DNA of 64,000 nt from an uncultured Actinomycetes bacterium (GTDB taxonomy: Bacteria > Actinomycetota > Thermoleophilia > UBA2241), in contig CAVPVX010000011.1 in assembly GCA_963709345.1 (NCBI GenBank), positions 18,391 to 82,390 on the forward strand, read 5' to 3'. The notes under the pieces are model-generated. The model saw nothing but the letters and a program-made list of their open reading frames with translations, was not told the DNA's origin and searched no databases. Below are positions 1 through 64,000 of this stretch, one piece after another; positions within the stretch are counted from its first letter, which is position 1; each line of letters opens with the position of its first letter. The position numbers were made by a program, and so were the translations under genes.

Positions 1-11
1 CGCCGTGGGCG

Positions 12-869
12 CTAGATGTTGAGGCGCACGCCGTCGACGTAGCTCAGGCTGCGGCCCGCGCGTTCGATGTTGGGGTAGCCCTCGCGCGTCGCGAGCAGTC
101 GCTCGAGGCCGAATCCCAGACCGACCCACGGGTCCACGATGCCCCAGTTGCCGTCCAGGGGGTGCGGACCCATCCCGGCCGAGCAGACCTCGACGCCGTC
201 GACCTCGACGTCGACCATGGCGCCGTAGACCTCGGAATCGGTGACGACCAGCTCGTAGGGGGCGATGCCGGCGGCGGCCATGACGGCGCCGGCCAGCTCC
301 TCGAGGCGCGAGCGGCACTCGGCGGCGGGCCGGCCGAGCTCGACGAGGTTGAGCATCGTGAACTCGTTGAGGTGATTGGCGCCCTGCGAGTCGCGCCGGA
401 AGCACGCGCCGAGCTCGAAGATGCCGAACGGCTTGCTCCAGAGGCGCCCGAGCCGGCGAAGAAGCGTATACAGGTTGGGCGCCAGCATCGGACGCAGGCA
501 GCGCCCGTCGTCAAGCCAGAAGACCTGGTCGCGCAGCGGATGCCCGTGGTCGACACCCATCTTGACGAGCGAGTCCGACGTGATGATGAGGGGGGTGGCG
601 ACTCTCACGAACCCGGCGCCGGTGAGAGCGTCCGAGAGACGGGTCTCGAGCGCGACGAGTCCGGGGACCCGGGTTCCGTCACGCAGCTGCTTCAGCCGCC
701 GCCGCCCGGCCTGAGTGAGCTCGTCCTCGAGGCGCTTGAAGGCGGCGTTGCGAGCGCCGGCGTCCGGGTAGACGCCGGCGAGCGCAACGCCGCCGGCGCC
801 GAGCTCGCGCAGACGCTGGGCTTGCGTCGCCGTCAACCCGACGAGCGGGTGCTGGTCGCCCGTCGTCAT
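12..869 (-). CDS. pylS: pyrrolysyl-tRNA synthetase, C-terminal catalytic subunit (PylSc, 285 aa, ends in TAG)
   Basis: Tail of the 12..2399 minus ORF from MTTGDQHPLVGL. Class II aaRS motifs and near-identity to PylS cores: LRPMLAPNLY, HLNEFTMLNL, GPHPLDGNWGIVDPWVGLGFGLERLL, C-terminal RSLSYVDGVRLNI. ATG at 867-869 preceded by GGAGAGGAG. Confidence 0.9.
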   Translation of the reverse strand: MTTGDQHPLVGLTATQAQRLRELGAGGVALAGVYPDAGARNAAFKRLEDELTQAGRRRLKQLRDGTRVPGLVALETRLSDALTGAGFVRVATPLIITSDSLVKMGVDHGHPLRDQVFWLDDGRCLRPMLAPNLYTLLRRLGRLWSKPFGIFELGACFRRDSQGANHLNEFTMLNLVELGRPAAECRSRLEELAGAVMAAAGIAPYELVVTDSEVYGAMVDVEVDGVEVCSAGMGPHPLDGNWGIVDPWVGLGFGLERLLATREGYPNIERAGRSLSYVDGVRLNI

Positions 870-2098
870 CGCTCCGACTCCTCTCCGGGGGAGCGCGCGA
901 GGTAGTCGGCCAGACCGCCCACCAGCGCGCGCGCCAGCGTCTCGATGTGCTCGGGGCTGCGCGCGAGGGTCTCGTCGGCCGGGCAGGAGAGGAACAGAGG
1001 CTCGATCATGAGCGCGATGCCGCGCGTCTCGCGCAGCAGGCCGTAGTTGCGGCCGAAGCGCCCGATCCAGGGGACGCCGGCCGCCGTCATGCGGCCGGCG
1101 ATGTAGCCGGCGAGGCGCCGTCCGTGCTCCGAGTAGTAGTGGCTGCGCTGGAAGAAATACGCGGCGCCGCCACGGGCTTCCGGGGCCTCGTTCGCATTGC
1201 AGTGCAGCGAGATGAAGTACGCGGACCCCGCGGCGTTGGCCGCCTCGGCGCGTGCGTAGAGAGGCAGGCGCTCGTCGGTCTCGCGCGTGAGATGCACGCG
1301 GCAGCCCTCGGCGCGCAGCAGCTCCGCGAGACGCCGCCCGAGAGCCAGTGCAACATCCTTCTCGGCGAGCCCGCCGGGAGAGACCTGCCCGGTGTCGGCG
1401 CCGCCGTGTCCGGGGTCGATGGTGACGGACTGGCCGGTGAGGCTGCGCGCCGACACGTACCCGCCGTCGCGCTCGGGGATCTTCTTGCCCTCGCGGCCCG
1501 ACTCCGCCTTGCGCAGCGCCGCGAGCTTGCGGATGGTGCTCTCGCCGACGATGCCGTCGAGCGGCAGGCCGGCGTTGCGCTGGAAGTCGAGGACGGCGCG
1601 CTCCACATCGTCGTCGAGCACCCCGCGCTCGGCGCCCGCGTTGAAGCCGAGCAGGTTGAGCTTGACCTGGAGTTCGAGCACGTCGTCGCCGCGGAACGGC
1701 GGTTCGCGAAGGTACAGAAGGCGGTCGCCCAGGGTGTAGCCCGCCTCGACGAGCTCGCGCCACGTGTTGGCTCCGACGCGGCCGTCCACGAGCAGACCGC
1801 GCCGCTGCTGGAACGCGCGCAGCGCCAGCTCCGTGCCGGGGCCGAAGTAGCCGTCGACGCCCTCTCGGCCCAGCTCGAAGCCCTGCCCGCGGAGACGGGT
1901 CTGGACGTCGAGGACTTCTTTGCCGCGGTCGCCGAGAGAGAGGTCGCGCACCGGTGACTCCTGGTCGCCAGGCCCTGCTTCGCAAGGCCCGTGTCGCTGG
2001 GCCCTGGATTCTATACGACTCGCCTCGCCCTGGCGGCCTGCGCGCGGGTGAGCCACTGCCGGAGCCGAGGTTAGCGCATCGGCGTCTGGTGGTAGCAC
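866..2098 (-). CDS. N-acetylmuramoyl-L-alanine amidase, CwlM-like (two PG_binding_1 repeats plus Amidase_3); true start may be the GTG near 1958
   Basis: Motifs TIDPGHGGADTG, YFISLHCNA, MIEPLFLS and two LGDRGKEVLDVQTRL-type peptidoglycan-binding repeats. Its TGA stop overlaps the pylSc ATG (ATGA). Confidence 0.85.
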   Translation of the reverse strand: MLPPDADALTSAPAVAHPRAGRQGEASRIESRAQRHGPCEAGPGDQESPVRDLSLGDRGKEVLDVQTRLRGQGFELGREGVDGYFGPGTELALRAFQQRRGLLVDGRVGANTWRELVEAGYTLGDRLLYLREPPFRGDDVLELQVKLNLLGFNAGAERGVLDDDVERAVLDFQRNAGLPLDGIVGESTIRKLAALRKAESGREGKKIPERDGGYVSARSLTGQSVTIDPGHGGADTGQVSPGGLAEKDVALALGRRLAELLRAEGCRVHLTRETDERLPLYARAEAANAAGSAYFISLHCNANEAPEARGGAAYFFQRSHYYSEHGRRLAGYIAGRMTAAGVPWIGRFGRNYGLLRETRGIALMIEPLFLSCPADETLARSPEHIETLARALVGGLADYLARSPGEESER

Positions 2099-2147
2099 CG
2101 CATGCGAGGGCCATCAATCGGGCACGGACATAAGGGAGACGAGGCCG

Positions 2148-2564
2148 ATGGCGATCACGGACCCGGTGACGATCAGCTGGAAGAATGAAGGCCTCCTCTT
2201 CGAAGGGCGGTCGGCGAACGGGCGTGTGGACCTCGTGTCGTCGCTCGACGAGGGCGCCGACGGTGTGAGGCCGATGGAGATGCTCGCGCTTGCCCTCGGT
2301 AGCTGCACTGCCATGGACGTGCTCTCGATTCTGCGCAAGATGCGGCAGCCGATCGAGGCCTTCCGTGTCGAGGTGAGCGGGGAGAAGGCTGAGGACCACC
2401 CCAAGCGGTATACCTCACTCGAGGTCGTGTACTACTTCAAAGGCGAGCTCGACGCGGCCAAGGTCCGTCGCGCGATCGACCTCTCGGAGACGCGGTACTG
2501 CTCGGTGGAGGCGACCCTACGTCCGGCGGTGCCGATCACGTCGCGATACGTGATCGAGTCCTGA
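2148..2564 (+). CDS. OsmC/Ohr family peroxiredoxin-like protein
   Basis: 138 aa ORF with an OsmC-like Cys-containing core (LGSCTAMDV ... TRYCSVEATL). Confidence 0.85.
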   Translation: MAITDPVTISWKNEGLLFEGRSANGRVDLVSSLDEGADGVRPMEMLALALGSCTAMDVLSILRKMRQPIEAFRVEVSGEKAEDHPKRYTSLEVVYYFKGELDAAKVRRAIDLSETRYCSVEATLRPAVPITSRYVIES

Positions 2565-2684
2565 CGACGCTCGGGACGCCCGGGACTTCGCATCCGGAAC
2601 GAGTTCGCACTACGCGCACCGTGTTTACAGGAGTAGTGCCTGACGATACTATCTGGCCAACGACTCCGGCACAGAGGAAGGTGC

Positions 2685-3392
2685 GTGGACCGCGATCACG
2701 ATTTGTCGGCCGTCCTGGCGGACGACACGCGCTATCACATTTACAGATCGATCGCGGAGCGACCCGGCGAGGACGTCACCGTGGCCGACGTGGCCGGAGG
2801 ATTCGGCCTGCACCCGAACGTCGCCCGGATGCACTTGGCGAAGCTCGAGCAGGCGGGCTTTCTCGTCACCGGCTTCCGTCGCGCCGCCGGTGGCGGGCGC
2901 CCCGCCAAGCTCTATCGCCTGAGCGAGATGGTCGTCACCTTCGGGTTCCCGCCGCGCCGCTACGACCTGCTCTCGCGACTCGCCATCGACGCCCTGGCTT
3001 CGGGCGGTACGCGAGAGGACGCGCTGCGGGTCTGTCGAGAAGCGGGCGCCGCGGAGGGGAGGCGCGCACTCGCCGGGGAGGCGGGACCGCCTCGCGACGG
3101 ACCCGCGGCGGCGACCACGATCTCCGCCATCGCCGAGGAGCAGGGCCTGCTGCCCGATGTCTCGTGGCGTGACGATTCCCTGAGCGTGGTGGTGCACAAC
3201 TGCGCGTTCAAGGAGTTGTCGGCCGCCGATCCGGATCTCGTCTGCGCCATGCACCGGGCGTACCTCGAGGGGATCCTCGACGTCGTGACCTCGAGGCTCG
3301 GCACGCTGGTCATCGCCTCGGACGGCCGTCGCATCAGTTGTGGAGACGACTGCTGCGAGCTGGTGTGCTCCTTCCGGCCCCGGCGCGCGTGA
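2685..3392 (+). CDS. HTH transcriptional regulator (ArsR/COG2345-like) with a Cys-rich C-terminal domain
   Basis: N-terminal wHTH (TRYHIYRSIAERPGEDVTVADVAGGFGLHPNVARMHLAKLEQAGFLV). C-terminal cysteines: NCAFK, CAMH, SCGDDCCELVC. GTG start after GAGGAAG. Confidence 0.6.
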   Translation: MDRDHDLSAVLADDTRYHIYRSIAERPGEDVTVADVAGGFGLHPNVARMHLAKLEQAGFLVTGFRRAAGGGRPAKLYRLSEMVVTFGFPPRRYDLLSRLAIDALASGGTREDALRVCREAGAAEGRRALAGEAGPPRDGPAAATTISAIAEEQGLLPDVSWRDDSLSVVVHNCAFKELSAADPDLVCAMHRAYLEGILDVVTSRLGTLVIASDGRRISCGDDCCELVCSFRPRRA

Positions 3393-3450
3393 GAGAACGG
3401 CTCCGCGCGGTGATACTCTACCGGCAGCACGCGACCAGAGGGAGACTGAT

Positions 3451-3804
3451 CTGAGCATCGACGAGGCCATCCGAGATCTGCTCGACGTGTCCACCGACAT
3501 CCGGTCGGTCGCCGTCCTCGACGGCGACGGGTCGTTCGTCGCCGGTGGCCCTGGGACGTACGAGTCCGCCGCAGCGCCGGTCGGTCGTCTGTGGGACGCG
3601 GCCGTTCTCCGTGCCCGGGCGTTCGGGGATACGCTGCTCGACCACGTCTTCGTCCCCGGCCGCAACGGGTGCGTCGCCGTCGTGTCCGCGCGTGGACGTC
3701 GCATCGTCGCGCTCACGGGTCCACAGCCGGCCGTCGGCCTGCTCCTCTTCGACCTGCGCACGTGCCTGGGCGATGCCTATGCCGGCGAGGAGGGCTCGCC
3801 GTGA
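3451..3804 (+). CDS. Roadblock/LC7 (MglB-like) domain protein; start codon uncertain
   Basis: Roadblock-like sequence pattern (IRSVAVLDGDGSFVAG ... GCVAVVSARGRRIVALTG ... LLLFDLR). Only a CTG/ATC start lies behind AGGGAG. Stop overlaps the next gene (GTGA). Confidence 0.45.
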   Translation: MSIDEAIRDLLDVSTDIRSVAVLDGDGSFVAGGPGTYESAAAPVGRLWDAAVLRARAFGDTLLDHVFVPGRNGCVAVVSARGRRIVALTGPQPAVGLLLFDLRTCLGDAYAGEEGSP

Positions 3805-4019
3805 AGGCGCGTCGCATCACCCTGATCGCGCTGGCCGCCGGCAGTATCGCCGGGCTTCTATGGTGGCGTCGCCGCGGCGGCACGTCGGTGTCGCAGACGT
3901 CGGCCCAGCTCGGCCTGGCCGACGGGAGCGTGCACGTGCTCGACTCCGCCGGCCCTGCGGTGGCCGAATTGGAGAGTCTTTCGGCGGCCGTGCGCGCGGT
4001 CATGACGGAGCAGCCCTGA
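3801..4019 (+). CDS. small membrane-anchored protein (72 aa, one TM helix)
   Basis: GTG start overlapping the upstream stop. N-terminal KARR then hydrophobic ITLIALAAGSIAGLLWW. Its stop overlaps the tldD ATG. Confidence 0.4.
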   Translation: MKARRITLIALAAGSIAGLLWWRRRGGTSVSQTSAQLGLADGSVHVLDSAGPAVAELESLSAAVRAVMTEQP

Positions 4020-5419
4020 TGGACGTCAGGTCGTTCGACACCGGTCTTCTCGAGGCGACGATCGCGAAGGCCCTGCATCGAGGCGGCGACTTCGCCGAGG
4101 TGTACGTGGAAGACCGCGAGAGCCTCGGTCTGCGCCTGGAGGACGGGCGCATCGAGCAGACGAGCGGCGGCCGCGAGCTCGGCGCCGCCGTGCGGCTGCT
4201 CTCCGGGGAGCACACCTACTACGCCTACAGCGACGCCGTCGACGAGGCCGGTCTCCTGGCCGCCGCCGACGCGGTCGCCGCGGCGGTCAGTTCGGGGAAG
4301 CCGGGCAGCTCGGTGGTCCGGCTCGTCGCGGTGCGCGCCGACACCAACCGGCACCCGGTCCTCACGCCTCCGTCCACCGTCGCGATCGCCCGCAAGGCCG
4401 AGCTGGTCCGGGCCGGTGACGAAGCGGCGCGCAGCGCCGGCGCGGAGATAGCCCAGGCCATCGTCGGCTACGGCGACACCCGCCAGCGGGTCCTCATCGC
4501 CAACTCGCTGGGCGACCTCGTCTTCGACGACCGCACGCGCACGCGCTTCTCCGCCCAGGTCGTGGCTCGCCGTGGCGAAGTGATCCAGACCGGTCACGAG
4601 ACGGTCGGCGGCAGTGCCGGATTCGAGCTTCTCGACGAGGCTACGGCGCGCGACGTGGCGGCGACAGCGGCAGAGAAGGCGCGCGCCATGCTGGACTCCA
4701 GGCCCGCACCTGTCGGCGCGATGCCGGTAGTCCTGGCCAACGGCTTCGGAGGCACGCTCTTCCACGAGGCCTGCGGCCACGGGCTCGAGGCCGACGCCAT
4801 CGCCAAGGGCGCGAGCATCTACGAGGGAAAGCTGGGCGAAGTCGTGGCCGCTCCCATCGTCAGTGCGTTCGACGAAGGCTCTCTGCCCAACGGCTGGGGC
4901 TCGCAGGCGTTTGACGACGAGGGCACGCCGACCCAGAAGACGCTGGTCATCGAGGAGGGCCGCCTCACCGGCTATCTGTATGACCGGCTGCGGGCCCGCG
5001 AGGTGGGCGCCGAGCCTACGGGCAACGGCCGCCGGCAGTCCTTCCGCCACGTCCCGATCCCGAGGATGACGACCACCTACATCGCGCCGGGAGACGCGTC
5101 GCCGGACGAGATCATCGCAGCGACGCCTCGAGGCTTCTATGCCAAGAGCCTGGCCGGCGGGCAGGTCGAGCCGGCCAGCGGCAGTTTCGTGTTCGGCGTC
5201 GCCGAGGGCTACCTCATCGAGAACGGCAAGGTGACGACCCCTTTGCGCGGGGCCACGCTCGTCGGCAACGGGATCGACATCCTCATGAAGATCGACATGA
5301 TCGCGAACGACTTCGACGTCAAGACCGGCATCTGCGGCAAGGACGGCCAGGGTGTGCCGGTCGGAACCGGCCAGGCGACCCTGCGCATCGCCGAGATGAC
5401 GGTGGGGGGGACGGGCTGA
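4019..5419 (+). CDS. tldD: metalloprotease TldD
   Basis: Full-length TldD similarity from MDVRSFDTGLLEA (HEACGHGLEADA motif). The N-terminal extension of the 3545 ORF was discounted. Confidence 0.9.
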   Translation: MDVRSFDTGLLEATIAKALHRGGDFAEVYVEDRESLGLRLEDGRIEQTSGGRELGAAVRLLSGEHTYYAYSDAVDEAGLLAAADAVAAAVSSGKPGSSVVRLVAVRADTNRHPVLTPPSTVAIARKAELVRAGDEAARSAGAEIAQAIVGYGDTRQRVLIANSLGDLVFDDRTRTRFSAQVVARRGEVIQTGHETVGGSAGFELLDEATARDVAATAAEKARAMLDSRPAPVGAMPVVLANGFGGTLFHEACGHGLEADAIAKGASIYEGKLGEVVAAPIVSAFDEGSLPNGWGSQAFDDEGTPTQKTLVIEEGRLTGYLYDRLRAREVGAEPTGNGRRQSFRHVPIPRMTTTYIAPGDASPDEIIAATPRGFYAKSLAGGQVEPASGSFVFGVAEGYLIENGKVTTPLRGATLVGNGIDILMKIDMIANDFDVKTGICGKDGQGVPVGTGQATLRIAEMTVGGTG

Positions 5420-6759
5420 TGTTCGACGTTCTCGACGCGATCCTCGAGCGTGCGGCCGCCGCGGGCGCCTGTGATGTCGAGGCCTATGCGGAGAGCTCGA
5501 CGTCGCATCGCATCAAGGTGTACCGGCAGGAGGTCGAACAGCTGACCGCTGCGCGGCATCGCGGCGTCGGCGTCCGGGTCTTCCGCGACGGCGCCGTGGG
5601 GCACGCGTACACGTCGGACCTGAGCGACGAAGCGCTCAATGCGGTCGTGCGGCGCGCCGTCGAGCATGCGGCCGTGAGCGATCCGGACGAGTTCGCCGCG
5701 TTGCCGGCGCCCGCAGGCGAGCCGGCCGACGTGCACCCGTTCGACCCACGGCTGACGGCGACGACCGACGAGGAGCGCATCGCCGTCGCGCTCGAGGTCG
5801 AGGCGACGGCGCTGGCCGCCGACCCGCGCGTCAAGACCGTCGAGGACACGATGTACGTCGACGGCGACGGCGAGGTCTTCATCGCCAGCACCGCCGGCGT
5901 GCGCGGCAGCTACCGCGCCGGGCAGTGTTACGCGTTCGCCTACGTGCTCGCCGAGCAGGAGGACCAGGTCGAGACCGGCTACTCCTACAGCGTCGGCCGG
6001 GCGCTCCAGGATCTGGAGCCGGCAGCCGTCGGGCGCGAAGCCACCGAGAGAGCCGTCCGGCTGCTCGGCGCCCGCAAGTGCCCGTCCATGAAGGCGCCGG
6101 TGATCCTGGATCCGTTCGTGTCCGCGGCGTTCTTCGGCGTGCTGAGCTCGGCCCTCACGGCCGACGCCGTGCAGAAAGGACGCTCGCTCTTCGCCGGGCG
6201 CGAGGGCGAGCGGGTCGCCGGGGAGCTCCTCCAGCTGGTCGACGACGGCACGCTCGAGGACGGCATCGAGAGCGCCCCGTTCGACGGCGAGGGCACGCCC
6301 TGCGGCCGCACGCCGCTCATCACCGGCGGTGTGCTCCAGGGCTTCCTCTACGACACGTATACGGCGCGGAAGGCCGGCCGCGAAAGCACCGGCAACGGCC
6401 TCCGTGGCGGCTACTCGGGGCTGCCCGGCGTGCGGCCGACGAACCTTGTGGTCGCCGGGCCGGCGACCCCGCTGGCCGAGATCGTCGCCGGCATGGACCG
6501 CGGCGTACTCGTGACTGACGCGGTGGGCATCCACTCCGGCGCCAATCCCATCTCGGGCGAGTTCTCCGTCGGCATCAGCGGCGTACTCATCGAGGCCGGT
6601 CAGTTCACGACGCCGGTGCGAGAGGTCACTCTTGCCGGTGACATCGTCGGTATGCTCACCGGTATCCGGGCGCTCGGTGACGACGCCCGCTGGGTCCCCG
6701 CCGGCGCCGTCCGTACGCCGTCCGTGGTCATCGACGGCATGGCCGTCGGCGGTACCTGA
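5419..6759 (+). CDS. pmbA: metalloprotease PmbA/TldE
   Basis: TldD/PmbA family similarity. TGATG overlap with tldD. Confidence 0.9.
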   Translation: MFDVLDAILERAAAAGACDVEAYAESSTSHRIKVYRQEVEQLTAARHRGVGVRVFRDGAVGHAYTSDLSDEALNAVVRRAVEHAAVSDPDEFAALPAPAGEPADVHPFDPRLTATTDEERIAVALEVEATALAADPRVKTVEDTMYVDGDGEVFIASTAGVRGSYRAGQCYAFAYVLAEQEDQVETGYSYSVGRALQDLEPAAVGREATERAVRLLGARKCPSMKAPVILDPFVSAAFFGVLSSALTADAVQKGRSLFAGREGERVAGELLQLVDDGTLEDGIESAPFDGEGTPCGRTPLITGGVLQGFLYDTYTARKAGRESTGNGLRGGYSGLPGVRPTNLVVAGPATPLAEIVAGMDRGVLVTDAVGIHSGANPISGEFSVGISGVLIEAGQFTTPVREVTLAGDIVGMLTGIRALGDDARWVPAGAVRTPSVVIDGMAVGGT

Positions 6760-6822
6760 TACGGTCTGCCGGGGCTCGTCCGCGGGTCCCGAGTTCGACC
6801 TCAGACGACTGAAGGGAGCCCC

Positions 6823-7356
6823 GTGAGCGATGATCTCGGCAAGCGCCTGCTTGAGGCCAGCTACCTCGAGGGCGACTTCGTCCTCCGGTCGGGCCGCCGC
6901 AGCAGGTTCTACCTCGACAAGTACCTGTTCTCGACGCGACCGGATCTGCTGCGCGACATCGCCGCCGGCCTGGCGGCGAAGCTGCCGGCGTACGAGCCCT
7001 TCGACTTGCTGGCCGGCCCGGAGCTCGGCGCCGTGGCCATCGTCGCCGCCGTGTCGCTCGCCTGCGGCAAACCGTTCGTGATCGTGCGCAAGGGCGCCAA
7101 GGGCTACGGCACCGACAAGGCGATGGAAGGCAAAGCCGAGGTCGGGCAGCGGGTCGTCATGATCGAGGACATCGTCACGTCGGGCGGCGCCGCGCTCATG
7201 GCCGTGGACAGGTTGCGCGAGGTGGGGCTCGATGTGGGGACGCTGCTCTGCGTGGTCGACCGCGAAGAGGGCGGCCGGGCGCAGATCGAGGCCAAGGGCC
7301 TCACGCTGGATCCACTGTTCACGGCCACGTCTCTCGGGATCAAGAAGGCGGAGTAG
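6823..7356 (+). CDS. pyrE: orotate phosphoribosyltransferase
   Basis: PRTase motif VVMIEDIVTSGGAA. 177 aa. TAG stop. Confidence 0.9.
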   Translation: MSDDLGKRLLEASYLEGDFVLRSGRRSRFYLDKYLFSTRPDLLRDIAAGLAAKLPAYEPFDLLAGPELGAVAIVAAVSLACGKPFVIVRKGAKGYGTDKAMEGKAEVGQRVVMIEDIVTSGGAALMAVDRLREVGLDVGTLLCVVDREEGGRAQIEAKGLTLDPLFTATSLGIKKAE

Positions 7357-7362
7357 CGACCG

Positions 7363-7408
7363 GGGCGTCCACACCCGAGGCCGCCGGCAGCCGCTCCGCC
7401 GCGCCCCG
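7363..7408. terminator. GC-rich hairpin between convergent pyrE and the lipoprotein gene
   Basis: ggggcg ... cgcccc inverted repeat in the 55 nt convergent gap. Confidence 0.3.
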
Positions 7409-7411
7409 TCG

Positions 7412-8044
7412 TCACTGCACCGTGAACGTCCCCACGGCGGCGTCCAGCGTACCGCTGATGGATTCCCACTCCGCCGACGTCGCCTGCGCGGTGATCTGGA
7501 ACTCGTACTGCCCATTGATCAGGAAGTAGGTGACGGCGGTGTTCTCCGTGCCCTCCTCCGTGTAGACATACTTGAAGCCGTAGCCGGGGGTGCCGTTGAT
7601 CTCGGCCTCCTGGAGAGGCTCGACGACCTCGGCCGCCGGCGCGGAACCCATGAGCTGGTCGACGATACCCTGGACCTCCTGTTCCAGCTGCGGGACCTCC
7701 TCGGGCTCGACGGCGCGGGTGAGTTCGTAGACGGAGATCTGGATCACGTTCACGTACCGGTCCGAGATCGTCGGGCCGTCCTTGTCGGCGAAGACGATGC
7801 TGAAGACCGCCTCGCCTCCGGTGCTGGCCGAGGAGACGGGCTCGCCTTCGGTGAACCGGGCATCGTACGTGATGCTGAAGCCGTACTCGGCGTCGGTGTA
7901 GGTCGTCATCTCGTCGCCCGATGAGCCTCCACCCGGCTGGTCGCCGGAGTCACTGCCGCCACCGCCGCTGCAGGCGCCGACGGTGAGCAGCAGGCCCGCC
8001 AGCAGCAGGAGTAGAGCCATGGACCTGCGGATCTCGTGCACTGG
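7412..8044 (-). CDS. secreted lipoprotein, unknown function
   Basis: GTG start after GAGGAGG. Signal peptide VHEIRRSMALLLLLAGLLLTVGAC with a lipobox-like VGAC, then a Gly/Ser-rich linker. Confidence 0.6.
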   Translation of the reverse strand, partial: PVHEIRRSMALLLLLAGLLLTVGACSGGGGSDSGDQPGGGSSGDEMTTYTDAEYGFSITYDARFTEGEPVSSASTGGEAVFSIVFADKDGPTISDRYVNVIQISVYELTRAVEPEEVPQLEQEVQGIVDQLMGSAPAAEVVEPLQEAEINGTPGYGFKYVYTEEGTENTAVTYFLINGQYEFQITAQATSAEWESISGTLDAAVGTFTVQ

Positions 8045-8142
8045 TCCTCCTCGGAGAGAGATGTCGGGGCGCGGTTCAACCGCCGGGTGATGGGTCCTTC
8101 GCACGCTGTCGGCCGCGGGGCGTGCCTTCTCGTGGCCCGGGG

Positions 8143-9618
8143 TCAGACGACCACCCGAAGGGTGCGAAGCGCGCGGTCTTCGGGGCCGTGCACCTTGAGC
8201 CCGGTGGCCGCCGCCTCCAGCAGATAGGCGACGATCTCGGCCGAGATCTCTTCGCCTGGCCCCAGCACCGGGATGCCGGGCGGGTACGGCGTGACCATCT
8301 CGGCGCTCGCGTGACCGGCACACTCCGCCAGCAGCAGGGCGTGTGACGGCGCGAAGAAGGCGTCGCGCGGCGAGAGGATCTGGCGGGTGAAAGCGGGCGT
8401 GTGGGAGAGCAGGCCGGAGCAGGCGGCGGAGCCGCCACCGCCGGCCACCCCTCGAAACCTCGCCGCCAGGTCGCGGAGCGCCGCGACGAGCAGTTCGAGG
8501 TCGGAGCGTGAGTCGCCGTAGGTGACGTTGAGCACGACGTTGAGGGCGTCGGCCGCCTCGACGGCGATGTGGTAGTCGTCGCGCAGGACGGTCTCGAGCT
8601 GATGACCGCTCAGGCAGAGGTCGCAGGCGGAGACCGTGAGCCGTGTGGGGTCGAGCTCGGCGACTCCCTCGCGCTCGAGGATCTCGGCCCCGAGGCAGCG
8701 CAGGCCGGCGATGTTCCCGATCTCGGCGCGCGCCCAGTTCGCCAGCTCGATCGCTCCACGCCACAGCTCGGCGCCTCGCGTCGCCATCTGCTGGCGCGCC
8801 GCGTCGATGCTCGCGTAGATCAGGATCTGCGGACTGGTGCTCTGAGTGAGGTTCACCGTGGTGTCCAGCCGGTCGAGGTTGAGACGCTCGCCGCGAGCCA
8901 TGAGGACAGACGATTGCGTGATGCCGCTGATCAGCTTGTGCGTGCTCACGACCGCGGCGTCGGCGCCGGCCGACATGGCGTCCACAGGCAGTTCCGGGGA
9001 GAACCGCAGGTGCGGGCCCCACGCCTGGTCGGTGACGAAGGGCATCGCGGCGGCCTGGGCGAGGCCGGCGACGGCGGCGAGGTCGGCGCCCAGGCCGTTG
9101 TACGTGGGCGACGTGACGAAGATCGCCTTCGCCTGCGGCGTCGCCTGCAGGGCGCGCAGCGCGTCGCCGGGTCGGATGTTGAGCGGGATGCCCCAGAGCG
9201 GGTCGATCACCGGCTCCATGTACACGGGCACGGCTCCGGAGAAGATCAGGCCGGCGAGCATCGACTTGTGGGCGTTGCGCGGGATGATCACCGTGTCGCC
9301 CGGACCGCACAAGGAGAGGACGAGAGCGTGGATCCCGCTGGTCGAGCCGTTCACGAGGAACCAGCAGCGGTCTCCGCCCCACGCCTCGGCGGCGTAGTCC
9401 TCGGCCAGGCGGATGAGATGCGTGGACTCACGTGTGTCCTCGACACCGCCGGCCATCGCGATGTCGACCGAGAGACACGTGTCGCCGACGAGCTCACGAA
9501 GGCCCGATGGGGCGCCCCTGCCCAGCTTGTGACCGGGTGTGTGGAACGGGGTGTGCCCGGTCGCGCGGTAGCGCAGCGCGGCGTCAAGGTACGGCGTGTC
9601 TTCCTGGTCGTACGGCAC
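8143..9618 (-). CDS. Orn/Lys/Arg decarboxylase-family PLP enzyme (SpeA/YaaO-like)
   Basis: OKR_DC_1-like sequence (HTPGHKLG, STHKLISGITQSSVLM). GTG start after GGGAGG. The upstream part of the 8143..9765 ORF was discounted. Confidence 0.8.
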   Translation of the reverse strand: MPYDQEDTPYLDAALRYRATGHTPFHTPGHKLGRGAPSGLRELVGDTCLSVDIAMAGGVEDTRESTHLIRLAEDYAAEAWGGDRCWFLVNGSTSGIHALVLSLCGPGDTVIIPRNAHKSMLAGLIFSGAVPVYMEPVIDPLWGIPLNIRPGDALRALQATPQAKAIFVTSPTYNGLGADLAAVAGLAQAAAMPFVTDQAWGPHLRFSPELPVDAMSAGADAAVVSTHKLISGITQSSVLMARGERLNLDRLDTTVNLTQSTSPQILIYASIDAARQQMATRGAELWRGAIELANWARAEIGNIAGLRCLGAEILEREGVAELDPTRLTVSACDLCLSGHQLETVLRDDYHIAVEAADALNVVLNVTYGDSRSDLELLVAALRDLAARFRGVAGGGGSAACSGLLSHTPAFTRQILSPRDAFFAPSHALLLAECAGHASAEMVTPYPPGIPVLGPGEEISAEIVAYLLEAAATGLKVHGPEDRALRTLRVVV

Positions 9619-9827
9619 GTGGTCCTCCCGGTGTTCCGCGGGCTCGTCGGGTCGTCCCGGCGAGAGCCCTCCGCGGCAAGCATAGCAAGCCGCGTCACCC
9701 ACCGCCCGCCGCGTCAGCGGCGTGCGCTTGCGAGAGGGATGGGGGTCGTGGACGAAGTGATACACTCAAGCTGTTTTGCAGGGGAAACCACTGCTCCGGA
9801 GGAGTAACGATCAACCTGAAGTCGACG

Positions 9828-11275
9828 GTGAGGGTACGGTTCGCGCCGAGCCCGACGGGCATGCTGCACATCGGTTCGGCGCGCACGGCGCTGTACAACT
9901 ACCTCTTCGCTCGCCATACGGGCGGCGCTCTCGTGCTCCGCGTCGACGACACCGACGCCGCTCGCTCTGAGGCCGCCCTCGAGGCTGCGATCATGGCCGA
10001 TCTGCGCTGGCTGGGGATCGAGTGGGACGAGGGGCCAGACGTGGGAGGTCCCGCCGGTCCGTACCGCCAGCAAGAGCGTCTGGAGCGGTATCGCGTGGCG
10101 GCCGGCGCCCTGCTCGAGAGCGGTCGGGCGTACAGGTGCTTCTGCCCCGAGGAGCGCCTCGAAGAGCTGCGCCGCGAGGCCCTGGCCGCCGGGCGCACGC
10201 CGCGCTACGACCGCCGGTGTCTCGGTCTGCCGCCCGATGAGGCACAGCGCAGGGTGGCCGCCGGGGAGCCGGCGGCGGTCCGCTTCCGGGTGCCCGCGGG
10301 GGAGGTCGTCATCGACGACCTGATCCGCGGGCACGTCACGATAGAGCATGCAGCGCTCAGCGATCCCATCATCGTGCGCTCGGACGGCGTGGCGGGCTAC
10401 AACTTCGCGAGCGTCGTCGACGATCTCGCGATGGGCATCACGCACGTCATCCGCGGCGACGACCATCTCACCAACACGGCGCGCCAGCAGTTGCTGTACG
10501 AGGCGCTCGGCGGGCCGGTGCCGCGCTTCGCGCACCACTCCATGGTCCTCGGGCCGGACGGCGGCAAGCTCAGCAAGCGCCACGGCGCCGCGGCCGTCGG
10601 GGACTACCGCGATCTCGGCTACCTGCCCTCGGCCATCGTGAACTACCTTGCGCTTCTCGGCTGGTCGCACGGCGAGGACGAGGTGCTCGGCATGGAGCGC
10701 CTCGTCGCCGAGTTCGTGCCGGAGAAGCTGTCGGCGAGCCCGGCCATCTTCGATCTTCCCAAGCTCGACTGGCTCGACCACGAGCACATCATGGCGCTCG
10801 CGCCGGAGGAGCACGAGCGCCTCTTCGCCGAGCGGCTGCCGGCGGCGACGCCGCCCAGGCGGCCGCGGCGCTGGCGGCGGCCTTCCAGCCGTCGCTGGTG
10901 CGGTACGGCGAGGCGCCGGCGCTGGCCGCGGCGGTGCTCGAGCCGCCCGCCACGCAGCCCGATCGGGCCGTCGCGTTCGCCGCCGCCGCCGCGCCCCTGG
11001 CGCGGGTGCGCGCGCTTCGCTTGGACGCGCCGGAGTGGCTCACGCCCGCGACCGCCCGCGACCTGCTCGCCGCCTACCGCGCCTGGGGCAAGGATCAAGG
11101 CATCGGCGCGCGCGACCTGCTCATGCCGCTGCGCATCGCCCTGACGGCGACCGAGCACGGTCCCGAACTGCCTTTCGTGCTGGCCGCACTCGCTCGCGAC
11201 GCCACGCTGGCGCGCCTCGACCTCGCCATCGCCGGGAACGCTGCCGATGGGCCCACGACGACTCCGGGAGAATGA
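9828..11275 (+). CDS. gltX: glutamate--tRNA ligase, with an apparent single-base frameshift near 10840-10860
   Basis: N-terminal VRVRFAPSPTGMLHIGSART, KLSKR, WLD motifs in frame 0 (inside the 9432..11144 ORF). The C-terminal anticodon-binding domain continues in the frame of ORF 10898..11275 (LRIALTATEHGPELPFVLAAL). Start could be anywhere within 9810-9828. Confidence 0.8.
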
Positions 11276-12831
11276 TCGTGATCCGCCTTTTCAACTCGCT
11301 GACACAGCAGAAAGAGCCGTTCGAGCCTCGTGACGCCGGCAAGGCGGGCATCTACTGCTGCGGTCCGACCGTGTACAACCTCGTCCACGTCGGCAATGCC
11401 CGGCCGTACGTCACCTTCGCCGTCCTGCGCTCGTGGCTCGCCCGGCGAGGTCTGGAGGCGACGCTGGTGACCAACATCACCGACGTGGACGACAAGATCA
11501 TCGCCAAGGCCAAGGTCGAGGGGCGGGACGCCGCCGCCGTAGCGGAGGAGTTCACGGCCGCCTACGTCGAGGACACGGACCGCCTCGGCATCCCGCGGCC
11601 CGACGTCGAACCGCGCGCCACCGGGACCGTTCCCGAGATCATCGACCTGGTGTGCACCCTTATCAAGGGCGGACACGCGTACGAGGCCGAGGGCAGCGTC
11701 TACTTCCGCGTGCGCAGCTTCGACGGGTACGGCAAGCTCAGCAAGCAGCGCATCGACGACCTCGAGGAGGGCGTCCGTGTGGACAACGAGCCGGGCAAGG
11801 CCGACCCCCTGGATTTCGCCGTCTGGAAGGCCGCGAAGCCGGGCGAGCCGGCCTGGGACAGCCCGTGGGGCATGGGCCGGCCCGGCTGGCACATCGAGTG
11901 CTCGGCCATGGGGTTGCGCTACCTCGGCGTCGGATTCGACGTGCACGGGGGAGGCCGCGATCTCATCTTCCCCCACCACGAGAACGAGATCGCCCAGAGC
12001 GAGGCCGCCGGCCTCCCGTTCGCCAAGGTGTGGATGCACAACGGCATGATCCGCAGTGACGGCGAGAAGATGGCCAAGAGCGTCGGCAACATCTTCCTCC
12101 TGCGTGAGGTCCTCGACCGCTACGAGCCCGCCGTCTTGCTCACCTACTTCCTCACGACGCACTACCGGAGCCCGCTCGAGTTTGGGGCCGAGAAGCTCGA
12201 CGAGGCCAAGGCGGCGCACGCGCGGCTCAGCGACGCGCTCGCGGACATCGACTTCCGTATCGCCAACGCGGCGCGCGCCGTCGCGCGAGGCGAGTGCCCC
12301 GACCTGACCCTCCGCGCCGAGGCGGCGAGGATGGCTTTCGGCGAGCGCATGGACGACGACCTCAACACGGCCGGCGCGCTCGGTGAGTTGTTCGCGCTGA
12401 TCGGCGACATGCACCGCTATCTAACGGCGGTCGACCACGGTGACTCGCCTCTCGACACCGAGGCGCTGGCGACCGTTCGCGACGTGCTGCGCGAGTCGCT
12501 CGGCGCTCTCCTGATCGACGCTCCCGGCCCGGGGGCGGACCTGACCGCCGTCGGCAGCGTCGCCGGCGAGGCCGCCGCCGCGTGTGTCACCGGAGAGGTC
12601 GCGCTGCTCCCGGCCGCGCGGCTCGCCGGGGAAGGCCGTTGGGATGACGTCGCGCTGGTCTACGCCGACCGTCTCGGCTGCGCCGACGCGTCGTACGCCT
12701 GCGTGCTGCGCGACCACTATCGCGCGCAGAAGCAGTGGGGCGAGGCCGACAGGCTGCGCGACGAGATCCAGGGCGCCGGGTTCGAGGTGCGCGACACGCC
12801 CCAAGGCACGCAGGTGGTCAGGAAGCCTTGA
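11272..12831 (+). CDS. cysS: cysteine--tRNA ligase
   Basis: CGPTVYNLVHVGNARPY, KMAKSVGN, WHIECS. ATGA overlap with the gltX stop. Confidence 0.9.
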   Translation: MIVIRLFNSLTQQKEPFEPRDAGKAGIYCCGPTVYNLVHVGNARPYVTFAVLRSWLARRGLEATLVTNITDVDDKIIAKAKVEGRDAAAVAEEFTAAYVEDTDRLGIPRPDVEPRATGTVPEIIDLVCTLIKGGHAYEAEGSVYFRVRSFDGYGKLSKQRIDDLEEGVRVDNEPGKADPLDFAVWKAAKPGEPAWDSPWGMGRPGWHIECSAMGLRYLGVGFDVHGGGRDLIFPHHENEIAQSEAAGLPFAKVWMHNGMIRSDGEKMAKSVGNIFLLREVLDRYEPAVLLTYFLTTHYRSPLEFGAEKLDEAKAAHARLSDALADIDFRIANAARAVARGECPDLTLRAEAARMAFGERMDDDLNTAGALGELFALIGDMHRYLTAVDHGDSPLDTEALATVRDVLRESLGALLIDAPGPGADLTAVGSVAGEAAAACVTGEVALLPAARLAGEGRWDDVALVYADRLGCADASYACVLRDHYRAQKQWGEADRLRDEIQGAGFEVRDTPQGTQVVRKP

Positions 12832-12932
12832 GTCGACGGTACAGAACACGATGAGCGCCGCCACGACTGTGGCCGAGCCGGCGATGTCGCCGTCGATGCC
12901 GAGCAGCAGCGCCGCGCGGGTCGCGTAGCGGT

Positions 12933-13643
12933 ATGGACTGGATCTACGGCCGAAACGTGGTGAGGCTGGCGCTGGCCGCCGGCGCGCGGCGGCGAGCCAT
13001 GAGGCTCGCCGCGACCGCGCCGGCGCTCAAGGCGCTCGGTGCGGCGCTCCCGCCGGCGCTTCCCGTCGAGAAGGTGACCGGCGACGCGCTCCACGAGCTG
13101 CTCGGCACCCATGAGCACCAAGGGGTCGCGCTGCAGGTCGAGGCGTTCTCCTACGCCGACCCCGGCGAGTTGCTGGCCGGCGACGTGATCGTCGTGCTGG
13201 ACGAGGTCACCGACCCGCACAACCTCGGCGCCGTCGCGCGCACCGCGTTGGCCGCCGGGGCCGCGGGCCTCGTGCTGCCGAAGCATCGCTCCGCCCACGT
13301 GACGCCGGCGGCCGTGAAGGCGTCCGCCGGCACGCTGGAGCACCTTCCCGTTACCCAGGTGACGAACGTCGTGAGCTTCCTCGGCGACGCCAAGAAGGCG
13401 GGCTTCTGGACGTACGGGGCGGCCGGTGAGGCTTCGATCCCGTATCTCGAGCTCGACCTCACGGGCCGCGTCGTGCTCGTGCTCGGGGCCGAGGGACGCG
13501 GACTGCGGCCGCTCGTCGCCCGCACCTGCGACGCGCTCGTCGCCATCCCGATGGCGCCGCCGGTAGAGAGCCTCAACGTCAGCGTGGCGGCGGCGCTGCT
13601 CCTGTACGAGGTCCGCCGCCGGCGACAGGCGGAGGGGGGGTGA
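12933..13643 (+). CDS. rlmB: 23S rRNA (guanosine-2'-O)-methyltransferase RlmB (SpoU/TrmH family)
   Basis: SpoU motifs (VVLDEVTDPHNLGAVARTA, VLVLGAEGRGL, SLNVSVAAALLLYE). Confidence 0.85.
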   Translation: MDWIYGRNVVRLALAAGARRRAMRLAATAPALKALGAALPPALPVEKVTGDALHELLGTHEHQGVALQVEAFSYADPGELLAGDVIVVLDEVTDPHNLGAVARTALAAGAAGLVLPKHRSAHVTPAAVKASAGTLEHLPVTQVTNVVSFLGDAKKAGFWTYGAAGEASIPYLELDLTGRVVLVLGAEGRGLRPLVARTCDALVAIPMAPPVESLNVSVAAALLLYEVRRRRQAEGG

Positions 13644-13689
13644 CGGTGCCGTCGCTCCCAGATGAGAGCGCTTCGGCGATTGCAGGCGT

Positions 13690-14205
13690 ATGACTGACGC
13701 GCTCTACATCGTCGACGGCTACAACGTCCTGCACGCCATGTTCCGCGGCGCCGGCAAAGAGGAGATCTTCGCGCGCCGCGACTGGCTCGCCGGCCAGCTG
13801 GCGAGCTTCGTCGCCCTTCGCGGCGCGCGGGCCGTCCTGGTCTTCGATGGGCGCGGCCCAGTCAGCACCACCAGCGTCCCGATGAAGGGGGCGCCGGTCG
13901 AGGTGGTGTTCGCCGGCGGCCGCTACACCGCCGACACGCTGATCGCCCGCCGCATCGCCGAACAGCCCGCCGACGTGCAGGTCGTCGTGGTCTCCGCCGA
14001 TCAGGAGGTCCAGCGCGCCGCCTCGCGTGCCGGCGTCAGCCGGATGACGCCGCCCGAGCTGGCCGGCCACCTGTCCGGCGGCACGCAGCGCGGGCAGGCT
14101 CTTGACTCTGCCTCACACTCGACTAGAATGCCCTCACGGCTTGAGGATGAAGTTGACCCTGAGACTTTGCGCAAGCTGGAGGAACTGCGGAACAAGCCGC
14201 AGTAG
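13690..14205 (+). CDS. yacP: NYN-domain YacP/Rae1-like ribonuclease
   Basis: MTDALYIVDGYNVLHA N-terminus. Bacillus-type position between rlmB and sigH. TAG stop. Confidence 0.8.
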   Translation: MTDALYIVDGYNVLHAMFRGAGKEEIFARRDWLAGQLASFVALRGARAVLVFDGRGPVSTTSVPMKGAPVEVVFAGGRYTADTLIARRIAEQPADVQVVVVSADQEVQRAASRAGVSRMTPPELAGHLSGGTQRGQALDSASHSTRMPSRLEDEVDPETLRKLEELRNKPQ

Positions 14206-14266
14206 GCGTTCCGGAGGCTCGATTCACGGAACGTGCAGGGGCAAACGAGCGGAGGTGGGGACAAGA

Positions 14267-14944
14267 ATGGCTCGCCAGGCCGACCACAGCCGCGGCTCGA
14301 GGTCATCTCACAGCCCTCAACCCTACAGTGAGAGTAACGACTTCGCCCTGGTTCAGGCATACCGCCGGGGGAACCAGGCGGCGCTCGACGCGCTGATGCT
14401 GCGCTACCACCAGTTCGTCCGTCTCAAGGCCAGCTCCTACTTCCTTGCCGGCGGCGACGCCGAGGATCTCATACAGGAGGGCATGCTGGGCCTCTACAAG
14501 GCCGTCCGGGATTACCGCGACGACCGTCTGGCGAGCTTCCGCAGTTTCGCCGAGCTCTGCATCACCCGGCAGATCATCACCGCCATCAAGACGGCGACGC
14601 GTCAGAAGCACGTGCCGCTGAACGGCTATCTCTCGTTCAGCCAGTCGCCGAGCGACTCGTCGGATGACGGAGACTGCTCGCTCGCCGACGTGCTGCCGGG
14701 GCCCACGACACACGACCCGGTCAACCAGGTCATCAGCTCGGAGGAGGTCGACAGCCTCACGAGTTGCCTGACGCGCATGCTGTCCGAGCTCGAGGGGAAG
14801 GTCCTGCGGTTCTACCTGCAGGGGCTGAGCTACGAGCGCATCGGCGGCGAACTCGGGTGCGACTGCAAGACGGTCGACAACGCGTTGCAGCGGATCAAGC
14901 GCAAGGTCGACCTGCATCTCGAGGGGCGGCGCGTTCCCAGCTGA
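14267..14944 (+). CDS. sigH: RNA polymerase sigma factor, SigH-like (sigma-70 regions 2 and 4 only)
   Basis: ATG after GGAGGTGGGGA. DLIQEGMLGLYKAVRDY and a C-terminal HTH. The upstream part of the 14102 ORF was discounted. Confidence 0.8.
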   Translation: MARQADHSRGSRSSHSPQPYSESNDFALVQAYRRGNQAALDALMLRYHQFVRLKASSYFLAGGDAEDLIQEGMLGLYKAVRDYRDDRLASFRSFAELCITRQIITAIKTATRQKHVPLNGYLSFSQSPSDSSDDGDCSLADVLPGPTTHDPVNQVISSEEVDSLTSCLTRMLSELEGKVLRFYLQGLSYERIGGELGCDCKTVDNALQRIKRKVDLHLEGRRVPS

Positions 14945-14957
14945 CCGCGCACGCGTA

Positions 14958-14987
14958 CCGCGGCGCTCCCGTTCCCGAGCGCCGCGG
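14958..14987. terminator. bidirectional hairpin between convergent sigH and pilT
   Basis: ccgcggcgctc / gagcgccgcgg 11 bp stem with an 8 nt loop, followed by ctt ct. Confidence 0.4.
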
Positions 14988-14996
14988 CTTCTCCCG

Positions 14997-16088
14997 CTAG
15001 AACGTCATGAGGCTGACGTCGTGTCCCTGCTGCTGGACGAGCAGCTTGAAGTCGTGCGGGTTGCTCGCCACCTGGGCTGCGTCGCTGAGGATGATGAGGC
15101 CTTCCTCGTACAACGTGAGCAGGGCTTGGTCGAAGGTCTGCATCCCGTAGAAGTCACCCTCTTTGATCGCATCACCCACCAGGCCGGCCTGGTCGGGGTC
15201 GAGAATGAAGTCGCGGATCCGGTTCGTGCACACCATGATCTCGATGGCCGGCACGCGGCCCTTGCCGTCCGCGCGCACGAGCAGGCGCTGGCTGATGATG
15301 CCCTTGAGAGTCCCGGCGAGCATGATCCGGATCTGCTTCTGCTGGTGGAGGGGGAAGAAGTCGATGATCCGGTTGATCGTCTCGGTCGCGTCGATGGTAT
15401 GCAGGGTGCTCATCACGAAGTGACCGGTCTGGGCGGCTGTGAGCGCCGCCGCCACCGTCTCCGGGTCGCGCATCTCGCCGATGAGGATGTCGTCGGGGTC
15501 TTGCCGAAGGACGTACTTGAGCGCCGAGGCGTAGGTGTCGGTGTCGAGACCGATCTCTCGCTGGTTGATGATGGACTTCTTGTCTTTGTGGAGGACTTCG
15601 ATCGGATCCTCCACGGTGACGATGTGGCGGCGCATGGTGTTGTTGATGTGGTCGATCATCGCCGCCAGCGTGGTGGTCTTGCCGGAGCCGGTCGTGCCCG
15701 TCACGAGGACGAGCCCGCGCGGTTCCAGCGCGAGCCGCTTGATGATCTCGGGGAGATGCAGCTCCTCGAAGCTGGGGATCCTCGTCGTGACCTGGCGCAT
15801 GGCCACGCTGATGCTGCCGCGCTGCCGGAAGACGTTGACGCGGAACCGGCCGAGGTCCGGGGCGGAGTAGGCGAAGTCGATCTCGTTGTGCTCGCTGAAC
15901 CGGCGGATCTGCTTGTCGGTCATGATCGAGGCGGCCACGTCCTTGGTGTCTTCGGGAGTGAGCGGCGGCTCGTCCATCAATACCAGCTCGCCGTCGACGC
16001 GGATCACCGGAGGGCTCCCTGCCTTGATGTGCAGGTCCGACGCGGCGCGTGCCATCATCTCGCTGAGCAGCTGATCGATCGGTTTCAC
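14997..16088 (-). CDS. pilT: type IV pilus retraction ATPase PilT
   Basis: Walker A GTTGSGKTT and PilT-family sequence throughout. TAG stop. Confidence 0.9.
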   Translation of the reverse strand: MKPIDQLLSEMMARAASDLHIKAGSPPVIRVDGELVLMDEPPLTPEDTKDVAASIMTDKQIRRFSEHNEIDFAYSAPDLGRFRVNVFRQRGSISVAMRQVTTRIPSFEELHLPEIIKRLALEPRGLVLVTGTTGSGKTTTLAAMIDHINNTMRRHIVTVEDPIEVLHKDKKSIINQREIGLDTDTYASALKYVLRQDPDDILIGEMRDPETVAAALTAAQTGHFVMSTLHTIDATETINRIIDFFPLHQQKQIRIMLAGTLKGIISQRLLVRADGKGRVPAIEIMVCTNRIRDFILDPDQAGLVGDAIKEGDFYGMQTFDQALLTLYEEGLIILSDAAQVASNPHDFKLLVQQQGHDVSLMTF

Positions 16089-16215
16089 GTGGCGGCCCCG
16101 TAGGTAGCGGTCTCTCTCTCACACTCACTAGTCGGCAGAAGGCGCGAAAAGCTTACTCTTCGCCGCAGCGGCGTGCCTGCCGTCGGAACGCTGCTCCGAC
16201 CGCCGCGACGCAGGG

Positions 16216-17256
16216 CTAGAAACGGCCGCCGATCCAGGCGCCTCGACCGTTGAGCGCGCCGTACCGCACGACATCGCCCGTGTGCGGCGCCTCGATGACG
16301 GCGCCGCCGCCGGCATAGATGGCGACGTGGTGACTGAAGCTCGCGTTGCCGAAGAAGACCAGGTCACCGGGGCGCATGTCGCTGAGCGCGACCGGCGTGC
16401 TCTGCTGCTGCTGCACGGTGGCGCCGTGGTACATGTGGATGCCGATCTGGGCATAGCAGTACATGGTGAGACCGGAGCAGTCGAAGCCGCTCGGGCCGGC
16501 GCCGCCCCAGACGTAGGGGACCCCGAAGTACCGCTGGGCGATTGTGATGATCTCGGGGTGACCCGGGCTGTCCGGGTCGACCGGGGGCGGCGTGATGCCG
16601 TTCCAGCTGCTCTGCGCGGCGAGCCGCGCCGCCCGCTCCGCCGCTTCTCTCAGCCGCTTGATCTCCGACTTGATGCCGCGCGTGAGCCGCCGGAGCTTGG
16701 CTTCGAGCGCGAGCAGCTCGTTCTTGTGTTCCTGGCGCTCCGCGACGAGCCTGGCCGCGGCGCGCTTGTCCGCCTCAAGCTTGACGCGCCGGTCCTTGAT
16801 GTCACGCTTGTAGGCGGCGATGCTCTTGACCGTGTCGACATCGCTGTTGCCGAGGCGCTCCATGAGGTCGAGCTGGGTGATGAGGTCGTCGAACGAATCC
16901 GCCTCGAAGAGCACGTCGACGATGCCGACGTCGCGGGTCTTGTAGATGCTCTCGGCGCGCGTCTTGAGCTGGTCGTTCGCCGTCTGCAGATTGCGCTCGG
17001 CGAGCTCCAGTTGCCGCTGGTTCTCGTCGATCTGCTGATTCACGGTGTCGAGCTGGCTGGTGGCCTGGGCGTACTTCTCGACCGCGATCTCGGATTTCAG
17101 GTAGACCTGGTCGAGGTGGGCCTGCACGGCACGCAGACGGGCCTTCTTCTCGGAGATCGGCGACGCCGGCGCTGCCGCGGCTGCGATCAGCAGCACAACG
17201 AGCACGCCGAAGATGGCAGGAAGCGCCGTGCGCAGGGTGCGGGAGCGGTGGTTCAC
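16216..17256 (-). CDS. NlpC/P60 peptidoglycan endopeptidase with N-terminal coiled coil (RipA-like), paralog 1
   Basis: Signal/TM, long coiled coil, C-terminal GVPYVWGGAGPSGFDCSGL ... H ... H catalytic domain. GTG start after AAAGGA. TAG stop. Confidence 0.85.
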   Translation of the reverse strand: MNHRSRTLRTALPAIFGVLVVLLIAAAAAPASPISEKKARLRAVQAHLDQVYLKSEIAVEKYAQATSQLDTVNQQIDENQRQLELAERNLQTANDQLKTRAESIYKTRDVGIVDVLFEADSFDDLITQLDLMERLGNSDVDTVKSIAAYKRDIKDRRVKLEADKRAAARLVAERQEHKNELLALEAKLRRLTRGIKSEIKRLREAAERAARLAAQSSWNGITPPPVDPDSPGHPEIITIAQRYFGVPYVWGGAGPSGFDCSGLTMYCYAQIGIHMYHGATVQQQQSTPVALSDMRPGDLVFFGNASFSHHVAIYAGGGAVIEAPHTGDVVRYGALNGRGAWIGGRF

Positions 17257-17336
17257 TCGATGCTGTCCTTTCGCGCCACCAGAGCAGTGACGCGCTGTGA
17301 GTACGTCCGGTTCACGAGGTGAGAACCTATTCGTGC

Positions 17337-17380
17337 CTGAGGGCGCGTTCCCTACCTGCGGCAGGGGACGCGCCCTTCAG
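17337..17380 (-). terminator. long near-perfect hairpin just downstream of p60 paralog 2
   Basis: ctgagggcgcgttccctacctgcggcaggggacgcgcccttcag: ~17 bp stem, small loop. No U-tract. Confidence 0.4.
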
Positions 17381-17399
17381 ACACTCGCGAGCGTCGGCG

Positions 17400-18452
17400 T
17401 CAGGGCCGTCCGCCTATCCAGGCGTGACCCATGGGGCCGTATCGGACGACGTCGCCGGTGTGCGGCGCGTGGATCATCTGCCCGCCGCCCACGTAGATGC
17501 CGACGTGGGAGCTGAAGCTTGCGTTGCCGAAGAAGACGAGGTCACCGGGCTGCAACGCGCTCAGCGGCACCGGGGTGGTGGCGCGCTGCTGCAGCGTGGC
17601 GCCGTGCGCGAGGCCGACTCCGACCTGCGCGTAGCAGTACATGGTGAGGCCGGAGCAGTCGAAGCCGCTCGGGCTGGCGCCGCCGTACACGTACGGAACG
17701 CCGAGGTATCGCTGAGCGATGGCGACGACCGAGGAGTTGCCGGAACCGCCCGGATCGACGACCGTGCCACCACTGGTGGACCCGCCCGCGCTCTGTTGCG
17801 CCGCCTGGGCGGCCTGGGCCGCGGCGCGCGCCGCGGCCGCCTGCTGGTCCTGGAGGCGCTTGATGTCGGACTTGATGCCGGCCGTCATCTGCTCGAGGCG
17901 GTTCTGCAGGCCGACGATCTCGGCCTTCTGCGTCGCCGCCTCGTCGACCAGCTTGGCGGCGGCCTTCTTGTCGGCGTCGAGGCGGACCCGACGATCCTTG
18001 ATGTCCTGCCGGTAGGCGTCGATGCTCTTGACGGTGTCGACGTCGCTGTTGCCGAGGCGCTCCATGAGGTTGAGCTGCGTCACCAGGTCGTCGAAGCTGT
18101 CGGCGGCGAAGAGGACGTCGACCACGCCGACGTCGCGCGTCTTGTAGATGCTCTCGGCTCGTGACGAGAGTTGCGTGTTGGCGACTTCCAGGTTGTACTC
18201 GGCGACCTTGAGCAGACGCTGGTTCTCGCTGATCTGGTGCTGGACGGTGGTGAGCCGGCTCCTGGCCTGGTTGAACTTCTCGAGTGCGACGTCGACTTCA
18301 TGGTAGACCTTCTGGAGCTTGGCCTGCACCTGGCGCAGCTGTGCTTTCTTGCTGCTGACGGGAGTGGAGAGGGCGGAAGGAACGAGGGTGAGAGAGAAAA
18401 GGATGGCGCCGAGAAAGACGGAGAGGGTGGTGATTCGTCGTGTGTGCTTCAC
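17400..18452 (-). CDS. NlpC/P60 peptidoglycan endopeptidase with N-terminal coiled coil (RipA-like), paralog 2
   Basis: Closely similar to paralog 1 (same coiled-coil and GVPYVYGGASPSGFDCSGL domain). GTG start after AGAGGAGG. The upstream part of the 17400..18812 ORF was discounted. Confidence 0.85.
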   Translation of the reverse strand: MKHTRRITTLSVFLGAILFSLTLVPSALSTPVSSKKAQLRQVQAKLQKVYHEVDVALEKFNQARSRLTTVQHQISENQRLLKVAEYNLEVANTQLSSRAESIYKTRDVGVVDVLFAADSFDDLVTQLNLMERLGNSDVDTVKSIDAYRQDIKDRRVRLDADKKAAAKLVDEAATQKAEIVGLQNRLEQMTAGIKSDIKRLQDQQAAAARAAAQAAQAAQQSAGGSTSGGTVVDPGGSGNSSVVAIAQRYLGVPYVYGGASPSGFDCSGLTMYCYAQVGVGLAHGATLQQRATTPVPLSALQPGDLVFFGNASFSSHVGIYVGGGQMIHAPHTGDVVRYGPMGHAWIGGRP

Positions 18453-18631
18453 TGCATCGCCTCCTCTTTGGGAGTGCCGCCTGGGCGTCACTCCCTCGCT
18501 GAGGTGAGCCCCTTGTGTCTTGCTCTGGTCCTGCCGCACCGCACGTTCGGGCGTCAGACTCACCGACCTCAAGTACGAGACCTTAGCATCCGACCCGGCT
18601 CCTGACAACCGTCGACGCCCGGTCGCCGGCA

Positions 18632-20044
18632 TCACTCCGAGCCGGCGCTCGGGGTCGTGCCGCGAGGGCCTGGGTTCGGCCACATGCGCTTCAGGGCCTG
18701 GATGAAAGCCTTGTTGCGCTCGTCCTTGCGCCAGTTGTGGATGATCACCATGCCCCACCAGTGGAACATGAGCTGCTTGGTGAACTTGAGCGCGAAGATG
18801 TAGCGCAGCCAAGTGCGGATCGAGTAGAAGCGCATGTACCCGCGCAGATCCTCCATCTGCAGCTCGTAGGGGGTCATGAGCTTCGGTTCGAACACGACGT
18901 GGTGCGCGTCGTAGAGGTGCCAGCGCTTGTCGAAGATGCGCCCCGCGGCGTCGAGGTTGTCGTATTGCGGTGTGCCCGGCAGCGGCGTGAGGATGTTCAG
19001 CATCACCGTGTCGATGTGGTTCTTGATCGCGAAGGTCACCGTGTCGCGGACCGTCTGCACGTCGTCGGTGTCGGCGCCGAGCACGAACATGCCGTGACTG
19101 CGGATGTCGTAGTCGTGAAGCTTGCGGATGCCCTCGACGATGTCTTCGACGGTCTGCGCCTTCTCGAAGCTGTCGAGCGTCGCCTGGCTGACCGACTCGA
19201 GGCCGAGGTAGACGAGCTCGCAGCCCGAGTCCCTCATGAGCTCGAGCAGTTCCTCGTCGCGCGTCACGTCGGTGCGCACCTGGGCGGACCAGGGGATGAC
19301 GAGGTCTTCGTCGATCATCATGCGCAGGAGCTTCTTGAGGCGCTTCTTGTCGGCGGCCATGTTGTCGTCGTAGAAGAAGATGCGTCCGGGCCGCTTGTCC
19401 TTGATCTCGGCGATCACGCTCTCGGCGCTGCGAAAGCGGTACTTGCGGCCGAACATCGCCGTCACCGAGCAGAAGTTGCAGGCGAACGGGCAGCCCCAGC
19501 TTGTCATGATCGGGATGGTGGTCAGCCTTTCGCCGCCGACCAGCAGCTTGAGGTCGGGGAAGGGGAGCTCGTCGAGGTCGTCGAGCCGCTCACGGAGTTG
19601 GTTGTGAACGGCTTTGCCGTCACGGCGGAACGAGAGGCCGGCGATGGTGTCCAACTCGCGGTCGCCGGCGAGCGCCTCGATGAGCTCCAGCATGAGCTGC
19701 TCGCCGCCCTCGCCGCGGGCCACGTAGTCGACGTGCTCGAGGGCCTCGTCGGCCATGAACGTGACGTGGGAGCCTCCGATGACGACGGGGATGCCGCGTG
19801 CGCGCAGGTTGTCGGCGTCCTCGTAGGCGGTGGTCGTCGTCGACGTCGTGCTCGAGAGGCCGACCAGATCCGAGGTGTTCACGTCGTCCCAATCGATCGG
19901 CGCCATCTGGGGGTTGTAGACGAGCACATCGTGCCCGTGCGCCTTGAGAGTGGCGGCGATGATCGGCAGGCCGAGGCGCGGCAGAAGGACCTTGGCGTAG
20001 ACGTGCATCCCTGGAGGTTCGGGCTCGATGAGGCGGATCTTCAT
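18632..20044 (-). CDS. B12-binding domain radical SAM enzyme (canonical CxxxCxxC)
   Basis: N-terminal B12-binding-like domain. Radical SAM motif SWGCPFACNFCS. ATG after AAGGAG. Confidence 0.85.
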   Translation of the reverse strand: MKIRLIEPEPPGMHVYAKVLLPRLGLPIIAATLKAHGHDVLVYNPQMAPIDWDDVNTSDLVGLSSTTSTTTTAYEDADNLRARGIPVVIGGSHVTFMADEALEHVDYVARGEGGEQLMLELIEALAGDRELDTIAGLSFRRDGKAVHNQLRERLDDLDELPFPDLKLLVGGERLTTIPIMTSWGCPFACNFCSVTAMFGRKYRFRSAESVIAEIKDKRPGRIFFYDDNMAADKKRLKKLLRMMIDEDLVIPWSAQVRTDVTRDEELLELMRDSGCELVYLGLESVSQATLDSFEKAQTVEDIVEGIRKLHDYDIRSHGMFVLGADTDDVQTVRDTVTFAIKNHIDTVMLNILTPLPGTPQYDNLDAAGRIFDKRWHLYDAHHVVFEPKLMTPYELQMEDLRGYMRFYSIRTWLRYIFALKFTKQLMFHWWGMVIIHNWRKDERNKAFIQALKRMWPNPGPRGTTPSAGSE

Positions 20045-20201
20045 GGCGCTCCTTGAAACGAGGTCTCGGTCGTCGGCCTCTGCGGCGCGGCATGTCGCCA
20101 CGGCACGAAGGACACGGACGCTCAAGTCGAGATGATAGTCGCTGGTCGCGACCCTGAAAAGACTGGGGCCTGGGCGGCGATGGCGGCGCCCATCGGCAGT
20201 C

Positions 20202-20220
20202 TAACGTAATACTTACGTTA
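20202..20220. promoter_or_regulatory. palindromic operator TAACGTAA-tac-TTACGTTA (putative PadR box), copy 1
   Basis: Perfect 8-3-8 palindrome overlapping the TAA stop of the 2TM gene, ~160 nt upstream of the rSAM start. The core ACGTAA-N3-TTACGT is shared with copy 2. Confidence 0.5.
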
Positions 20221-20517
20221 CGAGCAACCGTCGCGGCGCGCGCGCTCCTCACGCTTGCGCTCCTTCTGCTCGCGTTGCAGCAGGATGTCTTCGGGACTCC
20301 GGAGCAGGAAGGCGAAGGCGGCATGCGCGGCGACGACGATGCCCCAGGCTCCCGTGGGGATGACGAACCAGGGGAAGCCGCCGCCGGCGAGCACCCAGAT
20401 CGCGAAGAGGAAGACACTGATCGCGGCCCACACGATGAGATCTAGCCAGAACCACTGGTGGCGGGCTATGCGCACCGCTTCGCGCTCGCGCAAGGCGGCC
20501 TTTCCGAATTCATCCAT
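20218..20517 (-). CDS. 2TM-domain membrane protein (PF13239-like)
   Basis: ATG after AAGGAG. HQWFWLDLIVWAAISVFLFAIWVL ... WGIVVAAHAAFAFLL hairpin of two TM helices. Overlaps the padR stop. Confidence 0.6.
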   Translation of the reverse strand: MDEFGKAALREREAVRIARHQWFWLDLIVWAAISVFLFAIWVLAGGGFPWFVIPTGAWGIVVAAHAAFAFLLRSPEDILLQREQKERKREERARRDGCS

Positions 20518-20977
20518 GCTCGGCTCCTTGCTGCTCGATGATCGTGGTGATTTCGGCGCGCGTGCGCGTGAGGACGGTGTCGATGCACTCGGCCTGCCGG
20601 GAGGAGAGCCCGGCGCGCCGGGGGAGGCCCAGCTCGAAGCGGTCGAGCAGAGTGCCGAGGGTGAGCCGCTGCCGCTGCGCGTCGGCACGCCGGGAGATGT
20701 CGGGCCAACTCGGCTCCGCCTCGCGCGCCTCCACGGCCCGGACGCCCTGGTCTGTCAGGCGGTACACGCGCAGGCCGTCGTGTTCGTCGGAGGTCACCAG
20801 GCCCGATTCCTCGAGCGCGACGAGCGCCGGGTAGATCGCGCCGGGGCTTGGCCGCCACTGCGTACCGACCTGCCGCTGCAGCTCCTGCATGATGGCGTAG
20901 CCGTGGCCTTCGCCGAGCAAGGCGATGACGGAGAGAAGGGCGGACTTGAGCTCGCCGCGGTTGAACACGCGCGTCAT
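20510..20977 (-). CDS. padR: PadR-family transcriptional regulator
   Basis: wHTH LKSALLSVIALLGEGHGYAIMQEL ... GAIYPALVALEESGLV. An alternative TTG start lies at 21016. Confidence 0.8.
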   Translation of the reverse strand: MTRVFNRGELKSALLSVIALLGEGHGYAIMQELQRQVGTQWRPSPGAIYPALVALEESGLVTSDEHDGLRVYRLTDQGVRAVEAREAEPSWPDISRRADAQRQRLTLGTLLDRFELGLPRRAGLSSRQAECIDTVLTRTRAEITTIIEQQGAEHG

Positions 20978-21042
20978 GGGCGGTCCGGGTCGGGGGTGAG
21001 TGCGGGCGCCGGTCAAGCGCCGGGCGCGAACGGCACGACCAT

Positions 21043-21059
21043 AACGTAAGTCTTACGTT
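21043..21059. promoter_or_regulatory. palindromic operator AACGTAAG-t-CTTACGTT (putative PadR box), copy 2
   Basis: Perfect palindrome immediately upstream of padR. Same ACGTAA-N3-TTACGT core as copy 1. Confidence 0.5.
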
Positions 21060-21161
21060 GACGTCAAAGCGTCGGGACTTCCAGGGTGGGGCGGAGGTCG
21101 GCGCCGGTGGCGACTCGGATACCGGCGCCGGCCGCGACGCGGACCACGGCGGGCCGCCAGG

Positions 21162-22145
21162 TCAGAAGATGAGCGTGCCGAGAAGGTAGACCGCCGCGGC
21201 GACGAGGCCTGCCGCGGGCAGCGTGAGCACCCAGGCCACCATGATGTTGCCGGCGACGCCCCAGCGCACGGCCGAGAGTCTCTGCGTCGAGCCGACGCCC
21301 ATGATCGCCGCCGTGATCGTGTGCGTGGTGCTGACCGGGAAGCCGAAGTGCGTCGCGAGTTGGATCACGCTGGCCGCGGCGGTCTCTGCGGCGAACCCGT
21401 GGATGGGGTCGAGCTTGATCACCTTGGAGCCCAGGGTGTGGATGATGCGCCAGCCGCCCGAGTACGTGCCGACGGCCATGGCGAGAGCGCAGGCGAGCTT
21501 GACCCACATCGGGATCTCGAAGGTCTCGACCACGCCGCTCGCGAACAGGGCGAGCGTGATGATGCCCATGGTCTTCTGGGCGTCGTTGGCTCCGTGCGAG
21601 AAGGCCATGAAGCCGGCGGAGATCGGCTGCAGGCCGCGAAACCACTTGTTCACCGGCGCCTGCGACCGCTTGCGCACCAGCCAGATGAGCCCGGTCATCA
21701 GCACCCACGCACCCACGAAACCGAGCAGCGGGGAGCCGATCATCGGCAGGACGACCTTCTCGATGACGCCGCCCCAGAGCACGCCGTCCACCCCGGCGCT
21801 CGCGATCATCGCACCGATGAGGCCGCCGAAGAGCGCCTGGGAGGAGCTGGAGGGGATGCCGAAGTACCAGGTGACGAAGTTCCAGACCACCGCGCCGACC
21901 AGGGCGGAGAAGATCAGGGGGAGGGTGACGAGCTCGGTATTGACGAGTCCTTCGCCGACGGTCTTGGCGACGCCGGTGTAGAGGAGGGCGCCGAGGAGGT
22001 TGAGGCCGGCGGCCATCATCACGGCGATGCGCGGTGACAACGCGCGCGTCGAGACCGAGGTGGCGATCGCGTTGGCGGTGTCGTGGAAGCCGTTGGTGTA
22101 GTCGAAGACGAGCGCCAGGATGACGATCGCGATGAGAAGGGCCAC
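21162..22145 (-). CDS. pit: inorganic phosphate transporter, PiT family
   Basis: PHO4/PiT sequence (FDYTNGFHDTANAIATSV ... GANDAQKTMGII). Confidence 0.9.
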   Translation of the reverse strand: MALLIAIVILALVFDYTNGFHDTANAIATSVSTRALSPRIAVMMAAGLNLLGALLYTGVAKTVGEGLVNTELVTLPLIFSALVGAVVWNFVTWYFGIPSSSSQALFGGLIGAMIASAGVDGVLWGGVIEKVVLPMIGSPLLGFVGAWVLMTGLIWLVRKRSQAPVNKWFRGLQPISAGFMAFSHGANDAQKTMGIITLALFASGVVETFEIPMWVKLACALAMAVGTYSGGWRIIHTLGSKVIKLDPIHGFAAETAAASVIQLATHFGFPVSTTHTITAAIMGVGSTQRLSAVRWGVAGNIMVAWVLTLPAAGLVAAAVYLLGTLIF

Positions 22146-22159
22146 GGCCTGCGCTCAGG

Positions 22160-22774
22160 TCAGTTGTGCTTGAGAACGATGCTCTCGATGACGTTGGCGA
22201 CGTGTTCGCACTCATCGATCGCCGCTTCGAGGCTCTCGTAGATATCTTTCCACTTGATGATGTCGGTGCAGGACATGTCGCCGTCGAAGAGGCTGGCGAT
22301 GGCGTCGCGGAGGATGCGGTCGCCGTCGTTCTCGAGGCTGTTGATGGCGATGATGCGCTCGTCGAGCCCCTTCGGCTTCTCGAGGTTGTCCATGCACTCC
22401 TTGAGCAGCGGCGTCGCCTTGGCGATGACCCGGGCCTGGCAGTGCGCCTGCTCGGTGATCTCGCCGACCCGGTACAGCACGATCATGTCGGCCGCCGCTT
22501 CGATGTTGTCGAGGATCTCGTCGGTGGTCGCCACGAGGTCGTAGATGTCCTCGCGGTCGATCGGCGTGATGAATGACTTGTTGAGCCGGCGCACGATGTC
22601 GTGGACGATCTTGTCGCCGACGTGCTCGTGTTCGAGGATGGCCGCGGCGATGTTCTTGCGGTCGCTGTCCTCCATGAAACGGACGAGCAGTTGCGCAGCC
22701 GCGTCGAGATTGGCGGCCAACTCAGAAAACAGCCGGAAGTAGTCGTGCTCTTTGGGGACGAGGCTGAGCTTCAC
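22160..22774 (-). CDS. DUF47 (PhoU-like) Pit accessory protein
   Basis: KLSLVPKEHDYFRLF N-terminus typical of DUF47. GTG after AAGGAG. Operonic with pit. Confidence 0.75.
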   Translation of the reverse strand: MKLSLVPKEHDYFRLFSELAANLDAAAQLLVRFMEDSDRKNIAAAILEHEHVGDKIVHDIVRRLNKSFITPIDREDIYDLVATTDEILDNIEAAADMIVLYRVGEITEQAHCQARVIAKATPLLKECMDNLEKPKGLDERIIAINSLENDGDRILRDAIASLFDGDMSCTDIIKWKDIYESLEAAIDECEHVANVIESIVLKHN

Positions 22775-22991
22775 GAGGGCTCCTTTCCCTACCATGCCCT
22801 GTGCCGCGCGTAATGCTATACGGATTGCCCGGGTGCGCAACCCGTCGGGGCGGCGCCCGACGACCGCTCCGCTCCGTATCGCGTCTCGCCGACGGCGGCG
22901 CGACCCCGGTACCGTCGGGCTCGCCGAAGGCGCCGCGGTCGCGTTTCCGGACTTGGCAACGGGCCGGGCTAAAGGTCGCGGCCGCAGCAGC

Positions 22992-23015
22992 CGTTGACGA
23001 GGTGGAAGGTCAACG
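22992..23015. promoter_or_regulatory. inverted repeat CGTTGAC-N10-GTCAACG about 45 nt upstream of the 23058 gene
   Basis: 7 bp perfect arms. Contains TTGACG, which resembles a -35 element. Confidence 0.25.
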
Positions 23016-23057
23016 TTCCGGAGGCGGGCGACCGACGGCGACAAGGAGGTCGTTCAA

Positions 23058-23495
23058 GTGAAGAGACTCATCCCCATCCTGCTGCTGGTCGCGCTGGCGC
23101 TGGCCGTGGTCCCGGTGGCTGCGTCCGCGGGCAACGGCAAGGCGAAGGCGCACGGCAAGGCCAAGTTCAACCTGGTCGGCACGCTGACGGCGGTCGACGA
23201 AGCTGCCGGCGCCGTGACCATCAAGATCAAGGCGGGGACCAGGACCGTCAAGAAGTACCGCGGCGACGAGCTGCCAATGACGGTCGCTTCTCATGCACGC
23301 ATCCGGCTGGTGACCGTCGACGGGTGCGTGACGGCTACGCTGGCGGATCTCGCGGCTCTGCCGTCGGGAGCCAGGCTCAAGGCGCGCGGGCGCATCGACC
23401 GCAGCGATCCTTCGGCGCCCTCATTCGTGATCACGTTTCTTCAGGCGAAGGCCCCGTCTCCCGCGTCGGAGCCCGACCCGGCCCCTGTCAAGTAG
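23058..23495 (+). CDS. secreted hypothetical protein (signal peptide)
   Basis: GTG after AAGGAGG. MKRLIPILLLVALALAVVPVAASAG signal peptide. Confidence 0.6.
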   Translation: MKRLIPILLLVALALAVVPVAASAGNGKAKAHGKAKFNLVGTLTAVDEAAGAVTIKIKAGTRTVKKYRGDELPMTVASHARIRLVTVDGCVTATLADLAALPSGARLKARGRIDRSDPSAPSFVITFLQAKAPSPASEPDPAPVK

Positions 23496-23605
23496 GAGCG
23501 AAGTCGGACGGCGGGCGCGCGACGCCCGCCCTGGAGCCGGGCCTGGAGGCCTTCGACGGGTTCCTGCGGGAGCGGCACCGGCCCCCGCCCCTCCTCCCGA
23601 CCCCC

Positions 23606-23665
23606 GTACTTGCCGCCGCTCCCACCGCCTCGATACTTGGTGCAAGTAACGCGCCGATCTACTTG
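23606..23665. promoter_or_regulatory. three TACTTG direct repeats, the middle one part of a TACTTG-gtg-CAAGTA palindrome
   Basis: Repeats at ~23606, 23634 and 23660 (spacing 28 and 26 nt), 110-170 nt upstream of the corrinoid protein gene. Confidence 0.3.
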
Positions 23666-23772
23666 CTGGACGGCTCCGAGCGGCGGCGCGTATCGTTGCT
23701 CAGCATGAGCCATGCGCCCCGGGCGCTCTTGCGGACGCCCGCGGCGACCAAGCGTCGTAAGGAGGATCCCCA

Positions 23773-24420
23773 GTGTCCGACGAGCTCTACGCACAGATGA
23801 AGCAGACCGTGATCGACGGCGAGGCCGAGGACGCCGCGCGCCTCGCCCAGGAGGGCCTCGACGCCGGCCTGCCCGCCGCCGACATCCTCGACCAGGGCTT
23901 CGTCAAGGGCATCGAGGAGGTCGGCGACCTCTTCGGCCAAGGGCGAGTTCTTCCTCCCCGAGCTCGTCCAGGGCGCCGAGGCGATGAAGGCCGCCGTGGC
24001 CGTCCTGCAGCCGGCCCTCGACGCCTCCGGCGGCGGCCGCAAGGCGCTCGGCATCGCCGTCGCCGGCACCGTCGCCGGCGACATCCACGAGATCGGCAAG
24101 ACGATCGTCTGTTCCATGCTCAGCGCCGCCGGCTTCACGGTCACCGACGTCGGCTGCGACGTACCGGTCGAGACTTCGTTGCCGCGGTCAAGGACTCAGG
24201 CGCCGACCTGCTCCTGCTCTCCGCCCTGCTGACCACGACGATGCCCAACCAGCAGAAGACGATCGAGGCGCTCAAGGAGGCCGGCCTGCGCGACGGCGTC
24301 AAGGTGATGATCGGCGGCGCCCCGACGACCCGCGCCTGGGCCGACGAGATCGGCGCCGACGGCTACGCCGAGGACGCGATCGAGGCCGTGGCCACCGCCA
24401 AGACGATCCTCGGGGTCTGA
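23773..24420 (+). CDS. methyltransferase-type corrinoid (B12-binding) protein, MtbC/MttC/MtaC family, interrupted by two compensating frameshifts
   Basis: N-terminal cap domain (DQGFVKGIEEVGDLFGQG), then the middle part in the +1 frame (ORF 23984: GTVAGDIHEIGKTIV, DxHxxG), returning to frame at FVAAVKDSGADLLLLSALLTTTMP ... GGAPTT. There is an extra G in the ggg at ~23941 and a missing T near 24176. Confidence 0.8.
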   Translation: MSDELYAQMKQTVIDGEAEDAARLAQEGLDAGLPAADILDQGFVKGIEEVGDLFGQGRVLPPRARPGRRGDEGRRGRPAAGPRRLRRRPQGARHRRRRHRRRRHPRDRQDDRLFHAQRRRLHGHRRRLRRTGRDFVAAVKDSGADLLLLSALLTTTMPNQQKTIEALKEAGLRDGVKVMIGGAPTTRAWADEIGADGYAEDAIEAVATAKTILGV

Positions 24421-24540
24421 GGCAGCGCCAGCAGGCCACACGAAGCACGACCGCGAGGGGCGGCGGCGCCAAGGCGCCGCCGCCCCTCGCGCGTACGAGG
24501 CGCGTGTGAACCGGGCTCGCATTCGGTAGAGTGCACCTCG

Positions 24541-25739
24541 ATGGCCGCCGATCACAGCGCATACTTCGAAGAGGTCGAGGCGCGTTTCGCCGCGCGCCCA
24601 CGACCTCGACCTCGGGCTCGAGGAGGAGTTCCAGGTCCTCGACCCCGAGACTCCTGGAGCTCACATTCGGGTTTCGAGGCCCTTCACGACGCCGCGCCTC
24701 CGCGACTGCGCGAGCGCGTCGCCGGTGAACTCCTGCGCTCCGAGATCGAGGTGTCGACGCCGCGCACGCTCCACTTCGGGCAGGCGGCGAAGCAGACTCC
24801 TGCTCAATCGCGCCGAGCTGTTTCCGCTGGCGGACCGGGTGGGCTTCGCTCTGGGCGCCGGCGGCACGCATCCCTTCTCGGCCTGGAAGGACCAGGAGAT
24901 CATCGACACGCCGCACTACCGTCTTGTCGAGGAGCGGCTCAAGTACGTCGCCTGGCGCAACAACACGTGGGCGGCGCATGTGCACGTGGGGGTGCGCGGC
25001 TGCGACCGCGCCGTCGCCGTGTGCGACGCCCTGCGGACGTATCTGCCGCACCTGCTGGCGCTCTCGGCCAACTCCCCCTTCATCGAGGACGTGTGGACCG
25101 AGCTGCACTCGGTCGCGCACCCAGACCTTCCTGCGCATGTTCCCGCGCTGCGGCATCCCGGACGTCTTCGGCTCGTGGGCCGAGCACCGGCGCTTCTACG
25201 AGGAACTCGTCGACACCGACTGCATCCAGGAGTTCACGCAGATCTGGTGGGCTGTGCGACCGCACCATCGCTTCGGCACCGTCGAGGTGCGCATCTGCGA
25301 CGCCCAGAACGAGGCCTGGCAGAGTCTCGCGATCTCGTCGCTGACGGTCGGGCTCGTCGCGCACCTCGCGCGCGTCTACGATGAGGGTCATGCCGCTGCC
25401 CTACCTCGAGACGCGCTACATCGAAGAGAACCTCTGGCGCGCGATCCGCTACGGTCTCGACGGCAAGCTCGTCGATTGGGAGGCGAAAGCGGAGGCTTCC
25501 GGCGGCCGACGCCGTCCGGCGCCTCGTGGAGCTCGCGGCTCCCTTTGCCGACGCGCATCGGGCTGACGCCGCATCTCGGCCAGGTGGAGCGCATGCTCCG
25601 GGAGGGCAACGGGGCGCAACAGCAGAGTAGGGCTTACATTGAGGGTGAGAGTCTGCGCGAGGTCTTCGCGGGGACGTCGGGGCGGAGGCTCGCTCCGAGC
25701 TCACTCGAGCCGGCGACCGAGACGCAGGGAGGATCGTGA
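24541..25739 (+). pseudogene. ybdK: carboxylate-amine ligase YbdK (GCS2 family) broken by at least 7 single-base frameshifts
   Basis: Conserved YbdK segments found successively in frames 1,2,0,1,2,0,1,0: LGLEEEFQVLDPET, LELTFGFEALHD, GGTHPFSAWKDQEI, AHVHVGVRGCDRAVAV, LALSANSPF, FPRCGIPDVFGSW, WWAVRPHHRFGTVEVRICDAQ, MPLPYLETRYIEENLWRAIRYGLDG. Confidence 0.75.
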
Positions 25740-25764
25740 TGATGACACGACCCGACCCGAGGGC

Positions 25765-26361
25765 ATGACCGACGACGGAGCGCGCCAAGGCCGCCCTCGA
25801 ACAGCTCAAGAGCATCCGCGCCTTCGATCTCGCCTACGAGATGATGATCGGTCTCGTCAGCTTCGGCTATCAGAAGATGGGACTGACCGACGAGACCGCG
25901 CCCGTGCGCGACCTGGACGACGCACGGCTCTCCATCGAGCTGTTGCGCGCGACTCTGGACGTGTCGAGGCGTGAGCACGGCGCCGAGTCGCACGCGGCGA
26001 CCTGCGCGCGACGCTCGCGCAGATGCAGCTGAGCTACGCCCGCGCGGTACAGCTCGCGGGCGCTCCGAGCCGGCCGGCGTCGCACGCGCCGCCGGCGGAG
26101 GATGTGTCGCGGGCAGAGGCCTCGGCGGAGGACGGGCCGTCCCAGGTCGCCGATCCGGATGTGGCGCCGGAGGCGGGGCCCGCGGGCGGCGAGCCGGCGG
26201 CGAAGAAGTCCGCGGTCAGGAAGCCCACCGCGAAGAGGCCCGCCGCCGACAAGGCCGCCTCCGATGGGACGGCCGCGAAGCAGCGCGCGTCCAAGACCGC
26301 TCCGAAGGGTGCGGCGCCGAAGAAGAAGAAGAGGACGGACGCGGCGCCGGACGAGGGCTGA
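25765..26361 (+). CDS. DUF1844 protein with a Lys/Ala/Pro-rich histone-like C-terminal tail; two apparent frameshifts
   Basis: ERAKAALEQLKSIRAFDLAYEMMIGLVSFGYQKMGL (DUF1844 core) in one frame. It continues as LRATLAQMQLSYARAVQ ... AAKKSAVRKPTAKRPAADKAAS ... KKKKR in another frame. Confidence 0.55.
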
Positions 26362-26370
26362 GGCCGCGGG

Positions 26371-27051
26371 TCAGGCGCCGGCGAGCGCCCAGAAACGCGC
26401 CTCTTCGAGCGTCTCGCCGGGCTCGACGACGAGGAACTCCTCGTCGTGGGGCCCGGCGACGAGCTTCTCGAGGAAGCGCAGCGACCCGGACAGGTACTCA
26501 AGCGGCAGATCGTAGAAGGCGCTCACGGTCTCCAGGTACTCGCGTTTGTCGTCGAGGCCGGGAACGCCGGGCGTCTCGATGACGGCCACGCGCGTGTAAT
26601 TCTCCATGATGAGACGCGCGACGTAGGCGGCCTTCTCCTCGCCGTACTTGGGCACGATCTTCAGGTACTCCTTGTACGGGTCGTCGATGAAGTCGACCCA
26701 GCCGCGGGTGTAGTAGTAGGTGCCCGGCTGGCCGCCGTGCTCCTCGAGGTAGCGGGCGCGAGAGCCGAGCAGCAGCGAGATGCAGTCGTCCACGGCGGGC
26801 AGGACGAGCCGGTGCGATCGCGCCTCGAGGCCCACGGTGCCGTTGCTGCAGCGGCCGCAACAGAGCATGATGTCGCGCTCGCCCGGCGTGCCGTCGATGC
26901 GCTCCTGGAGTGCGCTACGCAGCTTGTCCGGGTAGTCGTGCAGGGCGCCGTCGACGAACTCCACCTCGAGCCCGCGCCCGTCGCGTGCGAGCACGCTCTC
27001 GATCTCGTTGCGGAGGACCTCGCAGCTGACGATCTTCGGTGGCGCATCCAT
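26371..27051 (-). CDS. DUF1638 protein (family commonly next to corrinoid methyltransferase genes)
   Basis: 226 aa from MDAPPKIVSCEVLRNEIE. The upstream part of the 26371..27729 ORF was discounted. Confidence 0.7.
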   Translation of the reverse strand: MDAPPKIVSCEVLRNEIESVLARDGRGLEVEFVDGALHDYPDKLRSALQERIDGTPGERDIMLCCGRCSNGTVGLEARSHRLVLPAVDDCISLLLGSRARYLEEHGGQPGTYYYTRGWVDFIDDPYKEYLKIVPKYGEEKAAYVARLIMENYTRVAVIETPGVPGLDDKREYLETVSAFYDLPLEYLSGSLRFLEKLVAGPHDEEFLVVEPGETLEEARFWALAGA

Positions 27052-27241
27052 CGGGCCATGGTAACAGGACCATCCGGGTCCTGTCGCCTCGCACGCGCCG
27101 GGCGCTCGGGAGCGCTGCCCGGACGGCGCGCAGGCGTGTGCCTCGTCTTGGCCTGCGGTAGCATGGAGGGCGCGTCTTGCGAAGCACTGCCGGCGCGGGC
27201 AGCGGGAACGGCCCGCCCGCGCCTGACCCGAGGAGGACTCC

Positions 27242-28096
27242 TTGAGCGTGAACAAGCTGCTTGTCGCCGGCGCCGGCCAGATGGGCGCCGGCATCGTCCA
27301 GGTTTCGGCTGTGGCCGGGCTCGACGTGGTGATGATCGACGTCGCCGAGGAGTTCATCGCCCGGGGCATGGCCGGCATCGAGAAGGGCCTCGGCCGGATG
27401 GTCGACAAGGGACGCATGGAGGCCGCCGCCCGCGACGCCGCACTGGCGCGGATCACCACGAGCACCGACATGGCGGCCGGCGCCGACGCCGATCTCTTCG
27501 TCGAAGCGGCGCCGGAGGCCATGGAGATCAAGCAAGGCCTCTTCGAGGCGGCTTCTCGGATCCTGCGCCCGGACGCCGTCATTGCCACCAACACCTCGAG
27601 CCTCTCGGTCAGCGCCCTCGCCGCCTTCGTCTCCGCTCCGGAGCGCTTCGTCGGCATCCACTTCTTCAACCCGGTGCCGGTCATGGCGCTGGTCGAGGTG
27701 ATCCGCGGCGAGAAGACGAGCGACGCCACGCTCGCCGTGGCCCGTGCCTACGCGGAGGCGGTCGGCAAGACCGCGATCGCGGTCAGCGACTCACCCGGCT
27801 TCGTGGTCAACCGCATCCTCTTCCCGATGATCAACGAGGCCGCGAGCGCCTACGCCGAAGGAGTCGCGAGCGCCGAGGACATCGATACCGGCATGAAGCT
27901 CGGCACCAACTGGCCGATGGGCCCGCTGGCGCTCGCCGACCTCGTCGGTCTCGACACGACCAAGGCGGTGCTGGAGACCTTCGAGCGCGAGCTCGACGAC
28001 GCCAAGTACCATCCGGCCGCGATCCTCGGTGAGCTGGTCGCCGCCGGCAAGCTCGGGCGCAAGAGCGGCGCCGGCTTCTTCGACTACGGGAAGTGA
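27242..28096 (+). CDS. hbd: 3-hydroxybutyryl-CoA dehydrogenase
   Basis: TTG after GAGGAGGA. Rossmann GAGQMGAGIVQV. 3HCDH N- and C-terminal domain similarity. Confidence 0.9.
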   Translation: MSVNKLLVAGAGQMGAGIVQVSAVAGLDVVMIDVAEEFIARGMAGIEKGLGRMVDKGRMEAAARDAALARITTSTDMAAGADADLFVEAAPEAMEIKQGLFEAASRILRPDAVIATNTSSLSVSALAAFVSAPERFVGIHFFNPVPVMALVEVIRGEKTSDATLAVARAYAEAVGKTAIAVSDSPGFVVNRILFPMINEAASAYAEGVASAEDIDTGMKLGTNWPMGPLALADLVGLDTTKAVLETFERELDDAKYHPAAILGELVAAGKLGRKSGAGFFDYGK

Positions 28097-28103
28097 CGGC
28101 GCC

Positions 28104-28631
28104 GTGACTCCGCCGCGCCAAGGCTACGTCCAGCTCTACACCGGAGACGGCAAGGGAAAGACGACGGCCGCCCTCGGCCTCGTCGTGCGGGCGCTCGGCC
28201 AGGGTCTGCGGCCGGCCGTGCTGCAGTTCATGAAGTCCGATCCCACCTGGGGCGAGATCGTCACGCTCAAACGGCTGGAGGTGCCGGTTCGCCAGTGCGG
28301 GCTCGACCACTGGGTCTTCAAGGGCGAGGCCTCGGAAGAGGACCTCGCCGCCGCCGCCGCCGGCTTCGACCAGGCGCTCGCTCTCGTCGACAGTGGCGAG
28401 TACGACGTCGTCATCCTCGACGAGCTCGTGACGGCCGTCTTCTTCGAGCTCGTTCCCGTCGAGCGTGTGCTCGCCATGATCGCCGCGAAGCCGCCGGCCG
28501 TCGAGCTCGTGATCACCGGCCGCCGTGCCCCGGAGGAACTGCTCGCGGCGGCCGATCTGGTCACCGAGATGCGCCCCGTCAAGCACTACTTCGATGCTGG
28601 GGTCAAGGCTCGCCCGGGCATCGAGTACTAG
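28104..28631 (+). CDS. cobO: cob(I)yrinic acid a,c-diamide adenosyltransferase
   Basis: GYVQLYTGDGKGKTTAALG P-loop. CobA/CobO/BtuR family. The upstream part of the 28029 ORF was discounted. Confidence 0.85.
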   Translation: MTPPRQGYVQLYTGDGKGKTTAALGLVVRALGQGLRPAVLQFMKSDPTWGEIVTLKRLEVPVRQCGLDHWVFKGEASEEDLAAAAAGFDQALALVDSGEYDVVILDELVTAVFFELVPVERVLAMIAAKPPAVELVITGRRAPEELLAAADLVTEMRPVKHYFDAGVKARPGIEY

Positions 28632-28640
28632 GATGCGCCC

Positions 28641-29960
28641 GTGACGCACACGCTGATCTACCCGCACAGCGCCGCCCACAACGCCGCCGGCCACCTCGAG
28701 ATCGGCGGCTGCGACGTCGTCGAGCTCGCCGGCGAGTTCGGTACGCCGCTCTTCATCTACGACGAGCAGACGCTGCGCGACCAGTGCCGCGCCTACCACG
28801 CCGCCTTCAGCGCGCGTACCGACCTCTACGAGATCGTCTACGCGAGTAAGGCGTTCAGCTGTCGCGCGATGGTGGAGCTGGTGGCCGAGGAGGACCTCTC
28901 CATCGACGTGGCGACCGGCGGTGAGCTGGCCGCCGCACGGGCCGCCTCGTTCCCGCCCGGGCGCATCTACTTCCACGGCAACAACAAGTCCGTTGCCGAG
29001 ATCGAGTTCGGGCTCGACGCCGGAATCGGTCACTTCGTCGTCGACTCGTTCGAGGAGATCGACCGGATCGAGGCCGCCGCGGCCGCGCGCGAGGCGCGCC
29101 AGCAGGTGCTGGTGCGCGTCACGCCCGGCGTGCGGCCAAGCACGCACGACTTCGTCCAGACCGGCCAGCAGGACAGCAAGTTCGGCTTCGGTCTGGCCGA
29201 CGGCCGCGCCGCGGAGGCGGTGCGCCGTCTGCGCGACGCACCTCACCTCGAGCTGGTCGGCGTGCACGCGCACATCGGCTCCCAGATCTTCGAGCTCGAC
29301 TCGTACCGGCGTGAGGTCGAAGTGCTGTTCGTCGCCCTCGACGACTGGCGCCGGGAGTTCGGCTTCGAGTGCTGCGTCTTCAACATCGGGGGCGGCCTCG
29401 GCATCAGGTACACGGAGGCCGACCGGCCCAGCTCTATCGCCGAGTTCGCCGAAGTCGGCGTGAGCGCCGTGCGCGAGGGCGCCGAGCGGCACGGGATGAC
29501 CATGCCCAAGCTGTTTGTGGAGCCCGGGCGCAGCATCGCCGGCAAGGCCGCCGTGACCGCCTACACGGTGGGCACGGTCAAGGTCATCCCAGGGGTGCGC
29601 ACGTACGTCGCCGTCGACGGCGGCATGAGCGACAACCTGCGCCCGATGCTGTACGACTCCCGTTACGAGGCGATGCTGGCCTCCAAGGCCGAGATCCCGG
29701 CGACGGACGTCGTCACTGTCGCCGGCAAGCACTGCGAGTCGGGCGACGTCCTGGTGCGTGACGTCCACATCGCACCGCCGGAGCCGGGCGACATCCTCGT
29801 GACGCCGGGCACCGGAGCTTACGGCTACGCCATGGCGAACAACTACAACGCGCAGCCGCGCCCGGCCGTCGTCATGGCCGGTGGCGGCCGCGCCCGCCTG
29901 ATCATCGAGCGTGAGACCTGGGACGACGTGCTGCGCCTGCAGCGCCCCCTGGCCCCCTGA
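28641..29960 (+). CDS. lysA: diaminopimelate decarboxylase
   Basis: Orn/DAP decarboxylase fold II similarity (YASKAF, GGGLGI, CESGD). Confidence 0.9.
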   Translation: MTHTLIYPHSAAHNAAGHLEIGGCDVVELAGEFGTPLFIYDEQTLRDQCRAYHAAFSARTDLYEIVYASKAFSCRAMVELVAEEDLSIDVATGGELAAARAASFPPGRIYFHGNNKSVAEIEFGLDAGIGHFVVDSFEEIDRIEAAAAAREARQQVLVRVTPGVRPSTHDFVQTGQQDSKFGFGLADGRAAEAVRRLRDAPHLELVGVHAHIGSQIFELDSYRREVEVLFVALDDWRREFGFECCVFNIGGGLGIRYTEADRPSSIAEFAEVGVSAVREGAERHGMTMPKLFVEPGRSIAGKAAVTAYTVGTVKVIPGVRTYVAVDGGMSDNLRPMLYDSRYEAMLASKAEIPATDVVTVAGKHCESGDVLVRDVHIAPPEPGDILVTPGTGAYGYAMANNYNAQPRPAVVMAGGGRARLIIERETWDDVLRLQRPLAP

Positions 29961-29987
29961 CGACTCACGAGCGTGGAGGACACCACA

Positions 29988-31265
29988 GTGGACAAGGTAG
30001 GCATCGGGCTTCTCGGGTACGGCACCGTCGGGTCCGGCGTCGGCAAGCTCCTCAAGAAGAACGCCGCCGACATCACTCTCGCGACCGGCAAGACGGTAGA
30101 GCTGCGCCGGGTGCTCGAAAAGGACCCGGGCTTCAGCCACCCGGACCTCGACCCGGCACTGCTCACCACGCGCTTCGAGGACGTCATCGACGACCCCGGC
30201 ATCGACATCGTCGTCGAGCTCATCGGCGGGGTAGGCGTGGCGCTCGACTTCCAGCTCCGCGCCCTCAAGGCCGGCAAGCATGTGGTGACCGCCAACAAGC
30301 AGCTGCTCGCCCAGCACGGCGCGGAGCTCTTCGCGGCGGCCGAGGAGAGCGGCGTGCACCTGCGCTTCGAGGCCAGCGCCGTCGGCGCCGTCCCCGTCGT
30401 CAAGGTGTTGCGCGAATCGCTCGTGGCCGCCGAGGTCGACACCATCTTCGGCATCGTCAACGGCACCACCAACTACATGCTGAGCGAGATGGCCGCGACC
30501 GGCGCCGACTACGACGACGCGCTCGCGGAGGCCCAGCGACTGGGCTACGCCGAAGCCGACCCGACCGAGGACGTCGGCGGCAAGGATGCCGCCGCCAAGA
30601 TGGCGATCCTCAGTTCCATCGGCTTCCACAGCCGCGCGAAGCTCGACGACGTGGCCTACGAGGGCATCACCGGTGTCACCTCCGTCGACATCGCGCACGG
30701 CACGCGCCTCGGGCTCGTGGCCAAGCTGCTGGGCGTCGCCAAGCTCATCGACGGGCGGATGAACGTACGTGTGTATCCCGCCTTCCTGCCGAAGACTCAC
30801 CCGCTGGCCGGGGTGACGGGCGCCTACAACGCCGTCTTCCTCACCAGCGAGGCCTTCGACGAGATCATGCTGTTCGGCCCCGGCGCCGGCAGCGTGCCGA
30901 CCGCGTCGGCGGTGATCGGCGACGTCGTCTCGGTGGTCAACACCGTCAAGGGCAGCTTCGTCCAGAACTGCCTGTGCTACAAAGCCGTGCCGTTCTTCCC
31001 CGACGAAGACATGGTGTCGAGGTTCTACCTCAGGTTGAGGGTGAATGATCGGCCGGGCGTGCTCGCCAAGGTCAGTGCGCTGTTCGGCGAGCACGGCGTC
31101 AGCATCCACTCCATGGTCCAGGAGGGCGGCGGTGACGAGGCCGAACTCGTCCTGCTGCTCCATCCCGTGCGAGAGGCGCAGTTCTTCACCGCCCTGGAGC
31201 AGATCGGGGCGCTGCCGGACGTGCACGGGGACACGACGGTGATCCGCGTCGAGGGCGACGCCTGA
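29988..31265 (+). CDS. hom: homoserine dehydrogenase with C-terminal ACT domain
   Basis: GYGTVGSGV NAD site and Hom catalytic domain. The GTG at 29988 follows GGAGGA. An in-frame GTG at 29973 is the alternative. Confidence 0.9.
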   Translation: MDKVGIGLLGYGTVGSGVGKLLKKNAADITLATGKTVELRRVLEKDPGFSHPDLDPALLTTRFEDVIDDPGIDIVVELIGGVGVALDFQLRALKAGKHVVTANKQLLAQHGAELFAAAEESGVHLRFEASAVGAVPVVKVLRESLVAAEVDTIFGIVNGTTNYMLSEMAATGADYDDALAEAQRLGYAEADPTEDVGGKDAAAKMAILSSIGFHSRAKLDDVAYEGITGVTSVDIAHGTRLGLVAKLLGVAKLIDGRMNVRVYPAFLPKTHPLAGVTGAYNAVFLTSEAFDEIMLFGPGAGSVPTASAVIGDVVSVVNTVKGSFVQNCLCYKAVPFFPDEDMVSRFYLRLRVNDRPGVLAKVSALFGEHGVSIHSMVQEGGGDEAELVLLLHPVREAQFFTALEQIGALPDVHGDTTVIRVEGDA

Positions 31266-31288
31266 GCGGCGTCGGGAGAGGAGTCAGC

Positions 31289-32488
31289 ATGAGCAAAGGA
31301 AAGAGCGGCCGCATCGCGATCCTGACCGGCGGCGGCGACATCCCGGGCCTCAACCCGGCGATCCGCGCCGTCACCCTGAGGGCGCTGAGCGAGGGCTTCG
31401 ATGTGATCGGCATCCGTCGCGGGTGGGCCGGGCTCGTCGAGCTGCGTCGCGACGAGGCCGCGGACAACAGCGCCTGCGTCATGCAGTTGACCGCGGAGCT
31501 CGTGAACCGGCACGCGTACACCGGCGGGACCTTCCTGCACTCCTCGCGCACGCGGCCGAGCGCCGTGCCGGCGAAGGACGTGCCGGCTCACCTCCAGGAG
31601 ACGTACACGGCCGAGAAGAACGACCTGACCGACGAGGTCATCGCCAATCTCGAGTTCCTCGGCGTCGACTTCCTGGTGCCCGCCGGAGGCGACGACACGC
31701 TGAGCTACGGCGTCGAGCTCGGCCGCCGCGGCTTTCCCGTCGTGGCCATCCCCAAGACCATGGACAACGACGTGCCCGGCACCGACTACTGCATGGGCTT
31801 CGGCACCTGCGTGAACCGCACCATTCAGCTCGCACACCAGGTGACCAGTTCGGCGGCTTCACACGAGCGCATCGTCGTGCTCGAGGTCTTCGGCCGTTAC
31901 GCGGGGTTCACCGCGCTTCTGCCGACGTTCGCCGGCGCTGCCCAGCGCTGCCTCATCCCCGAGCACGAGTTCGAGATCGAGAAGCTCACCGAGCTGATCG
32001 TCGCCGATCGCAACGCACACCCGGACAAGCTCGCGGTGTGCATCGTCAGCGAGGGCGCGATGCCCGCCGGCGGCGAGATGGTGTTCGAGGGCGGCGAGAA
32101 GGATCAGTACGGTCACGCCAAGCTCGGCGGCATCGGGCAGCGCGTGAGCGCCCGTATCAAGGAGCTCTCGCCGCGGTTCAACGACGGCCGCAAGATCGAC
32201 ATGATCAGCATGAACCTCGGCTATCTCGTGCGCAGCGGGGCGCCGGATGCCGTGGACTGTATCGTGCCGACGGCGTACGGCAATCTCGCTCTCGACCTGA
32301 TCCTGCGCGGCGAGACGGGACGCATGGTCGCGCTGGCCGGCGGCCGCTACGGCTCCGTCCCGATCGAGGAGGTCGTGGCCACCAAGAAGGTCGTCGACGT
32401 CGACCGCTACTACGACGTCGAGTCGTACCGCCCGAAGTACACTGCTCTCGAGCTGTCGCCGATGATGGTGCTGGGCGGCGCCGGGTGA
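31289..32488 (+). CDS. pfk: 6-phosphofructokinase (PFK-A family, long form)
   Basis: RIAILTGGGDIPGLNPAIR, PKTMDNDV, MGFGTC. Confidence 0.85.
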   Translation: MSKGKSGRIAILTGGGDIPGLNPAIRAVTLRALSEGFDVIGIRRGWAGLVELRRDEAADNSACVMQLTAELVNRHAYTGGTFLHSSRTRPSAVPAKDVPAHLQETYTAEKNDLTDEVIANLEFLGVDFLVPAGGDDTLSYGVELGRRGFPVVAIPKTMDNDVPGTDYCMGFGTCVNRTIQLAHQVTSSAASHERIVVLEVFGRYAGFTALLPTFAGAAQRCLIPEHEFEIEKLTELIVADRNAHPDKLAVCIVSEGAMPAGGEMVFEGGEKDQYGHAKLGGIGQRVSARIKELSPRFNDGRKIDMISMNLGYLVRSGAPDAVDCIVPTAYGNLALDLILRGETGRMVALAGGRYGSVPIEEVVATKKVVDVDRYYDVESYRPKYTALELSPMMVLGGAG

Positions 32489-32528
32489 TCATGCCGCTTC
32501 CGCCGGATCGCTCGCGAAGGAGGAACTG

Positions 32529-33707
32529 ATGCGCAAACGAGTCCTGCTCGTTCCCGACGGCATGGCCGACGAGCCGCAGGCCGCGCTCGGCGGGCGCACG
32601 CCGCTCGAGGCGGCGGACACACCCGCCATGGACGGCCTGGCCCGCGGTGGCATCGTCGGTCTCGTGCACACGGTGCCGGACGGCATGGCGCCGGCCAGCG
32701 ACGTCGCCAACCTCGCGCTGCTCGGGTACGACCCGGCCGCCGTGTACAGCGGGCGCAGCCCGCTCGAGGCGGCCAGTATCGGGGTCGACCTCGGCCCCGA
32801 TGATGTCGCGTACCGCCTGAACTTCGTCACCATCGCCGGCGGCGTGATGAAGGACAACACCGCCGGTCACATCGACACCGCGGAGGCGCGCCTCTGCGTG
32901 GAGGCGCTCGAGGCCGAGCTCGGCGGCGGACCCTTCGAGTTCCACACCGGGGTCAGCTACCGCCACCTGCTCGTCTGGCGCGGCGGCGCCGTCGTGCCGT
33001 GCACGCCGCCGCACGACATCCTCGAGCAGCCGGTGGCCGGCCAGCTGCCCGGCGTCGCCGCGGGCGTCGCCGCCGACGGCTCCCCCGCAGCGCGCCTGGG
33101 CGAGCTTCAGCGGCGGGCGGACGACGTCCTCGAGCGCGTCCGACCCGGAACGAGCGCCTGGCTCTGGGGCGAGGGCACGGCGCCGCGCATGCCCCGCTTC
33201 TCCGACCTGTACAGCTTGAGCGGCGCCGTCGTCGGAGCGGTCGACCTCGTGCGTGGGCTGGGCCGTGTGGTCGGGCTCGACGTGGTCGACGTGCCCGGCG
33301 CCACCGGCGATCTGCGGACCGACTACGGCGCCAAGGCGCGGGCCGTCGTCGCCGCGCTCGAGGACCACGACTTCGTGTGGGTGCACGTGGAGGCGCCGGA
33401 CGAGGCCGCCCACATGGGCGATCTGGCCGAGAAGGTCCGCGCCATCACCCGCGTCGACTCCGAGGTGCTGGCGCCGATCCTTCTGGCGCCGACGCGCCCG
33501 GCCGTCATGGTGCTGCCCGATCATCTGACCCCGGTGCGCACGCAGACGCACGCCGTCGGCCCCGTGCCCTTCGTCATCAGCGAGCCGCTACCGGGCAGGG
33601 GCGGCGGTGGCGCCATGGCCTTCGGCGAGTCGCAGGCGTCGCACACCGGCCTCGTGGTGGACGACGGTCCCTCGCTCATGCGGTTGTTTCTCGAGGCGAC
33701 AGGGTGA
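32529..33707 (+). CDS. apgM: cofactor-independent phosphoglycerate mutase, archaeal ApgM type
   Basis: LLVPDGMADEP ... RTPLEAADTPAMDGLA ... SDVANLALLGYDP matches the ApgM N-terminus. 392 aa. Confidence 0.85.
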   Translation: MRKRVLLVPDGMADEPQAALGGRTPLEAADTPAMDGLARGGIVGLVHTVPDGMAPASDVANLALLGYDPAAVYSGRSPLEAASIGVDLGPDDVAYRLNFVTIAGGVMKDNTAGHIDTAEARLCVEALEAELGGGPFEFHTGVSYRHLLVWRGGAVVPCTPPHDILEQPVAGQLPGVAAGVAADGSPAARLGELQRRADDVLERVRPGTSAWLWGEGTAPRMPRFSDLYSLSGAVVGAVDLVRGLGRVVGLDVVDVPGATGDLRTDYGAKARAVVAALEDHDFVWVHVEAPDEAAHMGDLAEKVRAITRVDSEVLAPILLAPTRPAVMVLPDHLTPVRTQTHAVGPVPFVISEPLPGRGGGGAMAFGESQASHTGLVVDDGPSLMRLFLEATG

Positions 33708-33786
33708 GATCTGGGCCGGCGGACGAAATGCCACGGCTCGCCCGCCGCTTCCCGGGCTCTCCCGATCGGAGGAGGTGAGCCGAGTC

Positions 33787-36000
33787 ATGAGCGCGTCCCG
33801 AGAGCAGCCCGAGGGACCGTCGCCGCAGCGTGACCGGCCGGCCGCGGTCGACCCCGTGGCGACGACCAGCGCCGAGCGCTACGTGATGAGCGGCGGCCGC
33901 ACGTCTCGTCTCTCCATCAAGGAGGGCGACCTCTTCCTCTACTCCAACGAGCTCGGTCAGATCCCGGGCGCGGAGAATTCTGCTCTCGGGCTCTACTACC
34001 GCGACACCCGGCACCTCAGCCGGCACGAGCTGACGATCGCGGGACGCCAGCCGGTGCTGCTGAGCGCGAGCGCCGAGCGCGGGTACTCGGCCACGATCGA
34101 GCTGACCAACCTCGAGGCGCGAACCGCGGATGGGCGCACTCTGCCGCAGGCCAGCGTGCACGTCCGGCGCACGCGCTTCGTCTCCGGCCGCGTGTACGAG
34201 CGCGTGCGCGTGCGCAACTACGACCGGCGCGAGGTCGATCTCGTGCTCGACCTGCACTTCGCCGCGGACTTCGCCGATCTCTTCGAGATCCGGGGCACAC
34301 GCCGGCGCAGGAGGGGCACGCGGCTGGAGCCCAAGGTAGAAGGCGACTGTCTGTCACTCGCGTACCTGGGCCTGGACGAGGTCGTCCGCAGGACGATCAT
34401 CCACTTCGAGGACCCGCCGGACTCGATCAGGCAGGGCAGGGCGCGCTATCGGCTGCGGCTGGCGCCCGGAGCGCGTGTGGTGCTCAGCTACGACATGCGG
34501 GTGGTGGGGCCGGAGGCGCCCGGGGAAGACGTCGTCCCGTTCAACCAGGCTCTCGGCGCCCTGCGGCGCGACCACGAACGCTGGGAGTCCGGGGCCAGCG
34601 GCGTCTTCACCGACAACGACACGGTCAACCTGGTCCTGAGACGCGGGCAGCAGGACCTGCGCATGCTCTCGACGACCATCGGCGGAGAGCGGATCGCGCT
34701 GGCCGGGCTGCCCTGGTTCATGGCCCCGTTCGGTCGCGAGTTGGCGCTGCTCGGCCTGCAGACCCTGCTGCTCGACGTGCGCTGGGCTCAGGCCGCGGCG
34801 GACTTCCTGGCGCGTCGCCAGGGCACGCACGACAGCGCCTTTCGCGAGGAGCAACCCGGCAAGATCATGCACGAACTGCGGCGCGGCGAGCTCGCCGAGC
34901 TCCGCGCCGTGCCGCACACCCCCTACTACGGCTCCGTCGACGCCACCCCGCTCTGGCTGCTGCTCGTCGCCGAGCTCGCGATGTGGACCGGTGACCTCGA
35001 CGGGTTCGAGATGCGCTCGGCCGCCATCGATGCCGCTCTGGGCTGGATCGACGGCGCCGGCGATCCGGACGGCGACGGCTTCGTCGAGTACGAGCGGCGC
35101 TCCCGGCAGGGGCTGCGCAATCAGGGGTGGCGTGACTCTGCCGACGCCGTGATGCACGCCGACGGGTCGCAGGCGGAGGGGCCGATCGCCCTGGCCGAGA
35201 CGCAGGGCTACGTCTACTACGCCAAGCGCCGCCTCGCCGCCGTCTTCAGCCAGCTCGGCGACGTCGAGCGGGCCGAGCGTCTGTCTCAGGATGCGGCCAG
35301 GCTGAAGCGATCGTTCAACGAGCAGTTCTGGATGGAGGACGAGGGCTACTTCGCCATGGCTCTCGACGGCCGGAAGCGGCAAGTGCGCACGGTGTGCTCG
35401 ACGATCGGTCACGCCCTCTGGTCGCGGATCGTGGCCGAAGAGCACGTCCCGGCGGTCGTCAAGCGTCTCACCTCGCCGGACATGTTCACCGGGTGGGGTG
35501 TCCGCACCGTGAGCAAGGAGGCGCGCGCCTACAACCCGGTGAGCTTCTACAACGGGAGCGTCTGGCCGGCCGACACGGCGTTGATCGCCAACGGCATGAA
35601 GAAGCACGGGTACGTCCAGGAGTCGAACCGCCTCGCCTGGGGACTGGTCGAGGCGGCGGCTGCGCACGAGTACTCGCGGCTACCGGAGATGTTCTGCGGC
35701 TTCACCCGGCAGGCGATCGACCGGCCGGTCTCGTTCCCCATGGCGTGTTCGCCCGCCGCCAATTCCTCGGCTGCGCTCTTCGTCGTCCTCCAGGCGATGC
35801 TCGGCATCTACGCGCAGGCCGAGGAGAACATCGTCTACGTGCACAACCCGGTGCTGCCCAAGTGGCTCGGCGAGGTCACGCTCAGCAGCCTGCGCGTCGG
35901 ACGTACCACCATGCGCCTGCGCTTTCGTCGCGAGGGCGGCCAGACGAGCTTCGCGGTGCTCGACAAGCAGGGCCCGGGCCGTATCGTGGTGGTAGAGTGA
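33787..36000 (+). CDS. amylo-alpha-1,6-glucosidase / GDE_C-family glycoside hydrolase
   Basis: GDE N-bis domain plus an (alpha/alpha)6 GDE_C domain. ATG after GGAGGAGG. Confidence 0.75.
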   Translation: MSASREQPEGPSPQRDRPAAVDPVATTSAERYVMSGGRTSRLSIKEGDLFLYSNELGQIPGAENSALGLYYRDTRHLSRHELTIAGRQPVLLSASAERGYSATIELTNLEARTADGRTLPQASVHVRRTRFVSGRVYERVRVRNYDRREVDLVLDLHFAADFADLFEIRGTRRRRRGTRLEPKVEGDCLSLAYLGLDEVVRRTIIHFEDPPDSIRQGRARYRLRLAPGARVVLSYDMRVVGPEAPGEDVVPFNQALGALRRDHERWESGASGVFTDNDTVNLVLRRGQQDLRMLSTTIGGERIALAGLPWFMAPFGRELALLGLQTLLLDVRWAQAAADFLARRQGTHDSAFREEQPGKIMHELRRGELAELRAVPHTPYYGSVDATPLWLLLVAELAMWTGDLDGFEMRSAAIDAALGWIDGAGDPDGDGFVEYERRSRQGLRNQGWRDSADAVMHADGSQAEGPIALAETQGYVYYAKRRLAAVFSQLGDVERAERLSQDAARLKRSFNEQFWMEDEGYFAMALDGRKRQVRTVCSTIGHALWSRIVAEEHVPAVVKRLTSPDMFTGWGVRTVSKEARAYNPVSFYNGSVWPADTALIANGMKKHGYVQESNRLAWGLVEAAAAHEYSRLPEMFCGFTRQAIDRPVSFPMACSPAANSSAALFVVLQAMLGIYAQAEENIVYVHNPVLPKWLGEVTLSSLRVGRTTMRLRFRREGGQTSFAVLDKQGPGRIVVVE

Positions 36001-36035
36001 CCCGGGACTGAGGCGGTCCGCGGGGGACGCACAGG

Positions 36036-36818
36036 ATGACGCAGCTCACCATCGCCCACATCAGCGATCTGCACGCCGGCTCTCCGTACTTCGTGCCCAG
36101 CCTCATGGACCGCGTCGTCATCGAGCTCAACGAGCTGGCTCCGGAGATCGTCCTCTGCACTGGCGACCTCACCGAGATGGGCTTCCGCCAGGACTACGTG
36201 ACCGCCTGCGAGTATCTGCGGCGGATCGAGGCGCCGCAGGTCGTGATCCCCGGCAACCACGACGCCCGCAACGTCGGGTACGTGCACTTCGAGGAGATGG
36301 TCGGGCCGCGCTGGCAGAACATCCATCTTGACGACCTGACGATCGTCGCCGTCGACTCGACGGAGCCGGATCTCGACCACGGCCAGATCGGCCGGGCGCT
36401 CTATGACCGGCTCAGGGAGGAGTACGCCCGCCCGGCCGCGTTCCGCATCTTCATGCTGCACCACCACCTGCTTCCCGTCCCGGGCACGGGTCGTGAGCGC
36501 AACATCGTCTACGACGCCGGGGACCTGCTCGAAGTGCTCCAGGAGTGTGGCGTGAACCTGGTGCTCTCGGGGCACAAGCACGTGCCGTACGCGTGGCGTC
36601 TCGAGCGCCTCTTCGTGGTGAACGCCGGGACCTGCAGTTCGCTTCGCCTGCGCGGCAACACGAAGGCCTGCTACAACGTGATCCGCGTGGACGACGACCG
36701 CGTGCGGGTGGTGCGCAAGTACCCGTTCCACGGGGAGGAGACGCTGATCGACTTCGTGCCATCTACGGCCTCCTTCGAGAAGTACATCTGCTCCGTGCCC
36801 GAGGAGGAAGTGCGATAG
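36036..36818 (+). CDS. calcineurin-like metallophosphoesterase
   Basis: ISDLHAG ... GDLTE ... GNHD ... HHHL ... GHKH motif series. Confidence 0.8.
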   Translation: MTQLTIAHISDLHAGSPYFVPSLMDRVVIELNELAPEIVLCTGDLTEMGFRQDYVTACEYLRRIEAPQVVIPGNHDARNVGYVHFEEMVGPRWQNIHLDDLTIVAVDSTEPDLDHGQIGRALYDRLREEYARPAAFRIFMLHHHLLPVPGTGRERNIVYDAGDLLEVLQECGVNLVLSGHKHVPYAWRLERLFVVNAGTCSSLRLRGNTKACYNVIRVDDDRVRVVRKYPFHGEETLIDFVPSTASFEKYICSVPEEEVR

Positions 36819-38263
36819 GCAAGAGCCTGCCGCGCGCCGTCGCTCTCATCGACGGCGAACACTACCCACCGGTCGTGGCCGCCGCGCTGGCAGGCCTGGG
36901 CGACAGCTACGATGTCGTCGCCGGTCTCTTCGCCGGGGGGCGCGAGAAGCTGCGCGGCGGCGCGACCGCGGGCCCCGGGCTGCCCGCGCTCGCGGCGGAG
37001 GTCGGCCTGCCGAGACTCGACGTCGTCGAACTGCGGTCGGGTGCGGTGCACGAGGCGCTCGACGCGGTGCGCGCGGCCCTGCGCTCGGCGCGCGCCGCCG
37101 CGCTCGTGGATCTCAGCGACGAGCCGGTCGTCGGGTACCGCGAGCGCTTTCTCCTCATGAGCGCCGCGCTCGCCGAGGGCGCCCGGTACGTGGCCGCAGA
37201 CACCGAGGTGCGGCCGCAGGCCTTCGCGCGGCTGGAGGCTATGCCGTCCCTCGCCGTGATCGGCACGGGCAAGCGGGTCGGCAAGACCGCCGTGAGCGGC
37301 TGGCTGGCGCGGCGGCTCGACGCCGCTCGGCGGGCGGACGGCGGCCTCATCGTCGTTGCCATGGGCCGCGGCGGACCGCCGGAGCCGGAGGTGATCGCCG
37401 GCGGCGAGGGGCTTGGCTCCGCCGACCTGCTCGCCGCCTCACGCGCCGGCAGGCACGCGGCGAGCGACTGCTACGAGGACGCCGCGCTCGCCGGTGTCAT
37501 GGCGATCGGGTGCCGGCGGTGCGGCGGCGGGCTCGCCGGCGCGCCGTTCGACGACAACGTCCGCGTCGCGCTGCCGCTCGTGGAGTCGAGCGGCGCGGCG
37601 CTCGCCGTCATCGAGGGCAGCGGCGCGGTCGTGCCGCCGGTGGCCGCCGACGCGACACTCTGCGTGGCCGGCGCCGGCCAGCCGCCGGACTACGTGAGCG
37701 GCTATCTTGGGACGTACCGGCTGCTGCTCAGCGACGTCCTCGTCATCACCCAGTGCGAGCTGCCGTTCGCCGAGCCCGGCGACGTCGAGGCGCTGACCGC
37801 CGCGGCCCGAGCTGTGAACCCCCGGCTCGAGACGATCGCGACGGTGTTCCGGCCGCGGCCGGCGCAGTCCGTCCGCGGGCGCCGGGTGGCCTTCTTCACG
37901 ACGGCTCCCAGGGGCGCCGCGCCGACGCTCGAGCGGGCGCTCGCCGAAGAGCACGGAGCGGACGTCGTGCTGGTGTCATGCGACCTCGCCGACCGCGCGC
38001 GCCTCACGCTCGCCGTCGAGCGCGCCGCCGCGGAGGCGGAGGTGTTCCTCACCGAGATCAAGGCGGCGGCCGTCGACGTGGTCGCCGAGGCCGCTGCGAC
38101 GTTCGGGCGCGAACTCGTGTTCTGCGACAACGAGCCGGTCGCTCTCGCCGGAGAGCTGGGGCCGGCGGTCGACCGTCTCGCCGCGCTCGCCGCCGAGCGC
38201 TTCGCGGCGCGCCGCGCCGGGCAACCCGTGACCGGCGCGGCCCGGGACGCGCCGGGGCGCTGA
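36812..38263 (+). CDS. cyclic 2,3-diphosphoglycerate synthetase (cPGS) homolog; start codon unresolved
   Basis: ~480 aa in the 36545 ORF frame, with P-loop IGTGKRVGKTAVSG. Overlaps the 2PGK start (TGATG). No canonical start sits close behind GAGGAGGAAG. Confidence 0.7.
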   Translation, partial: AIGKSLPRAVALIDGEHYPPVVAAALAGLGDSYDVVAGLFAGGREKLRGGATAGPGLPALAAEVGLPRLDVVELRSGAVHEALDAVRAALRSARAAALVDLSDEPVVGYRERFLLMSAALAEGARYVAADTEVRPQAFARLEAMPSLAVIGTGKRVGKTAVSGWLARRLDAARRADGGLIVVAMGRGGPPEPEVIAGGEGLGSADLLAASRAGRHAASDCYEDAALAGVMAIGCRRCGGGLAGAPFDDNVRVALPLVESSGAALAVIEGSGAVVPPVAADATLCVAGAGQPPDYVSGYLGTYRLLLSDVLVITQCELPFAEPGDVEALTAAARAVNPRLETIATVFRPRPAQSVRGRRVAFFTTAPRGAAPTLERALAEEHGADVVLVSCDLADRARLTLAVERAAAEAEVFLTEIKAAAVDVVAEAAATFGRELVFCDNEPVALAGELGPAVDRLAALAAERFAARRAGQPVTGAARDAPGR

Positions 38264-39213
38264 TGGCGACCGACGACCGCGACACCCCGCTCGTCGACGA
38301 GGGGGCGTCCGCGCCGTTCAGCAAGGGTCTCATGGCGCAGACCCTGATGGCCACGGGCCTCGCCCCGGAGCGGGCCTACAACGTGGCCGCCGCCGTGGAG
38401 CGGCGTCTGCAGCGCTGCGGCCCGGCGGCGCTCACCCTCGGCGACCTGCGCGAGATCGCGCTCGAGCAGCTCGGGCCGGCCGAGGGCGACGTCCTCATCG
38501 AGCGCTTTCGCCAGTGGCAGAAGCTCCGCCGTCTGGAGACTCCCCTGATCGTGCTCATCGGCGGCGCAACCGGCGTCGGCAAGAGCACGCTGGCGACCCA
38601 GCTGGCTCACCGGCTCGGCATCACCCGCGTGATCAGCACGGACATGGTCCGCCAGACGATGCGCGCCTTCTTCGCCCCGGAGCTGATGCCGGCCATCCAC
38701 ACGTCGTCGTTCGACGCCGCGTCGGCCGTGCGCGTGCCCGTGCCGCGTGAGACCGACCTCAGCAAGATGGGGTTCATCGAGCAGACGAAGGCAGTGTCCG
38801 TCGGCATCGAAGCGCTCATCGCTCGCGGAATCGACGAGGCGCAGCGCCTCGTGGTGGAGGGCGTGCACGTTGTCCCCGGGTACCTTGACCGCTCGCGCTG
38901 GGGCGAGGCCATCGTCCTCGAGTTGGTGCTCGCCGTCGGCGACAAGGACCGCCACCGCGGCAACTTCACCGTGCGCGAGTGGGAGACGGGGGGCATCCGC
39001 CCGTTGCGGCGTTACATCGAGCACTTCGCCGACATCCGCCGGATCCAGAAGTACATCGTCGGCCGGGCCCGGGCGCTCGGCGTCCCGGTCGTCGACGGGC
39101 CGAGTCTCGACGCCAACCTCAACGAAGTGCTGGGGACGATCCTGCGGCGCGTGGAGGAAGAGGGGGCCGACTCCGACGCCGGGCCGCCGCCCCTGTGGGA
39201 TCCTCGGGCTTGA
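38263..39213 (+). CDS. 2-phosphoglycerate kinase
   Basis: P-loop LIGGATGVGKSTLATQLAHRLGI and 2PGK-family sequence throughout. Tail of the 37510 ORF. Confidence 0.8.
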   Translation: MATDDRDTPLVDEGASAPFSKGLMAQTLMATGLAPERAYNVAAAVERRLQRCGPAALTLGDLREIALEQLGPAEGDVLIERFRQWQKLRRLETPLIVLIGGATGVGKSTLATQLAHRLGITRVISTDMVRQTMRAFFAPELMPAIHTSSFDAASAVRVPVPRETDLSKMGFIEQTKAVSVGIEALIARGIDEAQRLVVEGVHVVPGYLDRSRWGEAIVLELVLAVGDKDRHRGNFTVREWETGGIRPLRRYIEHFADIRRIQKYIVGRARALGVPVVDGPSLDANLNEVLGTILRRVEEEGADSDAGPPPLWDPRA

Positions 39214-39568
39214 GCCGCGGTGCGACCGCCGCGCCCGGCGGCTTCAGTTCCTGAGCGCCCGTCCGATACACTGAGTGCCCCCTTCCGGTCGCGTCGTCGC
39301 ACGAGTGCTCTCGCGTCGTGCGTGGCGCAGGGGGTTCCGATCGAGACCCGTGACCCCGCGGGGCGCCTCCGACGCCGGGCCGGGTCCACGCCGTCGGTGG
39401 CGACGGCCCACGAGAGTACTGGGAATCTCTTGCGCGGTATGACATACTCTGGGACGGAGCCCGCACGGACTCCGCCTTCCATCGCACCATCCACCTCTAC
39501 TCGTATGGCATCTCTCCAGCGCCGTGGCGCACAGCCATGCTGGGCGACGCCGGGAGTCACGGGAGCCC

Positions 39569-41161
<1,593 letters not shown>

Positions 41162-41398
41162 TCACCGTCGGCGGGGCGCTGCGCGACGACCACCGTCGCG
41201 GCGTTCGTCGGGTCCGCGCCGCGCCGGTCATGCCGGGACGGCGCCCGCCCACGTGAGGTCCCGGTCCGGCGCGAGCGCCACGCGCGGCCGCGGGGGGCGA
41301 TTCGAAGGCGTGGGGCGGTTCGTGCTATCATGCCGCTTCGGCCCCCGTGCGGGCCACGCCTGCCACCACCGGGTTTTCTCACGAAGGGATCCGTGAAG

Positions 41399-41728
41399 AT
41401 GAAGAACGATATCCATCCGCAGTACGAAGAGGCGACCGTGCGCTGCAGCTGCGGCAACACGTTCACGACGCGCAGCACCAAGAAGGAGTTGCACGTAGAG
41501 CTCTGCTCGCAGTGTCACCCGTTCTACACCGGGAAGCAGAAGCTGGTCGACTCCGGCGGTCGCGTCGACCGTTTCAAGCGCCGTCTCGAGAAGAGAGCCG
41601 AGCCCGTCGAGCCGAAGGCCGCCAAGAAGGCGCCCAAGGCCGCCAAGGTCGAGGCGGTCAAGGCCGAGCCCGTCGAGGCTGCGGCCTCCGAAGCCGCGCC
41701 CGTCGAGGCTGACGCCGCCAAGGCCTGA
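41399..41728 (+). CDS. rpmE: 50S ribosomal protein L31 with a Lys/Ala-rich C-terminal extension
   Basis: [27 protein letters not shown] ... [13 protein letters not shown] (zinc-ribbon CxxC pair), then [25 protein letters not shown] after GAAGGGA. Confidence 0.85.
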
Positions 41729-41740
41729 CGAGGGCGTGCG

Positions 41741-42475
41741 ATGAGCGCCACGCTCCGCGTCACTCTCCTGCAGCACACGCCCGACCCGGATCGCGCCGTC
41801 GCGATCGCGGGTCGGTTGTGCTATGCACCCGTGTCCGCCGCCGATCTCAAGCAGGAGATGAGCGGCGACGACGTGGCCAAGCTGGTCCGCATACTCGTGC
41901 GCAGCGGCCACCACTCGGCGCTTGAGCACGCCGGCTTCAGCTTTGCCGTGGACGGCGTCAGTCGAGCCTGCACGCACCAACTCGTCCGGCACCGCGTCGC
42001 CAGCTACAACCAGCAGTCGCAGCGGTACGTCAGCTTCGGGTCGGCCGACAGCTTCGTCGTGCCGCCCAGCGTCGCCGCGGTCCCCGAGGCGGCGGCCGTG
42101 TTCGCCAAGGCCATGGACGACGCGCGCGTCGCCTACGACAAGCTCGTCGAGCTGGGGCTCGCTGAGGGCCGTACCCGTGAGAGCGTCCAGGAGGACGCCC
42201 GCTTCGTGCTCCCGAACGCCGCCGAGACGAAGATCGTCGTCACCATGAACGCGCGCGAGTTGCGCCACTTCTTCCAGGTGCGCTGCTGCAATCGCGCCCA
42301 GTGGGAGATCCGCGACCTCGCCTGGCAGATGCGGGACATGGTCAAGGAGTTGGCCCCGAAGCTGTTCGAGGGCAGCGGCCCCGGGTGTCTGTACGGGGAC
42401 TGCCCCGAGGGCAAGATGACCTGCGGCAGGCCGTACCGGCCGGAGGACGTCGACGGACCGGCCGCGTCGCGGTGA
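41741..42475 (+). CDS. thyX: flavin-dependent thymidylate synthase
   Basis: ThyX motif RHRVASYNQQSQRY. Confidence 0.9.
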   Translation: MSATLRVTLLQHTPDPDRAVAIAGRLCYAPVSAADLKQEMSGDDVAKLVRILVRSGHHSALEHAGFSFAVDGVSRACTHQLVRHRVASYNQQSQRYVSFGSADSFVVPPSVAAVPEAAAVFAKAMDDARVAYDKLVELGLAEGRTRESVQEDARFVLPNAAETKIVVTMNARELRHFFQVRCCNRAQWEIRDLAWQMRDMVKELAPKLFEGSGPGCLYGDCPEGKMTCGRPYRPEDVDGPAASR

Positions 42476-42509
42476 GCGCGAGCTTCCCGGTCCCGCTGAG
42501 GACGCCGCG

Positions 42510-43463
42510 ATGATCGCGCGCCTCCTTCTCGTAGCCCTGGCGTTTCCCGCGCTGGCCGCGAAGCGCGCTCAGATCGGCGGCCAGGCCGTCATCGAGGGCG
42601 TGATGATGCGCGGCGTCGACAACTGGTCGCTCGCCGTGCGCCGCCCCGACGACAGCATCGGCCTGCATCACTGGCCGCTCGAGAGCTGGATGAAGCGGTA
42701 CCCTGCGCTCAAACTCCCCGTTCTGCGCGGGGTCGTCGCCCTGGTGGAGTCGCTGGCGATCGGCGTGCGCGCCCTCACGATCTCGGCCAACGAGTCGCTC
42801 GGCGAGGAGGAGAAGGAGCTCAGCAAGAGGGAGATCGGCGTCACGCTGATCATCGCCTTCGGTTTCGCCATCGGCCTCTTCTTCATCGCGCCGCTCTTCC
42901 TCACGGGGCTGCTGCGCGCGCAGCTCGGCGACGGCTTCACCTTCTGGCTCGTCGAGGGCTTCGTACGCGTCGGCATCTTCATCGTCTACCTCGCCATCGT
43001 CACGCAGATCAAGGATCTGCGCCGCGTCTTCGAGTACCACGGCGCGGAGCACATGAGCATCCATGCGCTGGAGCACGGCGAGGAGCTCTCCGTCGCCAAC
43101 GTCGAGAAGTACAAGACCCTGCACCTCCGCTGCGGCACGTCGTTCCTGCTCATCGTCCTCGTCGTCTCGATCTTCGTCTTCGCGATCGTCGGCCGTCCGG
43201 ACTGGTACCTGCTGGTCCTCAGCCGGGTCGTGCTCATCCCGCTGATCGCCGGGATCAGCTACGAGATCATCCGCTTCGCCGGCCGCCGCGAGGACAACCG
43301 CGTGGTCCGCGTGATCATGGCCCCGGGCCTGGCGCTGCAATGGATGACCACCAAGCAGCCGGACAGTGCCCAGGTCGAAGTCGCGATAGCCGCGCTCGAG
43401 AAGATCATCGAGCTCGAGCCCCAGGACCGCCCGCCGGTCAAGGGCGTGGAGGTCATGGCGTAA
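42510..43463 (+). CDS. DUF1385 (YqhQ-like) membrane protein
   Basis: GGQAVIEGVMMRG N-terminus and multiple TM helices. Typical neighbour of prfA/prmC. Confidence 0.8.
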   Translation: MIARLLLVALAFPALAAKRAQIGGQAVIEGVMMRGVDNWSLAVRRPDDSIGLHHWPLESWMKRYPALKLPVLRGVVALVESLAIGVRALTISANESLGEEEKELSKREIGVTLIIAFGFAIGLFFIAPLFLTGLLRAQLGDGFTFWLVEGFVRVGIFIVYLAIVTQIKDLRRVFEYHGAEHMSIHALEHGEELSVANVEKYKTLHLRCGTSFLLIVLVVSIFVFAIVGRPDWYLLVLSRVVLIPLIAGISYEIIRFAGRREDNRVVRVIMAPGLALQWMTTKQPDSAQVEVAIAALEKIIELEPQDRPPVKGVEVMA

Positions 43464-43472
43464 GCTGGGTCC

Positions 43473-44558
43473 ATGGCCGCCATCGACGACCTCATCACCG
43501 AGATCGAACGCTCCTACGAGGAGCTCAACACCCATCTCGCCGACCCTGCGGTGATCGGCGACCGCGGGCGCTACGCCGACGTCGCCCGCGCACATGCCGA
43601 GCTGCAACCGGTCCACGAGCTCACCGTGACGTATCGGGATGTCGAGCGCACGGTCGCCGACGCCGAGGTCCTGCTCGGCGACGACTCGTCCGACGCCGAG
43701 ATGCGCGAATTCGCTCAGGAGGAGCTTCTCGAGGGGCGCCGCCGGATCGACGAGCTCAGCGAGGAGATCCGCGTGCGCATGCTCACGCGCGACCCCAACG
43801 ACGCCAAGGACGTGATCATCGAGATCCGCGCCGGCACCGGTGGTATCGAGGCGTGCATCTTCGCCGGCGAGCTGGCGCGCATGTACACGCGGTACGCCCA
43901 GGCCAAGAGCTTCGAGGTCGAGATCATGTCGGCCGACGAGAACGACGACGGCGGCTTCAAAGACGTGACGCTCGAGGTCAAGGGCCAGGGCGCCTACTCC
44001 GCGCTCAAGTACGAGGGCGGCGTCCACCGCGTGCAGCGCGTGCCGGTGACCGAGGCCGCCGGGCGCATCCACACCTCGACCGCGACCGTGGCTGTGCTGC
44101 CCGAGGCCAAGGACATCGAGGTCGACATCCAGCCGAACGACCTGCGCATCGAGATCTTTCGCGCCCGCGGGCCCGGCGGTCAGAGCGTCAACACGACCGA
44201 CTCGGCGGTGCGCATCACGCACGTGCCCAGCGGCGTGTCGGTGAGCTGCCAGGACGAGAAGAGCCAGCTGCAGAACAAGGACAAGGCGATGCGGATCCTG
44301 CGCGCCCGGCTCTTCGATCTGGAGCAGGCCCGGCAGGACGAGGAGCGCGGTGCGGCGCGGCGCAGCATGGTCGGCAGCGGCGACCGCTCGCAGAAGATCC
44401 GCACCTACAACTTCCAGCAGAACCGGGTCAGCGACCACCGCATCGGGCTCACCAGCCACCGCATCGCCGAGGTGATGGAGGGCGACCTCGACGAGTTCAC
44501 CGAGGCGCTCGCCGCCGAGGACCGGCGCAAGCAGCTGGCGGCGGCCGGCGGCGGCTGA
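43473..44558 (+). CDS. prfA: peptide chain release factor 1
   Basis: PVT tripeptide (RVQRVPVTE) and GGQ (RGPGGQSVN). Confidence 0.9.
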
Positions 44559-44559
44559 A

Positions 44560-45470
44560 CGTGAGCGAGCCGCGGAGCGTGGGTGACGCTCTCCGCGCGG
44601 CCGCGCGGCGGCTGCGCGCGAGCGGTTCGCGTTCGCCGCGCCTCGACGCCGAGCTCCTGCTTGCCGCGGCGATCGGCGTGTCCCGCTCGGAGCTGTTCCG
44701 CAGGCCGGAGCGTCTGCTGACCACGGCCGAAGCGGAGCGCTTCGAGGTGTGCCTGCGACGCCGCGAGGCGTTCGAACCGGTCGCGTACATCCGCGGCGTG
44801 CGCGCTTTTCGCGCCGTCGAGCTCGAGGTCACGCCCGACGTGCTGATCCCGCGCCCCGAGACAGAGACGCTCGTGGAGGTAGCGCTCGAGGTGCTCGCGG
44901 AGGAGCCGGCGGCACGTGACGACCTCGTCGTCCTGCCCGAGCCTCGCGTCCTGGACGTCGGCACGGGCTCCGGCTGTGTCGCTCTGGCGCTGGCCGCCGA
45001 GAACCCCTTCGTCCACGTCGACGCCGGCGACGTCAGCGAGGCGGCTCTCGCGGTGGCGCGGCGCAATGCCGAGCGCCTCGGCCTCGAGCGCCGCGTCGAC
45101 TTCCTGCCGTCTGACCTGTTCGCCGGCCTGCCGGAGGGACGGCGCTACGACCTCATCGTCAGCAACCCGCCGTACATCGCCGAGGCCGAGTACGCGGAGC
45201 TCGAGCCGAACGTCCGTGACTACGAGCCGCGGCTCGCGCTCGTCGCCGGCGCAGACGGGCTTGACGTCTACCGGCGACTGGTCGCGCAGGCCGCCGGGTG
45301 GCTGCGCCGCGGCGGCACGCTCGCCGTCGAGGTCGGGATCGGCCAGGCTGCCGCCGTGCGGGAGTTCCTGACGGCGGCCGGCTCGGTACGGACCCGCCCG
45401 CGAACGGACCGACCTGAGCGGCGTGCCCCGGGTCGTCTGGGCGCGCCGGCGCGACGGCGGCGGATTCTGA
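44560..45470 (+). CDS. prmC: release-factor glutamine N5-methyltransferase PrmC/HemK, with an apparent single-base frameshift near 45380-45400
   Basis: NPPY motif and a SAM-MTase fold. The C-terminal ERTDLSGVPRVVWARRRDGGGF* is only in the +1 frame, whose TGA overlaps the recO ATG. Confidence 0.8.
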
Positions 45471-46210
45471 TGGCGCGGGTCGAGAAGGCCCGGGCCGTCG
45501 TGTTGAGCTCGCGTCCGCTGGGAGAGGCCGACCGCATCGTACGCCTCTTCACGCGCGAGCTCGGGCGGGTCGACGCCGTCGTCAAGGGCGTGCGCAAGAC
45601 GACGTCGCGCTGGGGTGGCCGCCTCGAGCCCTTCAACGTGTGCGACCTGCTGCTGCACCCGGGCCGGTCGCTGTACACGGTCACGCAAGCCCAGCTCGTC
45701 GACGTCTTCTCGCGTCTGCGCGACGATCGCGAGGCGCTGACGGCGGCGGCGGTGGTCTGCGAGGCCGCCGCCGGTCTCACTCCGGAGCACGAACCCGAGG
45801 AGCGCGTGTTCGCACTGCTGCGCAACACGTTGCGGGAGCTCGACCGCGGCCTGTGCGGCCCGGCCACCCAGGCGCCTCTCGTGCTCGGCGCGCTGCTCAA
45901 GCTGCTGTACGAGGCCGGCTACCTGCCCGTGCTGGACCAGTGCGCCGCCTGCGGCGCCGGGGACAGAGCGCTTGGCTTCTCCTCCGCCAGGGGAGGGCTC
46001 GTGTGCGGCCGGTGCCTCGGCGACGCTCTGCCGATCACCCCGGAGGCCGTCGCCGTCCTTCGCTCGGCCGTCGGGGGGTCGCTCGCCGAGCTGCGCGCGG
46101 AGCCTCCGTCGGAGGCCGCCGCCGAGGCTCTGCGCGATGTGCACGCCCTCTACGCGTACCACACGGGCTCGCAGCTGCGGGCGCTGCGTTTCGCGGGCAG
46201 AGCCGGCTGA
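45470..46210 (+). CDS. recO: DNA repair protein RecO
   Basis: ARVEKARAVVLSSRPLGEADRIVRLFTRELGRV N-terminus. CxxC ... CxxC zinc motif (CAACG ... CGRC). Confidence 0.8.
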   Translation: MARVEKARAVVLSSRPLGEADRIVRLFTRELGRVDAVVKGVRKTTSRWGGRLEPFNVCDLLLHPGRSLYTVTQAQLVDVFSRLRDDREALTAAAVVCEAAAGLTPEHEPEERVFALLRNTLRELDRGLCGPATQAPLVLGALLKLLYEAGYLPVLDQCAACGAGDRALGFSSARGGLVCGRCLGDALPITPEAVAVLRSAVGGSLAELRAEPPSEAAAEALRDVHALYAYHTGSQLRALRFAGRAG

Positions 46211-46525
46211 GAGGCGGCTGCCCGTCACGCCGCCGCCGCCCATGAGCGGCTCGAGAGGCGCGAGTGAGCCGCCGGCGAACGGGTGCGGTGCTCGCGTCGC
46301 CGTCGCGTTCGTCCCGTCAACGCTCGCGTCGCCGTCGCACGCGCACCCTCACGCCCCAACCGCCTTCCGACGGGTGGTGACCCGGAGTGTACCCACTGCA
46401 GACAACGGGTCCATGGAACATCCGTCGTCACCGGCGCGCGCCCCGCTCCGGCGTCCGCGCGGCGGCCGCCGTTGTCGCGCCGGCGCTCACCCTGCTAGAA
46501 TCGGCGCTCCGACTCGAAAGGACAC

Positions 46526-47512
46526 GTGACCGACCACGCCCCGGGTGCAGCCGTCTCACGCGAGCTCCCCACGTTCCAGCAGATCATCGCCCGCTTGCAG
46601 GCCTTCTGGGAACAGCAAGGTTGTGTCGTCGTCCAGCCGTACCACACCGAGGTCGGCGCCGGTACTTTCAACCCCGCCACCTTCCTGCGCTGCCTCGACG
46701 CGCGACCCTGGCGGGCCGCCTACGTGGAGCCTTCCATGCGCCCGACCGACGGGCGCTATGGCGAGAACCCGTACCGCCTCGGCCACTACTACCAGTACCA
46801 GGTGGTCATCAAGCCGTCGCCGCCGGACATCCAGGACGTGTACCTGCGCTCGCTCGAGGCTCTCGGCATCGTCCTCGCCGAACACGACGTGCGCTTCGTC
46901 GAGGACAACTGGGAGGGCCCCACGCTCGGCGCGTGGGGCCAGGGCTGGGAGGTATGGGTCGACGGTATGGAGGCCACGCAGTTCACGTACTTCCAGCAGC
47001 TCGGCGGCTTCGACCTGGATCCGATCACGATCGAGATCACCTACGGTCTTGAACGGCTCGCCATGTATCTGCAGGGCGTCGACAGCGTGTACGACCTCGT
47101 GTGGTCGCGCTGGGACGAGGGCGGGGAAGAGGTCACCGTCACCTACGGCGACGTCTATCGCGAGAACGAGCGGCAGTTCAGCCGCTACAACTTCGAGGTC
47201 GCCGACACCGAGATGCTCTACCGGCACTTCCGCGAGCACGAGGCCGAGGCGCTGCGGTGTATCGAGGCGCGCCTGCCGATCCCGGCGTACGACCACGTGC
47301 TCAAGTGCAGCCACGCCTTCAACATGCTCGACGCCCGCGGCGTCATCAGCGTGACCGACCGCACGATGCACATCGGCCGCGTGCGCGACCTTGCGCGCAA
47401 GGTGGCCGGGCTGTACCTCGAGGTCGTCGCCGACGGTCGCGAGGCTGCGGACGATGCGGCGGCGGAGGCCGGCGGCGAAGCCGCTCCGGCCGGCGGCAGG
47501 GCGGACGCTTGA
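46526..47512 (+). CDS. glyQ: glycine--tRNA ligase alpha subunit
   Basis: [17 protein letters not shown] ... highly conserved GlyQ. GTG after GAAAGGA. Confidence 0.9.
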
Positions 47513-49677
47513 GAACCCTGCTGGTCGAGATCGGCTGCGAGGAGCTCCCGTACAAGGTCTGCGAATCGGTGATCCGGCAGCTCGACGACAAGCCGGACAC
47601 GCCGGGGCTGGCGCGCGTGCTCCTCGAGGAGGAGCGCCTGCTCGAGGCCGGCGCCACGGTCCGCGCCCTCGTCTCGCCGCGGCGCATCGCCGTGCTCGTC
47701 GAGGGCGTCCCCGAGCGGCAGACCGCGAAGACCGACGACTACCGCGGCCCCAAGGCCGAGTTCGCCTACGACGCCGACGGCGGCCTGACCAGGGCCGGGC
47801 TGGGGTTCGCGCGTTCGCGCGGCGCCCAGCCCGAAGACGTGCGCCGTGAGGTCGTCGACGGCACGGAGTTCGCCGTCGTCCGCGTCGAGTCGGAGCGACG
47901 GGCGGCCGGCGAGGTCCTCCCGGGGGTCGTCTCACGGCTCGTGACGGGCCTGCAGATCCCGCGCGGCATGCGCTGGGGCGCGCGGCCGGTCGACGAGGCC
48001 GACCACCTGCGCTTCTCGCGGCCCATCCGCTGGCTTGTGTGCAAGCTCGGCGACGCCACACTGAGCGGGGAGTTCTACGGCCTCCCGCTCGGCGACGCCT
48101 CCCGCGGGCACCGCGTGCTCGGCGGCCCGGTCGCCGTGACGACCGCCGACCGCTACGAGGAGCTGCTCGCCGCGCAGAAGGTCATCGTCTCGCAGGCCGA
48201 GCGCCGACGTCTCATCGTCGAAGGGCTCGACGCCGGCGCTGCGGAGTCGGGCGGCGAGTGGTCCGATCCCGGCGGGGTGCTCCCGGAGACCGTCTATCTT
48301 GCCGAGTGGCCGAGCGTCGCGCGCGGCGGGTTCGCCGAGCGGCACCTGCGTCTGCCCGTCGAGGTGCTGGTCACGGCCATGCAGAGCCACCAGCGCTACT
48401 TCCCGGTGCGCGACGCCGGCGGCAAGCTGCTGCCCGCCTTCCTCTACGTCTCCAATGGCGACCCGGCCGCGGCGGAACTGGTCACCCGCGGCAACGAGCG
48501 CGTGCTCGACGGCCGCCTCGACGACGCCGAGTTCGCCTACGACCGCGACATCGCCGAGGGCCTCGACACCATGGCCGACAGGCTGGGCAGCGTCGTGTTC
48601 CACGAGAAGCTCGGTTCGCTGGCCGACAAGGCGCAGCGGCTTGGAGGCCTCGTCGCGGGCCTTGCCGCCGCGCCCGGCGTGTCCACGGCCGCCGGCGACA
48701 ACGGCTCGGCGGCGCCCCTCGGCGAGGCGGTCCGGCTCGCCGCCCGCCTCGCCAAGGCGGATCTGGTGAGCCAGGTCGTCATCGAGTTCCCCGTCCTGCA
48801 GGGCGTCATGGGTGGTCTGTACGCGGAGGCCGGCGGCCTCGGCGCGGGGGTCGCCCGGGCCGTGGGCGAGCACTACCGGCCGCTGTCCGCGACGGCGCCG
48901 CTTCCGGACACCGTCGCCGGCGCGCTGCTGGCGACCGCCGACAAAGCCGACAATATCGTCGGCGCCTGGGTGGCGGGCCAGAAGCCCTCCGGCTCCCGCG
49001 ACCCTTATGGGCTTCGCCGGGCCGCGATGGGCATCGTGCGCGTCGCGCTGGAGTACGGCCTGCGCTTCTCCCTCACGGGTCTGCTGACGTCCGCCGTCGA
49101 CCAGTTCGAGCTCCAGGGCATCGAAGGCCTCGACGACACGCGCCGCGCGGCGATCGTCGCCGAGACGGCTGCGTTCGTTCGCGAGCGCCTGCAGGCGCTG
49201 TTGCTCGACGAGGGATTGTCCTTCCCGAGTGTGGAGGCGGCGCTGGGCTCGTCGGCCGGCGACCTCCCGGCGCTGGCGGCGCGAGCCCGTACCTTTGCCG
49301 CGATGGCCGGGCGAGACCACTTCGAGGACGCGGTCACCGCCTTCAACCGCTGCGCCGCGCTGGCCGCGAAGGACCCCGAGGCCGGATCGCGCCACGTCGA
49401 TCCGGCGCTCTTCGCCGACGATGCCGAGCGGGAGCTCGCGACCGCGTGCGACGCCGCACGCGGTCCGCTGCTCGACGCGCTCGACCACCTCGAGCTGGAG
49501 AGCGCCATCGCCGCCGCCGCCGCCCTGCGGCCGGCAGTCGACCGGTACTTCGACGCCGTCCTCGTCATGGACCCCGACGACGCCGTGCGCGCCAACCGAC
49601 TGGCGCAGCTCGCCGCCGTCACCGGCCTGATCGGCCGCATCGGGGAGTTCAGCCGCCTGCCTCTCACGCAGGCGTGA
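47509..49677 (+). CDS. glyS: glycine--tRNA ligase beta subunit
   Basis: TTG start overlapping the glyQ stop (cTTGAg). [12 protein letters not shown]-terminus. The upstream part of the 47101 ORF was discounted. Confidence 0.9.
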
Positions 49678-49752
49678 ACCACACCACTTCACAGAGTACG
49701 TTCCAGGCGCCCGCCGCGACACGACGGATCAAGATCCCAGGGGGAGGCACCA

Positions 49753-52476
<2,724 letters not shown>

Positions 52477-52493
52477 CGGGACGCGAAGCACCG

Positions 52494-52528
52494 ACCACCG
52501 GCGCCGGCCCGGGCTTGCCGAAGGGTGG
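52494..52528 (+). terminator. hairpin downstream of ppdK
   Basis: ccggcccgggc / gcccgggccgg 11 bp stem, 13 nt loop. Confidence 0.4.
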
Positions 52529-52575
52529 CCCGGGCCGGAGTGCCGCGCCCGCCGGTCGAGGGGGGAGGTCGCTCG

Positions 52576-53133
52576 GTGGCAAGACTCGGACGTGAGATCG
52601 TGACGACGCTCGCCGGCGGGCGCGCGCTGAGCGTGCGTGACGCACGCACGAGGGACGCGCGCGCCGTCACCCGTCTGCTCGACGCGGTCGCCCGCGAGCC
52701 GGAGGTCACGCTGCTGCTGCTCCCCGGCGAGACGAAGGCCGGGGACTGGCGACGTCGCATCGCTGACGCCGCGGAGGCCGCGCGCGGGCTGTTTCTGCTC
52801 GCCGAGCTCGACGGCGAGATCTCCGGTACTCTGGGCTTGTGGCCGGACGCCCACCCGGCCTCGGCGCACGTCGCCTGGGTCGGCATGTCGGTGGCCGCGG
52901 ACCGCCGCGGCGTTGGAATCGGCGGCGCACTGCTCGAGGCGGCGCTCGCCTGGGCGGCCGGCCACGAGTTCACGCGCGCCGCGCTCGGCGTCTTCCCGGA
53001 CAACCCCCGCGCGATCGGCTTCTACGAGCGACACGGCTTCGTGCGCGAGGGCCTCCGGCGCGCGCAGTACCGCCGCGGCGACGAGTATCATGACGAAGTG
53101 CTCATGGCCCGAAATCTCACGCCGACCTCCTGA
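52576..53133 (+). CDS. GNAT-family N-acetyltransferase
   Basis: GTG after GGGGGAGG. RRGVGIGGALLEAALAWA acetyl-CoA binding motif. Confidence 0.75.
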   Translation: MARLGREIVTTLAGGRALSVRDARTRDARAVTRLLDAVAREPEVTLLLLPGETKAGDWRRRIADAAEAARGLFLLAELDGEISGTLGLWPDAHPASAHVAWVGMSVAADRRGVGIGGALLEAALAWAAGHEFTRAALGVFPDNPRAIGFYERHGFVREGLRRAQYRRGDEYHDEVLMARNLTPTS

Positions 53134-53140
53134 GGTGGCC

Positions 53141-53590
53141 GTGGATCGCCGACACCTCCTCACCATCGCGCCCACGGTGGCCGCCGTCGCGCTGGCCGTG
53201 CTGCCCGCCGTCGTCGTCTTCGGCTTCGGCTGGCTGTCGCCGGCCGGTTCGCCCTCGGCGGGTTCCGTCACCGATCGCGCGCCCGAGGCCTGGGTCCTCT
53301 TCGCGCTCTTCTACCTCATGTGGATGGGCGGGCTCATGGCGCTGCTGATCGTCGCCAACGACCGGCTCGGCCGCCACTGGCGCAGCTGGGACCGCCATCC
53401 GCGACCCGAGAAGAGGCAGCGCCGCCGCCTCGCCGCCGGCATGAGGTACCTCGAGGGTCAGCAACGGGCTCGCGCCGCGGAGGCGCGGGGTGGACGGCCG
53501 CGCGCCGCGCGGGCTCACGACGCGGATCCGCGCGCCGCCTCGTCCACCGGGCCGGACGGCCGGCCTCCGCGCGACGAGGATGACGGCTGA
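53141..53590 (+). CDS. hypothetical membrane protein with an Arg-rich C-terminus
   Basis: GTG after GAGGTGG. Two hydrophobic helices. Its stop overlaps the dnaG ATG. Confidence 0.4.
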   Translation: MDRRHLLTIAPTVAAVALAVLPAVVVFGFGWLSPAGSPSAGSVTDRAPEAWVLFALFYLMWMGGLMALLIVANDRLGRHWRSWDRHPRPEKRQRRRLAAGMRYLEGQQRARAAEARGGRPRAARAHDADPRAASSTGPDGRPPRDEDDG

Positions 53591-55427
53591 TGCCGCGGAT
53601 CGCCCAATCGAGCGTCGACCAGGTGGTGGCCACCGCCGACATGGTCGAGGTCGTCGGCCAGTACACCGAGTTGCGCAAGGCCGGCGCCAACTTCAGCGGC
53701 CGATGCCCCTTCCACGACGAGCGCACGCCGTCGTTCTCCGTCAACCCCGGCGAGAAGCTCTACTACTGCTTCGGCTGCGGCGCCGGCGGCAACCTCATCG
53801 GCTTCGTCATGGCCAAGGAGAGCCTCGACTTCCCGGCCGCCGTCGAGTACCTGGCGGACAAGTACGGCATCCAACTCGAGTACGAGGAGTCCACGGCTCG
53901 CGGCGACGCGGAGCGCCGCCGCCGCGAGCGCCTGCGGGCGCTCCTCGAGCAGGCGACCGCCTACTATGAGCGCGTGTACCACGACGCGCAGGCGGCCGCG
54001 CCGGCCCGCGAGTACCTCGAGCGGCGCGGCCTCGGCGACGAGGTCTGCCGGACCTTCCGCCTGGGCTACAGCTTGCCCGGCTGGGACAAGCTGCGCGATG
54101 CTGCGCGCGGCAAGGGCTTCAGCGAGCAGGACCTGCTCGACGCCGGCCTCGTCATTCCCGGCAAGAGCGGCCGCCCGTACGACCGCTTCCGCGGCCGCAT
54201 CATGTTCCCCCTCGCCGACGAGCGCGGGCGCACCCTGGGCTTCGGTGCGCGCACGCTCGGCGACGAGAAGCCCAAGTACCTGAACTCGCCGGAGACGCCC
54301 TTGTACCACAAGAGCGAGGCGCTGTTCGGCCTCGACAAGGCGAAGACGGCGGCCGCCCAGGAGGATCGCGTCTACGTCGTCGAGGGCTACACGGACGTCA
54401 TGGCTCTCGCGCAGGCCGGCATCGCCAACGTCGTCGCGAGCATGGGCACGGCCCTGACCGAGCAACAACTCGGCCGTCTGTCGCGCCTGACGAAGAACCT
54501 CTACCTGTGCTTCGATGCCGACGCTGCCGGCATCGGCGCCATGCAGCGTGCCCTCACGCTCGGCCGCCGCATGGAACTGTCGCTGCACGTCGTGCGCATC
54601 CCCGACGGCCTCGACCCGGCCGACTACGTGCTCTCGGGCGCCGGCGGCGACGGTTTCCGCGCGCTTGCCGAGAGCGCCCAATCGCTGCTACAATTTCATG
54701 TCCGCTTGGCGCTCGCTACTCACGACCTCGACAAGCCCGACGGACGGGCTCGCGCAGTGGCGCGACTCAGGGAGGTCCTCTCGGAGGCAGCGACGCCGAT
54801 GGAGCGCGACGACGAGTTGCGATACGTCGCCGATCGCCTGCGACTCTCGGACGAGAGCGTGCGCTACATGCTCGCCGGCAGCGGACGACCCACGAGTGGA
54901 GCCGCCGCGAGTGAGCACGCCGCGCAGGCGGCCGGTCCTGCGCCCCACGCTCTGGGTGGCGTTCACGAGCTCGAGGTCCGTTTTCTGGCGGGGTGCCTGG
55001 CGCAGCCGGATGCCGGACGCGAGACGCTCGCCGGCGTGGACGAAGGCTTCTTCGCCACTGCCGAGACGCGCGCCGCGTTCCGCCGCGTCAAGCAACGATT
55101 GGCGGCCGAAACGGCAGGGAATACCCTGCAAACGACGGCTGAGGCCGGCGGTTCGGACGGAGACGGAGACGAGGCGTTCGCGGAGGCCGTCGTGCGTGCC
55201 GGACGCGAGCGCTTCACGGCGGCTGTCGTCGAGGAGTTGTTCCTGCGCCTTCAGGAGGCACAGGTGAGCCGCATCATCGCGCGGCTCAAGGTGGTCATGC
55301 GGACTGACGAGAGTGGGAAGCAGAGCGCGGAGCTTGCGCGCTTCACGGCGGCGCGACGGACGTTGCGGGACGCACTGCGCGCGCTCCCGGTGGACGAAGA
55401 GCCCGAGGAAGGACCAGGACGACACAC

Positions 55428-55431
<4 letters not shown>
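53590..55431 (+). CDS. dnaG: DNA primase
   Basis: CHC2 zinc finger ([13 protein letters not shown] ... YCFGCGAGG) and TOPRIM (EGYTDVMAL). Confidence 0.9.
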
Positions 55432-56546
<1,115 letters not shown>

Positions 56547-56578
56547 GAGAATCGGACCAAGGAGCACTGAACAAGTAC

Positions 56579-57697
<1,119 letters not shown>

Positions 57698-57732
57698 GCA
57701 GGGGCCGGCGCCGCCGGCGCTCAGGAGGCGAC

Positions 57733-59182
57733 ATGCAGGAGACGCGGGTGCTGCTCGTGTTCCCCGGCTCGCTGTACGGCGGCCCGTGGGCCGACGGGCC
57801 GCGGGTCAAGCCCGAGCTCGTGCAGCTCTTCACCGAGGTACGCCGGGCCGGCTTCTCCGCCGGCGTGCTCGATCTCGAGACGGAGCTCGGCAACCCGGCT
57901 GACGAGGCGGCGCGGGAGTCCTTTCTCCAGCTGGCCGGCGGATTGCTCGCGGAGCGCCGCGCCGACCTCGTTGTGATCTCGTGCTGGTCCGCCCTGCAGT
58001 ACACCGCCGCGGTGGCGGTGGCCGGGCGCGTGCGCGAGCATCACCCCGACGCGGTGATCGCCGTCGAGGGCCACCACGTCTCGGTGCGCCCCGACGACTT
58101 CAACGACCCGGGCGCGCCCTTCGACTGGCTCGTCGCCGGCGAGGCGGAGAGCGCCGTCGTCACGATCGCCCGCGCGGTCGCCGCCGGAGAGCGCGAGACC
58201 GGCGCCTGCCACTCGCTGGAGGGCACGCTGCTGCCGCTCGACGCCGCGCACCTGCCCGACTACGCGGCGTACCCGTATGCGGACGAGGGGCTACCGGAGC
58301 TCGGCCTTTTCCTCAGCCGCGGCTGCCCTTACAACGCGCCGGCGTGTCTGCTGCGCCCCGGGGGCGGCGGGTGGCACGCCTACCCGCCGGACGTGGCCGT
58401 GCGGGCTATTGCCCGCGTCGCCGCGCTCCGCCCGGCGCGCATCCTCGTCCTGGACCCGGCCTTCGGGTACGAGGCCGGCTGGCGCCGGGCCGTGCTCGAG
58501 CGCCTGGCGGCGGCCGATCGGCGCGACCTCGCGATCGGCATCGCCGGCCGCCCGGACGCGCTGGCGCGCCTCGACGTCGACAAGATCTACGCGGCGCGCC
58601 TCGGCCTGCGGCTCGAGGTGGGGGCGCTCTCGCGCCGCCTGCTCTCGCGAACGGGGCAGGCCCCGAACGCCGAGAAGGCCGTCGCGCACACGCTGGACCT
58701 GCTCGAGTATCTGAACGCCAAAGGCGTGGTGACCGTCGCAGGGTTCACCTTCAACCAGCCCGGCGAGACGCGTGAGACGGCGGAGGAGACGCTCGACGCT
58801 CTTGAGCGCTTCGTCGCCGGCGTACCGAACACCTCGGTGAGCCTGCAGGCGCAGCCGTGGGCCTTTCTGCCAGCCGGGGAGGAGGACGCCGACGTGGAGG
58901 CGCCGGCTTCGCGGTACGGCACGCGGATCGAGCATGCGGAGTGGTGGAAGGAGCGCCGGGACTCGGTACGCGGCCGCGACGGCCGTGGTCGCCGGCCACG
59001 AGCTGGCCGGTCTGGCGCCCGGCGACGAGAGCTACTGGCGGCCGCGGTTCGAGGAGCTTCGTGAGCGGCTCGCGGCCAAGCTCACAGCCGACGCCCGCCG
59101 TGGCCTGCGCAGTCACGAGACCGTCGGGTCGGAGGCGTACGGGGTGCCGCATGGCTGGCTGCTGGAGCCTCGCTGGCACTGA
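57733..59182 (+). CDS. B12-binding-domain protein related to radical SAM enzymes but with a degenerate CX6C motif; apparent frameshift near 58960-58970
   Basis: ATG after AGGAGG. N-terminal B12-binding-like domain. [13 protein letters not shown] replaces CxxxCxxC. The C-terminus continues in the ORF 58934..59182 frame. Confidence 0.55.
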
Positions 59183-59236
59183 CCCGTTCGCCTGCTCCGC
59201 CGGCGTACCGCGAGCGTACCGCCCGCCTCGCGCGTG

Positions 59237-59266
59237 TTTGTCCGGCCGTCGCGAATCGCCTATACT
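59237..59266 (+). promoter_or_regulatory. sigma-70-type promoter for the tRNA-Asn gene
   Basis: TTTGTC -35, 17-18 nt spacer, TATACT -10. About 15 nt before the tRNA 5' end. Confidence 0.4.
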
Positions 59267-59282
59267 CTGCCGGCCGGAGCGG

Positions 59283-59357
<75 letters not shown>

Positions 59358-59367
59358 AGTCATCAGC

Positions 59368-59399
59368 GGGGCGCCGCGGCCTACGGGCCGCGGCGCCCC
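59368..59399 (+). terminator. perfect 14 bp hairpin after the tRNA-Asn gene
   Basis: ggggcgccgcggcc-tacg-ggccgcggcgcccc followed by ttctgcctt. Confidence 0.5.
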
Positions 59400-59421
59400 T
59401 TCTGCCTTGGGGGTAGAGGGC

Positions 59422-59979
59422 ATGTCGGGCGGTCTCTTTGTTGCGATCCTCGTGCTCCTCGGGATGATGGCCGTGATCTTCGCGGCGGTCGTGCTCCTGA
59501 CCCGGCGGCTCGGATCCGGGGCCGAGCGACGCGCCGACGAGCTGCGCGACGAGGTCGAGCGACTCGGCGAGGCGTGGTCGATCCCCCTCGAGGGAGCCAC
59601 CTACTACGGAGCCACTCACTCCGGCGCCGGCAACGAAGGCGCCACCCACACCTACAGCCGCGTCAAGGGCAACGGCGTGTTGGGGCTGACCGGGCGGCGA
59701 GTCGTGTTCGCTCCCATCTCCGGTGAGCGACTCAGCGTGCCTCTGGTGCGCGTCTCGGGCGCGCGGCTCAAGGGCTGGCGCCGCAGCGGCGCCGGCGGCC
59801 GGCGCCGTCACCTGGTGCTCGAGCTCGACGACGGCGGCAAGGTGAGCTTTCTGGTCGGCGACCCGGCGGTGTGGATGCGGCGGCTCGCGGAGGCCGGGGT
59901 CGAGGTCCTGGGATTCGACGCCGCCGCGGACGAGCACGATGGTGCGCCGCCGCGTGAGGAAGTGCCGCCGGGAGGCTGA
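59422..59979 (+). CDS. membrane-anchored hypothetical protein
   Basis: ATG after GGGGGTAGAGGG. N-terminal TM helix GLFVAILVLLGMMAVIFAAVVLL. Confidence 0.5.
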   Translation: MSGGLFVAILVLLGMMAVIFAAVVLLTRRLGSGAERRADELRDEVERLGEAWSIPLEGATYYGATHSGAGNEGATHTYSRVKGNGVLGLTGRRVVFAPISGERLSVPLVRVSGARLKGWRRSGAGGRRRHLVLELDDGGKVSFLVGDPAVWMRRLAEAGVEVLGFDAAADEHDGAPPREEVPPGG

Positions 59980-60069
59980 AGGTCTCTGCGCCGGACCTCG
60001 CCTCGGCGACACCTCAAGGGGCAGACGGCGCCGAATGAGACCTCACGCGCCTATGGTACTCTCGGCTCC

Positions 60070-61458
60070 ATGCTCTCCCATTGTTCCGGAACATCGCCCG
60101 CCTCGTCCGTATCCGGCGCACTTCCGACAGGCCCGCTACGTCACCGGCACCGTCTCGCGGGGGCCTTCCGGGCCACGCTCTATATCGCTCTGGCGATTGC
60201 TCCGTTGCTCGTGGCTCTCGTGCCTCCGGCGCCGCCGGGGCGGGACTTCTGGACTGAGTTGGCGGTGGCCATCGGCTTCATCGGGCTCTCCACCATGTGC
60301 CTGCAGTTCGCCGTGTCCGCTCGCTTCCGCCACGTCGCGGCGCCGTTCGGTATCGATGTCGTGATCCAGTTCCACCGGCAGATCGCGATCTTCGCCGCGT
60401 GCCTGGTCGCTGCGCATCCCGTCATTCTGATCATCGCCGACCCCGAGCGACTGGGCTTGCTCAACCCGCTTTCGGCTCCTTGGCGGGCACGTGCCGGTCT
60501 CCTTGGCCTTGTCGCGGCCATCCTCCTGACGGCTCTGGCCCTCGGACGCCGACGGCTGCATCTCCGCTACGGGATCTGGCAAGCCAGCCACGGGGTCTTG
60601 GCGCTGCTCGCCGTTACCGGCACCCTGGTCCACATCGAACTCGTCGGCCACTACGTGGACACACCGTGGAAACGCATCCTCTGGGTCGCCTACACAGCGT
60701 CTGTCATCGCCCTGCTGGTCCACGTGCGCCTCGTGCGGCCGCTGCTGCAGCGGCGACGCCCCTACAAGGTCGTCGCCGTCCATCAGGAAAGGGGCAACGC
60801 CTGGACGCTGGAGCTGAGTCCGCAGGGGCATCCCGGCCTGAGGTTTCTGCCCGGTCAGTTCGCTTGGCTGACCCTGGGCAGCTCGCCGTTCGCCATCGAG
60901 CAACACCCCTTCTCGTTCTCATCGAGCGCGCTCGACCCCGCGCACCTTGCGCAGACCATCAAGGAGCGCGGGGACTTCACGTCCGGCGTCGGCAGTGTGG
61001 AGCTCGGTACCGTCGCCTATCTGGAGGGACCGCACGGCGCCTTCAGCATCGACCGCTACGATGGGCCCGGATACGTGTTCGTCGCCGGCGGCATCGGCAT
61101 CACTCCGATGATGAGCATGCTACGCACGCTTGCCGACCGACACGACGACCGTCACCACGAACTCGTGTACGCTGCTGAGGGCGTCGAGGACCTGACGTTC
61201 CGTGACGAGATCGAACGGCTCACGGAGGTGCTCGACCTGGAGGTCGTCTACGTGCTCTCCCGCCCTCCCGAGGACTGGCAGGGTGAAAGCGGCCGAGTGA
61301 CGAGAGAGCTGCTGAGCCGGCACGTCGTCGACGACTGGCCGCGACACGCCTACTTCGTCTGCGGGCCTGAGCCGATGATGGATGCGGTCGAGCGTGCCCT
61401 CGTTGCCGGCGGTGTACCCCTCGACCAGATCTTCACAGAGCGTTTCGCGTTCGTCTGA
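60070..61458 (+). CDS. ferric reductase-like transmembrane domain fused to an FAD/NAD(P)-binding oxidoreductase domain
   Basis: Six TM helices with conserved His pairs, then FNR-like RFLPGQF, HPFS, GGIGITP motifs. Confidence 0.8.
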   Translation: MLSHCSGTSPASSVSGALPTGPLRHRHRLAGAFRATLYIALAIAPLLVALVPPAPPGRDFWTELAVAIGFIGLSTMCLQFAVSARFRHVAAPFGIDVVIQFHRQIAIFAACLVAAHPVILIIADPERLGLLNPLSAPWRARAGLLGLVAAILLTALALGRRRLHLRYGIWQASHGVLALLAVTGTLVHIELVGHYVDTPWKRILWVAYTASVIALLVHVRLVRPLLQRRRPYKVVAVHQERGNAWTLELSPQGHPGLRFLPGQFAWLTLGSSPFAIEQHPFSFSSSALDPAHLAQTIKERGDFTSGVGSVELGTVAYLEGPHGAFSIDRYDGPGYVFVAGGIGITPMMSMLRTLADRHDDRHHELVYAAEGVEDLTFRDEIERLTEVLDLEVVYVLSRPPEDWQGESGRVTRELLSRHVVDDWPRHAYFVCGPEPMMDAVERALVAGGVPLDQIFTERFAFV

Positions 61459-61473
61459 ACGGACGGAGACCGG

Positions 61474-61566
61474 ATGCGACACAGATATGCCACGCTCTTC
61501 ATGATCGCGACGACGGTTCTCACGTTGCTGGCGGCGGTGCTCTTCGCAGCGCTGCGGAGCATCTGA
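61474..61566 (+). CDS. candidate 30-aa hydrophobic micro-protein (not in the ORF table)
   Basis: ATG 4-5 nt after GGAGA. MRHRYATLFMIATTVLTLLAAVLFAALRSI forms a single TM helix. GC3 about 83%. Confidence 0.3.
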   Translation: MRHRYATLFMIATTVLTLLAAVLFAALRSI

Positions 61567-61793
61567 GCGTCGCAGATGCCGACCGCCGCCTCGTCTTTCT
61601 GCCCATCGGCGGCGACCGCCTGAGCGTGTCGCTCGCGCGCTTCACGGGGGCGCGGGTGGAGGACCGCCGCCGCGCCGCCGCCGCCGCGCAGGATCCGTGG
61701 CTCCTGGGCGGTCGGCGGCACGCTCACCGTCGAGTGGGAGACGTCGAGCGCGAACCCGGTGTGTTCCTGACCACCTGCTCCGGCGTCACGCCC

Positions 61794-62085
61794 TTAGTGC
61801 TCAGCGAGGTACATCTCGTGCGACTCCTCGGCGAACTTGAGCACGCAGTAGGTCGGTGACCACGGCGATGGGACCCCCGCGCCGGTAGCCGGCGTAGCGG
61901 CGCGAGTCGCCGCCCTGGAGCCAGCTGGGCGTCGTGAAGTAGTCGAGCTTCTCGACGTACTCCTCCACGCCGTGCTGCATGAACACGATGTGGCCGCTCG
62001 CCAGCGAACCGGTGTCGCAGCCGCCGCCGCTCCTGACGCTTCGGTCGTGGTGCGGGCGCGTCTCGCGGCCCCCGGCGCCGGTCAT
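61794..62085 (-). CDS. small hypothetical protein with an apparent frameshift in a G5 run
   Basis: ATG 4 nt after the amt-fragment stop. Coding-like GC3 runs MTGAGG ... GHIVFMQHGVEEYVEKLDYFTTPSWLQGGDSRRYAGY, then shifts at gcgggggtc to PSPWSPTYCVLKFAEESHEMYLAEH*. Family not recognised. Confidence 0.35.
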
Positions 62086-62089
62086 CCGC

Positions 62090-62506
62090 TCAGTCAAACG
62101 CGTACGCAGTTTCCCCGTGCAGCGCGCCGTCAAGGCCCTTGTCCTGGATCTCGTCGGGTACCCGTACCGGCTGGAAGTGGTTGATCGTCTTGAGGATCAG
62201 CCAGGTGACGACGAACGCGTAGGCGCCGACGATGAGTACCGACGGGACCTGTACGCCGAAAACGCTTGGGTTGCCGCGGAGAAGACCATCGGCGCCCGCG
62301 GCGTTGATGGCCGTGCTCGCGAACACGCCGAGCAGGATCGAGCCCATGATGCCGCCAACGCCGTGGGCGGCCCACACGTCAAGAGCGTCGTCCCAGTTCG
62401 TGAAGGTCTTGAGCCTGACCGACGCCGGCGTGGATGTACACGGGAGCGGTAGCGACGCCGGCACTTGAACGGGCGGGGTCGCTCCCTTTCGACCCCGCCC
62501 GTTCAA
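62090..62506 (-). pseudogene. chimeric ORF carrying a duplicated copy of the last ~100 codons of amt
   Basis: FTNWDDALDVWAAHGVGGIMGSILLGVFASTAINAAGADGLLRGN ... AYAFD matches the amt C-terminus. Preceded by 38 unrelated codons that run into the amt terminator hairpin. Confidence 0.6.
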
Positions 62507-62510
62507 GTGC
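62463..62510 (-). terminator. perfect 20 bp inverted-repeat hairpin ~50 nt downstream of amt
   Basis: cacttgaacgggcggggtcg-ctcccttt-cgaccccgcccgttcaagtg. Confidence 0.5.
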
Positions 62511-62555
62511 GGCTGCTGAGCGCCGGCCGCGTCTCGCGGCCGGCGCCCAGCCTGC

Positions 62556-63785
<1,230 letters not shown>

Positions 63786-64000
63786 GCGAAATCCTCCTAT
63801 GAACGTGTCCGGCACCCCAGGCTCGGAACCCTCAAGGGAGTACGTCGGCGAACCGCACCCGTGAACCAGACTCTGGCCGGGCGTCAATGGGGATACCCTC
63901 CAGCCATCTAGCCCGATTGGCGCGATTCTCACAGCTCGTCAACCGGCTGGCAAGAGGCCGCCGCGCCAGACCGCGCGCATGGGTCGCGGTCGTCTTCGGC

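Follow-up and report, generated by a model that had tools for sequence, protein, structure and literature searches.

A split-type pyrrolysyl-tRNA synthetase catalytic subunit gene in an uncultured Thermoleophilia bacterium

We analysed a stretch of 64,000 nucleotides (hereafter the window) from an uncultured Thermoleophilia (Actinomycetota) bacterium, which carries near its left edge an intact gene for the catalytic subunit of pyrrolysyl-tRNA synthetase (PylSc), the enzyme by which pyrrolysine, a rare amino acid and the 22nd, is attached to its tRNA. By function and family, this PylSc is a canonical bacterial split PylRS catalytic subunit, i.e. a further orthologue of a known system. As a whole, the evidence is best explained by a functional PylSc in a methylamine-using bacterium that decodes pyrrolysine (Pyl) at specific sites, a reading that we consider highly probable. 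Going by what is known of the family, from which both enzymatic activity and physiological role are deduced, PylSc would supply the class II catalytic part of the two-gene bacterial enzyme; with a separate PylSn as its partner it would load pyrrolysine, itself made by PylB, PylC and PylD from two lysines, onto a tRNA-Pyl with a CUA anticodon. Certain in-frame UAG codons in the genes of methylamine methyltransferases that depend on a corrinoid (MtbB and, probably, MttB) would then be read as Pyl, and these Pyl-containing methyltransferases would let the organism demethylate di- and trimethylamine. Elsewhere UAG would remain a stop read by release factor 1 (RF1), with decoding being ambiguous or regulated.

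The pylSc gene and its product

The features at the left end of the window are as follows.

12..869, minus strand: pylSc, pyrrolysine--tRNA(Pyl) ligase large (catalytic) subunit, 285 aa
12..14, minus strand: TAG stop codon of pylSc
866..869, minus strand: ATGA overlap of the pylSc start (867-869) and the amidase stop (866-868)
866..1951, minus strand: N-acetylmuramoyl-L-alanine amidase with two PG_binding_1 domains, 361 aa (Pfam Amidase_3, 132.7 bits; PG_binding_1, 114.9 bits)
2148..2564, plus strand: OsmC-like protein, a synteny marker (Pfam OsmC, 69.3 bits)
2685..3392, plus strand: HTH_20 regulator, a synteny marker (Pfam HTH_20)

Read from the sequence, the pylSc frame runs on the minus strand from an ATG at 867-869 to a TAG at 12-14 (285 codons), without frameshifts or internal stops, and the window edge lies 11 nt past the stop codon. 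GC content at the three codon positions is 0.74/0.48/0.91, typical of a real gene in high-GC DNA, and we therefore take 12..869 as the coding frame; the plus-strand ORFs overlapping it are shadows. Overall GC is 70.9% for the ORF and 69.7% for the window, slightly lower than the 72% that the preliminary description had given for the genome. Because the GC3 of 0.91 matches that of the neighbors and the gene is surrounded by housekeeping genes (cysS, rho, prfA, glyQS, dnaG, rpoD), we regard pylSc as native to this genome, and rejected a recent horizontal transfer or a mis-binning of the contig.

The product scores 317.9 bits against TIGR02367 (NCBIfam PylS_Cterm), an equivalog domain model with a curated cutoff of 178.15 bits, and covers profile positions 1-242 of 242. 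Scores are 17.6 bits against PheS (TIGR00468) and 35.9 bits against the PheS-related ligase SrmL, so that the proposed comparison of PylS models with PheRS and other class II families came out clearly for PylS. Pfam finds the generic class II core only (tRNA-synt_2d), and with the full-length archaeal PylRS model only the C-terminal catalytic part is aligned (model positions 181-424). The best solved structures are those of Desulfitobacterium hafniense PylSc (3DSQ/2ZNI, 316 bits, query residues 12-285), followed by ΔPylSn-type and Methanosarcina enzymes. The D. hafniense protein (3DSQ, 2ZNI/2ZNJ) is of the same length class (288 aa as compared to 285 aa), can be aligned from residue 12 to the C-terminal '...SLSY.DGVRLNI', and has the class II core in common with the window protein, whose relatives have a separate PylSn partner. 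With these matches, the preliminary description was right in taking the 285-aa product for a PylSc that is intact over the class II core and the C-terminus, and in assigning it to the bacterial split type. Between the window PylSc, whose host is a high-GC actinobacterium, and its nearest homologues from Firmicutes and Desulfobulbus, identity is only 50–56%.

The catalytic domain of Methanosarcina mazei PylRS (a fused PylSn-PylSc; PDB 2Q7E) is 41% identical to the window PylSc over 239 residues, and the window protein lacks the fused N-terminal tRNA-binding domain. For the alignment of the pocket we used an M. mazei PylRS sequence, which has the right residue at 13 known numbered positions. All eight pocket residues compared are kept: A130, L133, Y134, L137, R158, N174, Y215 and W248 of the window protein correspond to A302, L305, Y306, L309, R330, N346, Y384 and W417 of the M. 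mazei enzyme, respectively. The window protein differs in having valine for C348, glycine for V401 and histidine for I405; valine at position 348 is also natural in the PylRS of Ca. Methanomethylophilus alvus. Judging from the sequence, the product of 12..869 is a real and probably functional PylSc.

Genomic neighborhood and partner genes

The 4-nt ATGA overlap suggests that the amidase gene and pylSc are co-transcribed and translationally coupled. An amidase gene also directly precedes pylSc in four related loci (L002, L059, L060 and L061), with the same 4-nt overlap in the last three. Further upstream of the amidase-pylSc pair are the OsmC gene, the HTH_20 regulator and a PmbA/TldD pair. The order HTH_20 - OsmC - amidase - pylSc is common to contigs L059, L060 and L061, whose PylSc proteins are 91%, 86% and 82% identical to that of the window, respectively (the OsmC gene was matched by position in all three, and the HTH_20 gene in L060 and L061), and it is also found in GTDB representative genomes labelled Thermoleophilia.

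As the preliminary description had stated, the other pyl genes are not in the window: PylSn, PylB, PylC and PylD gave no match by tblastn, no CUA-anticodon tRNA was found in the 64 kb by ARAGORN and Rfam, and the tRNA-Pyl of the related genomes, used as a blastn-short query, had no match in the window either. Since only 11 nt of the window remain beyond the pylSc stop, this absence carries no information. ARAGORN also reported a 'tRNA-???' of 92 nt with a 4-nt anticodon (gcgg) at 10864-10955 on the plus strand; it is probably a false positive, being without an Rfam match and lying inside the N-terminal extension of the cysS ORF (10642-12831), in which the CysRS domain begins at residue 227.

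In the related genomes, the partner genes are close by. All 24 high-GC syntenic loci with a full 10-kb flank contain PylSn, PylD, PylC, PylB (tblastn) and a 73-nt tRNA-Pyl(CUA) (ARAGORN). Downstream of pylSc, and on the strand opposite to it, each of these 24 loci has a corrinoid-protein gene, pylSn, tRNA-Pyl(CUA) and pylD-C-B, all no more than about 8.5 kb away, with the tRNA about 4 kb past pylSc. In L060 (86% identical PylSc), the 3' end of the corrinoid gene is 100 nt after pylSc. The arrangement in locus L002 is listed below; its PylSn, PylD, PylC, PylB and pyl_corrinoid proteins each pass their own NCBIfam cutoff.

11106-11798, minus strand: SAM methyltransferase (in some loci only)
11890-12540, minus strand: methylamine-type corrinoid protein (TIGR02370, 218.9 bits)
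12803-13681, plus strand: radical SAM gene
13698-14072, minus strand: pylSn (TIGR03912, 127.5 bits)
14114-15049, plus strand: lipoprotein gene
15124-15196, minus strand: tRNA-Pyl(CUA) (ARAGORN)
15238-16041, minus strand: pylD (203.7 bits)
16041-17282, minus strand: pylC (338.6 bits)
17290-18402, minus strand: pylB (443.2 bits)

Going by these orthologous loci, the partner genes of the window pylSc should lie just left of coordinate 1, within about 8.5 kb, on the plus strand. The preliminary description had also placed them beyond coordinate 1, in agreement with the position seen in the 24 relatives; it had put them on the minus strand, whereas in the relatives they are convergent with pylSc, which corresponds to the plus strand of the window.

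The arrangement differs from that of the Firmicutes type. In Sporomusa (L033), pylSc-pylB-pylC-pylD-pylSn share a strand, which also carries pylT upstream of them. In the Thermoleophilia clade, by contrast, pylSc stands apart: it is coupled to the cell-wall amidase gene and convergent with corrinoid-pylSn ... pylT-pylD-pylC-pylB, and pylT follows pylD. The tRNA-Pyl of the clade (L002 and 23 other loci) is nearly invariant, with 73 nt including the encoded CCA. It folds into a compact Pyl-type cloverleaf: a single nucleotide joins the acceptor stem to the D stem, the D loop has 5 nt, the anticodon stem is long, the variable region has 2–3 nt, and position 73 is G. The 72-nt tRNA-Pyl of Firmicutes lacks one unpaired A that the clade has between D and anticodon stems, and a C·A mismatch is found in the anticodon stem in L007, L011, L026 and L055. 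We regard these differences as modest variations.

Two other readings of the gene have to be weighed against a working PylSc. It could be a PylS-like paralogue with another substrate or role, for instance an enzyme that loads a different derivative of lysine, or a ligase that does not act on tRNA, as among other PheS-related enzymes; the weak secondary similarity to SrmL (35.9 bits) and the valine at the position of C348 would fit this. However, the score is far beyond the equivalog cutoff of TIGR02367 with end-to-end coverage, the equivalents of N346, R330, Y384 and W417 are all present, valine at 348 is natural in PylRS, and in relatives the gene is paired with canonical pylT, pylSn and pylBCD, so we consider a paralogue very unlikely. 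Somewhat less remote, and still improbable, is an orphan or relic pylSc that was kept within the amidase operon while the rest of the system was lost or inactivated, in which case no Pyl would be decoded. That partner genes are not seen within the 64-kb window, that pylSc is physically and transcriptionally apart from pylBCD-pylT in the clade, that other window genes including one for a corrinoid protein are frameshifted, and that the MtbB gene adjoining a PRTase gene in a related locus (L004) is missing at the equivalent window position would all fit a relic. Against it, the ORF is intact with coding-type GC3 and with all of the pocket residues kept, the complete gene set lies within about 8.5 kb in 24 of the 24 syntenic relatives with enough flank, and the window simply stops 11 nt past the stop codon.

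Reading of UAG

The window encodes RF1:

43464..44558, plus strand: prfA, release factor 1 (TIGR00019, 483.7 bits with a cutoff of 423; 297.8 bits against prfB)

RF1 would compete with Pyl-tRNA at UAG. TAG terminates about a quarter of the coding-like ORFs in the window, including pylSc, rho, ppdK and the cobO-like gene, i.e. it is not avoided despite the probable use of Pyl. Three places where a coding frame runs on past a TAG came up in a scan of the window, none of which is a read-through gene. They are ordinary gene boundaries, where the gene after the TAG is separate and has its own start: the cobO-like adenosyltransferase and lysA (28629-28631), rho and rpmE (41159-41161), and ppdK and a GNAT gene (52474-52476).

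Among the 27 readable loci of Thermoleophilia-clade relatives, pylSc ends in TAG in 17 and in TGA in 10. A functional extension of PylSc by read-through of its TAG was considered and rejected, with tails that are not conserved and many relatives having TGA; because of this variation and the lack of a conserved tail, we take the pylSc TAG for a plain stop. We note that in L002 (~19994-20010), L003, L004, L021 and L052 an aldehyde:ferredoxin oxidoreductase (AOR) gene ends in a TAG that is in frame with the next gene, encoding a 4Fe-4S ferredoxin. A conserved AOR-TAG-ferredoxin read-through fusion was likewise rejected, with L019 having a TGA in the equivalent context and other loci having the two genes in different frames.

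The presence of RF1, the ordinary TAG stops and the unconserved pylSc tails together indicate that UAG is a normal stop in this genome and not reassigned genome-wide; it would be suppressed at particular sites, which is the usual picture for Pyl-using bacteria. In a genome-wide reassignment, with UAG meaning pyrrolysine throughout (recently suggested for certain archaea), RF1 would be lost and TAG avoided, and neither is observed here. The termination of pylSc itself in TAG could be seen as a hint of such reassignment, but the tails after this TAG are unconserved among relatives, RF1 is encoded in the window, and about a quarter of the coding-like ORFs stop at TAG, with a separate gene and its own start after each of rho, ppdK and the cobO-like gene. 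We consider reassignment extremely unlikely and retain site-specific use.

Methylamine use and distribution in Thermoleophilia

With MtbB and the C-terminal half of MtmB as tblastn queries, no match was found in the window. In locus L004, from a Thermoleophilia metagenome-assembled genome (MAG), there is a gene for the dimethylamine methyltransferase MtbB with a single in-frame TAG (651-2093, minus strand), about 8 kb from pylSc on its other side. The read-through product matches Pfam Dimeth_Pyl with 552 bits over profile positions 4-462 of 463, aligned across the TAG. No other Pyl-type methyltransferase was found in the 10-kb flanks when all 24 loci were considered. At the corresponding place the window has no MtbB, so any methyltransferase genes of the window genome are elsewhere. 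The corrinoid protein beside pylSc in L002 scores 206.9 bits against the model of the dimethylamine corrinoid protein MtbC, the closest named equivalog after the generic TIGR02370. Ellenbogen et al. (2023, PMC10805028) report expression of Pyl-encoding mttB and mtbB by Actinobacteriota MAGs in Stordalen Mire, and one of the related loci (L025) is from a Stordalen 'palsa' MAG. Because of the TAG-containing MtbB of L004, the MtbC-like corrinoid protein and the expression in the mire, corrinoid-dependent demethylation of di- and trimethylamine is the likely role of Pyl here.

Several corrinoid-related genes are found in the window itself. In an MtbC/MtgC-type corrinoid gene (23773-24420, plus strand), the outer thirds are in one frame, but only the +1 frame gives the middle third with the B12-binding motif 'GDIHEIGK'. 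This change of frame implies two compensating frameshifts, from a pseudogene or from long-read indel errors. Close to it, a GCS2/YbdK-like carboxylate-amine ligase gene (24541-25739, plus strand) is apparently split over two frames, an assessment made by eye on the translated ORFs. Both genes point to pseudogenes or to indel errors of long reads, and they call for caution on the partner genes, which could be damaged or mis-assembled. Three more genes form a corrinoid-related cluster, beside which no MttB/MtbB/MtmB-type methyltransferase was found:

18635-20050, minus strand: B12-binding radical SAM protein
26374-27063, minus strand: DUF1638 gene (131.5 bits)
28029-28631, plus strand: cobO-like corrinoid adenosyltransferase (identified by eye)

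Close relatives of the window PylSc are numerous. A protein found in NCBI/ENA on a 486-kb contig (P0001) is 100% identical to it, and at 73–91% identity to it there are more than 100 clusters (built at 90% identity). The Thermoleophilia homologues from MAGs (e.g. HET6476731.1, which is P0016; loci L002-L061) are 75–91% identical to it, share the upstream synteny and show no difference of substance. NCBI names some of the homologues 'pyrrolysine--tRNA(Pyl) ligase large subunit [Thermoleophilia bacterium]'. Since related public genomes commonly contain the gene set, and under its right name, the window pylSc is a routine find. Two Actinobacteria are among the 81 bacterial PylRS-encoding genomes of Guo et al. 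(2022, PMC9630628), in which PylSn was found in all but 11. The statement in the preliminary description that pyrrolysine is rare and, as far as known, occurs only in a few Firmicutes, Deltaproteobacteria and methanogens is thus outdated, given that survey, the Stordalen Mire data (PMC10805028) and the Thermoleophilia homologues named by NCBI. In the literature that we searched, no paper on pyrrolysine in Thermoleophilia specifically was found, so that the breadth of the trait in the class seems under-described; this is a cataloguing matter and not a new mechanism.

The window adds one more high-GC actinobacterial genome to the probable pyrrolysine users, its host being an uncultured soil or wetland Thermoleophilia, and its relatives show that many Thermoleophilia MAGs of soils and wetlands have the trait. 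This bears on which organisms consume methylamines in methane-producing environments, and genetic-code engineering gains one more natural PylRS/tRNA-Pyl variant to draw on. What is known of the Pyl system is not altered by this, as the gene family and its presence in the phylum are already in databases and papers. We are doubtful about a broader reading, according to which Thermoleophilia would be a large, essentially undescribed reservoir of bacterial Pyl decoding in soils, wetlands and sediments, with its own locus architecture (an amidase-coupled pylSc convergent with the corrinoid gene, and pylB-C-D-T as a separate unit) and the 73-nt tRNA-Pyl variant. If it were true, the PylRS/tRNA pair of the clade could behave unlike the known classes (e.g. 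be mutually orthogonal to them), and the lineage could be an overlooked di-/trimethylamine sink competing with methylotrophic methanogens.

Two minor features of the window are found toward its right end. Two RpoD-like sigma-70 genes are in tandem after dnaG (55308-56546 and 56579-57697, both on the plus strand), and a second copy of about 100 aa from the C-terminus of the ammonium transporter Amt (62090-62506, minus strand) lies directly downstream of the full amt gene (62556-63932, minus strand).

Follow-up and report, generated by a model that had tools for sequence, protein, structure and literature searches.

A palindrome conserved in two promoters suggests a PadR circuit joining a 2TM membrane protein and a cobalamin-dependent radical SAM gene in Thermoleophilia

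The locus described here raises the question of whether a single PadR-family repressor controls both its own operon and a neighbouring gene encoding a cobalamin-dependent radical SAM enzyme. It lies in a 64,000-nt stretch of DNA from an uncultured Thermoleophilia bacterium (the window; G+C content 69.7%), and comprises three genes on the minus strand: padR (20510..20977), a gene for a 2TM membrane protein (20218..20517), and a gene for a class B (cobalamin-dependent, B12-binding) radical SAM enzyme (rSAM; 18632..20044). The PadR repressors characterised so far regulate their own expression and act on one or two transcription units close by (PMC6624303). The original prediction grouped padR-2TM and the B12-rSAM gene in one PadR regulon because of two palindromes with an identical core, and this grouping is supported by the promoter position of the sites, their conservation, a half-site that accompanies padR, and the lack of a competing target. 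We consider it probable that both palindromes are PadR operators in promoters and that one repressor governs the two units. The circuit is well conserved and conventional in kind, and its target is unusual.

The sequence AACGTAA-N3-TTACGTT, equivalent to ACGT-N7-ACGT, is present twice, at 21043-21059 and 20203-20219. As predicted, both copies are perfect inverted repeats with the same core. The first (AACGTAAGTCTTACGTT; AACGTAA-GTC-TTACGTT, 7-N3-7) lies 65 nt from the padR ATG (20977), and the second, at 20202-20220 (TAACGTAATACTTACGTTA; TAACGTAA-TAC-TTACGTTA, 8-N3-8), includes the TAA stop codon of the 2TM gene (20220..20218), also as predicted; neither candidate operator is assigned a strand. 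The distance from the second palindrome to the rSAM start had been given as ~160 nt, which is close to the 157 nt found, and the ATG itself is at 20044 rather than 20045. Allowing up to 3 mismatches, the 17-mer has two matches in the 64-kb window against 0.12 expected, a count reached in none of 100 dinucleotide-preserving shuffles, and ACGTAANNNTTACGT with up to 2 mismatches has two against 0.22 expected. The hexamer ACGTAA is confined to the two palindromes within the 64 kb, and no further regulon members were found in the window, even with 3 mismatches, or in ~150 kb of orthologous neighbourhoods from relatives. A palindrome occurring at random frequency genome-wide had been named as grounds for abandoning the prediction, and within the window its frequency is well above that level.

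The regulator is a 155-aa winged-helix protein with a C-terminal helical domain (PF03551, 58.3 bits against a Pfam gathering score of 27; AF2 model with pLDDT 83.7). Its best fold matches in Foldseek are Rv0047c and Rv3488 of Mycobacterium tuberculosis and B. subtilis PadR, with which it shares the winged-helix fold, two tyrosines and a basic wing residue; the two-domain build is common to it, B. subtilis PadR and Rv0047c. Identity to these proteins is 18-32%, and differences in how the C-terminal helices are arranged hold TM-scores to ~0.45. Residues Y27 and Y49 are invariant across 25 homologues and match Y26 and Y48 of chain 5X11_A in the alignment. The DNA-binding residues of B. subtilis PadR (5X11) are Tyr20, Tyr42 and Lys67 (PMC5728393), and Y26 and Y48 would be the same two tyrosines if 5X11_A has an N-terminal tag of six residues, an offset suggested by the equal 22-residue spacing of both tyrosine pairs. 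R70 is nearly invariant and aligns beside Lys67, at Lys68, so that both tyrosines and the basic wing residue of the conserved DNA-binding set are present. Of the 25 aligned homologues, 23 have exactly the recognition-helix motif SPGAIYPAL, and each of the remaining two departs from it by one conservative change. Phenolic acids are the effector of B. subtilis PadR; no counterpart is known for the PadR of this locus.

The partner protein (99 aa; PF13239, 40 bits against a cut-off of 24.8) has two hydrophobic segments at approximately residues 25-45 and 51-70. Its start overlaps the padR stop (ATGGATGA), which suggests translational coupling of the two genes; all relatives share this overlap. The HAAS domains DUF1700, DUF1129 and DUF1048 had no match in the 2TM protein, PF13239 being the sole hit at E<=0.01. 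HAAS-PadR-like wHTH dyads have been put forward as a route of envelope-stress signalling that could stand in for two-component systems (PMC11237479). The padR-2TM pair resembles them in coupling a PadR-like regulator to a membrane-linked partner; however, the partner there has a HAAS domain and the one here only the 2TM domain, and the pair is not a dyad of that class.

The 470-aa rSAM protein has a PF02310 domain (residues 19-116) followed by PF04055 (residues 184-328) with the cluster motif CPFACNFC (CxxxCxxC) at residue 185, which places it in class B. This order, an N-terminal B12-binding Rossmann domain and then the radical SAM core with CxxxCxxC, is that of QCMT (9CCB), TokK, CysS and BchE, although rSAM scores far under every curated family cut-off. 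No NCBIfam equivalog was found, and all named class B families, HpnR among them, fell below their thresholds: BchE (the best, 173.5 bits against a cut-off of 481), PhpK (144.5 against 600), HpnJ (140.4 against 578) and MJ_0865/QCMT (108 against 360). The closest solved relative, 9CCB, is the glutamine C-methyltransferase QCMT (PMC12931638). Searches of NCBIfam, PDB and PADLOC gave generic class B similarity and no more specific name, and no biosynthetic neighbours pointed to a substrate. With transcription predicted to start downstream of the second palindrome, the rSAM mRNA would have a 5' leader of ~147 nt (20045..20191, minus strand). A B12 riboswitch seemed plausible in such a leader; a riboswitch or other structured leader was ruled out by the lack of a relevant Rfam match, a fold z-score of -0.66, and the absence of covariation among relatives (0 of 17 predicted pairs).

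Both candidate operators are located inside promoter spacers, the second as anticipated for the rSAM promoter region. The padR-2TM promoter, TTGACG-18-TATGGT (-35 at 21062..21067 and -10 at 21038..21043, minus strand), has 9 of 12 consensus matches and was picked up independently by a promoter scan. TTGAC is retained in relatives, and in 14 distinct sequences (the window and 13 relatives) the T and A of the TAnnnT-type -10 are invariant and its final T is present in at least 80%. The rSAM promoter read from the sequence, TTGCTC-18-TAGACT (-35-like hexamer at 20222..20227 and TAnnnT-type -10 at 20198..20203, minus strand), has the same layout. Its -35 is weak in the window (3 of 6 matches), which explains its absence from the promoter-scan output; in relatives this hexamer is TTGAGT, TTGAAG or TTGACC. 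When a 1-nt register shift is allowed, TTG is present in 18 of 18 sequences, as are the TA and final T of the -10, and in 12 of the 18 a TGA stop codon of the 2TM gene falls within the -35 hexamer. The palindrome occupies the 18-nt spacer at both promoters, and spacers are 17-18 nt overall.

Conservation was assessed in 17 species-level Thermoleophilia genomes picked by PadR protein similarity alone (66-88% identity). All 17 have an exact copy of the 15-nt core ACGTAA-N3-TTACGT on the rSAM side. On the padR side, 13 have an exact site and two a site with one mismatch; the site is degenerate in one genome and lost in another. At the rSAM site the footprint table shows no change in AACGTAA, TTACGTT, the next A or the T of the -10; the N3 spacer and flanks vary, and the surrounding non-coding DNA has diverged. 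Both sites are also kept in two genomes with PadR proteins 60-65% identical (L139 and L141), with one mismatch on the rSAM side. One lineage (L017 and eight metagenome contigs) has lost the padR-side palindrome and retained the rSAM-side one, which supports the view that the latter may be the key target. The whole DUF47-PitA-padR-2TM-rSAM-P60-P60 neighbourhood is syntenic throughout the clade; gene adjacency is therefore uninformative on function, and the non-coding footprint alone is informative.

The link to padR extends beyond this clade. CGTAA/TTACG half-sites are found within ~135 nt of the padR start in 45 of 63 more distant PadR-2TM loci, spread over several actinobacterial classes. Their spacing, N1 or N2, varies according to the PadR clade, and most of these loci have them as tandem copies covering the -35 and either the -10 or the start codon. 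In more distant PadR-2TM operons of Actinomycetota an operator after the 2TM gene was never seen, no adjacent rSAM orthologue was found, and the third gene encodes a PF13796 "Sensor + wHTH" protein in place of rSAM. The original description of the PadR-B12-rSAM link as unusual thus holds. Four distant loci (L040, L044, L046 and L061) have a 34%-identical rSAM ~1.1 kb downstream; with no operator before the gene and no Rfam match, these were not counted as an independent link. A metagenome scan for the promoter-operator pattern gave 31 high-G+C matches in padR-2TM-rSAM loci and six in an ArsR-AHSA1 operon, which is unrelated and shows a different extended motif. These last sites have a longer and differently arranged repeat (TGTAAC-TTGACCGTTACGTAACTGTTACGTTAC), and no padR lies near them. 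All other matches were low-G+C and due to chance, and no other recurrent padR-linked target appeared in the scan.

Taken together, these observations are consistent with a circuit in which PadR, encoded between the palindromes, would bind both as operators. The first promoter would drive padR and the translationally coupled 2TM gene, and the second, at the end of the 2TM gene, the B12-dependent rSAM gene; both are predicted to be of the housekeeping type. A bound PadR dimer would exclude RNA polymerase from both by occlusion, and a signal releasing PadR would turn on all three genes together. Binding and repression are what we infer from the arrangement of the sites, and candidates for the signal are a ligand in the PadR C-terminal domain or a membrane cue relayed by the 2TM protein.

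Other explanations of the palindromes have to be weighed against this one. That they arose by chance or through a recent local duplication and have no function has nothing in its favour but the small copy number, and the excess over the expected 0.12 together with invariance in the 17 species-level genomes, despite diverged flanking non-coding DNA, makes it extremely improbable. The site after the 2TM gene could instead end the padR-2TM transcript, as an RNA hairpin or a protein roadblock against read-through, and have no role in rSAM initiation. The palindrome does lie over or just past the 2TM stop codon in most genomes, its RNA can form an 8-bp hairpin, and there is no other terminator-like structure between 2TM and rSAM, nor any terminator-like site in 18400-21300. 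However, the hairpin is weak (-5.6 kcal/mol), AU-rich and without a U tract, being followed by GACUGCC, and the palindrome was rejected as an intrinsic (Rho-independent) terminator. Sequence rather than pairing is conserved, with no compensatory pairs because the half-sites never change. Conserved TTG(A) and TAnnnT hexamers also flank the palindrome at promoter spacing, and an identical sequence fills the padR promoter spacer. A role in ending the transcript is therefore very unlikely.

We have similarly strong doubts about binding by a different regulator encoded elsewhere in the genome. Six high-G+C metagenome contigs have a similar string upstream of their ArsR-AHSA1 operons, which implies that other proteins can recognise GTAAC/GTTAC-type repeats, yet those sites differ in layout and have no padR nearby. 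Dozens of genomes, representing several actinobacterial classes, have the ACGTAA half-site at padR promoters, with a spacing that follows the PadR clade. A MerR-like activation of the promoters by PadR bound in the spacers would agree with the poor rSAM -35 in the window (TTGCTC), and one PadR-family protein, AphA, has been deposited as 'gene activator AphA'. MerR-type promoters typically have spacers of 19-20 nt, against the 17-18 nt found here, which is the optimal length, and relatives have near-consensus hexamers such as TTGAGT-17-TATGGT. The promoter hexamers persist in the lineage without the padR-side palindrome, which fits a promoter working without the protein, and those PadR proteins with a membrane-protein partner that have been characterised act as repressors (PMC6624303, PMC3506622). 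We regard activation as no less improbable than the two preceding explanations, and repression of both promoters by PadR as the preferred reading.

Known PadR systems share parts of the proposed repressor circuit. LltR (Lmo0599), LstR and LftR of Listeria monocytogenes are autoregulated repressors that tightly control their own operon and no more than one adjacent unit; small trans-membrane proteins are among the products of these operons, and a response to envelope-acting compounds has been proposed (PMC6624303). Autoregulation, this range of targets and the small membrane-protein partners are as in the circuit proposed here. They differ in belonging to another phylum, in having partners that are not PF13239 2TM proteins, and in targets that are membrane proteins or pumps rather than a cobalamin-dependent radical SAM enzyme; an ACGTAA-type operator has not been reported for them (PMC6624303). 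In Bacillus cereus, bcPadR1 (BC4206) and the membrane protein BC4207 form a bicistron repressed from its own promoter, and in Lactococcus both the promoter of lmrR itself and the lmrCD promoter contain LmrR operators (PMC3506622). The former shares the padR and small membrane-protein bicistron and the latter the two-promoter arrangement, whereas both are single-domain subfamily-2 proteins of ~110 aa, compared with 155 aa and a C-terminal helical domain here. The operator of bcPadR1 and LmrR, which is also the one commonly reported for PadR proteins, is ATGT-N8-10-ACAT (PMC3506622) rather than AACGTAA-N3-TTACGTT; the former is typical of studied PadR proteins and not a requirement for membership. 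We found no paper on PadR control of radical SAM or cobalamin genes by title or abstract start, and no description of a PadR-2TM system by title or abstract.

The locus offers a testable regulon for an uncultivated Thermoleophilia lineage, with one repressor, two promoters and three genes, and defines a candidate operator, a CGTAA/TTACG half-site with 1-3 nt spacing, for a widespread and unstudied actinobacterial PadR-2TM family. It opens no new class of mechanism. Lineage-specific capture of rSAM by a PadR circuit would point to the circumstances that call for the enzyme, and inducing it under PadR-releasing conditions could help to find its substrate. A bolder interpretation, which we consider unlikely, takes the PadR-2TM pair as a sensor of the membrane or envelope, accompanied in most Actinomycetota by the PF13796 'sensor' plus wHTH protein and rewired in this lineage to induce an envelope-remodelling B12 rSAM (e.g. 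for lipid or cell-wall methylation). If true, the lineage would possess a B12-dependent pathway for envelope modification that is induced by stress and has no described counterpart.

The promoter scan also returned a second promoter-like match of uncertain significance inside the rSAM leader, TTTTCA-17-TATCAT (20132..20160, minus strand), 40 nt downstream of the operator-embedded -10. If this were the main rSAM promoter, PadR would not occlude rSAM transcription. Relatives keep TATCAT only in part, and three (L002, L003 and L008) have it inside an ATCATC...GATGAT inverted repeat.

The padR, 2TM and rSAM genes lie head-to-tail, all on the minus strand. padR (20977..20510) encodes 155 aa and scores 58 bits with PF03551 (cut-off 27), the 2TM gene (20517..20218) encodes 99 aa with a PF13239 2TM domain and two hydrophobic segments, and rSAM (20044..18632) encodes 470 aa in which PF02310 (B12-binding) precedes a radical SAM core (PF04055) with CPFACNFC at residue 185. 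padR ends and the 2TM gene starts within ATGGATGA, an overlap kept in every relative. One PadR homologue, P0111 (250 aa, from a 54.8-kb ENA contig), has PadR and 2TM domains in one protein; the two genes are either truly fused there or joined by a 1-nt indel within the ATGGATGA overlap.

Both palindromes were confirmed from the sequence at the positions of the original prediction. The padR-side copy, AACGTAAGTCTTACGTT (21043-21059), precedes the padR ATG by 65 nt. The rSAM-side copy, TAACGTAATACTTACGTTA (20202-20220), includes TAA, the stop codon of the 2TM gene, and precedes the rSAM ATG by 157 nt. When up to three mismatches were allowed, the 17-mer pattern was found at 2 sites in the 64-kb window (69.7% G+C), versus 0.12 expected, and none of 100 shuffles gave two sites. 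The hexamer ACGTAA does not occur in the 64 kb beyond the two palindromes.

The padR-side palindrome coincides exactly with the spacer of the padR promoter, TTGACG-18-TATGGT (21067..21038), which was independently listed by a promoter scan. The rSAM-side copy is likewise placed between a -35 (TTGCTC, 20227..20222) and a -10 (TAGACT, 20203..20198) with an 18-nt spacer. This rSAM promoter was read from the sequence; it is weaker in the window (7/12 matches) and absent from the promoter-scan list. A palindrome filling a promoter spacer of optimal length is in the classic position for repression by occlusion. The scan also listed TTTTCA-17-TATCAT (20160..20132) in the rSAM leader, an uncertain promoter, as its TATCAT is only partly conserved among relatives and falls within an ATCATC...GATGAT inverted repeat in three of them (L002, L003 and L008).

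Relatives were gathered by PadR protein, without use of the DNA motif, at one genome per species, and 80 loci were returned. There are many PadR homologues, those with names coming from Thermoleophilia or Actinomycetota MAGs. The 17 closest loci (PadR 66–88% identical) retain the order padR-2TM-rSAM, and all 17 have the 15-nt core ACGTAA-N3-TTACGT intact after the 2TM gene. Before padR, the core is exact in 13/17, has one mismatch in two (L001 and L010), and is degenerate in L013 and absent from L017. The footprint is sharp: no variation is seen in AACGTAA, TTACGTT, the A that follows or the final T of the -10, and the -35 TTG is retained at a 17- or 18-nt spacer, while the N3 bases and the flanks are free to vary. 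In 12/18 sequences the 2TM stop is a TGA within the -35 TTGAnn, and the rSAM promoter therefore adjoins the end of the 2TM gene clade-wide. Two further relatives, found by exact protein (PadR 60% and 65% identical), have the rSAM gene and both promoter-embedded sites, with at most one mismatch each. Since the whole neighbourhood, DUF47-PitA-padR-2TM-rSAM-NlpC/P60-NlpC/P60, is syntenic throughout the clade, gene adjacency alone carries no weight, and the argument rests on the non-coding footprint. In one sub-lineage (L017 and eight metagenome contigs), the padR promoter hexamers are kept and the palindrome there is lost, with the rSAM-side operator exact; this loss and retention suggests that rSAM control is the more strongly selected function.

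The distant set comprised 63 PadR-2TM loci from Acidimicrobiia, Gaiellales and others (PadR 41–58% identical). CGTAA/TTACG half-sites occur within ~135 nt of the padR start in 45 of these, mostly as a pair of copies 22-25 bp apart; the most frequent arrangement has the first over the -35 (TTGACGTAA...) and the second running up to the start codon. The half-sites are set at N1 or N2, not N3, in a way that follows the PadR clade. The recognition-helix segment SPGAIYPAL, identical in 23/25 aligned homologues with a single conservative change in the remaining two, agrees with the fixed half-site. PadR is, from these sequence patterns, the likely binder of the palindromes, and another binding protein is unlikely because the link between half-site and padR is family-wide. 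None of the 63 has a site after the 2TM gene, which marks the rSAM-side operator as new to the window's lineage.

Many distant loci contain a third gene overlapping the 2TM stop (for example L040:4733-5548 and L142:2128-3069, among L018-L063 and L142), with a PF13796 "Putative sensor" membrane domain and a C-terminal PadR-like winged helix; no such gene is present in the window. The similarity was seen as a weak PadR (PF03551) match in the C-terminal ~60 residues in L018, and by tblastn in the C-terminal part in L040. The padR-2TM-PF13796 arrangement appears to be a three-part module not yet described; in L142 the third gene is followed by an MMPL transporter gene. L040, L044, L046 and L061, which belong to another actinobacterial lineage, have a B12-rSAM gene of 34% identity ~1.1 kb downstream of padR-2TM-Sensor; the conserved A+T-rich region before this rSAM gene has no ACGTAA site and no Rfam match. 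L066-L080 (Microthrixaceae, Acidimicrobiales) have coding-like sequence upstream of padR, and an operator-like CGTAATAGTACG lies ~730-760 nt upstream of padR in 11/17 loci of L064-L080 (L066-L068, L070, L071, L074, L076-L080). A GAF-GGDEF gene follows the 2TM gene in L074.

The search for further targets covered the window, the retrieved loci and a single metagenome scan, and no other recurrent target was found in these. The scan, with TTGA-N4-5-ACGTAANNNTTACGTTA, matched 58 stretches: 31 high-G+C padR-2TM-rSAM loci, about 21 low-G+C chance matches, and 6 high-G+C stretches without padR preceding ArsR and AHSA1/SRPBCC operons. This set was left out of the conservation statistics because it was chosen with the motif itself. 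The last six carry a longer, different repeat, TGTAAC-TTGACCGTTACGTAACTGTTACGTTAC, directly upstream of the operon (L091:6146-6171, L107:504-529, L113:1271-1296, L125, L131, L132), probably an ArsR operator unrelated to padR.

A terminator or RNA hairpin at the rSAM-side palindrome is unlikely, as the hairpin is weak and without a U tract, and the palindrome is conserved in sequence, not in pairing. Activation by PadR from within the spacer is unlikely given the 17-18-nt spacers and the near-consensus hexamers in relatives. Where PadR proteins with membrane partners have been characterised, they act as autoregulated repressors and control one or two units close by (PMC6624303, PMC3506622). These precedents, with the spacer-filling palindromes, argue for repression: PadR would occlude both promoters, and its release by a signal would induce padR, 2TM and rSAM together. 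The original prediction of one PadR regulon covering its own operon and the B12-rSAM gene is supported by the non-coding footprint and the half-site link to padR.

The PadR AF2 model (pLDDT 83.7) has a winged helix and three C-terminal helices; in fold it is closest to Rv0047c, Rv3488 and B. subtilis PadR, and in alignment Y27 and Y49 correspond to Tyr20 and Tyr42, through which the B. subtilis protein contacts DNA (PMC5728393). The locus is probably a known type of circuit, in which a PadR represses its own operon, has a membrane partner and controls a second target nearby. Its predicted operator differs from the ATGT-N8-10-ACAT repeat reported for LmrR and other PadR proteins (PMC3506622). 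This operator has no earlier description, and the target enzyme is unusual.

The rSAM protein is a class B enzyme scoring above no curated family cut-off (best BchE, 173 bits vs 481). Among solved structures it is closest to 9CCB (E = 8e-19), the glutamine C-methyltransferase QCMT (PMC12931638). It has many orthologues, and they are highly conserved, with identity of at least 75% across the best 120 clusters. No riboswitch was found in the predicted 147-nt rSAM leader. The leaders of a sister clade (L002, L003, L005-L009, L011, L012, L015) share GCCGG-N4-CCGGC and a GGGAG...CUCCC adjoining the ribosome-binding site, which it could hide or expose; these elements show no covariation and are missing from the window's own leader. 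Directly downstream of rSAM are two tandem NlpC/P60 peptidoglycan hydrolase genes with PcsB-type coiled-coil domains (16216-17256 and 17400-18452, minus strand), syntenic in all close relatives; a scan of 18400-21300 gave no terminator-like site on the rSAM side of the gap before them. Elsewhere, a gene for a corrinoid (B12-binding) protein (23773-24420, plus strand) is split between two reading frames, one holding the PF02607 cap domain with the C-terminal portion of PF02310, and the other, in ORF 23984-24232, the N-terminal PF02310 part with its DIHEIG motif. The split implies two compensating frameshifts, and the gene is either a pseudogene or affected by assembly indels. Several related MAG loci likewise show fragmented genes.

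Follow-up and report, generated by a model that had tools for sequence, protein, structure and literature searches.

The 64-kb stretch of DNA analyzed here (the window) has a G+C content of 69.7% and contains a gene for a corrinoid protein whose conserved parts lie in two different reading frames. The question raised by this locus is whether the organism carries a broken gene, makes the protein by changing frame during translation, or has an ordinary gene that is wrongly recorded. An AGGAGG ribosome-binding site, read directly from the sequence (23760..23765, forward strand), lies 7 nt upstream of a GTG start, from which the open reading frame (23773-24420) continues for 215 codons without a stop in frame 1.

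Reading frames, indel sites and identity of the corrinoid protein

The sequence-only reading of this region had described three segments in frames 1, 2 and 1. This layout is borne out by the translation and, in agreement with it, by a segmentation based on codon-position G+C (GC3), which was run over the whole window and uses no homology information (frame 1 at 23774-23939, frame 2 at 23940-24172 and frame 1 at 24173-24417). All three segments are on the forward strand. The first (23773..23938, frame 1) encodes amino acids 1-55, in the cap domain, and is also supported by a match to PF02607 and by alignment. The second (23940..24174), for which frame 2 is the true coding frame, encodes amino acids 56-133 and is covered by the PF02310 match of the repaired protein. 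It holds the DxHxxG motif as GDIHEIG (24080-24097, frame 2), and the claim that this motif is conserved but out of frame proved correct, as it is invariant in 15 sequences. The third segment (24175..24420, frame 1) encodes amino acids 134-215 plus the TGA stop, as seen in the translation, GC3 segmentation and alignment. The 235 bases at 23940-24174 fall in the wrong frame of the ORF. Read in frame 1, residues 57-134 are Arg-rich nonsense that is still open; read in frame 2, the segment translates to GEFFLPELVQGAEAMKAAV...AGTVAGDIHEIGKTIV...CDVPVE. An open frame 1 across this segment is expected at 70% GC, since 71% of the 78-codon stretches in that off-frame of the window's clean genes are free of stop codons.

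We placed the indels by DNA alignment with nine orthologues and paralogues of the gene, and with L161, a short-read contig that is the closest syntenic relative found (88.7% DNA identity over 8.7 kb, with the same gene order). One extra C and one missing C are the sole frame differences between the gene and its orthologues. The extra C is at 23937..23939, where the window reads GGCCAAG and all orthologues read GGCAAG or GGTAAG; within the context TTCGG[C]CAAGGGC, the relatives have GGC or GGT followed by AAG (G-K). At the second site (24174..24175) the window has GAGACTTC and the orthologues have GAGACCTTC, with the missing base in the context GTCGAGA[C]CTTC, where the relatives have ACC TTC (T-F). 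It had been proposed that a G was gained at about 23941 and a T lost at about 24176. These changes also restore the frame, but put Q and an ambiguous residue at the positions of the family's K and T, and the alignments give instead an extra C at 23937-23939 and a missing C between 24174 and 24175. Repair of both sites produces a 215-aa protein that retains all 133 sites that are invariant in 12 orthologues.

The repaired protein has two full-length domains, the B12-binding cap PF02607 (residues 7-78, 70.8 bits) and the B12-binding domain PF02310 (residues 95-206, 97.5 bits). Among solved structures, the best match is 7xcn_M (E 7.5e-59), a trimethylamine methyltransferase corrinoid protein; the repaired protein aligns end to end with it and with 1y80 and 3ezx. 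Intact metagenome proteins of 215-216 aa share 92-94% identity with it over 100% of the length, and 136 of the 215 columns do not vary among 15 aligned sequences, those of GDIHEIG among them. The profile search proposed for this protein places it, narrowly, among the methyltransferase cognate corrinoid proteins (TIGR02370; it scores 219.1 bits, and the cutoff is 215.3). It falls below the cutoffs of the MtbC equivalog NF041607 (215.6 against 350), the MtgC equivalog NF047995 (210.1 against 310) and NF047996 (186.9 against 370). Thus, of the suggestion that this is an MtbC/MttC-type protein, the superfamily and subfamily assignment holds (PF02607, PF02310, TIGR02370), but the scores do not reach the MtbC and MtgC equivalogs.

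In methyltransferase corrinoid carriers, cobalamin bears a methyl group that is shuttled between two methyltransferases, one of which is substrate-specific. The repaired gene is, as predicted from its sequence, an ordinary, functional-type carrier of this kind, with a cap helix bundle, a Rossmann B12-binding domain and a His-on DxHxxG ligand. With other TIGR02370 proteins (MtmC, MtbC, MttC and MtgC type) it shares the PF02607 cap, the PF02310 Rossmann domain, a length of about 215 aa and the His ligand in DxHxxG. The gene in the window differs from these in that its reading frame is broken twice as written, and in that there is no partner methyltransferase within 64 kb. Once repaired, it is an ordinary member of a highly conserved Thermoleophilia corrinoid-protein family.

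A cluster of indels across three adjacent genes

The two frameshifts had been considered unusual as a +1 and -1 pair that keeps both termini in frame. This view is not supported, as the pair belongs to a patch of about 13 indels that also hits two unrelated genes. About 11 of these are in the two genes that follow the corrinoid gene. The first encodes a GCS2-family carboxylate-amine ligase (24541..25745, forward strand) whose frame changes repeatedly and whose repaired protein matches all of PF04107 (1-291/291). It has eight window-specific one-base insertions relative to six orthologues and to L161 (near 24590, 24652-56, 24666-72, 24796, 25113-15, 25388-90, 25494-96 and 25554-57). The second is a conserved hypothetical gene (25766..26361, forward strand) with a Lys/Ala/Pro-rich tail and two to three one-base indels, including a +1 near 25775-78 and a frame change at 25988-25998 that brings the frame back; it regains its frame, as the corrinoid gene does. 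A 'DUF1844-like' label for this gene was rejected, as there is no Pfam match.

All 13 frameshifting indels relative to L161 lie within 23937-25994 (about 2.06 kb). They fall within 1938 of the 8288 coding bases compared, and the probability of this under uniform placement is about 6e-9. Over the 6.3 kb of coding sequence that comes next, all indels relative to L161 within genes have lengths divisible by three, and the others are in spacers or gene ends. Orthologous proteins of L012 and L030 map in a single frame to the other genes in the 13.7-34.4 kb region, and Pfam matches over the rest of the window are mostly full-length. The corrinoid, GCS2 and hypothetical genes are all intact in L161, and are kept intact and in synteny across relatives.

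Just past the corrinoid stop codon we identified a perfect G+C-rich hairpin (24443..24480, forward strand; fold of -57.9 kcal/mol, z = -7.55) that is a putative terminator without a T tract. The hairpin came from folding; a scan of 23400-24650 for sigma-70 promoters and T-tract terminators found nothing. At the Rfam gathering threshold, no cobalamin riboswitch or other RNA was detected near the corrinoid gene, and the only match is a tRNA at 59283. Given the strong hairpin past its stop codon, the corrinoid gene may form a separate transcription unit, and the patch looks as if it crosses a transcription-unit boundary. The damage tracks position, not function: it affects three genes of unrelated function, all of which are intact and in this order in relatives.

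Outside the patch, one other conserved gene is broken. gltX (9780..11275, forward strand) is split by an isolated one-base frame change at a junction near 10838-10850, within CTGCCGGCGGCGAC. Up to about 10841 the catalytic domain (PF00749) is encoded in frame 3; past that point, frame 2 encodes the anticodon-binding domain (PF19269). gltX is normally essential, so that its splitting fits an error in the record. ARAGORN places a doubtful tRNA with a four-base anticodon inside this gene (10864-10955).

Consensus error, decay and recoding as explanations

It is very probable that the corrinoid gene is real and ordinary, and that its frameshifts are local consensus errors in a low-quality patch. 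Simple sequencing error, a possibility already raised for this gene, is the best explanation, and repair gives one frame of 215 aa. The two corrinoid frameshifts would be the first two of about 13 single-base consensus errors spread over about 2.06 kb (23937-25994) of an otherwise clean contig. The likely cause would be a locally under-covered or unpolished stretch in a long-read assembly of a high-GC, Thermoleophilia-like genome. Most probably, the real organism has an unbroken gene at this locus, for a 215-aa protein with exactly the sequence of the repaired translation.

A link to sequencing technology is seen across the gene family. We found 177 copies of the corrinoid gene family in 160 loci; five of these copies have matches in more than one frame. 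The five frameshifted copies are among 53 from Nanopore-only MFD MAGs, compared to none among 124 copies from elsewhere (Fisher p = 0.002). Two further MFD loci are damaged: L043 has three one-base insertions in its corrinoid copy, visible only in the DNA alignment, and the third gene of L012 is shifted. The shifted segment of the window's corrinoid gene was spanned by tblastn as one low-identity HSP, and so tblastn frame counts alone under-detect short compensated shifts. The indels in other MFD MAGs, in the corrinoid or neighboring hypothetical gene, are at positions unlike those of the window. One-base indels of their own are seen in L043 (10001-10648), L044 (10001-10634), L052 (6032-6569 and 10001-10647), L075, L078 and L012 (about 12200-12300).

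Nanopore errors are typically deletions in homopolymers, scattered along the sequence. In the patch, most inserted bases do not extend homopolymers, unlike the textbook R10 error. The MFD MAGs were assembled from Nanopore data only, with Flye and a single Medaka polishing round; according to their authors, those of lower coverage contain Nanopore-associated errors (PMC12313526). Indels are a known weak point of Nanopore-only assemblies (PMC9262707). The window resembles the errors described for long-read-only assemblies in having single-base indels that break conserved genes without a substitution signal (PMC9262707, PMC12313526), but differs from the Nanopore pattern in that the errors are concentrated in 2 kb and consist mainly of insertions outside homopolymers. 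The indels, their clustering, their bias towards insertions and the lack of a relaxed-selection signal are observed directly; the technical cause, although the most likely one, is inferred. An exact-pattern scan of metagenome contigs across the second corrinoid site, with either form allowed, recovered no same-species contig. A protein-based contig scan recovered only relatives of at most 93% identity, and none of these was flagged as frameshifted by a multi-frame tblastn screen.

If the indels were true mutations, the corrinoid, GCS2 and hypothetical genes would be very recent pseudogenes, broken by one-base indels too recently for substitutions to have accumulated. Frameshifts clustered in adjacent genes are what a locus without function might show, and there are probable true gene fragments elsewhere in the window. 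We nevertheless consider this reading, the main rival, unlikely, as the substitutions tell against it. Changes unique to the window at sites that are invariant in orthologues number 0 of 133 in the corrinoid gene, 1 of 105 in GCS2 and 1 of 19 in the hypothetical gene; the same measure is 0-2.9% in most intact neighbors with at least six orthologues. A relative-rate test took L161 as the sister and used L012, L030 and L025 as outgroups. Between the window branch and the L161 branch, amino-acid changes are divided 21:25 in the three patch genes, compared to 30:35 in five flanking genes that are intact (Fisher p = 1.0). By codon position, corrinoid substitutions number 0, 1 and 6 on both the window and sister branches. 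Those of GCS2 number 5, 5 and 18 on the window branch and 4, 2 and 19 on the sister branch, when columns within 5 nt of an indel are left out and more outgroups are used. Extra first- and second-position changes that appeared in a first count of GCS2 vanished once the indel-adjacent columns were removed and more outgroups were included. There is no signal of relaxed selection in the repaired patch genes, and substitutions are mainly at third positions. Thirteen neutral indels in 2 kb should be accompanied by many substitutions spread evenly over codon positions; none of this is seen. Without an excess of amino-acid or first- and second-position changes, decay would need a mutation burst consisting only of indels. 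The spectrum of the indels also does not fit, as relative to L161 there are 12 insertions and one deletion, all of 1 nt (binomial p = 0.0017 for at least 12 of 13 at equal odds), but deletions outnumber insertions in every prokaryotic group surveyed (PMC2817411). Bacterial pseudogene decay is expected to bring relaxed constraint along with more deletions of mixed sizes, and the patch genes show neither. Further points against pseudogenization are that the three genes are functionally unrelated, that the hairpin suggests a transcription unit for the corrinoid gene separate from that of the next two genes, that all three are intact in synteny across relatives, and that gltX is affected too. An insertion-biased local burst, for example error-prone synthesis over a repair tract of about 2 kb, could have knocked out three adjacent conserved genes very recently in this Thermoleophilia lineage and left no substitution footprint. 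We regard such an event as highly improbable; were it true, the corrinoid gene would survive as an open, non-functional chimeric ORF.

Two other readings take the sequence as correct and the gene as expressed. Programmed recoding, in which the complete corrinoid protein would be made by two ribosomal shifts (+1 near 23938, -1 near 24174), could draw on the exact restoration of the frame by the two shifts and on a shifted ORF that is free of stops, but the latter is expected at this GC content (71%, as above). Neither shift occurs in any orthologue or paralogue; 172 of the 177 copies are in a single frame and the exceptions shift elsewhere. Neither site (GGC CAA GGG and GAG ACT TCG) has a slippery heptamer or a stall codon, and similar lesions occur in the neighboring genes, with eight in a row in GCS2. 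Recoding is effectively excluded. The frame-1 ORF could alternatively be the true gene, encoding a divergent protein with an Arg-rich middle, as its 215 codons include no stop and its product still gives matches to both terminal domains. This is refuted by the GC3 periodicity, which changes frame exactly at the two sites, and by the frame-2 segment, which carries DxHxxG and is about 95% identical to the matching segment in hundreds of proteins. In addition, half of each Pfam domain is lost in frame 1 (PF02310 scores 54.7 bits and PF02607 41.9 bits, with about half of each domain kept).

The main value of the local-error explanation is in quality control. At face value, the record would be taken for a pseudogene or a strange protein rich in Arg, and three more genes (that of the GCS2 ligase, the one after it and gltX) would count as broken. 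The capacity of the genome for B12-dependent methyl transfer, and its completeness, would be understated.

Partner genes, neighborhood and other irregularities

The 64-kb window lacks genes for MttB, MtbB or MtmB (PF06253, MTTB) and for MtaB or MtaA-type proteins. No pyrrolysine tRNA was identified in it, and the only credible tRNA is a tRNA-Asn. Outside the window, a paralogue of the corrinoid gene (88% identity, in L162 at 8001-11679) lies directly upstream of two MTTB-family genes that are full-length (494 and 482 aa) and have no amber break. A TetR gene is encoded upstream of this paralogue on the opposite strand. The corrinoid family does have partners in the MttB superfamily, namely enzymes that lack an amber break. 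The link to pyrrolysine drawn by the sequence-only reading did not hold up in the window, which has neither the tRNA nor MTTB genes, or at this one paralogous locus. Several relatives hold two to three copies of the corrinoid protein (85-92% identity), as in L021, L026 and L030, which are from one MAG.

The gene order is PiT, PhoU-like, small secreted protein, corrinoid protein, GCS2, hypothetical, DUF1638 (minus strand), Hbd, CobO adenosyltransferase, LysA, Hom and PFK, and is common to the window, L012, L030, L025, L044, L020 and L161. The DUF1638 gene (26371..27066, reverse strand; PF07796 1-161/161) and the ATP:corrinoid adenosyltransferase gene (CobA/CobO/BtuR; 27897..28631, forward strand; PF02572 2-172/172) are both intact, and their counterparts in L161 are at 2623-3303 and 4359-4886. 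DUF1638 genes are genetically tied to the stand-alone B12-binding protein of the split methionine synthase in Phaeobacter, and are co-induced with MtgC in Ruegeria (PMC5764234, PMC12478193). The window resembles the split methionine synthase and glycine betaine demethylase (MtgC) systems of Phaeobacter inhibens and Ruegeria pomeroyi in having a stand-alone protein with cap and B12-binding domains and DUF1638 close by. It also has the corrinoid adenosyltransferase gene nearby, an arrangement kept in relatives. It differs in that DUF1638 is on the opposite strand, two genes away (2 kb downstream) and in a separate operon. Methyltransferase pieces that bind homocysteine or pterin were not seen in the 64-kb window, nor was a RamA-like gene. 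Judged by its gene neighborhood, the window copy could be a shared corrinoid carrier. A conserved site near DUF1638 and the corrinoid adenosyltransferase, with no methyltransferase partner alongside, is a mildly useful biological lead.

Proteins with B12-binding domains are also encoded at 18632-20200 (reverse strand) and 57700-59064 (forward strand); one is a B12-binding radical SAM enzyme and the other a weak sub-threshold match. Directly downstream of a full-length gene for an ammonium transporter (62556-63938), the region at 61500-62650 (reverse strand) encodes a C-terminal fragment of about 110 aa of a second Amt. Next comes a C-terminal fragment resembling a CoA-transferase, in which the frame changes several times. 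These fragments look like real gene remnants, possibly with further indels. With such apparent true remnants at 61.5-62.65 kb, the genome is not free of real pseudogenes. A single stop-free ORF of 532 codons (44612-46210, forward strand) encodes PrmC (PrmC_N and MTS) followed by RecO_N and RecO_C; a genuine fusion, the loss of a stop codon or one more error in the sequence could account for this.
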